Below, piece by piece: positions 1-64,000 of a stretch of DNA of 64,000 nucleotides. The DNA is taken from positions 1,922,001-1,986,000 of the forward strand of contig OX337242.1 of assembly GCA_946965045.2 (NCBI GenBank), given 5' to 3'. The notes below the pieces were generated by a model. The model was not told the origin of the DNA. It saw only the letters and a program-made list of their open reading frames with translations, and did not search any database. The position numbers and the translations under genes were made by a program. This DNA is from Epithemia pelagica. Lineage: Eukaryota; Protista; Bacillariophyta. Every line of letters begins with the position of its first letter. Positions within the stretch are counted from its first letter, which is position 1.

Positions 1-419
1 AATATTCAGAACCGGCATTCGGAAGTAGAAGATTCGACCGACAAGAGACGAGTACCATCTTACCATCGTTATTCCACAACAGAACAAATGAACCAATGGG
101 CCGACCAAGTCTCATTTGGAGCAACGCGTCATCAACAATAACAAACAAGTCCAATACATAGAGAAACGGGATCCTATGGCATCCCATAACTGTCGTCGTC
201 TAAACATTCTGACAGGCAAGAACGGGCTGGACGACGATACATAGGAGACCAAGATGCAACAAGATCGCAAAAGATCTCCAATCTACTTTATCCAACGGCC
301 GATGATCCAACGGATCACAGCCATCGCTACGAGTAGAAGTAAAGACTAAGCACACAACTTAACTTTGTTTTACACGGGTTGAGCTCGTTCTTGTTGCCCA
401 CGGTAGCAGGAAAACAACA
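1..419 (+). repeat. 5' LTR (about the first 45 bp lie outside the window)
   Basis: Matches 5576-5999 apart from a 5-bp indel; identity ends at AAAACAACA (419/5999). Confidence 0.93.
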
Positions 420-434
420 CGCTTCCTCTGCGCT
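418..434 (+). promoter_or_regulatory. Putative primer-binding site complementary to the D-arm of initiator tRNA-Met
   Basis: CACGCTTCCTCTGCGC (418-433) reverse-complements to GCGCAGAGGAAGCGTG, versus GCGCAGCGGAAGCGTG in plant/vertebrate tRNA-iMet (15/16, from recalled sequence). It abuts the LTR end. Confidence 0.55.
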
Positions 435-469
435 GTTACAGCTAAAACGTTGTCAATTCATCATCCACC

Positions 470-1726
470 ATGGCCGCAAATTTTGCCCTTTCACCCGCTC
501 ATGCCAACGCCAATCAAGTGATCAACTTCACGACGGCAGGAGGAGCGAAGTTTTACAAGCAAGCGATTCGTGGATTGTACGATAGTGGAGATCTCTACGA
601 CCTTGAAGCCGACGGACTCAAGACGTTCCTTGATACTCTCCAAGACAGGATCGTTGAACAAAACTGGACTTCGATCTTTGCAATTCCAGAAGCGATCGCT
701 GCCCCCGCCGCCAATCTTCGTTTGCTCACCAGCGAGTACGGTCGTGTCTCCTTGCAACAAGTCCGTGCCTATGTTGAACACTTCAATGGAGCCAATCGTC
801 AGACACAGAATGCATACATGGCATACACTTGCATTATGGCATCACTTACCGACGACGCCAAGGCACAGGTCAATATTCGACGCGAAGACTTCACTATCGA
901 TGGGCGTGGTTCCGGACCCCTTCTCCTCAAGGTTTTGATCTCGTTGGCACATGTGGACACCGAAGCCACCGTTATGGTTCTACGCCAACGCCTGGCTGAC
1001 CTTCACATCTATATTATGGATGTGAACGCGGACATCGCCAAGTTTAACTTCTATGTAGACGAGACGCTTCGGGCTCTCAACGCGTGCGGCGAGCAGACGC
1101 TCGACCTTCTACCGAATCTATTTAAGGCGTACGAAACCGTGAACGACGATAACTTTCTCGAGTTCATTCGTCGCAAGAAGAACGCATATGAAGAAGGAGA
1201 CAATCCAGGACTGACCCCGCGTCAACTAATGAGCGTTGCTCGCACCAAGTACCAGACGCTCGTGGAGCAGAAGAAATGGCAAGCTCTCTCGGCGCGCGAC
1301 CAGAAATTGATCGCACTTGAAGCATCCGTGAATAAACTCAAGGAACAGAAACGCAAGACTAACCCCACTGACCAGAAGAAACAGACAAGCAAAGGGAAGA
1401 CGGACAAGGCAACTGACAACGATAAGGCCTGGCTTACGGTGGGACCAAAGAGTGGTCAGTCCGAGACGAAGGAAGTCAACGGAAAAATGTGGTACTGGTG
1501 CAAGTGGCACGGAAAGTGGTCGACCAACAAAAACCACACGTCCGCAACGTGTAACGGACGTGGTCTGACAGGAGATAAGAAACGGGCCTACGACGCAGCC
1601 CACGAGAACAGCGATGATACCACGTCTGAGAACACGGGAACGAACCCAGGACTCCGCCTTGCTAGCGCCTTAGCCGGTGCTACCCACGATGAAGACGATG
1701 ACAGCGACAACAGCACCGACGAATGA
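470..1726 (+). CDS. gag: Gag of the copia element (418 aa)
   Basis: First long ORF after the LTR; C-terminal WYWCKWHGKW...H...C knuckle-like motif and acidic tail. Confidence 0.85.
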   Translation: MAANFALSPAHANANQVINFTTAGGAKFYKQAIRGLYDSGDLYDLEADGLKTFLDTLQDRIVEQNWTSIFAIPEAIAAPAANLRLLTSEYGRVSLQQVRAYVEHFNGANRQTQNAYMAYTCIMASLTDDAKAQVNIRREDFTIDGRGSGPLLLKVLISLAHVDTEATVMVLRQRLADLHIYIMDVNADIAKFNFYVDETLRALNACGEQTLDLLPNLFKAYETVNDDNFLEFIRRKKNAYEEGDNPGLTPRQLMSVARTKYQTLVEQKKWQALSARDQKLIALEASVNKLKEQKRKTNPTDQKKQTSKGKTDKATDNDKAWLTVGPKSGQSETKEVNGKMWYWCKWHGKWSTNKNHTSATCNGRGLTGDKKRAYDAAHENSDDTTSENTGTNPGLRLASALAGATHDEDDDSDNSTDE

Positions 1727-2911
1727 CAACCAAACCCGGGATGGTTCCCCGGGCTGCACGACGTGATCAAGCAGCTCGTTTACACAGTATTAGTGACGAT
1801 CCTTTTATCAAGTTACACTATGCTGTGCTACGGGCTATGGTGTCCTAGGTGCTACCACCTGGAGTCAGTCCTAGACTACGTCCAAAGGCTATGCGACTCC
1901 ATAGCGACCTCTCTCGCGACCAAAATCAAAGTGAAGAAGAAACGAAGAATCGACCATGGCCGGAGACGACGGAGAACTAACTATACAGGACTCCTCCGGG
2001 CATTATGCATGGCAACGATACTGACTTCGACAACCGGACAAGTTACTCACCGAGCGGCTCACGAAGTTGGCTTTGATACCGACAGCAGGAAAGTCTTGAT
2101 TGACAATTGCGCAACCGCGTCAATTACGAACGACATACAAGACTGCTGCACCAAACCAATCAAAATCAAACGAAAGGTCAAGGGAGTAGCAGGAACATAT
2201 CAACCGGATATATACGAAACGACGATACGATGGGATATCGAGGACGACGACGGCAAGATCCATACGATCACGCTCCCAAGGTCCTTCTACATCCCATCGA
2301 CTCCAACCAAACTGCTTTCGCCCCAACATTGGGCACAAACAGCGAAAGATATCAAACCCTTGCCGAGAGGAACACGATGCGTGACATATAGCAACGCTAT
2401 TGAATTGATTTGGGGGCAAGGACTCTTCAAACGGACGATTCCATTGAAACAACGAGGTTCAAATGTGGGTGAGTTTACGACTGCCCCAGGATACACAAAA
2501 TACGAAGCGTTTTGCAAAAAGGCAGGCACAACAATCCAACAAGAGGACAACAAGCCCTTGCTGGTCAACAACGCAAACCTCATTGAAGACGACGACGAAT
2601 CCATCATGGAACGGTCTCCATCAACAATGGACCAAGATGAGGGAGACGACTGGAGCATCGACGAAAATCACAAGAATCTCGACGACGAACAAAATGAACA
2701 TTATTTTCCAACAAGAGATGTACCGATGACTACCGAGTTCCTCATAGACCCCAGCGATACCGTACATGTGATTCCTAATGAAGAAGAGGTACTCCCCGAA
2801 AGTCCAACGCTCGAGTTACTCCGAACGCATCATAGAATGGGTCACCTGTCGATGGCGAAAATCCAAAGCCTTGCACGACAGGGAGGACTCCCAAAGCGAC
2901 TTGCAAACTGC
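1727..2911 (+). CDS. pol: Pol N-terminal part: hydrophobic linker, aspartic protease and GAG-pre-integrase region; in frame with gag after one TGA
   Basis: Protease motif VLIDNCAT; first half of the integrase HHCC finger (HHRMGH...LANC). Same frame as gag (470 and 1763 are congruent mod 3) with no stop between 1727 and 1763. Confidence 0.85.
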
Positions 2912-3456
2912 TTCCCGGAATTTATTGTCGGCAAAGATGCCGTTATCGGCATGATAATGTCGGATCTTGACTCCGTGAGTGTCTGCCCAAGCTTCAAACC
3001 GTTCTTTAGCTTCGATCGTGTCTTTAGCTGATGTACTCCGTTGAAGGTGTACATAGCCTACCCCTGAGAAGTGGTCGACGAAAACCGTAGCCACCCTATA
3101 TCTGTCCCGTGTGGGAGTCCCTCGTAGATGCGCAATGTAACCCGGAGTCTTTGATATCATTTGGTCGACCGATACACATTGTCCCGGTGACGTCATGGTA
3201 TCTAGTGTTCCACGATGACCTTTGATTCGCCAGGGACGTCGCGTAGCTTTCCCGTACATACACGCCGTACAGACCGGGATCTTACGCGGACTGCGTAGGG
3301 CCATAGGTTTGTCGTCACTGTACTAGGCCAGCGTCGTTGGGCGTGTATCAGCATTGTTCTTCCTGATTCTTGTAGTTCTCTTATACGTCGTTCGGCCATG
3401 CCACTTTGAAAATGAGCATTAACCCCACTAAAAGTTAATCGTTGATTCTTATCCCT
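2912..3456 (-). pseudogene. Integrase core present as two separately inverted fragments; downstream part apparently deleted
   Basis: Minus-strand ORFs read KIPVCTACMYGK...VSVDQ...ADNGIFADNKFREAV (about 3283-2906) and RDKNQRLTFSGVNAHFQSGMAERRIRE...LWPYAVR (about 3456-3286). Plus strand resumes at GLTSPQFHV (about 3463). Confidence 0.85.
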
Positions 3457-3460
3457 TTCT

Positions 3461-5503
3461 TCCGGATTGACGTCACCTCAATTTCATGTTCAATACGATG
3501 ACCAATTTGAAACCATACGCAAGAGTTTTGGAGAGGCCCAACCAATATCTCAATGGCAGTATAAGGCAGGGTTCACAAAAACCAAGCCACGCATGAGGGA
3601 GAATCAATCACGCGTGGAATTCGGAAGTACAACGACGTCATCCCGACGTGAGACCGACGTTACGATACCCGAAGACAGGGACCAAACTAGCAATGCTAAC
3701 CCGCCAATGGAAGAACGAGAAACTATGCCAGAGCATGAGGGAGCTAGGCGGTCCCAACGTACTCCTCGTCGAACGCAACGATATCAAGACTACTTGACTT
3801 CGCTCCAAGAACCCGAAGACGCGATCGGAGAAGTAGCTATCACAGTGAAACCAACTGTGACAGTCAATACGGCTCAAGCTAACAGCAATCCAGATGTTAT
3901 GTACTGGCATGAAGCGATGAAACAAGAGGATCGAGCGGAATTCATAAAGGCAGCACAGAAAGAGGTACAAGATCATAGCGATAATGGGCTATGGGAGGTG
4001 GTCAAGCGAAAGGACATTCCAAAAGGAGCGCTAATCTCTCGAGGAGTGTGGAGTTGCGTCCGAAAGAGAAGACTAAAAACTAGAGAAGTCTACAAATGGA
4101 AATCCAGGTTGGCATACGATGGATCCATGCAAGAAAAGGGGGTTAACTATTGGGAAACCTACGCTCCCGTGATTCAATGGCCCGTCGTCAGATTCATCCT
4201 AACTATGGCACTCACACAAGGATGGCACATCAAACAGGTAGATTATGTGCTGGCATATACACAAGCAGTCGCCGAGACTGATATGTACATGGAAGCGCCG
4301 AAAAGTTTCACCTTCGATACAAAAGGAAACCAGCGAGCAGAGGACTATGTCCTCAAGATCAAGCAAAATTACTATGGGCAGAAGCAGGGTGCCCGAGTAT
4401 GGAATCAACACCTCGTGGAACGACTTAAGCAAGTCGGTTTCCAACAAAGTGCACACGACGAGTGCCTCTTTTACCATGGTAAATGCGTATACATTTTGTA
4501 TACGGACGATTCCTTATTGTTGGGTCCCGACAAAGAAGAACTTGACCGGTTGATTGTTACAATGGAGAATAGTGGTCTGAAAATGACCTATGAAGACGGA
4601 GTCAACGATTTTCTTGGGGTCAACATCGACAGAAAAGAAGATGGCACCATCCACTTGACTCAACCACATTTAATTGACTCAATCCTCCAAGACCTTCACC
4701 TTGCCGCCGAATCAACAAAGAAGAAGGAAACACCGGCACCAACCACAGTACGCTTGAGACAAGACCAAGACGGGAAAGCATTTGATCACCATTTCCATTA
4801 CAGGTCGGCGATCGGGAAACTCAACTTCCTGGAAAAGAGCACGAGACCAGATATTAGTTTTGCCGTCCACCAATGTGCTAGATTTTGCGAAAACCCAAAA
4901 GCAATTCATGGGAAAGCAGTCAAACACATAGCACGTTACCTCGCCGGAACACGAAAGCAAGGAGTGATACTCAAACCCGACACCACGAAATCTTTCCAAG
5001 TATTCGCCGACGCGGATTTTGCAGGAAATTTTAACAAGCTCGACCACCCAAATAAGGACATGGCTCGGTCTCGAACGGGATTTGTGGTCTTCTATGCAGG
5101 TTGCCCCATCCTCTGGCAATCAAAACTGCAGTCAGAGATAGCTTTATCAACCACAGAAGCAGAGATCATCAGTTTGTCGCACGCACTACGTACCGTCATT
5201 CCGTTGATGGCCATCACTCGCGAGATGAAGGATTTCGGATTCCCTATTCTCTCTACGACGCCCAATATACACTGCAAGGCCTTTGAAGATAACAGTGGTG
5301 CAGTCGAACTCGCAACTATATACAAGTACAGACCCAGAACACGGTATCTGTGCACCAAGTTGTTCCATTTCAAATCTTTTGTGGAACGAAAAGAGATCGA
5401 GATTCACCCGTGCGCGACAGACGATCAGACCGCGGATATCTTCACTAAATCACTCAACGAATCATCGTTCGAGAAACATCGCAAGAGTATACAAAGATGG
5501 TAA
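3461..5503 (+). CDS. pol: Pol C-terminal part: integrase tail, reverse transcriptase and RNase H
   Basis: YWHEAM, WKSRLAYDG, YGQKQG and YTDD (RT); ADADFAG, TTEAE, EDNSGA and ADIFTK (RNase H). ORF is uninterrupted. Confidence 0.93.
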   Translation, partial: SGLTSPQFHVQYDDQFETIRKSFGEAQPISQWQYKAGFTKTKPRMRENQSRVEFGSTTTSSRRETDVTIPEDRDQTSNANPPMEERETMPEHEGARRSQRTPRRTQRYQDYLTSLQEPEDAIGEVAITVKPTVTVNTAQANSNPDVMYWHEAMKQEDRAEFIKAAQKEVQDHSDNGLWEVVKRKDIPKGALISRGVWSCVRKRRLKTREVYKWKSRLAYDGSMQEKGVNYWETYAPVIQWPVVRFILTMALTQGWHIKQVDYVLAYTQAVAETDMYMEAPKSFTFDTKGNQRAEDYVLKIKQNYYGQKQGARVWNQHLVERLKQVGFQQSAHDECLFYHGKCVYILYTDDSLLLGPDKEELDRLIVTMENSGLKMTYEDGVNDFLGVNIDRKEDGTIHLTQPHLIDSILQDLHLAAESTKKKETPAPTTVRLRQDQDGKAFDHHFHYRSAIGKLNFLEKSTRPDISFAVHQCARFCENPKAIHGKAVKHIARYLAGTRKQGVILKPDTTKSFQVFADADFAGNFNKLDHPNKDMARSRTGFVVFYAGCPILWQSKLQSEIALSTTEAEIISLSHALRTVIPLMAITREMKDFGFPILSTTPNIHCKAFEDNSGAVELATIYKYRPRTRYLCTKLFHFKSFVERKEIEIHPCATDDQTADIFTKSLNESSFEKHRKSIQRW

Positions 5504-5520
5504 CATCGACTCTACTCGGC

Positions 5521-5530
5521 CGAGAGGGAG
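5521..5530 (+). promoter_or_regulatory. Polypurine tract
   Basis: CGAGAGGGAG directly before the TG that starts the 3' LTR. Confidence 0.8.
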
Positions 5531-5999
5531 TGTTCAAAATAATGAGATATGGTCAGTGAATGAAGAAGTGCGACCAATATTCAGAACCGGCATTCGGAAG
5601 TAGAAGATTCGACCGACAAGAGACGAGTACCATCTTACCATCGTTATTCCACAACAGAACAAATGAACCAATGGGCCGACCAAGTCTCATTTGGAGCAAC
5701 GCGTCATCAACAATAACGGCCCAAACAAGTCCAATACATAGAGAAACGGGATCCTATGGCATCCCATAACTGTCGTCGTCTAAACATTCTGACAGGCAAG
5801 AACGGGCTGGACGACGATACATAGGAGACCAAGATGCAACAAGATCGCAAAAGATCTCCAATCTACTTTATCCAACGGCCGATGATCCAACGGATCACAG
5901 CCATCGCTACGAGTAGAAGTAAAGACTAAGCACACAACTTAACTTTGTTTTACACGGGTTGAGCTCGTTCTTGTTGCCCACGGTAGCAGGAAAACAACA
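5531..5999 (+). repeat. 3' LTR (469 bp, TG...CA)
   Basis: Starts TGTTCA after the PPT, ends ACAACA; matches the window start. Confidence 0.93.
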
Positions 6000-8840
6000 T
6001 AGGGCTCGTTCTCCGGAATTGGAATGGGTAGATCGAGCATGGGCCGAGATGACAGAGGTAAAGGAAAACACATTGGGATAACAATCGTATTCCCCGCGTT
6101 CGGCCAATTCCACCATTTGTTGTAAACATCGCTCTGCTTGTTTGGCTTCATGGCTCCCACTTGGCAAGGCTTGTTTCTTGGATACATCCCGAAACATTGA
6201 TTTCGTCCAGGAATCAATCACGGCATTAAAATCCATTGTGGTGGGTTTCCGATCCACCCGGCCATTTTCCACATGATCGATCCAGTCATGAAAGACGTTG
6301 GTTGTCATGGTTGGGTCTCCTTGCTTGGACCATGATTGCAAACGCATGGCACAGGCATCGGCCAGAAATTCGCGAGACACGGGCTTGCCGGCATCCAAGT
6401 CATGTTGCAGGCCTTGAAACAAACGTTCCACATGAGTGTGACCATTTGTGTGTTTCAACCAGGCACCCATTAATTTGCAGCATATGGAATCCTTTCGTGG
6501 CCCACCATGGTCTTTGTTATTGTCGTCGTCGTCATGGAGTTGGGTATAGAGATCCGTGGCTTGTTGCAAAATGTCGACATCATGATAGGTTCTTCGCACG
6601 TAGGCATTTAGTAGAGAATTGTGACATCGATCGTCGGGTTGAATTTCCATGTCTGCCATGGAATCGTATACCTTTCGGGCTTTGGTCGCACCGTGTTTGT
6701 CCTTGGATTCTCCCCAGGCTCGAATCACAAAATTGAAAATCTGCAGCAAGGAGATGTCAAAAGGAAAAGCAGATTCATCCATCCGATTCCACCATCAGAA
6801 TCGATATGTCAAGTTACGGAACAACCTACAATCCGTATACTAATGAGAACTTACTTGTGGTAGACTGTTCATGGTCGGATTGTCACTCAATGTCACATTC
6901 TCTTGTTTGACTCGTCGACACAAATGATCTAGAATGACTTGACAACGACCGGGGTCCTTGGCACTTTTCCATGCCTGAATCACACGAACATAGCTTTCTC
7001 CATTCGGCTTGGGTAACCCAGTATTTGAGTTGGTCTCTTCCATCCAATGCACTATACGTTCCGCCAACAAGGCTCCTTTGAAGGATGGTGAAAGGCCAGT
7101 CAATCCTTGAAGCAGCAGATTCATGGATTCAATAGTCAAGGGTTTCTCTGGATTCGACTGGGCGTCGACCATTTGCTGAAAACGGACCACCGCTTGTTCC
7201 ATGTGGCTGGCATTAGCTCCCTGTTTCAGGTCCTGCACAAGGCGCTGCAACGCCTCGAAAACAATTCCTCCTTGTTCCTCTGGAGTGCGTTCCACCACTG
7301 GTCGCCTTGCAGTTCGAGGAGTGATGGTTGGTGGGGGTTTGGAGGACGGTGGTGGTGGTGGTGGTAGTGGTGAAGAATTTCCTAGTCTTTGTTTGTTTGT
7401 CACTCTCGCTTGTTGTACGTACGTGTTGTTGTCGGGTGTTTTCACCAGTGACTCCACATGGTGCCGTAATTGCCGCAAGGAGGAGATCTGTGCGCCACGA
7501 TCATTGGTGTTTTGGTAGGCTGCCTCCATGAGTTCAAACATACGGACGGTCGGTTTCCATCGACTGTCTCGTGTGGCCATAAATGACTCGCATACTTCGT
7601 CTACAATGGATCTTGCCAAATGCAGGACTTGGTCGGAGGGTGATTGTGTACCAAAGGACTCGACCAAGGCCCCAAGAACCCTTTCCGCATGCCTTGCGTC
7701 ATAGCGCAACAACGTAGTCGCGATGGATTGTTGTTGTTGTCCTCTCATTTGTTGGTAGAGTTCCAACATGCGAAGTTCACTGTCTCTTGTTTTACCATAC
7801 AGTTCAATCATGTCACAATACAAATCAGGGCTGGGTCGATATTCCTCTGGTTGGGATGCAAATTGGTTCACATGAATGGATTGAAAGTATCGTTCCGCAT
7901 CTGAAATCACGGTATTGGCCGACGATGGATCCATCTCTAATCGTTTACGGCAAAGCTGGAGCAGTTTCTTTATCAGTGGTCCATTGGGGCGATATCTTGT
8001 ATCGGCCTGGTCCATCAAATATTGAAATACTTCGTCTGCTCTCCCATAAAGGTTGTGACTATTCATGTTGATCATTCCCTGTACAATATGCAGATATGCA
8101 TTGGCATACGGAGGTGCCACCAAACCCATGTGAAGATATCGATTCACTTTCTCGAGGATGGACAAGGGTCGCAAATGCTCGAATGTGACAGTCGTCGGAG
8201 TCCTGTCAGGAGGACTGCCCTTCTCATATCCATCCTTCTTGACGGATGTTCCGCTTGTTTCCCTCACAGAATTCATGTATATTGCCCACAATACCAGGAT
8301 TGGATCCAACGTGGAGTGATATGGCAAGGCTTGGTATCCTCCCGTGACCAAGCTTTCGGCGTCATGCACCTCCCATTCTTTTGCAAGACGATCCAAGATC
8401 CATAACCACTCTTCCAATAAGTCTCCCTTCACAATGTCCTTCTTACCACCTGCTTCCTTGGACAGATAATCCCGTGCGTTTACAAAATCATGAGGACCCA
8501 ACGATCCCACCTCGAACGATTGCAGGCGATCTTGGAGCAGCTCATAGACCCAAGATTCGCCGTCATTTTCAAAAAGGGGTGGTGGCAAGGTTTCGTCTGC
8601 CATATTTTCTTCAGTATTTTCAATGGCTACAGCTGGGTTTAGATCTCCTGGTCTGTCGTGTCTTGTCCGTTTAGGCTTTCGGCGGTCCTTTGTCAAACTG
8701 TTGCTTGTATGGGGATTTACAGAGGGCGATTCGTCACTGTATTTTGTGGATCCCGAGACAGGCAAGAAGAATACAGTTAATTTTGCTCCTGGTGTGGCTG
8801 TAATGCATCTCGGGGCGATTCCATATGCTGCCTTACCCAT
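6000..8840 (-). pseudogene. Partial duplicate of the PPR gene at 20092-23595; exon 2 broken by the copia element, 5' end replaced
   Basis: 6000-8736 aligns to 20545-23281 at a constant offset of 14545, including the same intron (6854-6741). Confidence 0.9.
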
Positions 8841-9003
8841 TACAAGCGGCGAGCGGTCGAACTTGGTGCTGTGGCTCTACGGACGAGGTGGACGCCGCAG
8901 CGGATCTCGGATTTATGGCCCTGATCAGCAGTTGAGCCCATCAGAGCGTTGGCAAAAGCCCAAAAAATCACAGTTCCCAAAGGATACTTGGGCGCCGTTT
9001 TAG
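8737..9003 (+). pseudogene. 3' remnant of a 2OG-Fe(II) oxygenase-like (OGFOD2/P4H-type) gene
   Basis: SLYF...GVAVMHLGAIPYAALPITSGERSNLVLW resembles the family's C-terminal H-x-A-x-PITSG-x-R-x-NL motif. The expected His is Tyr (TAT) and there is no 5' part. Confidence 0.6.
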
Positions 9004-9163
9004 CCGACACATTCATTCTCATCAGAAGCAGGCGTTTTAGATGTTGACAAGAACGCGTCAGAGTACTGCTATAATTGAATCTATAAATATATCATCTTTC
9101 GATAGGAGCAATGTGCTGTATGGTCATCAAGTATGGCTCTGTTGGTTGGCGAACATGTTCTAA

Positions 9164-10507
9164 CTAGTCAAAAAATCCATCCAACACTTGCCCGAATTTA
9201 CCGAGAAGTTTCTTGAAATCAAATGACTCATCAATTTCCATTTCTTCCATTTCCCCGTTGGGCTTAAAAAGATAGGGAAGATCAAGGATAGTTCCAGAAT
9301 GGCAGCAGTCGTAGAGGCAAACCAAACTGCAGCCTTCGGGCAAAGGCTTGATGACAATTTCCAATAGGTCATCATCGCGGACCAGTCCTGCAGTATTGTA
9401 GTCAACAGGGACAAGAGCCTCATCAAATCCGTCGTCCTCTTCTCCGATATCGTCATCGTGGATCTTGCATCCGTGTCCTGGAAAAGAATACGTTAGAGAG
9501 GAAATTAACTTTCACACCAACAAAGGTTGCCGAAATCACAGCTGATCTCTGCAAAGCATACCTGAATAATGACAGAAAAGACTATCACCTGGTTGCGCCT
9601 CGGCAACAATTTTCTTGTACGCATTGATAATGTTTTCCTTGGTTGGAGGTTCGTGTTCTCCGTCGTCCAACAAAATCGTAATATTCTCGTCTTGGAAACC
9701 GTGAACGTCCTTGATGTACTTCACCATGTTGATTACATCTGCCAGTATAGAAAAACTTGTGAGATTGGACTTTGCTCCATAACATTGAAGCCTGGAACTC
9801 ATGTCGAAATGTGTTTCATACCGTTGTGACATCCAGAGAGAACACCAGCATCGTGTCCAACGTAATTGATACCAATAAGAAGGGCTCTGTTGGTTCCAGT
9901 TGCGTCATCCGGGACAAGATCGAACTTTGTGTTGATGTCAATGGGTTTGGACGCTGAGAGCTGTGGGATCTGAGAAAAGCCACGAGCCTCTAAATCGTCA
10001 CGCATCTGAGATAAAAGTAGGAGAGCAATCAGCAGTGGTTAGATTTGTCATTGGTACCGGGTTACCTCTTTTGAAATTGGACAACACACCTTGGTCAAAA
10101 CCTCCACAAAGCTATAATCATCTTCTGGAGTCTTTTCATCTTTGTAGAGAATGTTGAGAAGCGTTGACGTACAGGCTCCTCCGGCACGGCCCTTTTGTAG
10201 CAAGGCAAGGAAGAAAAAGTGAGAATCTACCTAATTTGGTGGATTCCATGGCCCGATCCACGAACGTGCACTTACTGCTGGATCAGGCAAGCAAAACCCC
10301 GAAACATTCGACACATCGGCTGAAGTTTGAGCGTCTAGAAAAAACGAAACATGCAACTCAGGTAAGCGAAAGTCCACGCACAAATGACGATTTCAATGCC
10401 TCGAGCGTCGTACCTTCACAACCCGAGATCATGCGGACATCGGCCTTTAGAGCCGTAGGCTTCTTGTCTTCAAAAACGGCCTTTAGCGACTTTTTCAGGA
10501 ATCCCAT
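9164..10507 (-). CDS. Type III metacaspase (p10 before p20), multi-exon
   Basis: Spliced reading [17 protein letters not shown]...GGACT...QIPQLS (p10) precedes RALLIGINY...HYSGHG...YDCCHSG (p20, His/Cys dyad intact). GT-AG introns separate the ORF-track fragments. Confidence 0.9.
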
Positions 10508-11478
10508 TTTACGTCTTGTTTGTTCTAATAGGGTATGGCGGTGATCCTTGTTGTTTTTGTTGCCTGCTGATGATTGGGGCAAACAACTTTTGTATGTGTC
10601 TCTAATACGGGGAAAGATCTTTTTGTTCCGACCTGTATCTTGTATATCTTTTGATTGCGTCATACGGAATCGTAGAAGAACGGGATTGCTTATGACATGT
10701 ACACAACACCACATAGCTAAAAACAGCTACTTCAAATTTTCAAAATAAAACACGACTGAAGCCATACGCGGCACTGGCCCAAACATCATAGCAATGGTAG
10801 ATTCTGTAGTCTACGGCATTTTTGTTGGGGTTCATCTGGAGTGCTTTTCTCGTCCTAGGAGTAAGTCCTAATCCGAGTTATTAGGACGAAAGAAGAACTC
10901 TCACGGTGACGTAAGGAAAGAGTGCAAGAATGTGGGAGGGGCCATCTGTGGTCATGCTGAAGTTGGAGCAACGTAAAAGTTGGTGTGATGTGTTCGCAGC
11001 CTCATGACGCGAGAAGAGGAAATGAACCATTCTACTAAGTGTGGCAATGTATGTCCTCTGGCGAATGCCTGGAAGGCCTATTCGTGGATCACAGCAGTTA
11101 GCAAACAAGCAGAGGTCGTCGCAGATGGAGACCAATTCTTTCGGTAGCCGCTGTGGTTTCGTTAGAGGAACCATTAAAGCATTTCAAGGGCTGATCACTC
11201 TTCGTCGCGTGAAGCTTTAGTTCTCATTTTATTGTCGCTGTGACTGTCAGCGCGGCCTATTCATGGTCTTTGCCTCTCACCTCTCCCTCTATCTCGTTGT
11301 CACCGATTCGTGACTTGTCCGGACAAAAAGTGTTCACGAATCACTTCCGAATTGTACAGCATGTCCAGTCCCGATTCCCGATCAACTACATAAAATGTCA
11401 GACTCTGAGTCCCGGGCTCTATTCAGATTTTCTTGAAGACCTTGTTTTTTCAAGTTTCCATTATTTCTTCGAAAAGCA

Positions 11479-12405
11479 ATGTCTCAGCAACAACTTCGGG
11501 GCCAAAGACGATCGAACCCTCGTCCCAGCAATCGACAAAGTCTGCAAAAAGCTGGAAAAGTGATTTCATCCAAGCGCGAAAGTGGTTTGAAATCATTAGA
11601 ACCTCTCCGTACAGGAGGATTGTCCGCCACTGTCGGATCTCTCCGTGATAACAGTGATTCTCGGCCGGATGATTGGCTTGGAGGAAAACCATCGTATTTG
11701 CAATTATATCAAGACGACAGTTTTCGAAAGCTGCCAATCAATAGGCGATCTGCTAACCCTACCGAATCTCTCTGCGGTGATAGTGTTCATTCGCGACCCG
11801 ATGACTGGCTGGGGAGAACGCCTTCAGAACATTCCCACCAAAGCCAACGCTTCCGAAAGCTTCACCTTGAAGACGATTCGTGGATTTCAAGAGAATCGTC
11901 TTCAAGCATTCGAACAGAGAAGATCGAGCCAGCCGTCAAACATCTTAGCAAGGACAAGCACTCGTCGCCTCCCACCACTATCACAATCCCTCATTTCCAT
12001 GCTGGACAAAAGCCTAAAGCGACCAACCTTCTTTGTGGAGAACCTGCGCCTGCCTCCAAGAGTGCGGCATCATCGCACCGTTGTTCGGATAACCATCTAC
12101 GACCAGATGACTGGCTCGGCGGACGGCCTGTATACTTACAAGAACGGCAAGATTCATTTATCCGATCGGGACGGAAGCAAAACGACAGCATGAAGCCATC
12201 TTTTCCGCTTTCTTACAATGCGAAATCATTGTATCGCCAGTCTAGAGTCTCGTCACCACCGACAGATGATTGGCTTGAAAGGCCGCGACGATCACCGGCC
12301 TACCATCGATCAGAGCGGAAGCCTGCCGTCAAGAGCTCATCCTCACTTCGTTGTCGTAGTAATCATTTACGCCCCGACAATTGGCTTGGTGGCCGGCCTG
12401 AATAG
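11479..12405 (+). CDS. Hypothetical Ser/Arg-rich protein with five RPDDWLG-like repeats (308 aa; 5' end uncertain)
   Basis: RPDDWLGG, RPDDWLGR, RPDDWLGG, PTDDWLER and RPDNWLGG are encoded by different synonymous codons. Confidence 0.6.
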   Translation: MSQQQLRGQRRSNPRPSNRQSLQKAGKVISSKRESGLKSLEPLRTGGLSATVGSLRDNSDSRPDDWLGGKPSYLQLYQDDSFRKLPINRRSANPTESLCGDSVHSRPDDWLGRTPSEHSHQSQRFRKLHLEDDSWISRESSSSIRTEKIEPAVKHLSKDKHSSPPTTITIPHFHAGQKPKATNLLCGEPAPASKSAASSHRCSDNHLRPDDWLGGRPVYLQERQDSFIRSGRKQNDSMKPSFPLSYNAKSLYRQSRVSSPPTDDWLERPRRSPAYHRSERKPAVKSSSSLRCRSNHLRPDNWLGGRPE

Positions 12406-13450
12406 TTGCGAATGACCAACTAGATACAAGTTGTGGTTGCTCTCGACTTTCTTAGTTAATGGGCTCAAATGATCTCTCTGATTGATAGGGTAGGACGAGA
12501 TGGTACTGCTTCTATTGTTCAAGCTTGTGGAGAGGATAATGCTGCATAAAATTCCAGGTCGAATGCAGATCAAGTATCAACGCATGCCTGGTAACACATT
12601 CGTATCTCGTAGCCTCTCGACGACCGTCAAAAGGAAGATGTGTTTGTCCGAGGCGAAAAAATTGGCAAAACGCTTTTCTCAACAGAACTGTGAAAATGGG
12701 TTACATGCCAGTGTCTCCCAGAATTCGGCATGGCCAATCGAAAAGACAGAAACTCAAGAGCTTCCCAATCATGCACATAGACCGAGTTCCAGTTCTAGTC
12801 GTAGCAAGAGGGGCCTTGTGAAGCTACTACCTACTACGCAACTAACCACTCCAACTTTAGAATGGCTCATCGTATCCTTCTACTCGCTCCATCACTCATC
12901 AGTCTGAAATCCAAAACTCAACTCGGAACTCGGAGTCCGAAACATAGCACAACCAGGGCTGTGTAGTACGATAGTCCAATTTTCGACGAAGTCCCTTACT
13001 TTGTACTGTACTTCACCGACTTTATGCATTCCCTTAGTATAGTCCCCCCCTCTCTCTCAAGGGACTGCCAGTCCCTCAGTCCATTCCCTATAGTCACTCA
13101 CAACCGACTATAGTCTCTACCGTCATTCCCCCCCCCCCCAGCCTTCAATCGTACTATATTCCCTCTCTGGAGTCCCACCAGTCTCTCGTATTGTACTTTT
13201 AGTCCTAAAGTCAAGTACCTCCAGCCAAATATATAGGCTGTATAGTACAAAATCACTCCTCATCTCCATATGAAACGACTACAACCATGATATCATGCGT
13301 TTATCATTCCAAATCAACACAAGAAAACAGATGAGGATAATCACAACACAGAGGTACGTTACCCATATCTTGGTTGCTTCGCCTCTCTTCAACAATCAAA
13401 CCATCGTCCTCTCTTATCTTGTCTCATACAACGACACGAGGTCGAATCAA

Positions 13451-16400
13451 ATGGAAGGAGTCCAAGATACCGTTTCGACATTGGAAGATCCTTCCAGGAG
13501 GGATCCCCCTTCCTCCAACAAGAACAAATCTTCTTCCAACAAGAACAAGCCACGGCCCTCATCCAGTAAGAAGAAGACTTCCAGTTCAAAGAAGAAAAAG
13601 AAGAAAAAGCCTCCTCCTGCAGGTTCCAACGAATTGAAACGAAAACCCTCTGCACTCGAAGCCGAGAAGAAAATTGTTGAGGAAGAGCTTGCACCAGTTG
13701 TGGAAGCCAAAGATGATTTCTTGGCGAATGAGAAATCTCTTGTTCCTCTTCTTGATTCTCCAAATCCATTATTCTTCGGCCATCCTAGTTGTTCACCGTA
13801 CTGGCGTTGGATCCTTCATGTTGACTGGCCGGTGTTTGAACAATATCTGATCGATAACTCGGATGATATTCCCCAAACCCCCGGCATTCTCAAGCTGATA
13901 AACAACATGAAGACCAAAACCAAAATAGGAGACATGAAGAATCTCAAGTCGGCATTGACTCCCCAAGCCAAGAATAAAGCCATGAAAGAGAAATACTCGA
14001 ATCTTGTCCGTTATGTTGTCATCTGCCCACGCTGTTTTGCGAACAAAGACAAACCACTGGACGAATGTATCCTACTTTGTGGGCTTAACAAAACATCCAA
14101 CATAGCAACTCATATCGGCAAGTACCACAAAGATGTTCAAATTCAAGACGACGCCGATGATCCCTCTCCGATGAAAAGCCAAGGCACGCTAAGCTCCATG
14201 ATCATAAAGGATGCATCCAAATCTACTGCTTCTGCGGAACTAAGGCAGCTCATGTATCGGTTCATCAATGACTGCGCACTACCGGCAATTACGGCCGAGA
14301 AAAAAGAATTCCGAGATCTCATCCGGTACGCAATCAACAACAGTGCTGCTCTCCGCGACACACCGGCAGAGATCATGAGCCGGCGGGAAATTTCCAAACT
14401 TCGTATCTCTTCCTACGAAAGTTTTTTCGGTGTGGCGACGAACCTTATCAATGCCTGTCGCTCTGAATACGAACGATTGTGCTACCAGAAGGTTCCTTTT
14501 ATCTCCGTGTGCCATGATATTTGGCAAGCGAGGGACCATGACGTCCTTGGGGTTACAATAATGTTCATAGACCCTCGCAACTGCGAGGTCTATCGCATCC
14601 CCATTGGTCTTGCAGAATGCAAAGGACACGCAGCAACGGACGTGGCAAACCTAACTGATGTTCTTCTTCTTGGTGTTGGCATCACTACAGGAGATCTGTC
14701 GGCTTCTGTGAATGACAACACGACGGCCGCTGTGTTGGCGGGCAAGTACATAGTGGGCCAAAAGGATAAGACTGGAAAATGTGATATGCACAAGGCTGAA
14801 CTTGTGCTAAAGCACGCCACGGGGTTAGTTCAACGCTACCACAATCGCCAGCTCATGGATTCTAACACGGAGTTTCTTGAGCTGTGGCAAATCTTCAAAC
14901 AATTTGCGTCTTGGTTGACCAGCAAAAAATCTCCAAAGCGAATGAGAAAGTTTCGAGAGGCCTGTATTGCAATGGGAATGAAGATTGTTTCTATTCCACT
15001 CCCAAATGACACTCGAGTTGCAGGACTTATCCTAACAATTCAAGCCTTGCTACGATGCAAATTTGTCATGGATGCCTACTCTACTCTGACTGGTTTCCGG
15101 AGTGACCCAAAGTTCAAAAAGCTATATCCAGAGGAAAAGGAATGGAAGTTACTTGCTCAGTACGAGGGAATCCTCGCTCCCTTGAAACAAGTTTCCATGT
15201 CTTTACAATCTGATGAACCAGGAGCAAGTTCCGCGGCCCTGCTTGAAATCTATTGCGCTTATTTTCAAGCAACAACTATGCGCAGTGACAGCAAAGAGTA
15301 TGGTGGTGTCTCCTGCTTGAATGTGTCTAGTGGAGCCGAGACTCAATGGGACGCTCGTGATACCATGGACGATCTAGACAGACTGCGCGATCCGATTCTC
15401 TACAAGGATTTAGAGGCTGGACCACGCCACCTAATTCGCCGGATTATCGCAGAGTACAAGCATTACTTATTCCATCGTGACGAAGATGGAATAAAAGCTG
15501 TTTGTGCCAATCCTCTATTGGGAAATGTATACGAGAATATGTTCGTGAATTTCGGCGTTTTCGATCAAGACACCGTCAAAGAGTGTCGTAGGATCATCAT
15601 CAAAGACATGGTCGCCAAATTCAGCAACAAGAGTGTCTCTCAGATTGGACTTGCGCTCTCTAAACAAGGGGCCACGGGGAGAGAAGGTGATGACATTGAG
15701 AATGTTGAAGAACAGGCGATGTCCCCTTCCAGAAAAACTATTCGGCACAAAACCCGTGATGTATTTGCGAACATGAGGCGCTCGCATGACCTACAACAAC
15801 AAGCGTTACTGCATCTTAGTGGCAAGGCATCCAACGCTGCCTCTGAAAACGAAATGGTGATGGCCTTACAGAAAGCTTGTACATCATGCTACGACGAATT
15901 TTGCGAACATTGCAAGGGTCACATAGACAACCATTGGGATCAAATGATGGAAGACTATGGAACTCCAGCCTTCTATAAGGCTCGCGACCGCTGGAACGAT
16001 AATCAGAAGAGAGAGTTTGCCATGAATTGCAAGAATTGAAATTACTTAGAGGTTGGCAAGTACTTTGACTTGATGAAATGGTGGCGTCTCCATTCCTCAA
16101 AATTCTCCTACCTATACCCAAGTGCTATCATTTGGTTGGCGAAGCCGTCGACAAACGCCTTCCAAGAGCGGATTTTCTCCATGGGATCATGGATGACTCA
16201 AAATAAACTAATGGGGAGCATGTCAAAGAAAACCAACGAAATGAGAACAATGGACATGTTAAATCGGGACCAAGTCACGACTATTTTGAAGAACGAAAAG
16301 AAAATAGAGAAAGGAGAAGGTATTAGTGTGTCGTACGTACCTGTCGTGTCCAAAACAAGAAAGAGTACCGCCGACAATAAACAAGATAAGAATTTACGAA

Positions 16401-17503
16401 GGACGGCTCTCAAGGAAGCCGCTAATGGATTCGCAACCTACGGAAAGTCGTCCAAGTTCAACAACAATGTTATGACAGATCCAAGTGTGACCATGACATT
16501 TTTCCAAAATACGGAGGAAGGGGATGGAGCATCGACATTGTCCGGCTATGACCCAGACAAAGACATTGATGCGTCTGGTGAGGACAAGGTTGGGAAAGAG
16601 ACCGAGATTGGAACTGGGACCACCCAACAAGACGATGAAGTTGGTGCCAAAGTGGCCGCCGTGGACGACGAAGCACCACCAAATCACCGGGTGAGAGTGG
16701 CTAACCGAATTGTTTATGTAACCGTTCCGTCGAAGCATGAAGAAGACTCAGATATAGATTCTGTGTGCTTTTCGGAAAAGGATGAGGAAAGCGATACTAT
16801 GGTAGATACAATCATCGATGATATCTTGCAAGCACCTACGGACGACAGCAATCCAACAAACGATGGAAAGGAAGTCATGACTGTGGATGTCTCGGATGAC
16901 GAGGACGGCGATAAGAAACCGCCAGCAAAGCCATCCAAAAAAGACAGCAATGATGAAAAAAAGAAACGTGCTACCAAGAAACGTAAACGGTCCATGATTC
17001 TGCAGCCAAGGCGGCTTTCCCCCCCACGAAAAGCAAAGGCAGCAGCGGCAGCTGCAGCTGCAGCTAATACACTTGGGAAGGGAACAACCCCTCCATCTGC
17101 CAAACTTGTCGGAAATAAGAGGCGAAAAATTATTCGAAAGTCACCATTTTCGTTAAAGGCAGTCATTGGTGAGTCAAATGATGACGACAAGGGCGATGAC
17201 GATAAGGACAATGAGGAAGAAAAGAACGACGGTCTGGGCAATGAAAATGGAGCAGTATTAGAAGGAGAAGAGTCACAAGATTTGTTGGGAGACAAAGATG
17301 ATCAGCATGACCAAGAGGACGACCAAGAAGACGACCAAGAGGACGATGAGGACGATAAAATTGACGAAGAAAGTGGTGAGGATAGTGGCATAGAAAGTGA
17401 TGCAGAGGAAAATGATCTCAATGACGGTGAGGATGGTGACGCCGATCAAGAGGAGGAAGACAACGATGAGGATGCATCGTCCGCCGAAGCAGAATTTCAA
17501 TGA
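13451..17503 (+). pseudogene. hAT transposase with one in-frame TGA (16037-16039) and a long acidic C-terminal tail
   Basis: BED-like finger CPRC...H...H; catalytic-type motifs VCHDIW, VNDNTT, CDMH and NAFQERIFS. ORFs 13295-16039 and 16070-17503 share a frame and are colinear with the intact copy at 52426-56376. Confidence 0.9.
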
Positions 17504-17565
17504 ACAAGATCAGAAAGTTGACCAAAATCTACGAGAGAGAAAGAATTAGTAATGCATATCATAAT

Positions 17566-19380
17566 TTATCTATAAGTATTGATCATTGATTTGACCTTCT
17601 GGAATACGTCGTCGTGGAGGTGGAGTGTTTTTCCAAGTCGAGACAGTAAATTAGTGCGTAAATCAATGGTAGCAGAATGCTGCCCTAGAGCACCGAATAG
17701 TGGATTGATAAGAGACCATTTATCCATTGGAACCCATGCTTCCAAATGTTTTGATGTCGCTAAGCCGCTGAGTTTTGGAGGCACCCAACCCATCTTGTGT
17801 GCCCAGCGAATAACATGTATGTCTGAAGGTATACCGTCGACACGTCCGAATGCCGCCTCCAATATTATGCATGCAGTCTTATACCCAATGCCATCGAGGG
17901 TCATCAACTCGTGGATTGTAATGTTGTTGGGAATTATCCCATTGTGGCGCTGTAGAAAGTAGTCGGCCGCATTTACAATGCGCTCGGCGTTGACGTTATA
18001 TCGTCCAAGTTCCGATATTAGGGAGCACATAGCATCCATGCCGTACTTGTTGGCGATCTCCGACACAGCATCGGCAGACGTCATTCCACAAGCAAAAAGA
18101 CGGGGCATTACGGAACTGAGTTGTAAATCTGAAGTGCTTGAACTCATACAGATCGTCATCAAGACCATGAATGGCCGATCTGAAAGAGGATTGTCCGCGT
18201 AATTGTTAATCCATGACTCCCAATCATCCCGAGGAGCCACGATTCCAAAGTGTTTCAACTCTTGGTGAAACATGACCAGTTGTCCGAGTTCTGTCAGTCA
18301 ATGGTCTAGAACAGTTGCAGGAATGGGAGGGACTTTCACATGGAGATCGGATGGACGGAGTTTCTTGAGTTTGGGTGGCATGCCAGGCATGTGGCGATCT
18401 TCGTCGTCTTTTTGTTTATATTTGATGGTTTTTTTGGAACGTGAAATCGATTGAAGAAATAATGATATAATGGTGTTGCGAGAACAAGTGGAATACGAAT
18501 GTGTTGGATGCTGGGTATGCTGGGTAGCTTTCTTCGGTGGAGATTTAAGAAGATTCTTCTTTTTGGGAGATTTGTTCACGGCAGGTGGATTGTCTTTTTT
18601 TTCGTCGGCATGTAGGGGAGGACAGTGTATCTTGTCGTATAGCTGCGTCAATTGGGCAATATAAGGGGTGATGCAACTTGGAACACAGTCCTCTTGATCG
18701 GATTCTTCACTGTTACATTCGCATAAAATATATTCGTTGACTAGTTGTTGAGGTTGTTGTGTGCAATGGAATCCAGTTGATGTGTGCATCATCCAGGACA
18801 GAATGATAGATTGGGATGAAACATTCGGACATTTTTGTTTTACACGATGGGTGTTTCTCATACATTCGTGAAAATGAGGGCATTGATCAATCTGTAGCGT
18901 GGGTGTACATTGAACAGTAAGTGTAAGACTCTTGCAATGATCAGGCATGAAGGGTTGAAACTCATGATCTGATGAATTCGGAACTTGCGGAGATGGACCG
19001 TGTAGATGAGTAATGACAATGCCAGCAATGATTGAAAGCTTGTCTTCATACTCCAAGGTGAACAATCTGCAAGCGTGAGTGTTGGACTTGCTCGTGTTTT
19101 CTTCTTTGCAAGAAATGGACCCAGAATTCTGAATTAACCATGCAACAGTAAATCGTTTCACCCATAGATGAAGTTGGCACCGAAGAAGGTCTTTGGGAGA
19201 TTGCTCTTGGATATATTTTTTCGTGTCTTCGAAGTAAGCAAAATTCGACTCCAGAATGAACTTCAGATTACATCGTGAAGAGAAATGAAGGTATTTGCGA
19301 GAAGTTGATGGTTCCATATACCTTGTTCCTTGAGTTGTGGAGGAATGGTTTGGGGAAGGAAAGTTGAGTGTGGGAGACAC
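17566..19380 (-). pseudogene. Cys/His-rich domain plus endonuclease III-like HhH-GPD DNA glycosylase; one in-frame TGA (18298-18300)
   Basis: HhH motif LDGIGYKTA and IPSDIHV. ORFs 18298-19380 and 17566-18273 share a frame and are colinear with 50533-52380. Confidence 0.88.
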
Positions 19381-19539
19381 TCTTGTTCGATGGTTGATGG
19401 AGTGAGAGTGAGGTGCGAGGGTGTGAGGTGTGTTGCTGCTGATAGCGTTGTTGTGATGGGCGTGGGTCTCATGTGGGTCTCATGTACGTATAGTAGCGTG
19501 GTGGAGTATACATGGATTTCGTACTGTGAAGTCATGACT

Positions 19540-19810
19540 TAGGGACTATAGTACCATAGTACATGAAGATTATGAAAGGGACTATAGTCCACATAGTATA
19601 GTCAAATGTTGTGTATTTCGATGTACTATAGTCATCGGTGATAGTCTATGGGTGAGTGGAATTGGGACTATCAGTCAAGGGACTATTCCATGTGTGGTGG
19701 CTAGGGTGAACTATAGTCGTTTAGTACAGTCTACCGTGTTTGTAAATGGGATTAGTAGTCTCTTAGTATAGTACCATTAGAGTGTGGAATGGAGTGTAGT
19801 AACTATGGTC
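19540..19810. repeat. Subterminal array of GACTATAGT(C/A)-like palindromic motifs (also about 13035-13250 and both ends of copy 2)
   Basis: GACTATAGTC at 13106, 19580 and 50226; GACTATAGTA at 19544 and 50349; many degenerate variants. Confidence 0.75.
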
Positions 19811-20091
19811 TAGTCAGGTACATATCGTAGATGGACTGAAAGTCATGTAGTCTAGTCTCGACATGTTTGGGTGATACTTCACAGCTCTGGTTGCAGATGG
19901 CGCGCGAATCAGAAGCATGTCACAAAGAGTCGCCGAGGAATCGCTGGAAAATCGCACAAATTATGACATAGGGTATAGCAGGTAGACTATCTGATGGGAA
20001 GAAAAAATATGGTGTTGGCATACCCTTGGGATCCTTTGCGTCTACATTACTCTACCTAGTACTCAATTGTTGGTTCCAATGCCCACTCTTC

Positions 20092-23000
20092 CTATTCCAT
20101 CGTCCTCTTATTCTGGTTATCGTCTCGATCCGGTACCAAGGACGACACATGGGCTTGCAATCGTTCGTATTCGGACAACAAATGAGTCCATCCACTGCGT
20201 TCCAATTCTTGCTCAAGTTTCCGCAATCGTTTCCAGGTCAAATCGGCCGATGAGTGTCCTCCTCTTGTCGTAGAACTACCCGTAGTGAACTGTTCGGCGG
20301 GAAGGGTTTGCATTTCTCGCAACAGATCCACCAACGAGGATTCCGTTCGTTTGTCACCGACACGACCATGACGACACAAGGCTATCAGGACCTCGACATA
20401 GGTCACGATGGTGGGTTCCAAGGAAACAACATCATTGGATCCAGTCATGGTGTGGTTGGTATGCTTCTGTTTCGTCTTGCGCATATTGGAATTTGATTGT
20501 TGTTGTTGTTGCGCCGCCAAGGCTTGTTGTTTCCGAAAGATTTTTAGGGCTCGTTCTCCGGAATTGGAATGGGTAGATCGAGCATGGGCCGAGATGACAG
20601 AGGTAAAGGAAAACACATTGGGATAACAATCGTATTCCCCGCGTTCGGCCAATTCCACCATTTGTTGTAAACATCGCTCTGCTTGTTTGGCTTCATGGCT
20701 CCCACTTGGCAAGGCTTGTTTCTTGGATACATCCCGAAACATTGATTTCGTCCAGGAATCAATCACGGCATTAAAATCCATTGTGGTGGGTTTCCGATCC
20801 ACCCGGCCATTTTCCACATGATCGATCCAGTCATGAAAGACGTTGGTTGTCATGGTTGGGTCTCCTTGCTTGGACCATGATTGCAAACGCATGGCACAGG
20901 CATCGGCCAGAAATTCGCGAGACACGGGCTTGCCGGCATCCAAGTCATGTTGCAGGCCTTGAAACAAACGTTCCACATGAGTGTGACCATTTGTGTGTTT
21001 CAACCAGGCACCCATTAATTTGCAGCATATGGAATCCTTTCGTGGCCCACCATGGTCTTTGTTATTGTCGTCGTCGTCATGGAGTTGGGTATAGAGATCC
21101 GTGGCTTGTTGCAAAATGTCGACATCATGATAGGTTCTTCGCACGTAGGCATTTAGTAGAGAATTGTGACATCGATCGTCGGGTTGAATTTCCATGTCTG
21201 CCATAGAATCGTATACCTTTCGGGCTTTGGTCGCACCGTGTTTGTCCTTGGATTCTCCCCAGGCTCGAATCACAAAATTGAAAATCTGCAGCAAGGAGAT
21301 GTCAAAAGGAAAAGCAGATTCATCCATCCGATTCCACCATCAGAATCGATATGTCAAGTTACGGAACAACCTACAATCCGTATACTAATGAGAACTTACT
21401 TGTGGTAGACTGTTCATGGTCGGATTGTCACTCAATGTCACATTCTCTTGTTTGACTCGTCGACACAAATGATCTAGAATGACTTGACAACGACCGGGGT
21501 CCTTGGCACTTTTCCATGCCTGAATCACACGAACATAGCTTTCTCCATTCGGCTTGGGTAACCCAGTATTTGAGTTGGTCTCTTCCATCCAATGCACTAT
21601 ACGTTCCGCCAACAAGGCTCCTTTGAAGGATGGTGAAAGGCCAGTCAATCCTTGAAGCAGCAGATTCATGGATTCAATAGTCAAGGGTTTCTCTGGATTC
21701 GACTGGGCGTCGACCATTTGCTGAAAACGGACCACCGCTTGTTCCATGTGGCTGGCATTAGCTCCCTGTTTCAGGTCCTGCACAAGGCGCTGCAACGCCT
21801 CGAAAACAATTCCTCCTTGTTCCTCTGGAGTGCGTTCCACCACTGGTCGCCTTGCAGTTCGAGGAGTGATGGTTGGTGGGGGTTTGGAGGACGGTGGTGG
21901 TGGTGGTGGTAGTGGTGAAGAATTTCCTAGTCTTTGTTTGTTTGTCACTCTCGCTTGTTGTACGTACGTGTTGTTGTCGGGTGTTTTCACCAGTGACTCC
22001 ACATGGTGCCGTAATTGCCGCAAGGAGGAGATCTGTGCGCCACGATCATTGGTGTTTTGGTAGGCTGCCTCCATGAGTTCAAACATACGGACGGTCGGTT
22101 TCCATCGACTGTCTCGTGTGGCCATAAATGACTCGCATACTTCGTCTACAATGGATCTTGCCAAATGCAGGACTTGGTCGGAGGGTGATTGTGTACCAAA
22201 GGACTCGACCAAGACCCGAAGAACCCTTTCCGCATGCCTTGCGTCATAGCGCAACAACGTATTCGCGATGGATTGTTGTTGTTGTCCTCTCATTTGTTGG
22301 TAGAGTTCCAACATGCGAAGTTCATTGCCTCTTGTTTTACCATACAGTTCAATCATGTCACAATACAAATCGGGGCTGGGTCGATATTCCTCTGGTTGGG
22401 ATGCAAAATCGTTCACATGAATGGATTGAAAGTATCGTTCCGCATCTGAAATCACGGTATTGGCCGACGATGGATCCATCTCTAACCGTTGACGGCAAAG
22501 CTGGAGCAGTTTCTTTATCAGTGGTCCATTGGGGCGATATCTTGTATCGGCCTGGTCCATCAAATATTGAAATACTTCGTCTGCTCTCCCATAAAGGTTA
22601 TGACTATTCATGTTGATCATTCCCTGTACAATATGCAGATATGCATTGGCATACGGAGGTGCCACGAAACCTACGTGAAGATATCGATTCACTTTCTCGA
22701 GGATGGACAATGGTCGCAACTGCTCGAATGTGACAGTCGTCGGAGTCCTGTCAGGAGGACTGCCCTTCTCATATCCATCCTTCTTGACGGATGTTCCGCT
22801 TGTTTCCCTCACAGAATTCATGTATATTGCCCACAATGCCAGGATTGGATCCAAGGTGGAGTGATATGGCAAGGCTTGGTATCCTCCTGTGACCAAGCTG
22901 TCTGGGTCATGGACCTCCCATTCTTTTGCAAGACGATCCAAGATCCATAACCACTCTTCCAATAAGTCTCCCTTCACAATGTCCTTCTTACCACCTGCTT

Positions 23001-23595
23001 CCTTGGACAGATAATCCCGTGCGTTTACAAAATCATGAGAACCCAAGGATCCCACCTCGAGCGATTGCAGGCGATCTTGGAGCAGCTCATAGACCCAAGA
23101 TTCGCCGTCATTTTCAAAAAGGGGTGGTGGCAAGGTTTCGTCTGCCATATTTTCTTCAGTATTTTCAGTGGCTACAGCTGGGTTTAGATCTCCTGGTCTG
23201 TCGTGTCTTGTCCGTTTCGGCTTTCGGCGGCCCTTTGTCAAACTGTTGCTTGTATGGGGATTTACAGAGGGAGATTTGTCATGTTCCTTGTTGCTTTGGG
23301 TCGGTGACGACTGGTCGTCTTCCTTGGAACTCTCTCTGGACACTGTGGATGAGCGAGACACTTCCATGGCTTGAGCAGTACCAGTGGTACTCCTAGATTG
23401 GACCAATGGACAGCTCTGTCTAGTTTGTGGTATTCTCACATCCTTCCATGAAGGAAAACAAACGGAATGGGAATTCGACTGTGAAGGCAAGAGTTGTCGG
23501 GCATTGTGGCCGTCCACAGAGAAAACATGAGGGCGCTTGACCAACGTCGGTCTCAAGCAGAAGCGCCTGGTTCGAATCATCCGTGCCATCATCAT
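20092..23595 (-). CDS. Pentatricopeptide-repeat-like protein, two exons (intron 21399-21286), probably organelle-targeted
   Basis: Phase-0 donor CAA|GTAAGT and phase-0 acceptor polypyrimidine-CAG|ATT join the two ORFs into ...SLPQ-IFNFVIRAW, a PPR-type motif. Further motifs PNVFSFTSVISAHARS and PTIVTYVEVLIALCR; Arg-rich N-terminus. Confidence 0.8.
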
Positions 23596-24209
23596 GGTTG
23601 ACAATGGGGTGTCTTGTTGTCGGAAACAAACCAGGAAGAGCAATCAAACAACATTCCATCAACAGAAATCTTTTCTTTGGAGCGAGGACATGGAAAATTC
23701 TTCGATGGATCGAACGGTTCGGAAGAAAAATAAAACTATAAAAAAGGGCAGGTTCGAAAAGTCCCGTCCGAAAAGCGCCGTGTCGGACAGACGGCGCCAG
23801 GCTATATTGTACAGATGGTAGTTGTTGCTTAAGGTAGCTCTAGTAAGTATCCTTTCTGCTCTCTGTATCTATGACTTCTCTATTGGATTGCCGACAAAGA
23901 GGAATATTCAAAGCCAAAACAAAAGCTCCATGGAACAGAGCCTAATGCACACGATACATCGTGTCATTGTCATGTCAATTGACAAACGTCACGGTGGGTT
24001 GTTTGGTCAATGCAACGACAGCAAAACAACCGAAGAGTGTGCTCGTCATCCTTTGCAACCTGCGCATCGAAAGTCCAAGCTGTTGGAAGGAACTCCAAGT
24101 TCCGGCAACGATGAGGGTGTAGGAGAACCACGTCATTAGTCTAGAATCGGTCCAATAGAGGAGTCCTCGTCTCTTGCACCATGGTCCTCGACCTCGATCG
24201 ATCGAGAGT

Positions 24210-27200
24210 TCAGCCTTGCCCTCGCTTCTTCTTGTTTGTTGTATTCTCCAAGGATTCAAGTTTGACCAGTAGCCCTTCTTGTTGGACATGATCCAGCACA
24301 ATGGACTGCAAGGCATTTTTCATTTGCGTCAAGGAGTGACGTGTCGTCGTCTTGTCGCAATGAATGACGGCCGGCACATGGTCGAGCACTTGGTGCAGGC
24401 GCTGGACCAAGAGACAAGCCGCCGAATCGGGTGGTACGGAATTGTCGACTCTTCCAAACGACCGACACAAGGCCACAAACACTTGCCCGTGGATGCGAAG
24501 CATGGAATGCAGATCGTCTTTGTCATCCGTCCCCCCCTTCGCGCTCCTTGTTCTGGGAGGAAACCGTTCGTTCAGTTCGTGCCACAATTGAAAGGCCTTT
24601 TCTCCCGATTCGGGCAAATGAGAGGAATTGGCATATGCCGTAATCACCGATCCATACGACCGATGATCTGGACGACACTCCAACCGCCGTTTCGAGGAGC
24701 TCCTATTAGTGGATGACAATGACAATGACGTATTAGAATGGGCCAATTGGGACATTTGGCGCAACCCCGCCTCGGCCTTGGAGGCTCGTTGTGGATCGGA
24801 CGACCGCAACCAGGCATGGAGAACGGCATTAAAATGTTTCGTACTGGGCAAGGAATCCACAACCATGCCCGATTCGTAGGCCGCAATCCATTCGCGCAAA
24901 ACCTTGGCCGTTTGCTCGGGATGACCCGCTTTCGACCACACTTGCAGACGGGCATTGTACGAACGACCTTGAGGTCGGAGAACATCTTTTTGGTGGTGGT
25001 GGTGGTCGTCGTTGTCGTGCGCATGGTATTCTTGGATTAATTCTTGAAAGACGGCTTCCGTTTCTGTGGGTCGATTGCGTCTGGACCAAAAGGACATGAG
25101 TGTATTGTACAATTTGGCATTTCGTCTTACACCACTGCGCTTGATTTCGTTCCACAGTGCTTGGACGCGGTTCGGTGCTGCCGGATCGGGGGACCGTGCC
25201 CACGCATGTAAGAGGGCATTGTAGGTGACAGCACCCGGCTTGGCAAGGAGTTGGTGTGCGTTGCTCATCATGAGACGGTACAAGTGCTCCACCGGTGGGG
25301 CTGGATCCTGGACCGTCGGGGACTTGGCCCAGGCCCACATGAGAGATGTATAGGTATAACTGTCGGGAACAAACCCTCGTTCCGTCATGCCCTTCATGAC
25401 AGCCATGGCTCGGTCCAAGGAATCGGGACGATTCGATTGTTTCACCCAGCCATCCATTACGAGATTGAAATGCTGGGCCGTCAGCAACCCCTGTTTATTG
25501 TCCGTGTGAGATGAAGGATGGTTCTGTGAGCGACATAACTGCTTCAAGCATTCTTCGCTCCGTTCGGGTTGTCCGGCGTTGATCCAAGCCATGAGGAGAT
25601 TGACATAACTATTGCTATCCGGTGGTGGAAGCGGAGGGACATTTGTGGGATTGTGCTCCACGCATGAATTCTCCATTCGTTGAAGCAAGGCATCCGCTTT
25701 GTGGGCCGCGGCAGCCGAATGCTGACGCGCGTAGCTCGTCAGTAACGTATTATACAGGTAGGTGGAAAGTCCTGGTCGTTTTCCCGGTACCACCGTTTGT
25801 TCCAGTCGTTCCAAGACGCGTTCCAGAAACTCGGGAGCTTGCGGATGATTGGACAGGGCCCATGAGGCCATAATGCCACTCCACACCTCCACAGGGTTGT
25901 GCATCCACGATGATGATGATGATGATCCTACTTGCCCCGCGTCCCAGGCTTGGAACAAGCGCACCAAGACGTCCTGGGCGGATCCCTGGTTCGTGTCCTG
26001 GGCATGGGCCCACAACAAACTGTTCCAGGTAATCCATCCCGGTTGCAATTGCGGATTGTCCGTTTGTTGGGCCAACTCTTGCAGATACTCAAAGAGTGCA
26101 TCGGCCTCGAGGAGACGACCCGCATGACCGTAGGCGGAAATGACAATGGAAAAGGGAACTTGGGTCAATTCGAATCTGCTGGCCGGGGCGCCTTCTTGGG
26201 TTGGTGGAGACGATCCCGGCGCCAAGGATGACGACGACGATGATGATTGTCGAATGGTGGTGGAGGATGCCGAGTCGTTGAGGTACCGTTGGCATTGTTG
26301 GTCCAAAATGGCTCGGGCGGCCGTGGCGGAATGGGCATGACGACACTGCGCCACGGCATGACAAGCACGATTGTAGGTCACGGCCTGCAATTCGTGTGGT
26401 GCAAAGACTTGATGGAGTTCTGTATACAACTCTTGAATCCGATGAAATGCCGTGTGAGTATGGACCCCTGTGGATCCCGAGTCCTCGTCGTTGGACGACA
26501 GAGCGGAGGACCGGTACGTGTGACGACTGTACGTTTCCATGAGGGCACAATAGACCAGGGGTGTCGGCCGCAAGGCCGATCGATGAGGACAGTGACGGTA
26601 CCAGTCCTCAAGTGCCTGGAAATAGAATTCGGCCCGTTCCGGTGCTTGAGGGAGACCACTGTGAGACCACAAGGCAATGAGATGATACATGGTGGAACTG
26701 TCGGGATGGTATTGGGCATGGTTGGGATTGCCCTGACTGCGATGCAACATGGTTTCATAAATCTCGACATGGGCACGATGGTACGGACAGGGATCAGCAC
26801 CACCATTGGATCCCATGCGGTGTTGTTGTTGTTGTCGTTGAACTGTGGTTGTCTTCTCCAAGGCGTGCAACACAATGGAATACAGGCACGGATGAGGTTC
26901 CACCAATCCAACGTTCTGGTAGTCTTCCATCCGAGAGAGCATGACAAAAGGATCCAAAAAGCGGGCTTCGGACATGTCATTGTCGTGGATCCAAGCGCCA
27001 TCACTGTCAGTGTGAAAGAAGGAGGACCCAAACTCCTCCTCTCCTGCAAGATGGTTGGTGGGTTGTTGTTGGTGGTGGTGATGAATTCTGACAAAGAGGT
27101 AATCTCTCCAGGCCAAGAGCGGAGCACTCCAAACGGGTACCGAGAGCATTGGGTACCGTTGAGAGAAGGTTGTAGTTGGTCGCCCATCATGTTGGAGTTC

Positions 27201-27719
27201 TAGCGACAAGCGATCCAAAATGGCAAATCCATTGTGAATCAATTCCGAATAGACATTCCAAGCCATTGGATGCCTCGACACGGGTTGGAGTTGTGGTTGA
27301 CGCAAGGCTTGGAGCAAGCCTTGTGCTTGGTGCCACGTGCAAGGCGTCAATCGACCACGTGGCGTTGCCAGTATTTGATCTTTTAATCGCATCCAATTGG
27401 TCACATAATCATCCGGCCTACGTCGTCGTTCATTGTCGACTTGGGCTTTGGTAGGAGACCATGGTGGTTGGCGAAGAATCGAATCACTCCTCGAATCCGA
27501 GTGCGAGAGTCTCGTCGTTGTCTTTGTTGTTGTTGTCCATGGTTGGGCCTCTCCAACTGTCAGACTTGTGGTAGTGGTACACAAACTGGTGCAGGAGAGT
27601 GGATTTTTCCAAAGGACAAGGACTTTTTGTTGTTGTTGTTGGCCCCGAGATTGAGCATACGTGAATCGACCGAATGGAGCTCGTGGTCGACCGTGCCTTA
27701 CTGCCACGAGCCCCCACAT
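24210..27719 (-). CDS. Pentatricopeptide-repeat protein (about 1170 aa)
   Basis: Tandem PPR motifs such as PDSYTYTSLMWAWAKS, PGAVTYNALLHAWARS and LYNTLMSFWSRR; basic, hydroxylated N-terminal presequence. Confidence 0.9.
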   Translation of the reverse strand: MWGLVAVRHGRPRAPFGRFTYAQSRGQQQQQKVLVLWKNPLSCTSLCTTTTSLTVGEAQPWTTTTKTTTRLSHSDSRSDSILRQPPWSPTKAQVDNERRRRPDDYVTNWMRLKDQILATPRGRLTPCTWHQAQGLLQALRQPQLQPVSRHPMAWNVYSELIHNGFAILDRLSLELQHDGRPTTTFSQRYPMLSVPVWSAPLLAWRDYLFVRIHHHHQQQPTNHLAGEEEFGSSFFHTDSDGAWIHDNDMSEARFLDPFVMLSRMEDYQNVGLVEPHPCLYSIVLHALEKTTTVQRQQQQHRMGSNGGADPCPYHRAHVEIYETMLHRSQGNPNHAQYHPDSSTMYHLIALWSHSGLPQAPERAEFYFQALEDWYRHCPHRSALRPTPLVYCALMETYSRHTYRSSALSSNDEDSGSTGVHTHTAFHRIQELYTELHQVFAPHELQAVTYNRACHAVAQCRHAHSATAARAILDQQCQRYLNDSASSTTIRQSSSSSSSLAPGSSPPTQEGAPASRFELTQVPFSIVISAYGHAGRLLEADALFEYLQELAQQTDNPQLQPGWITWNSLLWAHAQDTNQGSAQDVLVRLFQAWDAGQVGSSSSSSWMHNPVEVWSGIMASWALSNHPQAPEFLERVLERLEQTVVPGKRPGLSTYLYNTLLTSYARQHSAAAAHKADALLQRMENSCVEHNPTNVPPLPPPDSNSYVNLLMAWINAGQPERSEECLKQLCRSQNHPSSHTDNKQGLLTAQHFNLVMDGWVKQSNRPDSLDRAMAVMKGMTERGFVPDSYTYTSLMWAWAKSPTVQDPAPPVEHLYRLMMSNAHQLLAKPGAVTYNALLHAWARSPDPAAPNRVQALWNEIKRSGVRRNAKLYNTLMSFWSRRNRPTETEAVFQELIQEYHAHDNDDHHHHQKDVLRPQGRSYNARLQVWSKAGHPEQTAKVLREWIAAYESGMVVDSLPSTKHFNAVLHAWLRSSDPQRASKAEAGLRQMSQLAHSNTSLSLSSTNRSSSKRRLECRPDHRSYGSVITAYANSSHLPESGEKAFQLWHELNERFPPRTRSAKGGTDDKDDLHSMLRIHGQVFVALCRSFGRVDNSVPPDSAACLLVQRLHQVLDHVPAVIHCDKTTTRHSLTQMKNALQSIVLDHVQQEGLLVKLESLENTTNKKKRGQG

Positions 27720-28529
27720 GGTTTTCCTTACACGAATGGAGCAAACGACACAATCCTGCACAAGGCTATCGGGATTTCGGGAGGCTCATGCTCGACAGAG
27801 ACAGAAAGAGAGAGAGAGAGATTGCGGTCATCCAACCACGCCAGGAGACGGGAAATTGCTGCCGTATTCGTCCGATGGAACTGCTCTATAGTACACCACA
27901 GATCCACCAAAGAGAATCAATCAATGGAGGATCCAACAACAGCAAGGTCTGTCCAGAAGAAGTGTTTGGTTCTTTGGTTGGCTTTCTTATTCTTCATTCC
28001 AACAACAGACCACATTGAAGCCATAATACGCATCTTTGTTATGGTTCATGGTGCATGCGTGTGTCTGTCGGGTCTGTGGAACAGGAGAATTGCCGTGTTT
28101 GGGTCGCAGAAAATAATGGGCGGACATGCGTTCCCCGACTGTGTTCAACGGACCGGAACGGCTAAGTATCTTTGTGTGGATGGCGTTGCAGAAATTTCCG
28201 AGCCATTATGTCACGCGTCATAAGAGAGCTATGTGACAGTTTGGCGAGCTCGGATGGAATATGGAATGGTTCATGCCATGCCGAGGGGTGTCATCCATGA
28301 CCCAACAAATTCCCGAACAGGGCACAACGGAAAACGGAAGGAAGATGGACCCCAAGCCCAAGCCCCAAGCCCATCGGAATGGACCAAAGGCGTCGACCGA
28401 GTCGGCATGGTTTTCTGCGAGAGGGTGTATCTTTGGATCTCTCTTTGGTTGCTGCCATTCTTTGGTTCTTTGGAACTTGTTGATCTCGCCTCCTCTTTGA
28501 CCAACTCTTTTCGATTTATATTCATCATC

Positions 28530-28760
28530 ATGGCTGGCAATCCGTGCATGGCACTTTTATGGATCTTTCTCTTGATCTTTATTGCCTGGCCGTTGGCCTT
28601 TTTTGCCAGTGGCTTGTGGATCTTTTTGCAGCCCTTTGAAGCCTGCTTTTCCTGTTTGCAAGATTGCAATCAATGTCTCGAAGGCTTTGTCACGTGGCCT
28701 CGCGCCGTGGGAGAAGCCATTTCTTCCTGTGATTCCTCCTGTCCCAAGCCCAACTACTAA
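28530..28760 (+). CDS. Small hydrophobic Cys-rich membrane protein (76 aa, MAGNPC...)
   Basis: Compact ATG-started ORF with a long hydrophobic helix. It resembles small diatom hypothetical proteins from memory, not verified. Confidence 0.65.
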   Translation: MAGNPCMALLWIFLLIFIAWPLAFFASGLWIFLQPFEACFSCLQDCNQCLEGFVTWPRAVGEAISSCDSSCPKPNY

Positions 28761-29449
28761 AGCAAGAACAAGAAGAAGAAGCTACACATGAATCGGCAAG
28801 GTCGGTTCGTTTCTTTCAAACATCTGTGTTGCCCTCTCTCGCTGTAAAGTCGTTTCTTGCCAGGCCCCTCCTTCTTTGCTGAGCACACACCCATTCTTCT
28901 ACGTTCCCACCCGCCTTGGTAGACTTTTGACAGGATGAGAGACCAGTTCCATCTTGATTCCCCACATATATACCTACGACGTACACACACACACACACAC
29001 ACAAGACTTACAAGAATATCCTCAAGACCATGCCTAAAGTAGACACTCGGTATTATTCCCCTACAACGACTGTATTCTCTGTGTATCAAACTACCTACCT
29101 ACCGAATAGAGGGCCGTCGTCTCGACGCCACAGAATCATGTTCGATAGTGGGAGAGATTTATGGTGATGGAGCCTACCTTGCGTGCAGTAGTGCTGTTTG
29201 TTCCCGAAGGAGATGCATCGACCGCACGTGTGTAGGTAGTTGCGGCAGGATAACATTCCTTGCGGTTCATGGTCCACACGGACACATTCCGCCGTCATCC
29301 GTCATAGCCCATTGATTGCACGCAGATGAATCGCGTTTTTTGTGAATCGCGCATTAATGCCGTGACACGCGACACTAGAATCCGATGGATGTGAGGGTGA
29401 GTGATGGTGGAGAGATCATTCCCCTCCCTGTTGTTGTTGTACATCTGGT

Positions 29450-30658
29450 GTGTTGCATCTCATGGCGTCGTCCTCCTCCCAACCTGCCTTATCGCAGGAG
29501 AGGAATCCCTTGTCGACGAATCTGGATGCCCGAGCTCGGACCCTACAATATCGACAAGAATTGGGATTGTTGGTTTCCGAATTTTGGGCTACCGACGAAC
29601 CACGACAAGATTCCACAAGCAATGGAGCCAGGAACTCCTCTCCCACCACCACAAGGATGGAGGACCAGCCTCCACGGCTCCCCCAAGAGTTGGTAGCTCG
29701 TCATTTGGGACAATCCGCGCCACGACCCACCCAACCTCCAAACCAGAAATCCAAGCACCACAAGTCCCAGACGTCCAGACCGCACGAGACGCCCCGTTCG
29801 GTGGTGGATCCCCTGGCAGCCTCACCGTTGGGGGCATCCCACCTTCAGAAAAGTGCGTGGCCATTGTCATTCATGTGGCTTCATCCCGGATTTGTTCCAT
29901 CCACAGTACGACTACGGAAACCAACAACCGCATCGGATCCATCATCCAATGCATCGTATAGTCCCACGTGTCGTACCTGTTGGACGCCTCTTCAACCGGG
30001 TGCCTTGGGATGTACCACCCGACTGGAACAACGTACCGACGGCAGTCCGAGACGAACCCAACGAACGGCTACGCAAAAACGACGCCTCCGGAGGCAAAAA
30101 CAACAGCAACAACAATCGTCCTACCATGCTCGTCCATCCACGCCGCAATTGGCCCATTGGTATCACTACGTGACTGGAACAACACCACCACCCATAAAGG
30201 AAGGGAGGCCTCGTCTCCAACAATTGCGCCTCAGGTGTGGTACCTGCCAGGAATCCACCACCATTCCTCTTCCAGCTGCCGCCCCAAAACGAAAACATCA
30301 CGACACGAAACAACAGGGCACTCCATCCAAATCCAAGCATCCTCCCACCAACCACGACAACCAGGTCCACTACAAGTCCTCCAGAGGCTTGCCAAAGGAT
30401 GCTCCTGCTGGCAAAAAGAGGAGGAGTGCATCCCCAAAGGGTGACACCACTGGAGATTGGTCCGTCGCTCAACCGTTGGACCGTGACTTTCTCCCCTTGC
30501 CAGACTCGAAACAATCTCAAACAAAACGGGACACTTCCCTCACCCGGAAACGCCACAAGAAACAACAACAACAACGACTGGGGGAACCCAAACACAAAAA
30601 GAAGAAGAAGGGGCAAAGTGAACTCTTGAAGTTCTTGTCGTCCTTTAACAATCACTAA
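29450..30658 (+). CDS. Hypothetical protein with an Rpr2/Rpp21-like zinc-ribbon signature
   Basis: CRTCWTPLQPG...R followed later by LRCGTCQ; basic low-complexity tail. Confidence 0.5.
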   Translation: MLHLMASSSSQPALSQERNPLSTNLDARARTLQYRQELGLLVSEFWATDEPRQDSTSNGARNSSPTTTRMEDQPPRLPQELVARHLGQSAPRPTQPPNQKSKHHKSQTSRPHETPRSVVDPLAASPLGASHLQKSAWPLSFMWLHPGFVPSTVRLRKPTTASDPSSNASYSPTCRTCWTPLQPGALGCTTRLEQRTDGSPRRTQRTATQKRRLRRQKQQQQQSSYHARPSTPQLAHWYHYVTGTTPPPIKEGRPRLQQLRLRCGTCQESTTIPLPAAAPKRKHHDTKQQGTPSKSKHPPTNHDNQVHYKSSRGLPKDAPAGKKRRSASPKGDTTGDWSVAQPLDRDFLPLPDSKQSQTKRDTSLTRKRHKKQQQQRLGEPKHKKKKKGQSELLKFLSSFNNH

Positions 30659-30851
30659 ATCACTACTACAAAACAAGGGATTCGTAGACACATGTCACAC
30701 ATTTGGGTAACAAATATTCCCAAAGAACCTATGCGTTACTGTGTTATTCTTGCAAAAAATCCCCACCAATGAAAAGGCGGCATGAGCGACAACGATTGGA
30801 CTTTTGGTTGCAAGACACGAGGTTTGTTTCCGGGTGATAAATGCCCATGCT

Positions 30852-33200
30852 TCATTCGTCCTCATTGGTCGTGGCGTCTACGGCTACGGCAATGCAATGG
30901 GAGATTTGGTCCAGTTCCTGGTCGCTGAGTGGTTTCTTCGGAGCATGTTCCACGTGGTTCAAGTCCAGGACTCGGCCTTGGGCGTCCACGTGCACAACTT
31001 GCCGCACAATGCGAATCACGACATCGTCTTCCGGGTGGTGGTGGTGGAACGACTGGGGGGACGGTCCTGCGGCGGGCGACGCCCACACGAGGGCATAGAA
31101 CCCATAACAGGCCAAACCAAATCCTGTAGTGACCAATAAAAGGAACCACAAGGCCACACCTACTAAAATCCACCATTTGTGTCGTTGAACAAAGGACAAG
31201 GCACGAGCCGTCGTCGTTGGCTTGGGGGATGACACCGAACTACTACGACTGGATGCAACGGCCGTTCGTTGTTGTTGCGTCGTTGTCTTGTGGGCCAATT
31301 CGTTCCGCAAGGCCTGGAGTTGTTGCCGAATCGAGTCCACTGGTTCGGTCACTTGTGGTTGTTTCTCCTTGTTGTTGTTGGTGGTGTTGTTTGTTGTGAC
31401 ACGTCCCGGTCGGGTCCAAAACGAAGCAACCGCATTGTCGGGACCGTTGCTGGCATTCAACTGGTCTTGCAACACTCGATCCACTCCTTGCGCTCGTTTC
31501 TGTGACAAAAAGTCGTGCAACACTCGATGAAAATAGTCGGCAGCCGTATCATCGTCGTTCTCGGTTGGGGTTTGCAACAAAGTGGCCGTTGCGGTTTGTG
31601 AAGGAGCGTTGGTGAGAGGCTCGGGCACCCACTCGGGACCTTGTTCGGCCATTGGAGCCGTGTCAATGGGCGTTCGAGCACGTTTTCGTGTTCGACTCGG
31701 ACGACCCCCTCCTCGCGTGGTTGGCGAGTGTATGCTGGACCGTGTATCCTCGTTTGTCGGACCATCTTCCACATCGGGTACCACCACGGTCGAGCTTGTG
31801 CTTGTGCTTGGTGGGGTGTGCCTCTGAATTGGGGCCGTTCGCGCCGGCGAATGGTGTTGGGCAATTTGATTTCGCAAATACTCCACATGAACGTCATTGC
31901 GTGCTCGTTCGTCCCAATGAACGGCACTGCGGTTGGCATTGCTGCGTGGATCATCATAGTGTCCTTGGTAATCATCAAACGACGCAGTCGTTGTATCCTT
32001 GTCATTGGCACTGCAAGAATCCTGGTCGTTGTCGTCGTTGGGGCACACGGGCCCCGAGTTTCCTTTGGTAACTCGTTCATTCAAAGAGGCCGAAAAGCCA
32101 GGGACCTGACAATCCTTCTTGGGTTGGTCCGAGACTCCAAGGCTACTCAAAATCGCCTCTTCGACGGTTGTATTGGGATTGCGTAACAAGACTCGATCGT
32201 GGTAGGTTGTTTGTTGATAGGCACCGCGATGTTGTCGTCGTCGTTGTTGCTGTTGTTGCTTTTGTTTCGTGCGGCGGGCCGGTTCCGTTTCCTTCTTGTC
32301 TTGGGAACAATGACCCGCGGCTCCATCGAGGAGGGCATCTTCCATTTCCAGGGCATAACACAAGTAGGCCGTGACTTCGGCCACGGCAGCCGTGGTCTGC
32401 GGATCGGCCCAGACGGCACACAGCGCCCACCACAATTCGTGTCCATCGAGGAGGGCCTGTTGCACGCGTCCCGAACTCAGCACTTGAAGGATTCGTGTCA
32501 GGGCAATGGTCCATTGTTGGCCCAATTGCTTCATTTCCGGTGTATACAAGGCTTGGCCCAAGGACACGACACTGGCTGTGAGATCCACCACGACTTGTCG
32601 TGTGGCCGTGCTACTGAGACAATCCAACAGGTCGCCCAACACGAGAACGAGGCGGTGTCGAAATTCGGAACCGGATTCGGTGGACCCCAAGACGGCCATG
32701 AATTGGACGAGGGCCAATTGGAAAATGCGCAACCAATCCTGGACTCGTTGCGGTGTGGCTTGTCCCAACACTTGGACCGTGGCTTGCCACAATTGCGGCA
32801 ACACGACCGTGCGCGTAATGTGCAAGGGAGGTGCCACGACCTTGCCCGTGGCCGTCAAGGTCCAACCGCCCGCCACTTTTAAAAATTCCACCGTCCCGGC
32901 CACTGCCGAAGCCAAGACTTGATCCGGCAAGGAGGGTCCGGCGGCAGTAGGGGATGGAGCGTCGTCCTGGACAACTCGGTTGTTTGGACGATGATACGGC
33001 TGGCGACGATGGGTTGGATCCGAACCACTGCTTTTGTTGTGAGGAAATGACCTTGTCATGTTGGTTTCACCCATTGTATCATGATCCACGCCTGGAGAAT
33101 CAATGCCCTGCTCTGCGGGCAACACGCGGTGCTTCTCGGTTGGCTCTGAATCGTGCGGTGCACCTTGTGGTGGAGATTCGGACAAAGACTCAGTCGTTCC
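30852..33200 (-). CDS. Hypothetical protein with a C-terminal transmembrane segment (about 780 aa)
   Basis: Long uninterrupted ORF; helical N-terminal block; hydrophobic WWILVGVALWFLLLVTTGFGLACYGFYALVW. Confidence 0.7.
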   Translation of the reverse strand, partial: GTTESLSESPPQGAPHDSEPTEKHRVLPAEQGIDSPGVDHDTMGETNMTRSFPHNKSSGSDPTHRRQPYHRPNNRVVQDDAPSPTAAGPSLPDQVLASAVAGTVEFLKVAGGWTLTATGKVVAPPLHITRTVVLPQLWQATVQVLGQATPQRVQDWLRIFQLALVQFMAVLGSTESGSEFRHRLVLVLGDLLDCLSSTATRQVVVDLTASVVSLGQALYTPEMKQLGQQWTIALTRILQVLSSGRVQQALLDGHELWWALCAVWADPQTTAAVAEVTAYLCYALEMEDALLDGAAGHCSQDKKETEPARRTKQKQQQQQRRRQHRGAYQQTTYHDRVLLRNPNTTVEEAILSSLGVSDQPKKDCQVPGFSASLNERVTKGNSGPVCPNDDNDQDSCSANDKDTTTASFDDYQGHYDDPRSNANRSAVHWDERARNDVHVEYLRNQIAQHHSPARTAPIQRHTPPSTSTSSTVVVPDVEDGPTNEDTRSSIHSPTTRGGGRPSRTRKRARTPIDTAPMAEQGPEWVPEPLTNAPSQTATATLLQTPTENDDDTAADYFHRVLHDFLSQKRAQGVDRVLQDQLNASNGPDNAVASFWTRPGRVTTNNTTNNNKEKQPQVTEPVDSIRQQLQALRNELAHKTTTQQQRTAVASSRSSSVSSPKPTTTARALSFVQRHKWWILVGVALWFLLLVTTGFGLACYGFYALVWASPAAGPSPQSFHHHHPEDDVVIRIVRQVVHVDAQGRVLDLNHVEHAPKKPLSDQELDQISHCIAVAVDATTNEDE

Positions 33201-33710
33201 CATCGTGGTTCGAATTCTCTGGCATGAAAATGGAACGAGATAGGATATTGGTAACTGGTAATTGACAATTGGGACAGTGCAGAGTTCAGAATGATTTTGA
33301 AAGAGAGTCAAAGCCTATTTCTATAGGTTCGAGGTTCGAGGTGTTTCGTCATCACTTGTGCCCCTCTTTTCTGACGACGCAAAAATTCATTCGCACAAAA
33401 AAAATGGTGCGCGAAATGTTGTGAGCGCGGAAGAAAGCAAAGAAGAGATCGCCGCGCGTGACTGAGACATTTGTACAATTACTATCAATTCCGCGCGATC
33501 GTGTCTGTCACGCGGCGAGCCGTCTATTCCTCACTTTTCTGCTCAGTCTCGGGATGACCAAAACGATCGAACGGTTAGAGAGAACGCAGACCTCACAAAT
33601 CCATCCCCAAACGACCAAGTATACGACACATCGGAACAGAGAAGACGACTGGAGTGTCCACGGGCATACGATATTCTATAGAGTGAGAGACTTTGAACAC
33701 AAACCACAAG

Positions 33711-36700
33711 ATGCCAGCAGTGGCTGCTCCTCCTCAAACACGATCGGCTACCGCAAAACAACAGAAAACCACCTTCTCCAAGAAACAACAACAAGTGCTC
33801 CAGCAAGTCCAGGAACGCAAGAAACGACGCCTGTCCTTACCCCATTCGATTGCCTCCTCCACGTCCGTCAATCCCGAAAAGGTGATCAAACGGCGGCGTC
33901 AGTCACGACGCTTTTCCATTGGAACCAAATCCTCCTCACCCAATCATAATAATACCAAGGATCGTGGAATCAACGACGAAAACAACAGCAACAACAAAGA
34001 GGAGGAGTTGGAACGCGAACCTCTCACCCACGAGGAAACCGACGATCCTACGGTTGTGCAGGACAGATCGTCGTCGTCCCGAACGTTGCGTTCTTCTTCG
34101 AATCGTCGCCGTCTGTCACTTCCATTGACAAACCAGGAAAACGAACGTTTGGATTCTCCTCCCCCATCCGAGAATCGTGACGATACGTCCATGCCAATTC
34201 CTCAAGGCCCTACACCCTACTACAAAGTTGTGGAAGAACGTGGAGGAGAAATGTCCCCTCGACTCACGCGATCGGCGACCAAGACCAAACGAAAGCCATT
34301 TCATCATGACAATAGCAAGCCGCCCTTGGCCAAAACCACAGCCGCCGCCGCCACGGCCAGTCACGCCGAACGCAAAGAACGATGTTCCGTCTTTTCTCCT
34401 CCCAATCGACGCCAGAGTCACGGCCATGAATCGTAAGTGCTAAAATGCCATGTGTCGGTTTTGGCTTGTAGAAATGACGTGTTGTTGTTGCTCACTGCTT
34501 TTCTTGTTGACTCTCAGCGCTCGTCGTGGTCACTCCTCGGCAAAGTCCGAAAGTCGAATGCTCGTCTTTTCGCCTCCTCGCAATGAAATAGGTGCACAAG
34601 ATACCGTAGACCTGGAGGATTCCTCCGATTTGACGTCGGATACTACCGAGACGAGACAGCCAACGCTAAGTTCCAAGCAAATGGAAGCGCTGGCCTCCGA
34701 AATCAAGATTGTCAAGGAACAGCAAGGAGCCTTATTGAAAGCAAATCAAGAGGCACGTCAGACAGAATCGGATGCTCAGTCCAAATTTACGGATATGATG
34801 AAGGAAACCATGGGTTTGGTGGAACAACACTCGGCGCTCACGCTCGAATTGGAGCAGGTCAAATCGGAACGAGATCGGTTCCGTGCCATTGTCCAAGTGG
34901 ACATGGAACAGCTCGCGCAACACAATGAGCGTCTCGAAGAAGAAAATACCATGCTGGTATCACGTCAAAACAAGGATCGTAACCACATGCAAGAACTCGA
35001 ACAGAACTTGGATCAGTATCAGCAACAAGTTCATCGTCTGGAACAAGAAATGCTGCCTGCCTCCGAGCACGAGCTAAATCAGGCGAGGAACAAACTCAAG
35101 ATGCAACAAGACAAAATGACCGAGCTGCAAGGCCAAGCTGCCGAGTACAAGGAACAAATGACGACTCTGCAGCGACAATTGGAAGCAGCCACGAGTTCGG
35201 TTCAAACCTTGACGAGTGAAACAGATGCCAAACTACGACTGCTGTCGGACGACAAGCAACGATTGGAGGATGAACACTCGCAAATGACGGAAGATAACAC
35301 CAACCTGGGCGATCGTATCCAGGAATTGAATAGTGAACTCGAAAAGTGTTTTCAACAAGTGACGCGTTTTGAACAGGAGGAAATCCCCGCCTTGAGAGAA
35401 CAACTTCAAGAGGCGGAGGAAAAGATTCATGCGCAACAAACAGAACGAGCCTCGTTGGAGAAAGAATTGGCGAGTTACCAGAATCAAGTGGACCATTTGC
35501 AAGGACAAGTGCAAACCATGAGATTGGAGCAGGAACAGCAGTCCAGCGACGTTACTGCCGAAATGGAAACGATTGCGCGCGAAAACGAAGCTTTGGAGCA
35601 AGACAAGGAAGGACTTCTTCTCGTGCATGAGGAAAACCAAAGTAAAATCGACGAATTGAGCAATCAAGTCAAAGTTCTCGAAGAGAAACTACGTGATCTC
35701 GAGACGGTGCACCTTCCTCGCAAACAAGCCGATCTGGACCAGGCAAACGAGAATCTTCGCGCCCAAAAGCTTCACGTTACCAATCTCGAAGAGAAACTTG
35801 TCGAATCCGAACGATACATTGTGGATCTGCAACAACAGCTTGACGAAATGGATAAGAAGCACAAACTGGAATTGGATGAGCTTGAATCCAAAAATGTAGA
35901 TAATTCAAATGCTCTCAAGCAGTTGCAAGAGGAGCAAGTTGCCAAAGATCAAGAGTTGGAGCAAATGGAAATTGAGGTATCCACCAAAGAGGAACGAGTC
36001 AAGGAACTGAACGACCGCACACAAGAACTTGACGACGCCTTGAATGAAACCATGCAGCAATTAGAAGAATCCAATGCGGACTTGGCCCAAATGAAGGAGC
36101 GTATGGAGAGAATGGAAGTGGACGCTCAGGGACACACCTTGTCATCGAATCAAAGGATTCAAGATTTGGAACGAGCCCTTCGGAAATCTCAGCAGCGGGA
36201 ACAAGCCTTGAAAGCCGAAAAGAAGACATTGTACCAAGAGTCACTAAAACAAAAGGATGATTTGGAAGTGCTAGAGACCAAGCTCCACGAAAAGACACGA
36301 GAACACGACAAATTCAAGGAATATGCGGCTCTTTCGGGCGAGCGAGAAAAGGAGCTGCATGAACAATTAATGGAAAGTGACCAAGTTCGGCGTGATTTGC
36401 ATGCACGGGTTATGCAGCTCATGGGGAATATTCGTGTCTTTGTTCGAGTACGACCAATGACGTCTGAAGAAGAAGAAAAGCAGGAGCCAGCAGCTTTACG
36501 AGCAGGAGGAAAGGGAGCGTCAGAATCAAAAGATCAAGGTGCAATATTCAAGTTCCCGTCCATTAGTGATCGCCGCACGAATTCTACGAAGCGAAATGGA
36601 CAAAAGCAGGAGTCTTTTGATTTGACCAAGAAAGCGATTGAGGTCTTGGAACCCAAGAAAGATCGTGGTGGATTAAAAGACCGACGGGCACGACATCAGT

Positions 36701-37666
36701 TCCACTTTGACAATGTCTTTCAACATCAAGACAGCCAAAGAGATGTGTGGGAGTCGACAGAGTCCCTGGTACAAAGCACTGTTGATGGGTACAATGTCAC
36801 ACTCTTTGCCTATGGGCAAACGGGTTCGGGAAAGACCTACACAATGTTGGGAGAACCTGGAAACGAAGGCATTGTGACACGATCCATCAAAAAGTTGTTT
36901 GCCGACAAGGCAAAACTTGAAAACCGCACAAAGGGAAAAAGTCGAGTCGTCATTAAGGTTGAGATTGTGGAAATCTACAACGAGAATGTTTATGACTTGC
37001 TGTCGTCCGAACGAAAGAGTGAGGGCCGTAAAAGCTTGAAAGTTTCCATGGTCACTAATAACATCGAAGGTAACATGGTGCAGGAGATTGCAACAGAAGA
37101 TGAATGTCTTGAGTTAATGAATTTGGCACAAAACAAGCGATGCATCAAGTCCACTTCGTCGAACGCCGAAAGTTCACGGAGTCACTTGGTTTTTACAATT
37201 CACTACATTGTGACAGAGGATAGTGGATCAACCCGAAAAGGGAAGCTGAACATTTGCGATTTGGCTGGAAGCGAACGGCTCTCCAAAAGCGAGGCTCACT
37301 TTGTGGGGGTAAGTGGAGGGTTAGCAACTTGTGAATGTTACATTTTCTTCGGTCTCTCACTTGTGTATGTTTGTTGCTTCTCAGGGAGCACTTTTGCAAG
37401 AAACCAAAAACATCAACAAGAGCCTCAGTGCATTGTCGAATGTGATTGAGCAGTTGCAAGCCGGTAGCAAGACTGTGGCATATCGGGACTCAAAACTGAC
37501 CTCGCTTCTATGCGACAGTTTGGGAGGCGGAAATTCGAAGGTGTTGGCGGTCATCTGTTGCTGTCCCCTTTCGACACACTATCACGAGTCGCTGTCGAGT
37601 TTGCGATTTGCCGAAAAAGCAAGCAAGGTGGAACTCAAAGCCTCGGCTTCTGGATTTAGCTGTTAA
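33711..37666 (+). CDS. Kinesin-14 family motor (long coiled coil, C-terminal motor), two introns
   Basis: GNIRVFVRVRP neck, P-loop GQTGSGKT, NAESSRSH, DLAGSER and INKSLSAL...YRDSKLT; GTAAGT...CAG introns near 34433 and 37309. Confidence 0.93.
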
Positions 37667-38181
37667 ACTATTCCATAGATGTCAAACGTGATTTATTTCC
37701 CATTCACTTTTTTGATGGGGAAATCGGGAAGTCAAGAACTGCGCTCTAGAAAAGATGGGTTAGACAAACTAACATGTTCAAGTATTGAATGCATCCACGA
37801 TTCCACAGGACCTTGGGGATGACAAGAGGATACGAGACGAATGCAGTCAACCCAAGAGAGGACAAGGATAATGAATCACGATGTTGGGCATTAAATGTAG
37901 CTTGTTAAAGAGTTTGAATTGAACTCCGCTCAGTGAAATCTGCAGCGACTGTTTCGTGTGCAAAATACCAATGGAACTTCTTCGGTAACTTGGGAGTTCA
38001 TGTTTTTCTAGGTAGATGAGCTCTAGGACTATATGCTTTGGCTATAGCGAGGGTTGTGTCTTATGAATATATCGTGATATGACTATGGAAAATGAACAAA
38101 TGGCAAGAAGCGGACCGTGTGGAGTGCTGACTAAAATGTGGCGTACCTGATCTGGTATGATCGAAGAAGTCGTTGGGAAAG

Positions 38182-38888
38182 TTACTTTCTCTTTTGGCCA
38201 CGAATCATGTCATTTGTGAGCTCCTTGTATGTCTCAACCCAAGCCTGTTCGACTTCTGAGGTGAATTTTTCTTTCAGTGTTGCCTTGAGCGTGAACATGA
38301 GAGCTTCCCCCATTGCCGGGAACAAGTCGGGTCCTACTCCGTAACGTTGATGTTTAGCCCCCAGATCCAACATGATTCCAGTCAACAACTAACAATTTGC
38401 AAAGAAAAGAATGGAGTTGAGACGAACAGGATATACACAACCAGAAGGCAAGACATTCTCGATTTCACACATTAGACTGATCGCACGTACCTCAATGTCA
38501 GGTCCCAACATCTGCAAGGCCGTATCAAGCATCTCAATGAGATAAGATGCATGCATGAGAAATCTCTTGCTATCTAGAAGTTCCGCTGAATCGGTATCGA
38601 CATCGATTGGAAATCCAAACAGAATCTTTGTCTTTGGTTCTTTCTTGAACAATCTGCCAAACGGAAGAGGTTGTTAATGAGGAATACAATGTGACAGAAA
38701 GGCCTTCACGGATGGACATACCAGCAAAAGTGGGCAAAGTCACCAGCATCAATATCGGATAACAACAATCACACGTACTGTTGGAACAAAATTTTTCCAG
38801 CCATCTTTTCATAGTCGTTGTTCTGACGAACCATTTCCCAGGTTTCCATCACATGAGTGATCGTCGTGTAGCTCAATTCACGGACCAT
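38182..38888 (-). CDS. Single-domain globin, three exons
   Basis: Spliced MVRELSY...WE...LFQ-LFKKEP...FLMHA...LGAKHQRYGV...MGEAL...AW; proximal His and a probable distal His. Confidence 0.85.
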
Positions 38889-39205
38889 TGTCGTTATGTG
38901 TTGTCTTGTCGATTGGGTGATTAATGTGTGAGGCGATGAGATTTCTCACTGTTTGATTTTTATGTGAGATCGTTGAAAAGAAGTTGATTGAATTGACACT
39001 TTCGACTTTGGATCCATGCAGGAAATGATTTTCATCTTGCTGGGTGTCTTTAAGTTTCACGGAGACAACTGGCACTCGTCAGGTGAAGAAAGACGGTCCT
39101 CTTCTAGTGTTGTCCTGCCTCTTGCCCCTTGCCCCATCTGTCCTTTGTATTTTTTTCGTTCGCTCGTGTACTTACAAGCTGGCTTCACGAGCGACCTGCC
39201 TAGTG

Positions 39206-39320
39206 TATTACAGTACAAATACTGTACTGACAATTTTATACATAAACAATTATAGTAATCATTTATTACAGTACAAATACTGTACTGACAATTTTATACA
39301 TAAACAATTATAGTAATCAT
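39206..39320. repeat. AT-rich 58-bp tandem duplication with an internal hairpin
   Basis: TATTACAGTACAAATACTGTACTG...GTAATCAT starts at 39206 and again at 39264. Confidence 0.9.
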
Positions 39321-40680
39321 CTATGCCCCTTTGCTTATCGACCATGACGACAGCAAATTTGGGGAAACGATGCCGTTCAAACCAGGAAGACCATGAGTCA
39401 CCGCGCTTGGCGCTCACGTTGATTGTCGAGTGCGGACCCGACCGATACACAAGCGGCCCCTGTTCCCCAAACTCCACCGACGCAGCTGATTCAGCCATTG
39501 TTGCGGACACCGACGGCACCCAATCGGATGCATCCCACCACGTCGATTGGAGGCATGATCATGATGGGTCTTGCCCCCACCATCAAGTGACACCCGATAT
39601 CCCCAAGACCATTGACAACTCGGACCTGGAACCACATCGCGACAGTGATGATTATCACACTCTCATGAAGCCAATTCCCAATACAAGACAAACGCCCGTG
39701 GTGGACAATGATCAAGTGGATGTCACCTTTGGACGTGGAACCAACTTTTTGTCCACCGGATTACATCTTTCGCTCCTGCTTCTCGATTTCTTCATAACTT
39801 TGTTATTGGCAGCCTCGCGGCTCGCGGACTGTGGGATCAAAACGTGACATATTTAAGTTCGAAGTTGTCCCTTTTCATTTCACCGGTCAACCGGCCACGT
39901 CCTTGTCCTTGCACAATACACAACATACAACATCATGTTATTTTTATTCTCTCTAGACACTAGACAGGGACGTTCCAGGTTCCAGATTCCAGACCTTGTC
40001 CTTTCTACCTACCTAGGACCTCGGACCTCGGACCTTTTACCTCTAGTTAGTAGTTAGTGCTTCTTCACTACTTCGTTGGCAATTTGCATGTTGAAGAGAG
40101 AAACCGTCCTCATTCCTCATATGCATACATCACCATGTCACATGGCACAGGTCGATATAGTTCGGAAGAATGTCATACGAGTAGGTCGTAGGAAAATATC
40201 CAGCCAATATCAATCATATTACTCCTACTCCTAGCCTACTCGTACTCGTGCTCATTTCTCATACTTTCTTGTATCTCGTATCTCGTATCTCGTAGGAGTA
40301 TTAATATTCGTGTGCGACGGTCATCCATTACACGAGTACGAGTTACATACGTACGAGTAGGCTCCTAGAGATCCTAGTCAAGATTAGAGATACGAGTACG
40401 AGTAGACACGTCGGAAAAGTGAGAGTCATTGACTCTCTCATGTGTTTGGTTGGGCCTGACATGATACTGTCATCTCGGATGTCATGCGTCAGGCCCAACC
40501 GAGTTCTGTATACGTCATTCATCCCTGCGCGGACGAACCTTCCAATAGAAGTAGTGGTCAGCTTTTATCAATATTATCAATCGTCACATTAATTAGAATC
40601 ACATTATTTTTGCGAAAACAAGGTTGCTCTTCGCTCTCATAAAAAGTTGCAGGAAAGCGAAGTGGACTTGCAAGAGGACC

Positions 40681-43600
40681 ATGAGCGAAAGTAGCTTCGA
40701 AGAGGAGCCCCCAAAGCCTGGCGTTACGACGCAGTCCATCGCAGGTAGTTCCAATCCTGGCTTCGCCGGTTACGGAAGCACATCCAATTCGGATGACAAA
40801 ATTGTGGCCAAGGCAGATGACCAAGCGGTGAAGCTATCCAAACTTGCTGTGTTGCTCGTCATCGGCATAACTGCTATTGCATTTGCATCAGTCACATATG
40901 TTTTTACGTTTAATGAAGAAACAAGCGATTTTGAGCTTCAGTGAGTGTGGGTTGTTGCCTTTCGGATAGACAGATGTGAAAGTCTAGACTAACGTTTGTG
41001 GTGCTCTGATGATGTTGTCCACAGATTCGAAGATTTTGGTTACCAGGTTAGTGCTGTAGCACGCCAAGAAGCTGTTGCTGTCTTCGGTCTTCTCGCATAC
41101 AAAGCCATAAATGTTGCATCTTACAGCCTGGACAGAAATGTGGAGTGGCCCTTTTTGACCATGCCACATTTCGAGGAACGGGGAAATACGAACAATCGGT
41201 TTTCGAGGGCTCTACAAATGTCTCTTGTCGCCTTGGTTTCCAAAGAGAAAAAGGCCATGTGGGAAGACTATGCATGGACCAACCAACAGTGGGTGCAAGA
41301 TGGAGTGAACTCATCATCTGATCTCCACGTAGACTTTCTCGGACCCGACTTGAAGGTACCAGAGATTACACGCAGCGTGTACCGATTCGTGGGGGAGAAC
41401 GGCACGAGCGGTGACACAGTACCTGAAGACGGTTCTGGAGGAGTAGATTTTGGCCCAGGGGCATACGGTGTTGTATGGCAGCAGGCACCAGCACCGCATG
41501 ATCCTTCGATCATCAACTTCAACCTGTTGTCTCATCCTGTTTTTGCCCGTGTGTACCGGACCATGTGGGAATCCTCCCAAGCTGTACTCTCCGAGGTACT
41601 TAACCTTGGCTTTCTTTATGAAGGAGCTGTTCGGGATGAAATTACGAATCCTCATAGTTTCCTTATGCAACCGATTTATCCCTCGTTGGCAAATGGCAAT
41701 GAGAAGATCGATCGAGACAGCCTGTTGGGTTTCATTGTGGGGGTGCTTCCGTGGGACACTTATTTCCTAAACTTGCTTCCCGGACACATCAAGGGTATCA
41801 TTGTCGTTTTGCACAACTCTTGTGGTGAAGACTTTACCTACCGCCTCGATGGACAAGACGCTACCTATCTGGGCGAAGGTGACCTTCATGACACAAAGTA
41901 TAACCACCTCGAAATCACCTCTCCATTTGCCCCAACGGTGTCTGTGGAGGATTCATCTACTTCACTCGACAAGTGTGATTACGACTTGCGCATTTACCCA
42001 TCCCCCTCCTTCGAAGATGGCTACCGCACCAGCAGACCGTTGTTTTATGCAGTTGTCGTATTGTGCTTGTTTGTGTTCACTGCCGGTAAGAACATATACA
42101 AACCTGCACTCAAACCAAAGTGAAGTTCACTCAGACGTTTTATGTTTTTTTTTGTATTCATAGCGGTTTTTGTCTTGTATGACCTAATGGTTCAGCGCAG
42201 AAACTCCAAAGTTGTGTCCAAGGCCAAGAAAACCAATGCGATCGTGTCAGCCCTCTTCCCTAGTAATGTTCGCGACCGACTTCTGAGAGATGCCGAAGAG
42301 CAAGCTGCGATTGCAGAAAGGGACAAAAAGAAGAAGTTCGCTTTCGGAGCTGCCCAGAAAGAACAACTGAAAACATTCCTCGACGAAGATGGAGCACATG
42401 CCGTAGCTCATCCCTTCGGCACAAAGCCCATTGCCGACCTTTTCGTAAGCATAGTCGTACATCGTTGCCATAAGAAATATCACCCGGAGCCTCACTCATG
42501 CCTTTTTCGTGCTCTTCAGCCGAGTGCCACTGTCATGTTTGCAGATATTGTTGGTTTTACAGCGTGGAGCTCAGTTCGCGAACCAACACAAGTATTCACG
42601 TTGCTCGAAACCGTTTACCATTCGTTTGATATGATTGCCAAGCGACGACGCGTCTTCAAGGTCGAAACAGTAGGAGATTGCTACGTAGCCGTGGCTGGTC
42701 TTCCAGATCCACAACCAGATCATGCAGTTGTTATGGCTCGATTTGCCAAGGATTGTCTCGTAGAAATGGCTCACGTTTCCAAGAAATTGGAAGTTCAGTT
42801 GGGTCCTGACACAGGTGATTTGGCCATGAGGTTCGGAATGCACTCTGGTAGGTCAAATAGATTGGTTGTTGGTGTGCATAGAGCGTTTGGCTTTGCTGTG
42901 TCTCAACAGCGTTGTGTTTTCATTTTGTTAACATAGGACCTGTTACTGCCGGCGTTCTGCGTGGTGACAAGTCAAGATTTCAGTTGTTTGGCGATACAGT
43001 AAACACAGCGGCTCGAATTGAATCGTCCGGAGAGCGGAACCGTATCCACATGTCGGAGGAAACGGCAAAACTGTTGGTGGCTGCCGGAAAGGGACATTGG
43101 GTTCTGCAGAGAACAGATCTTGTTCAAGCCAAGGGCAAAGGAGCTTTGGAGACATTCTGGTTGGACCCTCAACTAAGGTCCTCACCATCGGTAAAATCTG
43201 GTTCGAAAGACGCGCCGGATTCACTTCCTCAGTTCAGCAAGGCGGACTTGACGCCTCGAATGCCAACCATTGATGAAAAGGCACAACGACTCATTGGCTG
43301 GAACGTGGATGTCCTCGGTCGATTAATGAAACGTATCATCGCACGAAGAAACGCCTTTTTGAAACTTGGAAGGGTCCGAAGCAGCAAAGTCATGCAAAGT
43401 CTCCCGTCGGTTTCTGAACCAGAGAATGAGAATGCCACCATGGTTCTTGACGAGGTGAAGGAAATCATTCATCTTCCGGCTTTCGACGCTGTTGTGAATG
43501 AAAACCAAGAGGATCCTGACAAAATCATTTTGAGCGAAGAAGTCACGGATAAGTTGCTCAAATATATTGGTACCATATCAGAAATGTACCGAGACAATCC

Positions 43601-44651
43601 TTTCCACAACTTTGAGCATGCCAGTCATGTGACCATGTCCGTGGTCAAGCTCCTTTCACGAATCATCACGGCCGATTCGCTGATGGAACAACAGAAGGAC
43701 AAGCAAGCTGGAGATGCTCTTTCATTGTTGCATGACTTTACGTTTGGAATTACCTCCGATCCCTTGACTCAGTTTGCCTGTGTCTTTGCAGCCTTGATTC
43801 ATGACGTGGACCATGTCGGTGTGCCAAACACTCAATTGGTCAAGGAAAAGTCCCATTTGGCCGAGATTTACAAGAACAAGAGTGTAGCGGAACAGAATTC
43901 CGTGGACTTGTCGTGGAGTCTCTTTATGGACGCCGAGTTTGAGTGCTTGCGACAAGTCATTTGTCCCACCGCAGACGAAATGAAGCGGTTCCGACAGCTC
44001 GTTGTGAATTCTGTCATGGCCACGGATATCATGGACAAAGATCTCAAGCTTCTTCGCAATCAGCGATGGGACAAGGCCTTTTCCGAAGAGACTAGCACGG
44101 ATTCGCCCTCGGACGTGGTGAATCGAAAAGCCACGATTGTGATTGAGCATTTAATCCAGGCTTCGGATGTCGCCCACACGATGCAGCATTGGCACATTTA
44201 CCGCAGATGGAACGAACGATTATTCCATGAGCTGTTCCTTGCCTATCACAATGGACGTGCTGAAAAGAACCCTGCCGAGTTCTGGTACAAGGGTGAAATG
44301 GGCTTTTTCGACTTTTACATCATCCCTTTGGCCAAAAAGCTCAAAGATTGTGGTGTCTTCGGTGTTTCCAGCGACGAATACCTGAACTACGCCGAGAAGA
44401 ATCGTCGCGAATGGGAAGCCAAGGGCCAGGAGATTGTGGAAAGCATGATCAACAAGTTCAATAGTCAACTTCAGATTGAAGAAGAAGAAGAAAGTCAGCA
44501 TCATCTAAAGCCAGACTTTAAGGCCGTCGAACCACAATCAGAACAAGCTACATCACCGTACACTCAACGACGATTGTCTCCAGAGCCAAACGCGACCAAC
44601 CTGGGGGTGAGGAATGGGGCCTCTCCAAATCGAAATGCCTCCATCGTGTAA
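40681..44651 (+). CDS. Membrane-bound class III (guanylate-type) nucleotide cyclase fused to a cyclic-nucleotide phosphodiesterase; several introns
   Basis: Two TM segments around an extracellular domain; VMFADIVGFT, KVETVGDCY and QLFGDTVNTAARIES (cyclase); PFHNFEHASHV, IHDVDH and IQASDVAH (PDE). Confidence 0.92.
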
Positions 44652-45076
44652 ACGACTACGGATAAAAAACGAAATGAAAATGTAACGGTGAGTGCAGATG
44701 TCCAAATATAGATGTTCCGGGAAGGCAAAAGGAATTGCCTTTCAAGCTTTGACTGACCGACCTCATTACTTTCAAACTCTCGGTCCCACAGCATGGCTAC
44801 TTACGATCAAATCATCATCATATTTGTCTTTCATGGAGGAATGCGGGTAACGAATCATATCAATGCCATTTAGCAAAGGGGTATACTAAAGAAAAAAGTT
44901 GTTGTCAGATACAAGTTTTAGGTAGATGTAAGATCCTCTCAGAAACTCGTCTTACCTGTTCCCACCCGTTACCCGTTGTTGGTGGTATGCACCGTATTTC
45001 ACGGGGCGACATTTGCTCCCCGTTCGTTCCCTTGTCTCTATGAGGTTGCACTTTTTCTCATCCATTGCAATAATGG

Positions 45077-47131
45077 CTAGACGACATGCCACAAGTCGTA
45101 ACCTTCCGTCCGACCAATCAATTTGACATTGTGTTCCAAGGCTCCTCCCGTTCGGTACATGGCCACACAGACAATCACTGGTAATTGTGGAAAGGACTGA
45201 ATCAAAAGCGGGTTCAAATCCTTGGCATGAAGGAGGCTCGCCGAATGGACCCTGCGCCGCTTCTTTTGGCGCGGTCGCACATCTCGCACATTTCTCTCCT
45301 GGGAGTTGCTGTCCTTGTTGGTGTCGTCGTCGTCGTCCTTGGATGGGAGCAACGGATGTGGTGATTGGAAATTCTTCTCAGTCGTTTCACCATGTGGGTG
45401 CTTGTGCTCAAGTGTTGGTTTCCCTTTCCGGATGCGACCAAAGGAACTCGAGACAGGTCCAACTCTACGGTCCGCGTTGCTGGATGTTCCACCAATCCTG
45501 TTGCTACCGGTACCATCACCACCCGTGCATGACGACAACTGCGGTTCTTGTTTTTCGTCTTGCTGTTGCTGCTGCCATTGAAACTCGTGTTGGAGCTCGT
45601 GTCGTACTTGGGCATCACGTGCGAGCAGAGAAAAGTGAACAATGGGAATTTTGCACCCCCAGTGTCGATTGACATAATACCCCGTGGATAGTTTGTGCAC
45701 ATCGACATCGGCCAAACACGCCACCCTGGAACGCAACTCGGGCGACAAGGCTTTGAGAACCTCCTTGGCATCCCGCCCGGCACCCCATACACAAAACGAA
45801 GACCATTGCTGTAATGGATTGGGAGAAACTGCCGGAGCAACTCCATTCTGGATGGGAGGTTCCTGCGGGGGTCGTTGCAACACCAAGTGTTCCAAGGCCC
45901 ACACCCGCAATTGCAACAAGAGTCGTCGTGAGGTTTGAGAGCTTTGCGACACACTCTTGGGGGGTGATGACGACACGGCTGTTTCGTCAGTCTTGTTGTT
46001 CTTGTTCTTGTTGGTGTGGTGCTGCCAGCACGTGGCCGAACCACCATGTCGATACGTGACCAGAGGCGTTGGGGTGCGCAGCAAGGCCAATGCACCACCT
46101 GCGTTCAAATGGGTATAAAAGAAACGCAAGTCTTCGGCCAAGCGCAGCGAGGAGGGAGAATCATGAAGCGGATGGACCATGGACCATTTCTTCTTCTTCA
46201 TCTCTTGGCCGTGGGGGTCGGAGTGGGTGTCCATTGGTACCGTCTTGGTGGTGGCGTCTCCTGGTGTCAAAGTCGTGGCTGGTTCGACTGCGGATGATGA
46301 TGACGATGGTGGTGGAGCTTCCATGTACCCACCCAGTTGGAGAAACCACGGACGGGAAATCATCCAGGTGGGTTGCAACACGGTCATTTCCCGAAACTGT
46401 TGCAAATACAGTTGCGCATCCGACAGTCCATTGGCCCATGTGGCATAGTGCCATGTCGCATCGGGTGGATCCCGGTCAAACGTGCATCCCAGCAAGGTTT
46501 GGTAGGATTTACTGTGGTTGTTGTGGTCGTCGTCGACCCGTGACAAGAACCACATGGCTTGTTCGTACACTCGCTTGGGATGCATACGGTCATCACTGTC
46601 CAGAAAGCACAAAAAGGAGTGACACTGCTCGGCCGGTCTGATGGCTTGTTGGTGGTGGTTGTCGAGGTTCGGTCCTCCCAAGTCCACTGCTCGATTGCGA
46701 GCAAAGCCGGCCCCTCGGGAGCAGCCATCCTTGGATTGCGCAATTCGGAGCTGAGAAGGTATCTCGTATAGTGAGGATTTGGAGGCATGCTGAATAGTAC
46801 AGTCCTTGTCTTGGCTATATTCTGTAGCCAGTCGTTGCAATATCGTCCAGCTGTCGTCGTTCGAACCATCGTCGTAACAGCAAACGGCCACGGACCATTG
46901 GTACTCGGTGGTGCTGGGCATGGCAGGATCCAGTTGGGATAATGCCGGAGGTGCTGTCACTTGATGCATGGCGGATCGTACCGCTTCTTCCACCGTTGGG
47001 GCGGCATTGTGAACTGGAACAATCACATCCACATGAACGTGAATGACGACGACAAGGCTCATCTCACCGCAGATGATGAATCGTCGCAGCAACGGCCATC
47101 GTCGGTTCCTTGTCGAACCGCCCGGATGCAC
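45077..47131 (-). CDS. B3GNTL1: GT2 glycosyltransferase, B3GNTL1/QTGAL-like
   Basis: Colinear motifs VIVPVHNA, DDGSND, FLCFLDSDD, GC..DRDPP..T..Y..W.N, QPTW, EDL.FFY.HL..GG, W..F.VWGAG, DVD..K..GYY and VICV...TGG.LE.N. Confidence 0.8.
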   Translation of the reverse strand: MHPGGSTRNRRWPLLRRFIICGEMSLVVVIHVHVDVIVPVHNAAPTVEEAVRSAMHQVTAPPALSQLDPAMPSTTEYQWSVAVCCYDDGSNDDSWTILQRLATEYSQDKDCTIQHASKSSLYEIPSQLRIAQSKDGCSRGAGFARNRAVDLGGPNLDNHHQQAIRPAEQCHSFLCFLDSDDRMHPKRVYEQAMWFLSRVDDDHNNHSKSYQTLLGCTFDRDPPDATWHYATWANGLSDAQLYLQQFREMTVLQPTWMISRPWFLQLGGYMEAPPPSSSSSAVEPATTLTPGDATTKTVPMDTHSDPHGQEMKKKKWSMVHPLHDSPSSLRLAEDLRFFYTHLNAGGALALLRTPTPLVTYRHGGSATCWQHHTNKNKNNKTDETAVSSSPPKSVSQSSQTSRRLLLQLRVWALEHLVLQRPPQEPPIQNGVAPAVSPNPLQQWSSFCVWGAGRDAKEVLKALSPELRSRVACLADVDVHKLSTGYYVNRHWGCKIPIVHFSLLARDAQVRHELQHEFQWQQQQQDEKQEPQLSSCTGGDGTGSNRIGGTSSNADRRVGPVSSSFGRIRKGKPTLEHKHPHGETTEKNFQSPHPLLPSKDDDDDTNKDSNSQERNVRDVRPRQKKRRRVHSASLLHAKDLNPLLIQSFPQLPVIVCVAMYRTGGALEHNVKLIGRTEGYDLWHVV

Positions 47132-48704
47132 GCCCGTCCAAAAAGATGGTGTGGTCTCTCAGCTCAGGGGTCGCGTTTGGGTCGTCGAAGTCACATCAAG
47201 AGTTCTTCAGGAGTTGCAACGGATCCTTTCGTAGATCTTGTTGATTAGGAACCTTGAGAGGCGAAACAGTAATGGGATGGAAACATGGAACCCGCATGCA
47301 CGACGACCCATACTCGTTCCATTCTTTAAATTCTCCTGTTGCTGCGGATCGCGGATCGCAATCTGAAGTCGACTCGCGAGATTCCACTCACACTCCTATG
47401 AGCAACACTCGAGGTACGAAGCTCCTCCACCCAATCCTATCAAGATCCATTGGAGGGGTTGAATCGACAAGCTCCATTGAATAGTTTCATGGAAGAGACT
47501 CTTGTGTTGAAAACTACCTAGATATGCTGCCTCGAGAGGCTGTGTCTGAGACCACCACATCTACCTATATCGGTCCATATCCTTTTCCAAATCGTCGTCG
47601 TCGTCATTCTTGGAGAGAGGCCCGAATGGAATAGGTGGGTTCACAAGGAAAACGATCCATGTTCAAACCCATAGACAACGGTGCAACTCCATATTTGACA
47701 GACGCAAACGAGACTGAGAAACCATGCCCTCCTTGACAGGATTGACAAACTTGACAGTGAAGGCAGCCTTCTGGCGACACATTCCCCAGTTTCACGCGAT
47801 TCGGCTGCGAAATCGACGGCTTCAAAAGTACTAGAGGCAGTACTGATCCATCGGACGGAAAATACATCATCCCAGGGCATTTTGGGGTTGTTCCTCAAAG
47901 ATCCACTTGCCTCCCTCCTGCGCATTGACGGCTGCCGTCGCCCTCATTGCACGGCATGTTGAAGCAATGAATGTAATGGGACGACAGCATGGAACCTATC
48001 GTGCATGTCAGTATGCCAGAGATGCCCGCCCTTCTCCAAGACGACAAGCCCTTCTCCAAGATGACAAGACTCTTGTGTCATGGCTTACGAGACTGCCACT
48101 GTGATGCTTGCAGTGTAACCTTTTCATTTGGTTAACGAATCGAACGTGTCTTGGCGATGGAAAGTTCCATATCTTCTTCGTGGATGCTGTTGTCCACTGT
48201 CGACCATACATTGCAGTGTCAACGCTCCTACGAGTGCCATTTGATGAGCTCAATTTGGAGAACGACCGAGAAATCAGGTACGGTAGGTTGGGCATCAACT
48301 GAATTGTCGCTTCGTACCTTAAGTACTTGTACTCCTACTAGAGTACGACCATCATGAAGTCTTCTGGTTATCTACAACGTTTTGTTTTTGAGCCTTTCCA
48401 ATATCCTGCCAGTAGCCCAACTACCGGTACTCCGACTTCTCTCTAGGAGTAAGAAACCGCAGTCCGCAGATACATAGTAAGGTCAATCTGAATTACGAGC
48501 TATATGTGATAAGTCTGAACTCAGATGCATCCAAGAATTGAATGACGAATCCTTTGAACCTCAGGGATGGCCTACAAATATTGTTCACCCCAGCGTGAAC
48601 TGCTCACACGTTCAGAACTACGCTGTTCTCGCATTTTCTCCTCTTCTTTGCACCCAGATGAGGTTTTTATCGTTGCACCATGTAGCCATGTGAATACTCT
48701 TTGC

Positions 48705-49853
48705 TCATGGCTCCACTGATGAAAAGACTGCAGGAAGTTCCGGAAAGACCTCTTGGTTCCGACAGTGCGTCAAATGATGAAACAACTCAGTATCACGGTG
48801 GTTGACTTGATGCACGAAAGCCATCGTCTCGTTACTTATAACCAGGGGAAACTTCTTATTCCAAAACTTGGATTCAGGGTCGCAGAAGGCACTTTTTCGA
48901 AAGGTGGTGGTATTGGAAAATCCAAACATGCGCGCCAATCCATGCCAATAGACGGGATCCTGTAGACGTTCTGTGACAACAATCAAGTTGAATTGCGACA
49001 AATTCTCCACCGCTGTCTCGAAGCTGTCGGTTACATTGCGGAGACAGTTAAAGTCCTTGCTATACCAACGCAGGTAGCAGTTCTTGGCACACACCCACAT
49101 ACTTCGATGCATTGGCGGTACGGAGGGAGAGCATGGTGTTGCAAACATTCTTGGTGGCGTTCCTACAAAAGGATCTTTGTCGACAAAGCCTTTGAGGCTT
49201 TGTGCATTTTCTGCTGTAGGAAGGGAATGATTCGGTTGTCTCATGGTTTGTGAGCAGCCCCAGCGTCCATCGTATTTGTAGTGGCTTATCACTCGAGAGA
49301 CGGGGTGCCTCAAATTGGTCACATAAAGCGTATCATTACGCTTGGGAGATTCGACGGGGTCGCCTTCGACTGCCGCAAAAGTAAGATTGTGCTGTCTTGC
49401 AAATGTCTCAAGCATGGATCTCATAAAGGTTCCTCCCGCTTTTCGAGTATGGGCAAAATAGACACGAGTAATTTTCGATGGATTGTCACCCCATGTTGGT
49501 CGACATGCCGGAGACCAGGAATGATCGTCATCGGGTTCTTGCACTTGTGCCTTTGGTTTGTCCAAACGAACTTGTTTTGTGGAGGTGAACTTCAACGAGG
49601 AGGTATTGGGTGATGCAACATGGTACATAGATGACTGAACCACCCGATGGGTGATGGGATAATGAACCACCTTGGACCATTGTAAGGCAAGAATGGTAAA
49701 GATGGCAAAGGTGTACCAGAGGTGCGGTCGGGACAAAACACTCTTTCGCCTGGACTGTGATGGAAATGGTTGTTGATGGTTCATTTTGCAAGTTTTATAA
49801 TTTATGAGACAATTATGTGAGTATGAACTATGAGGCCGATGAAAGTTGTCCAT
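48705..49853 (-). CDS. Type II membrane (Golgi-type) sulfotransferase
   Basis: PAPS-binding motifs FAHTRKAGGT and LRHPVSRVISHY; N-terminal TM anchor. Confidence 0.85.
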   Translation of the reverse strand: MDNFHRPHSSYSHNCLINYKTCKMNHQQPFPSQSRRKSVLSRPHLWYTFAIFTILALQWSKVVHYPITHRVVQSSMYHVASPNTSSLKFTSTKQVRLDKPKAQVQEPDDDHSWSPACRPTWGDNPSKITRVYFAHTRKAGGTFMRSMLETFARQHNLTFAAVEGDPVESPKRNDTLYVTNLRHPVSRVISHYKYDGRWGCSQTMRQPNHSLPTAENAQSLKGFVDKDPFVGTPPRMFATPCSPSVPPMHRSMWVCAKNCYLRWYSKDFNCLRNVTDSFETAVENLSQFNLIVVTERLQDPVYWHGLARMFGFSNTTTFRKSAFCDPESKFWNKKFPLVISNETMAFVHQVNHRDTELFHHLTHCRNQEVFPELPAVFSSVEP

Positions 49854-50532
49854 TTTAAAAGCGATCCTTTAGCTCAAACCGTGCGGGCCGGGCCGCATGA
49901 TTTGGTTTTGAAAAACAAATCCAAAAGCCTTTTCGAATCCTGTCCCCCGGCCCTGCCTGCGTTCCCCCAAGCTACTTCATTTTTTCAATACTAAAAATAT
50001 TTAAATGTAGGACGTGCTTCTTGTGTTCACTATTTGAATTGAATCGCCTTAAAAGCAGGGTTGTGTAGTAATGACATAATGAATTTTCTATGACTAATTG
50101 ACTATTAATCACGATCTTAGCATCTAGTTACTTTACTAGATACTATCAAGTACCCCACACTTCACCTCACTGACGTACTGAATTACTCTTAGTCATTTCA
50201 CCAACTGATAACTACTTTACTTATTGACTATAGTCCTCCTCCATATTAGAGGTTACTTTACTACAGAACTAAAGTCATACATCTCTTAGTAAGTGTATTT
50301 ACTACCATTGACTAATCACCGTCATGTCATCCTATGACTATACTTTATGACTATAGTACCTCGTCTCACTGAGTAATGATTTACTAAATTTCTCTCCATA
50401 GTCATGACTATTGATGACTAAGTCACCACTATAGAGTCTTACGACATATTACATACCACACAGAGAAAATGGACAGCGACCTCTTCCCCCCTTGCCTTAC
50501 CATTTCACAGCAGCGACCCACAGCACCAAATC

Positions 50533-52380
50533 ATGAACTTTCTTGAATGTAAATCCGAATGCAACATCAAGTACATCCTTCATTGTAATGCATCGTATTA
50601 CAAAGCAATTCAAGAGTACCTTGTCAGTCCCCACGAAGGCATCTCCCGCTTAGAACTGCTTACTTGGGTTAAACGGCATACCATTGCATGGCTCATTCGA
50701 CACCAAGGGCACATTGTATTTGAAGACGACAATACACAAAGCTCTACAACACACGCTTGCGTACTGTCTGATTTAAAATTCACACACCGCCTGGAACTGT
50801 GCTGCTGCATTGTTGTTCGGTGTATCTACGACCATCCGACCACAATTTCTCCATCAGACTTCCAAGAACACATTCTATCTCCCTCCGTGTCGAATGATTC
50901 GAGTCTTCTTTTCCTTGTGGTTCGATGCACTCCAAAGATAACAATTAACCGGTCTCCCCTTTTCCAGCAATGTTTAGATTACACTCGACAATGCAAAGAG
51001 GAGTTCCCGACTGCCAGTGTTCAAGCCATTCTTCTTTCATGGTTGAATCGCACTTCGGTTGTTTTTCACTGCAAACAATCGGCACAAAACTTCACCAACG
51101 AATACGTTATTCGGCAATGCTGTGAAGAAGACTCGTACAATGAAGAATGTATTCCAATCTGCATATCCCCATATCTACAAGAAATGGAAATTCAATACAA
51201 CCATTCTAACTCTCCACCCAAAGCTTCTGTATCCACAGAATCGCATGAATGTCACTGTACTTCCCCAAGTACGCTTTTCCGTAAAAAAGACCCACCAAAT
51301 GATTCTCCTGGCCCGGCCCCAAACGACTCTCCTAATGCAAATCACGAATTGGTTACTTCCCGATCCAAAAAAAGGAAAACAAGTTACCCGACAAGAAAAA
51401 GGATAACAAACGAATCATCAATCCGAAATCACATTCATTCTCCTGTACATTCCTATGCTACACGATCAAGGAACAATCAAATCACCAAGATTATAATGCT
51501 GGCCTCCAGATCAAAAACAAAAATAGAATATCCTGCAAGTAATCACCAGCCAGGCACTCCTCCAAAACTCAAAGACATCAGTCCGTCGTCATTGGAAGTT
51601 CATGTTCCCCCCATTCCAACAACAATCAAAGAAAGACGAATCGAGGAAATCAACCAGATGATCAAATTTCACCAACAATTGAAATTATCTGGTTTGGTGT
51701 CGCAACGAGACAACTGGGAATCCTGGATTGACAATCATGTTAACCAGCCATTTGCCGACCGACCATTCATGGTACTAATGACAATCTGCATGAGTTCAAG
51801 CACTTCCGATTTGCAATTGAGCTCAATCATGCCACGGATTTTTGCTTGTGGCATGATTTCTGCAACGAGTGTGATTGACATTGCTCAACAATTTGGCATG
51901 AACACAATGTGTTCCCTTCTTTCCGAATCTGGTAGGTTCTATGCGAACACGGAACGCATTGTTAATGCTGCGGACTACTTCATCCAAAGGCATAATGGAG
52001 TAATCCCAAGAGACATAACAATCCACGAACTGACGACGCTACATGGCATTGGCTACAAGACGGCGTGCATTATTTTAGAGGCTGCCTTTGGACGCGTTGA
52101 TGGAATCCCCGCGGATATTCATGTAATCAAATGGTCTGCTTTTCTCGGCTGGACCTTCCCGAAACATACTGGACTTACGGTCTCCAAGTATCTTGAGGCC
52201 TGGGTCCCTCACAATCAATGGTCACTCGTGAATCCTCTTTTTGGGGCGCTTGGACAACATTCAAACACAATTGTTGGCCGTGGTATTCTATTGACAAGAC
52301 TTGGAGAAACCCTTCACTTGGATGCCGATATGTTCCAAAAGGTCAAGACTATGATTAATACGTATCGTCCGTTAAAATAA
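50533..52380 (+). CDS. Cys/His-rich N-terminal domain fused to an endonuclease III-like HhH-GPD DNA glycosylase/AP lyase (615 aa)
   Basis: PFMVLMTICMSSSTSD (equivalent to Nth LLxxxLSxQT.D), HhH LHGIGYKTA with catalytic Lys, IPADIHV with catalytic Asp; no Cys cluster after FGALGQH. Confidence 0.9.
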   Translation: MNFLECKSECNIKYILHCNASYYKAIQEYLVSPHEGISRLELLTWVKRHTIAWLIRHQGHIVFEDDNTQSSTTHACVLSDLKFTHRLELCCCIVVRCIYDHPTTISPSDFQEHILSPSVSNDSSLLFLVVRCTPKITINRSPLFQQCLDYTRQCKEEFPTASVQAILLSWLNRTSVVFHCKQSAQNFTNEYVIRQCCEEDSYNEECIPICISPYLQEMEIQYNHSNSPPKASVSTESHECHCTSPSTLFRKKDPPNDSPGPAPNDSPNANHELVTSRSKKRKTSYPTRKRITNESSIRNHIHSPVHSYATRSRNNQITKIIMLASRSKTKIEYPASNHQPGTPPKLKDISPSSLEVHVPPIPTTIKERRIEEINQMIKFHQQLKLSGLVSQRDNWESWIDNHVNQPFADRPFMVLMTICMSSSTSDLQLSSIMPRIFACGMISATSVIDIAQQFGMNTMCSLLSESGRFYANTERIVNAADYFIQRHNGVIPRDITIHELTTLHGIGYKTACIILEAAFGRVDGIPADIHVIKWSAFLGWTFPKHTGLTVSKYLEAWVPHNQWSLVNPLFGALGQHSNTIVGRGILLTRLGETLHLDADMFQKVKTMINTYRPLK

Positions 52381-52425
52381 TTAAATAGTTGCTTCCATAT
52401 CACATGTATTCTTTCTTGACATTTA

Positions 52426-55400
52426 CTACGCTGACGAGTCTCCATCGTCGTCAGTATTTTCGAATGCGGATTCACCATTGTCTTCTCCTTCCTCACTTCC
52501 CTCCCTGCTCTCGTTCTCTCCGTCGCTTACTTCATTCCTGTCTTGTACTTGTCTGTCTTTCTCCCCTGTGTTGGCTGTTTCCAAACTCGCAGCCAAGGAT
52601 CGACTGGTTTTCTTCCCCAAATGCCCTTGGCTATCCATGGATTTTGAGGTCTTCGCTTTTTTCTGTCGTGGCGATTTTCTAATTCCCTGTCGGGGAACTA
52701 TCTTTGATTGCTTCCTTTTCTTCGTACTGGGCTCTGCATTCTTGTTCTTCACAGACTTTTTCGTCCTTTCACTTTCTTTGGGCCTTCCACTTTCTTTGGG
52801 CGGAGTCTCTATAACGACAATTTCTTCTTCATCTCCTTCTTCGACAGCCACAACAGTATTGTTGTCTTTGTCTCTGTCCAGGTCGTCGTCGTACTCATCC
52901 TCTACTTCCTTCCGGTCCATGTCAACCTGTGGATTGTCGATCCCTTTCTTCATGAGACATCGCAACATCTCGTCACTGTCTTCCTCGGGTTCTGACTGAT
53001 CATCCGACTCATCTTCCGAGTCTTCTTCATGACGTGCTTTAATGCGCACATGTACGATACGGTTTGCAACAAATTCTCTCGGTTTCGTGGGACGGGCTGC
53101 TTTTTTCTTACCGTCGGACAGTCCTTGGACGGCCTCTGTTGCATCTTTGTCATTTACTGTGTCCACACCCTTGCTGGGTGGGTTTCCTACCGGAGGATCA
53201 CCGGCATTGTCATCATCTTCTTCTCCATCTTCTTCTCCTTTGAGAATAACTCTACCAGACTCGTCCCGTTCTGTCCCGGCGAGAACCTTTCCTGAGCTGT
53301 CCCGTTCAGGAAAGGTTTCCAGAAACGACATTGTCACGGCGGGATCTTCCATCAAGTGGGTTTCATGGTCAAACGATAGTTCGTAGGATGCCAACCCATT
53401 GGCATTCTCTCTAACAGCCGACAGTTGAACTTGTTTTTGCTGAGTAGCTGCTTCCAAGCCAGGACTATCCTTGGCTTTCGGAGGCTGAACATAAGAGTTA
53501 CTAACCGACACTCCATTCGCAATGTCAATCTCAGTCTTCTTGATTTCTTCCAACAAGGACCGGTTGACACATTCCATTGTGCGCATCTCGTTGGTTTTCT
53601 TGTGGGCCCTTCTCATTAACTTGTTCTGGTGCATCCATGTACCAATTGAGAAAATGCGTTCTTGGAAAGCATTGGTGGCCGGCTTCGCTAGCCATATGAT
53701 GGCACTTGGGTACAAGTAGGGGAACATCATGGAATGGGCCCTCCACCAACCAAGGAGATCGAAGTACTTGCCAATCTCCAGATAGTTCCTATTGACACAA
53801 TTCTCTTTGAACTCTTCAGTTTCATCATCGTCCCACTTCTTCGAAACTTTCTCAAACTCCTCCGTACTATATTGTCGAATTATACTTTCCCAATGATTGT
53901 CAATATGATTTTCGCAGTTCTTCCGAAAATCGTCATAGCAGGTAGTGCATGTCTTCTTAAGGGCTCGCATTTTCTCCTGATCAGAGGCGGCGTCCGAAGC
54001 TCTTCCACTCAAGTGCAGGAGCACCTGTTGCTGCAAGTCATGGGACTTGCGCATGCTGGCGAAAACATTCTTGGTCTTGCGCTTAGTTGTTTTGTTATTC
54101 GTCTGTGAGTCGTCTTCAGCAGTCAAATTGAAAGACCGTGTCGCAGGTTTGTTGGCAGGTTTGTTTGCTGTGTTGGATTGGGCGGCCATTGCTGCACCGA
54201 TCGTAGAGACCCGCGTGTTGCTGAACTTGTCCACCATGTCCTGAATAATTATTCTTCGACCTTCCTTGACAGTGTCCATGTTGTAAATACCGAAATTGAC
54301 AAACATGTTTTCGTAGATGTTTGCCAATAGAGGATTGCAACAAACAGCCTTTAGTCCATCGTGATCACGGTGGACAAGGTAGTGCTTATATTCAGATATA
54401 ATGCGACGGACCAGTAGTCGGGGTCCTGGCAAAAGGTCATCAAATTCAACTGTGTCTCGAAAGGTGTCTAGATCATCTATCGAAAGCCGAGCATCCCATT
54501 GATCCGGACTGCCTTTTGCTAGTTTGATGCAAGAAACTCCACTATTTTCTCCATTTGGAGGAAGGCTCATGGTTGTGGCTTGAAAGTATGAACAGAAAAT
54601 CTCGAGTAAAGCGGCCGAGCTTGCACCAGGAGCATCTGATTGAAGTGTCATCGCCACTTGTTTCAGTGGCGATAGAATACCCTCGTACTGTGACAATAAT
54701 TGCCAATCCTCTTCGCTGGGATATAGTTTGGCAAATTTGGGATCACTCCCAGCGGCAAGAAGTGCGTATTGATCCATTGCCCACTTCAGCCGAGCAAGGG
54801 TTTCCAACGAGAGAACAATACCACCAATCCTTGTATCGTTTGGTAGGGGAATCTTGATCACTTGACATCCATAGGATTCACAGTTTTCTCGGAAATTTTG
54901 AAACCGACGAGGTGCTTTGCTACTCATCAACCATGCTGAAAACTTCTTGAATATAGACCAGAATTCAATAAAGGAGGGATTAGAATCCATCAGAATCCGG
55001 TTTTGGTAGCGTTGCACGAGACCGGTAGCATGCTTCAGCACTAACTCTGCCTTGTGCATGTCACATTTGCCAGCACGGTCGGTCCCGACGATGTACTTTC
55101 CGGCAAGTACAGCAGCCGTTGTGTTGTCGTTCACTGAGGCACAGAGATCCTTTTTTGTGAGTGTCACACTTAGAAGCAGGGTCTCGGTGAGATTTGCCAC
55201 ATCGGTTGCTGCATGGCCCTCGCAATCCGCCAGCCCAATGGGAATGCGATATATTTTGCAGTTCCTTGGATCGATGAACATTACTGTAACGCCTAAGACA
55301 TCATGGTCTTTGGCCTGCCAGATGTCATGGCAGACCGTGACAAATGGAATGTCTTGTAGGCAAAGACGGTTGTATTCCGCACGCACCCGCGTAATGAGAC

Positions 55401-56376
55401 CAGAGACAACGTCAAAGAAATCTTGATAGGAGTCCAAGCGAATTTTTGTTATCTGCCGTCTGCTCATAATTTCTGCTGAAGAATCTTTCAGCGCGGGAGC
55501 ATTTTTAATAGCGAAACGGATAAGGTTGCGGAACTGAGGTTTCTCCACTGTGATCGCTGGTAGGCAGCAATCATTGACAAACTGGTAGATCAGCTTCTGT
55601 AGTTGCTGAGATGATTGTGATTTCGTAGTGGTCTTTACTCGGAAAGAAGACAGAGTTGATTGGTTGCTTGGTGCTGTCTCATCCTCAAATACAACGTCCT
55701 TGTGATGGTTTTTTCGATGAGTCATGATATTGGACGTCCTCCCAGTTTTATTGCCACACCGCAATGCAGATTGATCCAAAGACTTTTCGTTGGAATAAAA
55801 GCATAAGGGGCAAAGAACAATCCACCGGCTGACTTTCTGATACTTCTCCACAAAGGCGGCATTCTTGCTTTTTGTTGATGTGGCGTTTTCGATCTTGTCA
55901 TTTGGACCAAGAAGTGTAGTAGAAGCAAAATCCTGTATCAGTTTAATGAAGCCGGAATATTGGGGGATATTGCCTTCGTTCTCGAAAATATACTTCTCGA
56001 GTTTCATCCAGTCGATGTGTAGGACCCACTTCCAGTATGGAGAGCAGTTGGACTCAAATATCAGGGGATGGGGACGTTCCAGAAGAGGTACAAGCTGCTT
56101 CTCTTGCTGATATTGCTCGTCCCTGGCTTGCTTGGCTGGAGCCCTTTCCTTCTCAACAATCTCTTTCCGGGCTTCAAGTGCTGATGGCTTCATCTTGATC
56201 GTTGTGGGAGTGGTCTTTTTGGAAGAGGAAGAGGAAGGCTTCTTGGATGAAGACGATGACTTCTTCTTTGAACCTTTGGTCTTTGATGGAGGAGTCTTCT
56301 TGTTGGATGTCTTGTCAGTGGCCTGGGTGGGAAGAGAATCCATCTTGTCCGAGGGATCTCCCATAGGTGCAGACAT
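52426..56376 (-). CDS. hAT transposase (1316 aa) with BED-like finger and acidic tail
   Basis: CPLC...H...H; VCHDIW, VNDNTT, CDMH, LPNDTR and WW...P.TNAFQERIFS. Confidence 0.93.
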   Translation of the reverse strand: MSAPMGDPSDKMDSLPTQATDKTSNKKTPPSKTKGSKKKSSSSSKKPSSSSSKKTTPTTIKMKPSALEARKEIVEKERAPAKQARDEQYQQEKQLVPLLERPHPLIFESNCSPYWKWVLHIDWMKLEKYIFENEGNIPQYSGFIKLIQDFASTTLLGPNDKIENATSTKSKNAAFVEKYQKVSRWIVLCPLCFYSNEKSLDQSALRCGNKTGRTSNIMTHRKNHHKDVVFEDETAPSNQSTLSSFRVKTTTKSQSSQQLQKLIYQFVNDCCLPAITVEKPQFRNLIRFAIKNAPALKDSSAEIMSRRQITKIRLDSYQDFFDVVSGLITRVRAEYNRLCLQDIPFVTVCHDIWQAKDHDVLGVTVMFIDPRNCKIYRIPIGLADCEGHAATDVANLTETLLLSVTLTKKDLCASVNDNTTAAVLAGKYIVGTDRAGKCDMHKAELVLKHATGLVQRYQNRILMDSNPSFIEFWSIFKKFSAWLMSSKAPRRFQNFRENCESYGCQVIKIPLPNDTRIGGIVLSLETLARLKWAMDQYALLAAGSDPKFAKLYPSEEDWQLLSQYEGILSPLKQVAMTLQSDAPGASSAALLEIFCSYFQATTMSLPPNGENSGVSCIKLAKGSPDQWDARLSIDDLDTFRDTVEFDDLLPGPRLLVRRIISEYKHYLVHRDHDGLKAVCCNPLLANIYENMFVNFGIYNMDTVKEGRRIIIQDMVDKFSNTRVSTIGAAMAAQSNTANKPANKPATRSFNLTAEDDSQTNNKTTKRKTKNVFASMRKSHDLQQQVLLHLSGRASDAASDQEKMRALKKTCTTCYDDFRKNCENHIDNHWESIIRQYSTEEFEKVSKKWDDDETEEFKENCVNRNYLEIGKYFDLLGWWRAHSMMFPYLYPSAIIWLAKPATNAFQERIFSIGTWMHQNKLMRRAHKKTNEMRTMECVNRSLLEEIKKTEIDIANGVSVSNSYVQPPKAKDSPGLEAATQQKQVQLSAVRENANGLASYELSFDHETHLMEDPAVTMSFLETFPERDSSGKVLAGTERDESGRVILKGEEDGEEDDDNAGDPPVGNPPSKGVDTVNDKDATEAVQGLSDGKKKAARPTKPREFVANRIVHVRIKARHEEDSEDESDDQSEPEEDSDEMLRCLMKKGIDNPQVDMDRKEVEDEYDDDLDRDKDNNTVVAVEEGDEEEIVVIETPPKESGRPKESERTKKSVKNKNAEPSTKKRKQSKIVPRQGIRKSPRQKKAKTSKSMDSQGHLGKKTSRSLAASLETANTGEKDRQVQDRNEVSDGENESREGSEEGEDNGESAFENTDDDGDSSA

Positions 56377-57071
56377 CTCCCATCGAATACACTGTGCTGA
56401 GGAGGAAGATTGCTGTTGGATTGTTGAAGGATGAGACTCAAAAGATCTGTCATTATACAGAGAAGCAGAGGTGCATAGGTACGATGAGGATCATCCTCAT
56501 CTGTTTTGTTTGGAATTTTGGTGAATTGTGTGACAGAATGCGATTGTAGTCGTACTTTGTCGATTGGATGAGGAGTGACTTTGTACTACAGAGTCGATAT
56601 TACCCATGTCAGGGTATTGACTTGGAGACTAATAGTAAGGAGATCCGTAAGTGAGTTACTTACTAAGAGACTAATAGTACGTCTGAAGAATGAGGGGTGA
56701 CTGACTGTGATGACTGTAGTCGGTGGGGTGAGAAGGCAGTGATTGATTGGCAGACTGAAAGTAACTGGGGAACATATACTTACTGATTTTACTACATGAC
56801 TTCATAGTTAGTCATAGTAAATCATATAGTCATGTATTTTGGCAAATGTGTGATTATTGTACTACACAACCCTGCTTAAAAGGCGAAGGACGGCTGAGTT
56901 CAGTATCCAGTATATTCAGTAGAGACTCGACCCGTAACTTGTAGAGCTCTGACTCGCCGCGTAACTTGTCGACGCGAGGCTGATCCAGGAAGTCATTGGT
57001 GAGCATGCGACACGAAGCAACATAGCGTAGGTAGTCCCAGCCCTCTAGCTTAGGCGAGATAGGTGTATCTC

Positions 57072-57271
57072 CATTCACACCAAGAAGGGATGGAACGGCT
57101 AAGTTCTTAGTTCAATGATAATGCAACACCTCAAAACGCAACGCCATTACTGATTACTGACTCGTCGGGCGCAAGCGCCCTCCTCCGTCGATTCGATCCA
57201 TTCACAACAAGAAGGGATGGAACGGATAAGTTCTATGTTAACGCAACACCTCAAAACGCAACGCCATTACT
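57072..57271. repeat. Two imperfect direct repeats of about 75-80 bp
   Basis: CATTCACA(C/A)CAAGAAGGGATGGAACGG...GCAACACCTCAAAACGCAACGCCATTACT at 57072-57151 and 57199-57271. Confidence 0.85.
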
Positions 57272-57440
57272 AGAATGACAGACACTATGATCCTAAGAGC
57301 TAGAGCTAGAGAGTAGAGAGCTGTGTCCCAACTCCCAACAGCAACAAGCAACAGCTTTTTCTTCATCATCGGATTCAGTTTTGGCGGGTTTTGCCTTTTG
57401 TCCAAACCAAAATCCAATTCCCCCTAGCAAGGCCCGGAAC

Positions 57441-57733
57441 AGCCAGTGGTCGGTATCGACCATGGAACAACCAGCCCCACAGCATCCACTTTGAAGGGTT
57501 GGTGGCCCCTCGCGATTCGACCGCCTCCGGGGGACAAGACGAACCACACTTACATGGGATGTCTGTGCGACACTCGTCGGGCCGTCGTCGCTGTCAATGC
57601 CACAAGCATCATGCTAAGTCTGATGATGCTTGTTGTATTTGAAGTTGACTTTTCCTTTATCCTGAATCAGACGGCCGAGTATGAAGCCGAGCATAGCAGT
57701 GACATGACTGCGGAACAACAACAACAGTTGGAA
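57441..57733 (+). pseudogene. Internal fragment duplicated from the gene at 58292-59008
   Basis: Aligns to 58377-58669 at offset 936 with scattered substitutions; lacks the donor gene's start and 3' half. Confidence 0.85.
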
Positions 57734-58291
57734 TTTGGAATGTTTTGTTTTTGCAAATTGTGGGAAAGGTACCATATTTAGTCGTGGTCACCATGATAGC
57801 GTAAGGCTTTTCTGCTGCTGTGCGGGATTGTGATAGGCCTTGAGCCTTGAGCCTTTCAAGTACCATGGCGCTGGTCCGCGCGCTTACGCGAAACTTGCAC
57901 CCCACCAAAATTCGGGGCAGCGGCAACTTCTGTCATTGCGATGGAGTGGAATAGCACGTGGTCCATAAGAGAGAGTGGACGAGCTCACCGTCATCGAGCC
58001 ACAACTCTAGAAAGGGCTCTTTTCTAATTTCATCATCAATCTTCTCTTCGACATGTATACGAACCAAATCGTTCTTTCACAAAATGGCGAAATGTTGGGA
58101 TAATGTGGAGTACTTCGGAATAGTGGCACGCGCTGAATCGTCCACGCTTTCGATCCTGACCCGAACAGCGCACCAAATCCCTTCATTTTTCTACATGAGA
58201 CAAGATACAAGATCCTTGTTGTGGACAATCGGTGCGACTTTGGGGTCTCGCAATCCTTTTAGGCGATCTTCTCTAATTATCATCAAACAAA

Positions 58292-59008
58292 ATGGCTACG
58301 CCTCATCAACAGGAGACTTTTCAACCGGTTCCGACGACTGAAGAGGGTCTTCTTCCCGGCCAAGCATCCGTTACGCAGCCAGTGGTCGGTATCGACTATG
58401 GAACAAGCAGCCCCACAGCATCCACTTTGAAGGGTTGGTGGCCCCTCGCGATTCGACCGCCTCCGGGGGACAAGACGAACCACATTTACATGGGATGTCT
58501 GTGCGATACTCGTCGGGCCGTCGTCGCTGTCAATGCCACGAGCATCGTGCTTAGTCTCATGATGCTAGTTGTATTTGAAGTTGACTTTTCCTTTATCCTG
58601 AATCACACGGCCGAGTACGAAGCCGAGCATAGCAGTGACATGACTGCGGAACAACAACAACAGTTGGAAGAACGTGTGGCCGACGGTTCCCTAAAAGTCA
58701 TTGAAGATATCCATGAAGCCTTTACCACAGTATCTGTCGTGATGCACATGTGCGGCATTTACGGCGCCTTAACCTTTCGCGCGTGGGGTGTTTACGTGGC
58801 GGCCATGGCCTATATCATCTCGTTTGGTCTCCATTTGTTCCGTCCCACATGGATGTTGGTGCTGCCAGTCCTGTTGGGTTACCCTCATTACTACTTTATC
58901 CGAGAACTCAGGGATGGGACCATGGCGCCCTATAACTATCACAATGTAGCGTTTTGGATTTGCAGTCGGTCGGCCGAAAGACCCTTGTACGCAGACGGTG
59001 AGAACTAA
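58292..59008 (+). CDS. Hypothetical multi-pass membrane protein (238 aa)
   Basis: ATG-started ORF; CLCDTRRAVVAVN precedes four hydrophobic segments. Confidence 0.75.
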   Translation: MATPHQQETFQPVPTTEEGLLPGQASVTQPVVGIDYGTSSPTASTLKGWWPLAIRPPPGDKTNHIYMGCLCDTRRAVVAVNATSIVLSLMMLVVFEVDFSFILNHTAEYEAEHSSDMTAEQQQQLEERVADGSLKVIEDIHEAFTTVSVVMHMCGIYGALTFRAWGVYVAAMAYIISFGLHLFRPTWMLVLPVLLGYPHYYFIRELRDGTMAPYNYHNVAFWICSRSAERPLYADGEN

Positions 59009-60624
59009 CATTCTTACCTGGACCATGTTCAAATATCATGTTGGTGCACACCCCAATCCATCGTGCTCTATACAGCAACGGAGTTAAATTTCGTCTGGAT
59101 GTGTCGTCAAGACATTCTAACTGCTACAACAGACGGATAGTCCGACGAATTGAAGAATGAGCAGTAATATCAATCAAATCACCTTATCGTCTTCATGCAA
59201 TTGTTCTTGGTAGTATTGAAGCGAGACCGAGGGATATATTTTATGGCGAACCGTCCACAACTCTGCCGTGTTGGCGCATTGCGCGTGTCATGCGAAGTAT
59301 CTTCGATTCATTCACGGATCATTCAACATGCTTTGGGTGCTCGGTGATAAACGAAAAGTCGGTAAGTCATTCCAGTTCGTCTTTCGCTTTTAACCGAAGC
59401 TGATGGCATCATGTTCGTCTGCAATCAGAGTCGTCAAACTGGAAATCGCTTGGCGTTTGATTGTTGCATTGATCCAACAACCGCATTGTCACACGGTCGT
59501 ACCTACCAACCGCCGTGCAAGGTGGCAACCAGAGCACCGACGAGACAATCGCAAACCATGCAAACCTGAAGGCTAAAGAGCTTGCTCTTCTTCCACCAGT
59601 GAACGCTTGATGATGAAATCATCATACAAGAGATGATCAACCAAAACACTCGACAAACTCCATGACGTTGTTTCCAATAAAGGGAAAAGAACAACCCCTT
59701 CAAGCTCAATCATGATTCCTGTCGAGATGCTTGGTGTCGTGGACAACTAAAAGCTTCACTTTGAGATATCTTGGAACTTGGAAGCACTGATCAGACACAG
59801 AGATGATTCTCTTGATCGACGAAGAGATGGTACGTTCAATACATATGCATCGTTGCAACCAAGACATCGCAGATCATGGCCATCTTCTTCAGTCAGTGCT
59901 GATACGATTGATCGAAGCAACCGAAGGATCCTGATATCTGACAGACAAGGGACAACTCAACCATTTCTTCTCTCGACGCAAGAAGTTCTGTTGCTTGGTT
60001 CGGGAAGCGAAGAGAAAGATTGCATGAGAAGACTCACAAGTCCCTCGATGGCTTTCCTCGTCCTCATCGAAGCCAACGGAAGCAGTGCGCCGCGAACGTT
60101 CATGGCCAACCAAATCCAGATTTGCTGGTAACCAACCACGCCCATGCCAAAATCGGTGATCCCACGAATTGGTGGCCACGCGAAGATCTCGGATTCCGTG
60201 CTTCCGAGACTCGGAAGCAGATTGTGTACCGATTCAACAGCTCGGATGTGTCCGATCGAAAGACTGTGATATGAAAAGTACAAGTCTACATGACGCAATG
60301 TCGCTTTCTCGGGCACGTCAATATTCATGACGTCACGACGAGAAGCACCAGCCACATCTGGTCGCGGAAGACAGTCGTTGCAAGCCAGTCGTACGATTTG
60401 ATTGGCTGGGATGAGGCCCATAACCTGTCCAAGTTCCGAATAAGGTAAACACGACAGACAGTCACCACATGGACATTGGAGATTGGAGAGGAATCCAAAA
60501 AATAATCTCAAATCACTTTCGCTGTCTCAAATCTCTCATAAAAAATATCTTTGCGAACCAAAAACGCAGATAACAGACACCAGATACATTGCTATTTGAC
60601 GAAACAAATCACAAGTTAATCACT

Positions 60625-63600
60625 ATGGGAAAGAACGCCAGCACCACTGCTAACGATACCATCGATCGTACCAAACTCTTTCCTTGGCATGCTCGCTCGA
60701 AAGAAGAGTGCTTCGCCGAGTTGGGAGTTGGTGCCGATCATCAACGTAATGGATTGAGCTTGGCCGAGGCTCAGCAGCGTTTGGAACGCTTTGGTTCCAA
60801 CAAGTTGACCGAAAAAGAAAAGGTGACGCTGTTGCAACGCATCTGGGCTCAAGTGGCCAATGTCCTTGTTGGTATTCTCGTCTTTGTCGCCGTTGTCTCC
60901 GCTACCCGTGCTGCCACAGCCAACAACAGTGAAGACGTTGTCACAAACACCATTCAAGTTGGAATCATTTTGACCGTCATTGTGTAAGAGAACACTGTCT
61001 CGACGATAACCCAAATTTCTCATTTCATTACTGACCATGACGCTAATTTTGTTTATCTTTAGTATCAATACATGCATTGGTATCATTCAGGAGGGATCTG
61101 CCGAGAAGGCCGCCGATGCTCTCAAAGCCATGATGTCCTCAGATGCCTTGGTTGTTCGTGACGGCAAGGATGTCAAGGTTCCTGCTGACGAGATTGTCCC
61201 CGGTGAAATTGTCAAGCTCAGTTTGGGTGACCGTGTTCCGGCTGATTTGCGCATGTTGGAAGTGTCCAACTTGTCGGCATTGGAAGCGGCCTTGACGGGA
61301 GAATCTGTGCCGATTGACAAAACAACTGATGCTATTGATGTGAATGGAGATCCATCGCAAACTCCTCTTGGTGACCGTCACAACATGTGCTTTAGTGCAA
61401 CTCTTGTCTCGCAAGGAGCGGCAATTGGTGTTGCGGTTGAGACTGGAGACAATACGGAAATTGGTACCATCAATGCATTGGTGAACAAGGTTGAGAAGAA
61501 GAAGACCAATGTTTTGGAGCAGATTGATACCGTGTCCAAGTGGCTTGCTGTGTTTATTGCCTTGACTTCTTTGGCTACATGGCATGTGGCCTTTTTCATC
61601 ACGGACGAGTCTGGTATTGACGCCTTGACGACCGCTCTTGTGTGTGCCGTGGCCATGATTCCTGAGGGTTTGGAAGCAATTGTGACAATGACATATGCAT
61701 GGGCTGTGAAGAACATGGCCAAGCAGAATGCCATTATTCGTGCCCTTCCTGCTGTCGAGACTTTGGGCAGTGTGACTACTATTTGCTCGGATAAGACTGG
61801 TACCTTGACCAAGAACGAGATGACATTGACCGCCTTTGTGACATCCGACAAGCGCTTCCGTTTTGATGTCGACGCATCGCAACGTACACCCAACAACTTT
61901 ACAGTGGACAACTCGTATTTGTCAACGCGTGCTGATCACAGCAAGTACATTCGTGCCAGTGAGGTGATTCGTAATGGACCGTCTGCCCAGCGCCGTACAC
62001 GACGTGGACGCAAGGGGACCTTCCCTTATGGTATTACGCAATCTATGCATCCTACTGTTGAAGATCAGGTTCAAGACGTCCAACAAACTTCTGTAGCTGC
62101 TGCAGTTGATATGAGCAGCAACGGTGAACATCCCGATTCCGAGTTCCTTCGCAAAGCCTTGGGTGGAGGTATTTTGTGCTCCAAATGTGTCCTTGGCGAA
62201 GGTGGAGGTCGTAAGGGCGAAATTGGGAACCCAACCGAACTTTCCATTCTTCGTGCGGCCTACTTTGGTGATGTCGATGTGACTGCTGTCAAGGATAGTG
62301 CTCCAGTGGTAGCGGAAGTTCCCTTCAGCTCAGAATACAAGTTCATGGCGACTGTGCATGAGCCGGTTGCCCAGAATGACACCTCTGACTACATGGACAA
62401 GTTGATTGTACACGCCAAGGGTGCTCCTGACCGCATGATTCCACTTTGCAAGTACCAGGCCAAGAGCGGTAGCTTCAAGGAGGAAGACCTTGAACCATGT
62501 GACAAGGACTACTGGATTGAGCAAATTGCGATCTTGTCGTCGCATGGTCTTCGTGTGTTGGCCTTGACCCGTGGTACACTTGAGAAGGGATCTATCAAGG
62601 CCGGTGAACAGCTTGGTCCCGAGTTTGTGCAAGAACGCGGAGAGCCTTGGTTGACAATTGTTGGTCTTTGTGCTATTATGGACCCTCCTCGTCCGGAATG
62701 TGTGGAAGCTATCAAGGTTGCACATGGTGCTGGAGTTCGTGTGGCCATGATTACTGGTGACCACAAGGACACGGCGCTTGCTATTGGAGGTATGCTCGGT
62801 TTGTTGGACGAGGAGCATCAGGAGGCAGTGACGGGTCCTGAGATGGACGCCATGGACGATGAGGAACTCAAGGTAGCCGCCAAGAAGTACAATGTGTTTG
62901 CCCGTGCTTCGCCTAAAACAAGATTCGCATTGTCAAGGCGTTGCAATCACAAGGCGATGTATGTGGTATGACCGGAGATGGTGTGAACGATGCTCCTGCG
63001 TTGAAGGCAGCTGATATGGGTGTTGCCATGGGCAAGGAAGGAACTGATGTGGCACGTGAGGCATCGGAAATGATTTTGGCGGACGATAACTTTGCTACTA
63101 TTGTGTCAGCCGTTCGCGAGGGTCGTGTTGTGTGGGACAATCTCCGCAAGGTGCTTTTGGTGAATACCCCAATCAACAACGCGCAGGGTATGTCAGTTTT
63201 GTTTGGTTTGTTGTTGGGTTTGAGTGAAACTCCTTTGTCATCAATCCAGGTGTTGTATTGTAACTTGATTTGTGCCGTGACATTGGGCTTTGTGTCGGCT
63301 GTGGAACCCGCTGAAGATGGCATCATGAACCAACCTCCACGTCGTGTGGGCAAGCGTTTGATTGGTCGGTTTTTGTTTTTGCGAATTGCGATTGGAACGA
63401 TCACTTTGGTTGCATGCACGGTTGGTTCAGTGTTCTGGACTGAGGACATGGGCTACACTTTGGAGGAAACGCGTTCTCAAGCGTTGAACGTGCTTTCTTT
63501 TGGTGCCATTGGAATTACGGCCAGTGCTCGTTTTGCCCGCAAGAGTGCATTGCACCCACGCAGTTTCCGTGGAAATGCCTTTGCTTGGTGGTCTTACGCT

Positions 63601-63873
63601 ATCATGGCCATGCTGCAAGTGTTTATCACGTACACTCCTGGTTTGAATGAAACCATTTTCACCATGGACCCAATGGATGGCACCCAATGGGGTATTGTGG
63701 CCTTGTTTATGGTTGTTGTCTTTATTGTGATGGAGGTTGAGAAGTCGATTCGTGGCTTCTTGACGGACCGTCAATACTACGAGGAAGACTACGAAGAAGG
63801 CGACATGATGGTTGACAATACGCCTCTTCCATCGGAAGTGAACCGTTTCGGACGCAACGAAATGGCTCACTAA
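60625..63873 (+). CDS. P2-type cation-transporting ATPase; one intron (about 60984-61062); apparent 1-nt frameshift at about 62915
   Basis: [27 protein letters not shown] and [12 protein letters not shown]. Adding one base to CCTAAAACAAG restores P[11 protein letters not shown]. Confidence 0.9.
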
Positions 63874-64000
63874 GGCTATTTCATCATATCAATCTCAGAC
63901 AGACAGGAATTTTGACAACAGCACCTCTTCTTGTCTATCAGGTGCTTCAACGCCACTAGATCAATAACAACTTATGTATAGAAGTTTTACATTTATTAGG

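Follow-up and report, generated by a model that had tools for sequence, protein, structure and literature searches.

The window (the whole 64,000-nucleotide stretch of DNA that was analysed) contains an autonomous diatom hAT DNA transposon whose mobile unit encodes, besides its transposase, an accessory protein of 615 aa. The C-terminal half of this accessory protein is an endonuclease III/NTHL1-like HhH-GPD glycosylase with predicted activity, and both genes go back as a linked pair to the origin of the family. The observation made in the first-pass annotation, a hAT family carrying its own DNA glycosylase, has been confirmed and extended; its interpretation is partly supported, namely for the structural reading.

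Anatomy of the two elements

The intact hAT transposon is copy 2 (window 50056-56874), which has perfect inverted ends and a target duplication. A second, older element (copy 1) lies at 12954-19889. The anatomy of the intact element is almost certainly as described here:

50048-50055: left target site duplication CTTAAAAG, 8 bp, direct, same as 56875-56882
50056-50070, + strand: left terminal inverted repeat (TIR) CAGGGTTGTGTAGTA, 15 bp, perfect reverse complement of 56860-56874
50071-50532: left subterminal region with repeated ATGACTA/ATAGTCA motifs, putative protein-binding sites and glycosylase promoter
50533-52380, + strand: glycosylase ORF, 615 aa, intronless
50533-51222, + strand: N-terminal domain, residues 1-230, fast-evolving
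51223-51456, + strand: linker, residues about 231-308, disordered, basic, low-complexity
51457-52380, + strand: residues 309-615, family-specific extension, then Nth/NTHL1-like HhH-GPD glycosylase/AP-lyase domain
52057-52059, + strand: catalytic Lys509
52114-52116, + strand: catalytic Asp528
52426-56376, - strand: transposase ORF, 1316 aa, intronless
Transposase residues 189-225: CxxC...HxxxxH finger
Transposase motifs: HDIW (D351), NDNT (D417), CDMH
Transposase hATC region: WW...QERIFS, E907
Transposase C-terminal tail: long, acidic
56377-56859: right subterminal region, short repeats as in the left end, putative transposase promoter
56860-56874, - strand: right terminal inverted repeat, 15 bp, perfect pair with the left end
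56875-56882: right target site duplication CTTAAAAG, 8 bp
12954-19889, - strand: copy 1, layout as copy 2 in opposite orientation, different sublineage
13295-17503, + strand: copy 1 transposase, single in-frame TGA at 16037-16039
19317-17566, - strand: copy 1 glycosylase, single in-frame TGA at 18298-18300

The target site of copy 2 agrees with the hAT target consensus nTnnnnAn, and its two ORFs are convergent with stop codons 45 bp apart. The two 450-bp ends of the element contain the 7-mers ATGACTA/ATAGTCA 7-9 times, and its interior has none; the subterminal regions probably act as promoters of the glycosylase (left) and the transposase (right). The transposase matches Pfam Dimer_Tnp_hAT (PF05699) at 7.7e-8, scoring 32.5 bits where the cut-off is 21.4. 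Searches retrieved 20 relatives of this protein at 35-99% identity, and its motifs are kept in six diverged transposases of the family.

Mapping of TIRs and ORFs bore out the layout proposed for both elements. Copy 1 is an older, defective element of another sublineage: its TIRs agree at 13/15 positions, its flanks (AGCACAAC and GTTGCAGA) show no target duplication, and its glycosylase and transposase share 49% and 51% protein identity, respectively, with those of copy 2. Both of its TGA codons fall in alignment columns of Arg codons, where relatives have CGA, CGT, CGG or AGA.

The accessory protein and its assignment

In an AlphaFold model (pLDDT 87, pTM 0.78), the N-terminal domain forms two similar beta-beta-alpha-alpha-beta modules with one invariant Trp each (W53 and W170), for which no significant fold match was found in PDB, AFDB clusters, VIA wide or Atlas. 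Identity between family members is only 13-36% in this domain, compared with 54-72% in the catalytic domain. The linker (pLDDT <50 over residues 230-308) aligns poorly across the family, and a conserved family-specific extension carrying HSYxTRSRN ... RHxPG precedes the HhH-GPD domain.

The first-pass assignment to the HhH-GPD superfamily stands on comparisons with PDB, NCBIfam and structures, but Pfam HhH-GPD contributes little to it, giving a marginal 27 bits for a copy 1 fragment and no match at E 0.01 for the copy 2 protein. Human NTHL1 is matched by residues 406-577 at E 8e-13 (phmmer against PDB) and by the family profile at 4e-21, and Foldseek matches 7rdt at E 8e-8. Although the 30 members compared are otherwise 28-50% identical, at least 90% of them retain K509, D528, the GIGYKTA hairpin and the GIPxDxHV loop. 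The Fe-S cluster is absent, with only 0-2 Cys in the C-terminal tails of all members and no match to Pfam EndIII_4Fe-2S in any of them. DME/ROS1 were not retrieved in sequence or fold searches, nor MBD4 in sequence searches, and a monofunctional enzyme of the MBD4/MIG type is disfavoured since the catalytic Lys is present.

Co-inheritance and selection

The claim that the glycosylase gene travels with the element is upheld by four further elements (L001, L003, L006 and L007) that, like copy 2, enclose both genes between perfect 8-bp target duplications, all different. Two of these, L006 and L007, differ at 3/6798 bases (99.96% identical) and have unrelated flanks, indicating a recent jump. All 11 assessable contexts, among them the five elements bounded by target duplications and a complete two-gene element (L011) from an unrelated sediment metagenome, have both genes in convergent orientation. 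The farthest transposase relative found (L013, 34% identity) also has both genes. The glycosylase tree branches in exactly the same order as the transposase tree (support 94-100), and the subterminal 7-mer repeats differ from lineage to lineage.

Synonymous sites are saturated in pairwise comparisons (pS about 0.8, pN 0.24-0.5), and the sole unsaturated pair, L005-L006, gives a dN/dS of 0.195. The glycosylase differs from a near-identical sibling copy by 5 synonymous substitutions and 1 non-synonymous one, and full-length ORFs persist in lineages of only 31-59% protein identity. The 25 family representatives form one clade (support 99, stem 0.71) far from ordinary Nth proteins, and the family glycosylase reaches 59 bits where the nth equivalog requires 211.7. 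Recent capture of a host Nth1 is ruled out by this monophyly, the long stem and the lost Fe-S cluster. Congruent trees, a single distant clade and mostly synonymous recent changes indicate a gene that has long belonged to the element and is under selection; judging from these sequence comparisons, it is a genuine, long-inherited component. Together with the co-occurrence of the genes and the near-invariant catalytic residues, this sustains the earlier suggestion that the cargo has been kept by long selection.

It is highly improbable that the gene is a functionless passenger, a host fragment captured once and carried along without selection. DNA transposons do capture host fragments, and the copy 1 glycosylase gene contains a nonsense codon, but the retained full-length ORFs, the congruent trees and the excess of synonymous changes all contradict this explanation already.

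Possible roles and known systems

Anti-silencing through excision of bases from the element's own DNA is tentatively the most likely reading, if a little short of probable. The protein would be an active bifunctional DNA glycosylase/AP lyase that serves the element by removing from element DNA a base imposed by the host or linked to silencing (5-methylcytosine or a derivative), with the excised site passed to host base-excision repair. The element ends and promoters would thereby stay unmethylated and competent for transposition, and in each lineage the variable N-terminal domain may specifically recognise the subterminal repeats of that lineage. In a diatom, young TEs become derepressed when DNMT5a is lost (PMC9998398). 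CpG observed/expected is 0.76-0.84 in elements and 0.90-0.97 in flanks in 4/5 comparisons, a modest depletion that is accompanied by lower G+C and is absent in L003. Lower CpG and the TGA codons of copy 1 in Arg-codon columns are consistent with methylation of the elements. Likewise, N-terminal divergence alongside lineage-differing 7-mers is consistent with lineage-specific targeting, although such repeats are expected for transposase binding anyway and do not single out the glycosylase N-terminal domain. Against removal of 5mC, the nearest solved relatives, NTHL1 and endonuclease III, excise oxidised pyrimidines, and DME/ROS1 were not retrieved and have an Fe-S cluster and accessory domains that the family lacks. 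A further point against anti-silencing is that, to our knowledge, no family other than plant DME/ROS1 has been documented to excise 5mC.

These relationships could instead point to canonical repair, in which an Nth-like glycosylase acts on oxidised or deaminated pyrimidines and shields the element from mutational decay or boosts host base-excision capacity to the benefit of carriers. The retained Lys/Asp pair of bifunctional Nth enzymes and the two TGA codons of copy 1, the type of damage such repair would prevent, agree with this role, which is nevertheless doubtful. By our argument, the gain for one 7-kb element from mending rare lesions is about as small as the mutation rate itself and could not keep a 1.8-kb gene over such a long time; moreover, NTH1 should already exist in the host, a trans-acting enzyme leaves the fast-evolving N-terminal domain unexplained, and the family is distant from Nth orthologues and no longer has the Fe-S cluster. 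hAT transposases by themselves suffice for transposition in heterologous systems, and for this reason too we argue that a role in interaction with the host better explains retention of the gene.

Another reading is a transposition accessory factor that nicks or processes donor or target DNA, for example by stimulating homologous repair that restores the excised element at the donor site or by marking ends for the transposase. Strict linkage to and co-divergence with the transposase, and the convergent position kept in every assessable context, fit such a factor, as do the single-strand breaks that Lys-bearing HhH-GPD enzymes are established to make by AP-lyase chemistry. It is unlikely, however, as no hAT chemical step needs base excision and the gene is missing from other hAT lineages; the characterised hAT transposases Hermes, Ac, Tol2 and TcBuster are not known to need such a partner. 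Very unlikely is a non-catalytic transposition regulator or inhibitor using the HhH-GPD fold as a mere DNA-binding module. The two-domain architecture with its novel N-terminal domain, the binding of DNA by HhH motifs without sequence specificity and the missing Fe-S cluster would suit it, but the near-invariant active site is unexpected in a dead enzyme.

Among known enzymes, endonuclease III/NTHL1 is the best match in sequence and fold, sharing the HhH motif, the Gly/Pro-rich loop and the catalytic Lys and Asp, whereas the diatom protein lacks the [4Fe-4S] cluster, forms a separate clade and adds a 300-aa N-terminal region and the conserved extension. Plant DEMETER/ROS1 are bifunctional HhH-GPD enzymes with Lys and Asp, like the predicted diatom enzyme, but show no detectable specific similarity to it, and their Fe-S cluster, split catalytic domain and C-terminal RRM-type domain are missing from it. 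In agreement with the first-pass annotation, which knew of no hAT with a glycosylase, no earlier description of a transposon-borne glycosylase of this kind was found in the searchable literature, Repbase aside. The fungal TET/JBP DNA transposons, including Puccinia hAT7 and KDZ elements and in part belonging to the hAT superfamily, likewise carry a second gene inside the TIRs for a modification-reversing enzyme, presumed to counter cytosine methylation (Kojima 2025, PMC12730594). Their cargo is a dioxygenase, with a fungal host and a 7-bp target duplication instead of a glycosylase and 8 bp, and their PU-type TET genes have frequently switched from one transposon superfamily to another, whereas the diatom glycosylase co-diverges with one transposase lineage. 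VANC of Arabidopsis VANDAL (MULE) is also a fast-evolving accessory protein beside the transposase; these TE-encoded, sequence-specific anti-silencers (PMC5735166) match lineage-specific short noncoding repeats and cause methylation loss in their own family (PMC5735166, PMC10398659). VANC has no known catalytic domain and an indirect route to demethylation, in contrast to the complete predicted glycosylase/lyase active site of the diatom protein. Finally, anti-silencing by TnpA of Spm/CACTA proceeds through HhH-GPD base-excision demethylation, as proposed for the diatom element, and depends on the host glycosylases ROS1, DML2 and DML3, which the transposon protein recruits (bioRxiv 10.64898/2026.08.24.746577). 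If the proposed role is true, the diatom element, which encodes its own glycosylase, would bring its own demethylase where the plant transposon must recruit that of its host.

Structure of the element and identity of its transposase

Copy 2, the intact hAT element of the window, spans 50056-56874 and is delimited by a perfect 15-bp inverted repeat, CAGGGTTGTGTAGTA, with the direct 8-bp repeat CTTAAAAG on both sides. Its two genes and the related copy 1 are arranged as follows.

Features of the two elements (window positions)
50533-52380, + strand: glycosylase ORF of copy 2, 615 aa, uninterrupted, convergent with the transposase ORF
52426-56376, - strand: transposase ORF of copy 2, 1316 aa, uninterrupted
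12954-19889, opposite orientation to copy 2: copy 1, identical layout, terminal inverted repeats (TIRs) 13/15 matching

Copy 1 is defective, with a single in-frame TGA in each gene (16037-16039 and 18298-18300) and no target duplication at its ends. Every complete element found in this family has a 15-bp TIR of the form CAG[AG]G.TG.G.AGTA, and five elements (copy 2 and those at the fetched loci L001, L003, L006 and L007) have perfect, mutually different 8-bp target site duplications (TSDs) around both genes. Position 2 of these TSDs is T in four of the five, and position 7 is A in the same proportion (4/5). The hAT target consensus is nTnnnnAn, and hAT TIRs are short and start with (C/T)AG. 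The empty target site of copy 2, reconstructed by joining 50044-50055 to 56875-56886, reads TCGCCTTAAAAGGCGA, a 7+2+7 near-palindrome, and because of this near-symmetry a repeat finder stretched the arms of copy 2 to 27 nt.

The copy 2 transposase matches the hAT dimerisation family PF05699 in Pfam (32.5 bits, cut-off 21.4, E 7.7e-8), a match also precomputed on most of its relatives. The motifs HDIW, NDNT, CDMH and QERIFS (the last in a WW...QERIFS region) are invariant, and in hAT order, across six family transposases that are 31-74% identical; by pattern only, they may represent the RNase H-like DDE core with its CxxH motif and hATC-region Glu, and the counterparts of Hermes D180, D248 and E572. 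A CxxC...HxxxxH pattern at residues 189-225, a candidate zinc finger, is also kept in six diverged transposases. Pfam returned no zf-BED match for the copy 2 transposase at E 0.01, and no solved hAT structure was matched by phmmer. The PF05699 match, the ordered motifs, TSDs of 8 bp largely agreeing with nTnnnnAn and TIRs starting with CAG together place the element in the hAT superfamily, in which the lack of a match among solved structures marks it as a diverged lineage.

The subterminal regions carry short repeats that vary from lineage to lineage. In some lineages, for instance those of L001 and copy 1, the short-repeat families in the outer 450 bp differ between the two ends, as in L001, where TAGACTA-type repeats lie at the glycosylase-proximal end and AAGTAC-type repeats at the transposase-proximal end. 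The two ends might be bound by two different proteins. Elsewhere in the window, an ORF for a reverse transcriptase of Copia type (RVT_2, E 1.6e-32) at 3467-5503 marks another transposable element, and an ORF at 42912-44651 encodes a guanylate/adenylate cyclase catalytic domain fused to a cyclic-nucleotide phosphodiesterase domain, the nearest Atlas clusters of which are diatom proteins (score 0.97); this places the host among the diatoms, in line with the first-pass annotation.

Family, co-inheritance and selection of the glycosylase gene

Searched exhaustively with HMMER, 1.84 billion representatives yielded 35 clusters (50% identity) of the glycosylase at E < 1e-30 and about 45 before a sharp fall, near E 1e-13, to generic Nth proteins. 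The family derives mostly from one long-contig assembly, ERZ21939226, possibly that of the genome to which the window belongs, with further members in Logan run SRR23447908, metagenome assembly ERZ27267782 and the PRJEB13118 sediment metagenomes; a scan of JGI metagenomes with alignment A3 gave 600 pattern matches and no confirmed relative. Thirteen loci with relatives of the glycosylase or transposase (L001-L013) were fetched and judged with the two window copies. In all 11 contexts long enough to judge (copies 1 and 2, L001, L003, L004, L005, L006, L007, L008, L011 and L013), the glycosylase and transposase genes are both present and convergent. These include a sediment metagenome element (L011) and the most distant transposase relative found (L013, 34% identity). 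Outside this count, and no evidence against it, are L009, L010 and L012, which are too short, and L002, which ends before the transposase could appear. At L002 the expected place of the transposase, immediately downstream of the glycosylase, is occupied by an inserted Copia-type retrotransposon (11764-17451; RVT_2, 1895-aa ORF, flanked by repeated small ORFs). The L003 element (4204-15542) is an 11.3-kb member bounded by CTCACCAA, a perfect TSD; on the upstream side of its glycosylase are a piggyBac-type transposase ORF (PF13843, 4739-6916) and, at 7398-8474, a second copy of the glycosylase's N-terminal domain alone, 29% identical. These extra ORFs may be nested insertions or, in the latter case, an extra N-domain gene. 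The L006 and L007 elements, both 6798 bp long, have unrelated flanks and different TSDs but only three base differences, and this near-identity at different sites means that an intact glycosylase-bearing element transposed very recently.

Maximum-likelihood trees of the glycosylase and of the transposase from six shared elements have one topology, (L008,((L005,L006),(copy 2,(L001,copy 1)))), with support of 94-100 and similar branch lengths. The proposal of the first-pass annotation that the glycosylase moves with the element is thus borne out, both genes lying inside five TSD-bounded elements and their trees being congruent. When placed in a tree with 99 further Nth-like representatives, 25 family members grouped as a single clade (SH-aLRT 99) whose stem measures 0.71 substitutions per site, and this separate, long-stemmed clade excludes a recent capture of the host Nth1, an origin that the same annotation had kept in view.

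Comparisons between lineages show saturation at synonymous sites (pS about 0.8, pN 0.24-0.5), and copy 1 against copy 2 (pS 0.79) is likewise saturated, so that no dN/dS ratio can be obtained for that pair. Evidence on dN/dS was taken instead from the sole unsaturated pair, L005-L006, in which the glycosylase gives a ratio of 0.195, and from a near-identical sibling of copy 2 (about 99.7% identical) present in contigs of three runs (X1-X3). These runs are DNA, as seen from their contigs, the longest of 509 kb, and from GATC junctions of Hi-C type.

Changes between copy 2 and its sibling
Glycosylase ORF: 5 synonymous, 1 non-synonymous (a second in one sample)
Transposase core: 3 synonymous, 1 non-synonymous
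Transposase acidic tail: 1 synonymous, 10 non-synonymous

Assuming that about a quarter of sites are synonymous, our binomial estimate for at least five of six changes in the glycosylase being synonymous is about 0.005. A gene confined to two copies with dN/dS near 1 had also been considered, and is contradicted by the presence of the pair of genes in 11 of 11 contexts together with the low L005-L006 ratio. The glycosylase gene belongs to the transposon as an integral component and is under selection. The transposase's long C-terminal tail, acidic and of low complexity (window 52426-53400, residues about 990-1316), evolves under relaxed or diversifying selection, with ten non-synonymous changes and one synonymous against one and three in the core.

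Domains of the glycosylase protein

The C-terminal part of the protein is related to the Nth/NTHL1 group of HhH-GPD enzymes. Human NTHL1 aligned to residues 406-577 of the copy 2 protein (E 8e-13), and a family profile of this domain, compared with solved structures, ranked NTHL1 and bacterial endonuclease III well ahead of other members of the superfamily.

Matches of the C-terminal family profile to solved structures
NTHL1: E 4e-21
Bacterial endonuclease III: E about 1e-15
OGG1: E 8e-4
MIG (1kea): E 0.2

Neither MBD4 nor ROS1/DME was matched by this profile among solved structures at E up to 1, and the listed matches from the PDB sequence and Foldseek searches contained no ROS1 or DME chain. 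An AlphaFold model of the copy 2 glycosylase built from 30 family sequences (mean pLDDT 82.8) had NTHL1 as its best fold match in Foldseek (7rdt, E 8e-8, TM 0.71 target-normalised). The HhH-hairpin residue K509 (GIGYKTA) aligns to the lysine of NTHL1 GVGPKMA, and K509 and D528 (GIPADIHV) are each kept by 90% or more of the 30 members. Since conservation of the HhH lysine together with the aspartate is the signature of bifunctional glycosylase/AP lyases, the active site is intact for an enzyme of that class, which is its predicted activity.

The four-Cys [4Fe-4S] loop is absent: tails after Q575 contain 0-2 cysteines in each of the 27 members with a tail, and the Pfam family EndIII_4Fe-2S was found in none of the 30. 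The NCBIfam nth equivalog TIGR01083 scores 59-79 bits on four members (59 for the copy 2 protein) against a cut-off of 211.7, and this shortfall and the missing Fe-S loop make the protein Nth-like but not an Nth orthologue. Its nearest relatives outside the family come from metagenomes and are named only 'endonuclease III'. Pfam found no family in the intact 615-aa protein at E 0.01; the copy 2 member is too diverged for the Pfam HhH-GPD model. Two other assignments were rejected. An MBD4/MIG-type monofunctional enzyme does not fit the presence and conservation of K509, the poor profile match to MIG, the absence of MBD4 from the profile matches or the lack of an MBD domain, which Pfam found neither in the copy 2 protein nor in the 30 members. 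Membership of the DEMETER/ROS1 group does not fit a protein that lacks the Cys cluster and the DME-specific flanking domains, no DME-related Pfam family having been found in the 30 members.

The N-terminal domain has evolved much faster, with identities between members of 13-36% compared with 54-72% for the catalytic domain, to which it is joined by a basic, disordered linker (residues 230-308). Modelled alone, residues 1-230 (pLDDT 87, pTM 0.78) form two alike beta-beta-alpha-alpha-beta modules with one invariant tryptophan each (W53 and W170). None of the libraries compared contains a significant match to this fold: Foldseek gave best E values of 0.2 (PDB) and 0.19 (AFDB clusters), the sole hint from these searches being a weak match to DUF6824 over residues 145-230. 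The best Z in the VIA wide search was 5.0, against a noise level of 7-8, and the Atlas fold search gave TM values of at most 0.31. SAND/TDBD-type clusters in the Atlas feature search (0.59) are far below significance and serve as a lead only. Zinc binding through Cys/His was considered and is not supported, these residues being unconserved apart from C76, the only one kept in at least 90% of members.

Possible function and known systems

The first-pass annotation had regarded the gene as a candidate anti-silencing or base-excision system. Both TGAs of copy 1 fall in columns where relatives have arginine codons (CGA, CGT, CGG or AGA), and are therefore compatible with C-to-T change at CpG, although these are two events only; they are a possible footprint of methylation of the elements. 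CpG observed/expected is modestly lower in elements (0.76-0.84) than in flanks (0.90-0.97) in four of five comparisons, which is compatible with their methylation.

The function we favour, tentatively and with slightly less than even confidence, is anti-silencing through the excision of bases from the DNA of the element itself. It is favoured in part because the hAT transposases characterised so far are known to work without an accessory enzyme, and this also tells against a nickase accessory to transposition, a role that might be imagined for a predicted AP lyase and that we consider quite unlikely. A canonical repair enzyme would agree with the closest enzymes, NTHL1 and endonuclease III, which act on oxidised pyrimidines and so count against anti-silencing; it is nevertheless unlikely, as a single element that repairs its rare spontaneous lesions would gain a selective advantage only of about the size of the mutation rate. 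The novel N-terminal domain might suggest a non-catalytic regulator, which is very unlikely for a protein with its active site intact, and a functionless passenger is highly improbable for a gene under selection. Also in favour of anti-silencing are the lower CpG values in elements than in flanks and the combination of a conserved catalytic domain, a fast-evolving N-terminal domain and lineage-specific repeats, which is the pattern expected of lineage-specific targeting. Moreover, young transposons are repressed by DNA methylation in a model diatom (PMC9998398), and plant and fungal transposons are known to counter methylation. Against anti-silencing, the only enzymes known to excise 5mC are those of the plant DME/ROS1 group, with which the protein showed no specific similarity, and the CpG signal is modest.

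In a more specific form of the anti-silencing proposal, the N-terminal domain, fast-evolving and fold-orphan, would recognise the subterminal repeats specific to its lineage and deliver the cluster-less, Nth-derived glycosylase to the element's own ends, from which alone it would excise 5mC or another silencing-linked base. That the two-domain protein is such a self-targeting demethylase seems rather unlikely in full. If true, it would be the first transposon carrying its own base-excision anti-silencing enzyme, and 5mC excision would have arisen independently of plant DME/ROS1, a possible second evolutionary route to this chemistry. The natural combination of a variable targeting module with a glycosylase would also be of potential use in targeted base excision or demethylation. 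The question bears on the control of transposons by DNA methylation in diatoms, which are ecologically dominant algae with a little explored epigenetics, and a diversified, recently active diatom hAT family that has kept its glycosylase since its origin offers a directly testable case of an element with its own enzyme.

The hAT transposon itself is ordinary, and transposon-borne epigenetic cargo is of an already known kind. What appears to be new is that the conserved gene of a transposon encodes a DNA glycosylase: in agreement with the first-pass annotation, which knew of no such hAT, searches of the full-text literature turned up no transposon, hAT or otherwise, carrying such a gene, the search extending to neither Repbase nor Dfam. 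Base-excision demethylation has so far been, to our knowledge, a speciality of plant hosts. In plants, the transposon protein VANC counters methylation (PMC5735166), and TnpA does so via the host ROS1/DML glycosylases (bioRxiv 10.64898/2026.08.24.746577), while transposons with their own TET enzymes, hAT elements among them, also counter methylation (PMC12730594). As in VANC- and TET-carrying transposons, the cargo described here lies within the TIR/TSD unit and is inherited with the transposase. However, VANC and TnpA are binding proteins and the fungal elements encode TET dioxygenases, whereas here a predicted glycosylase is encoded by the element itself.
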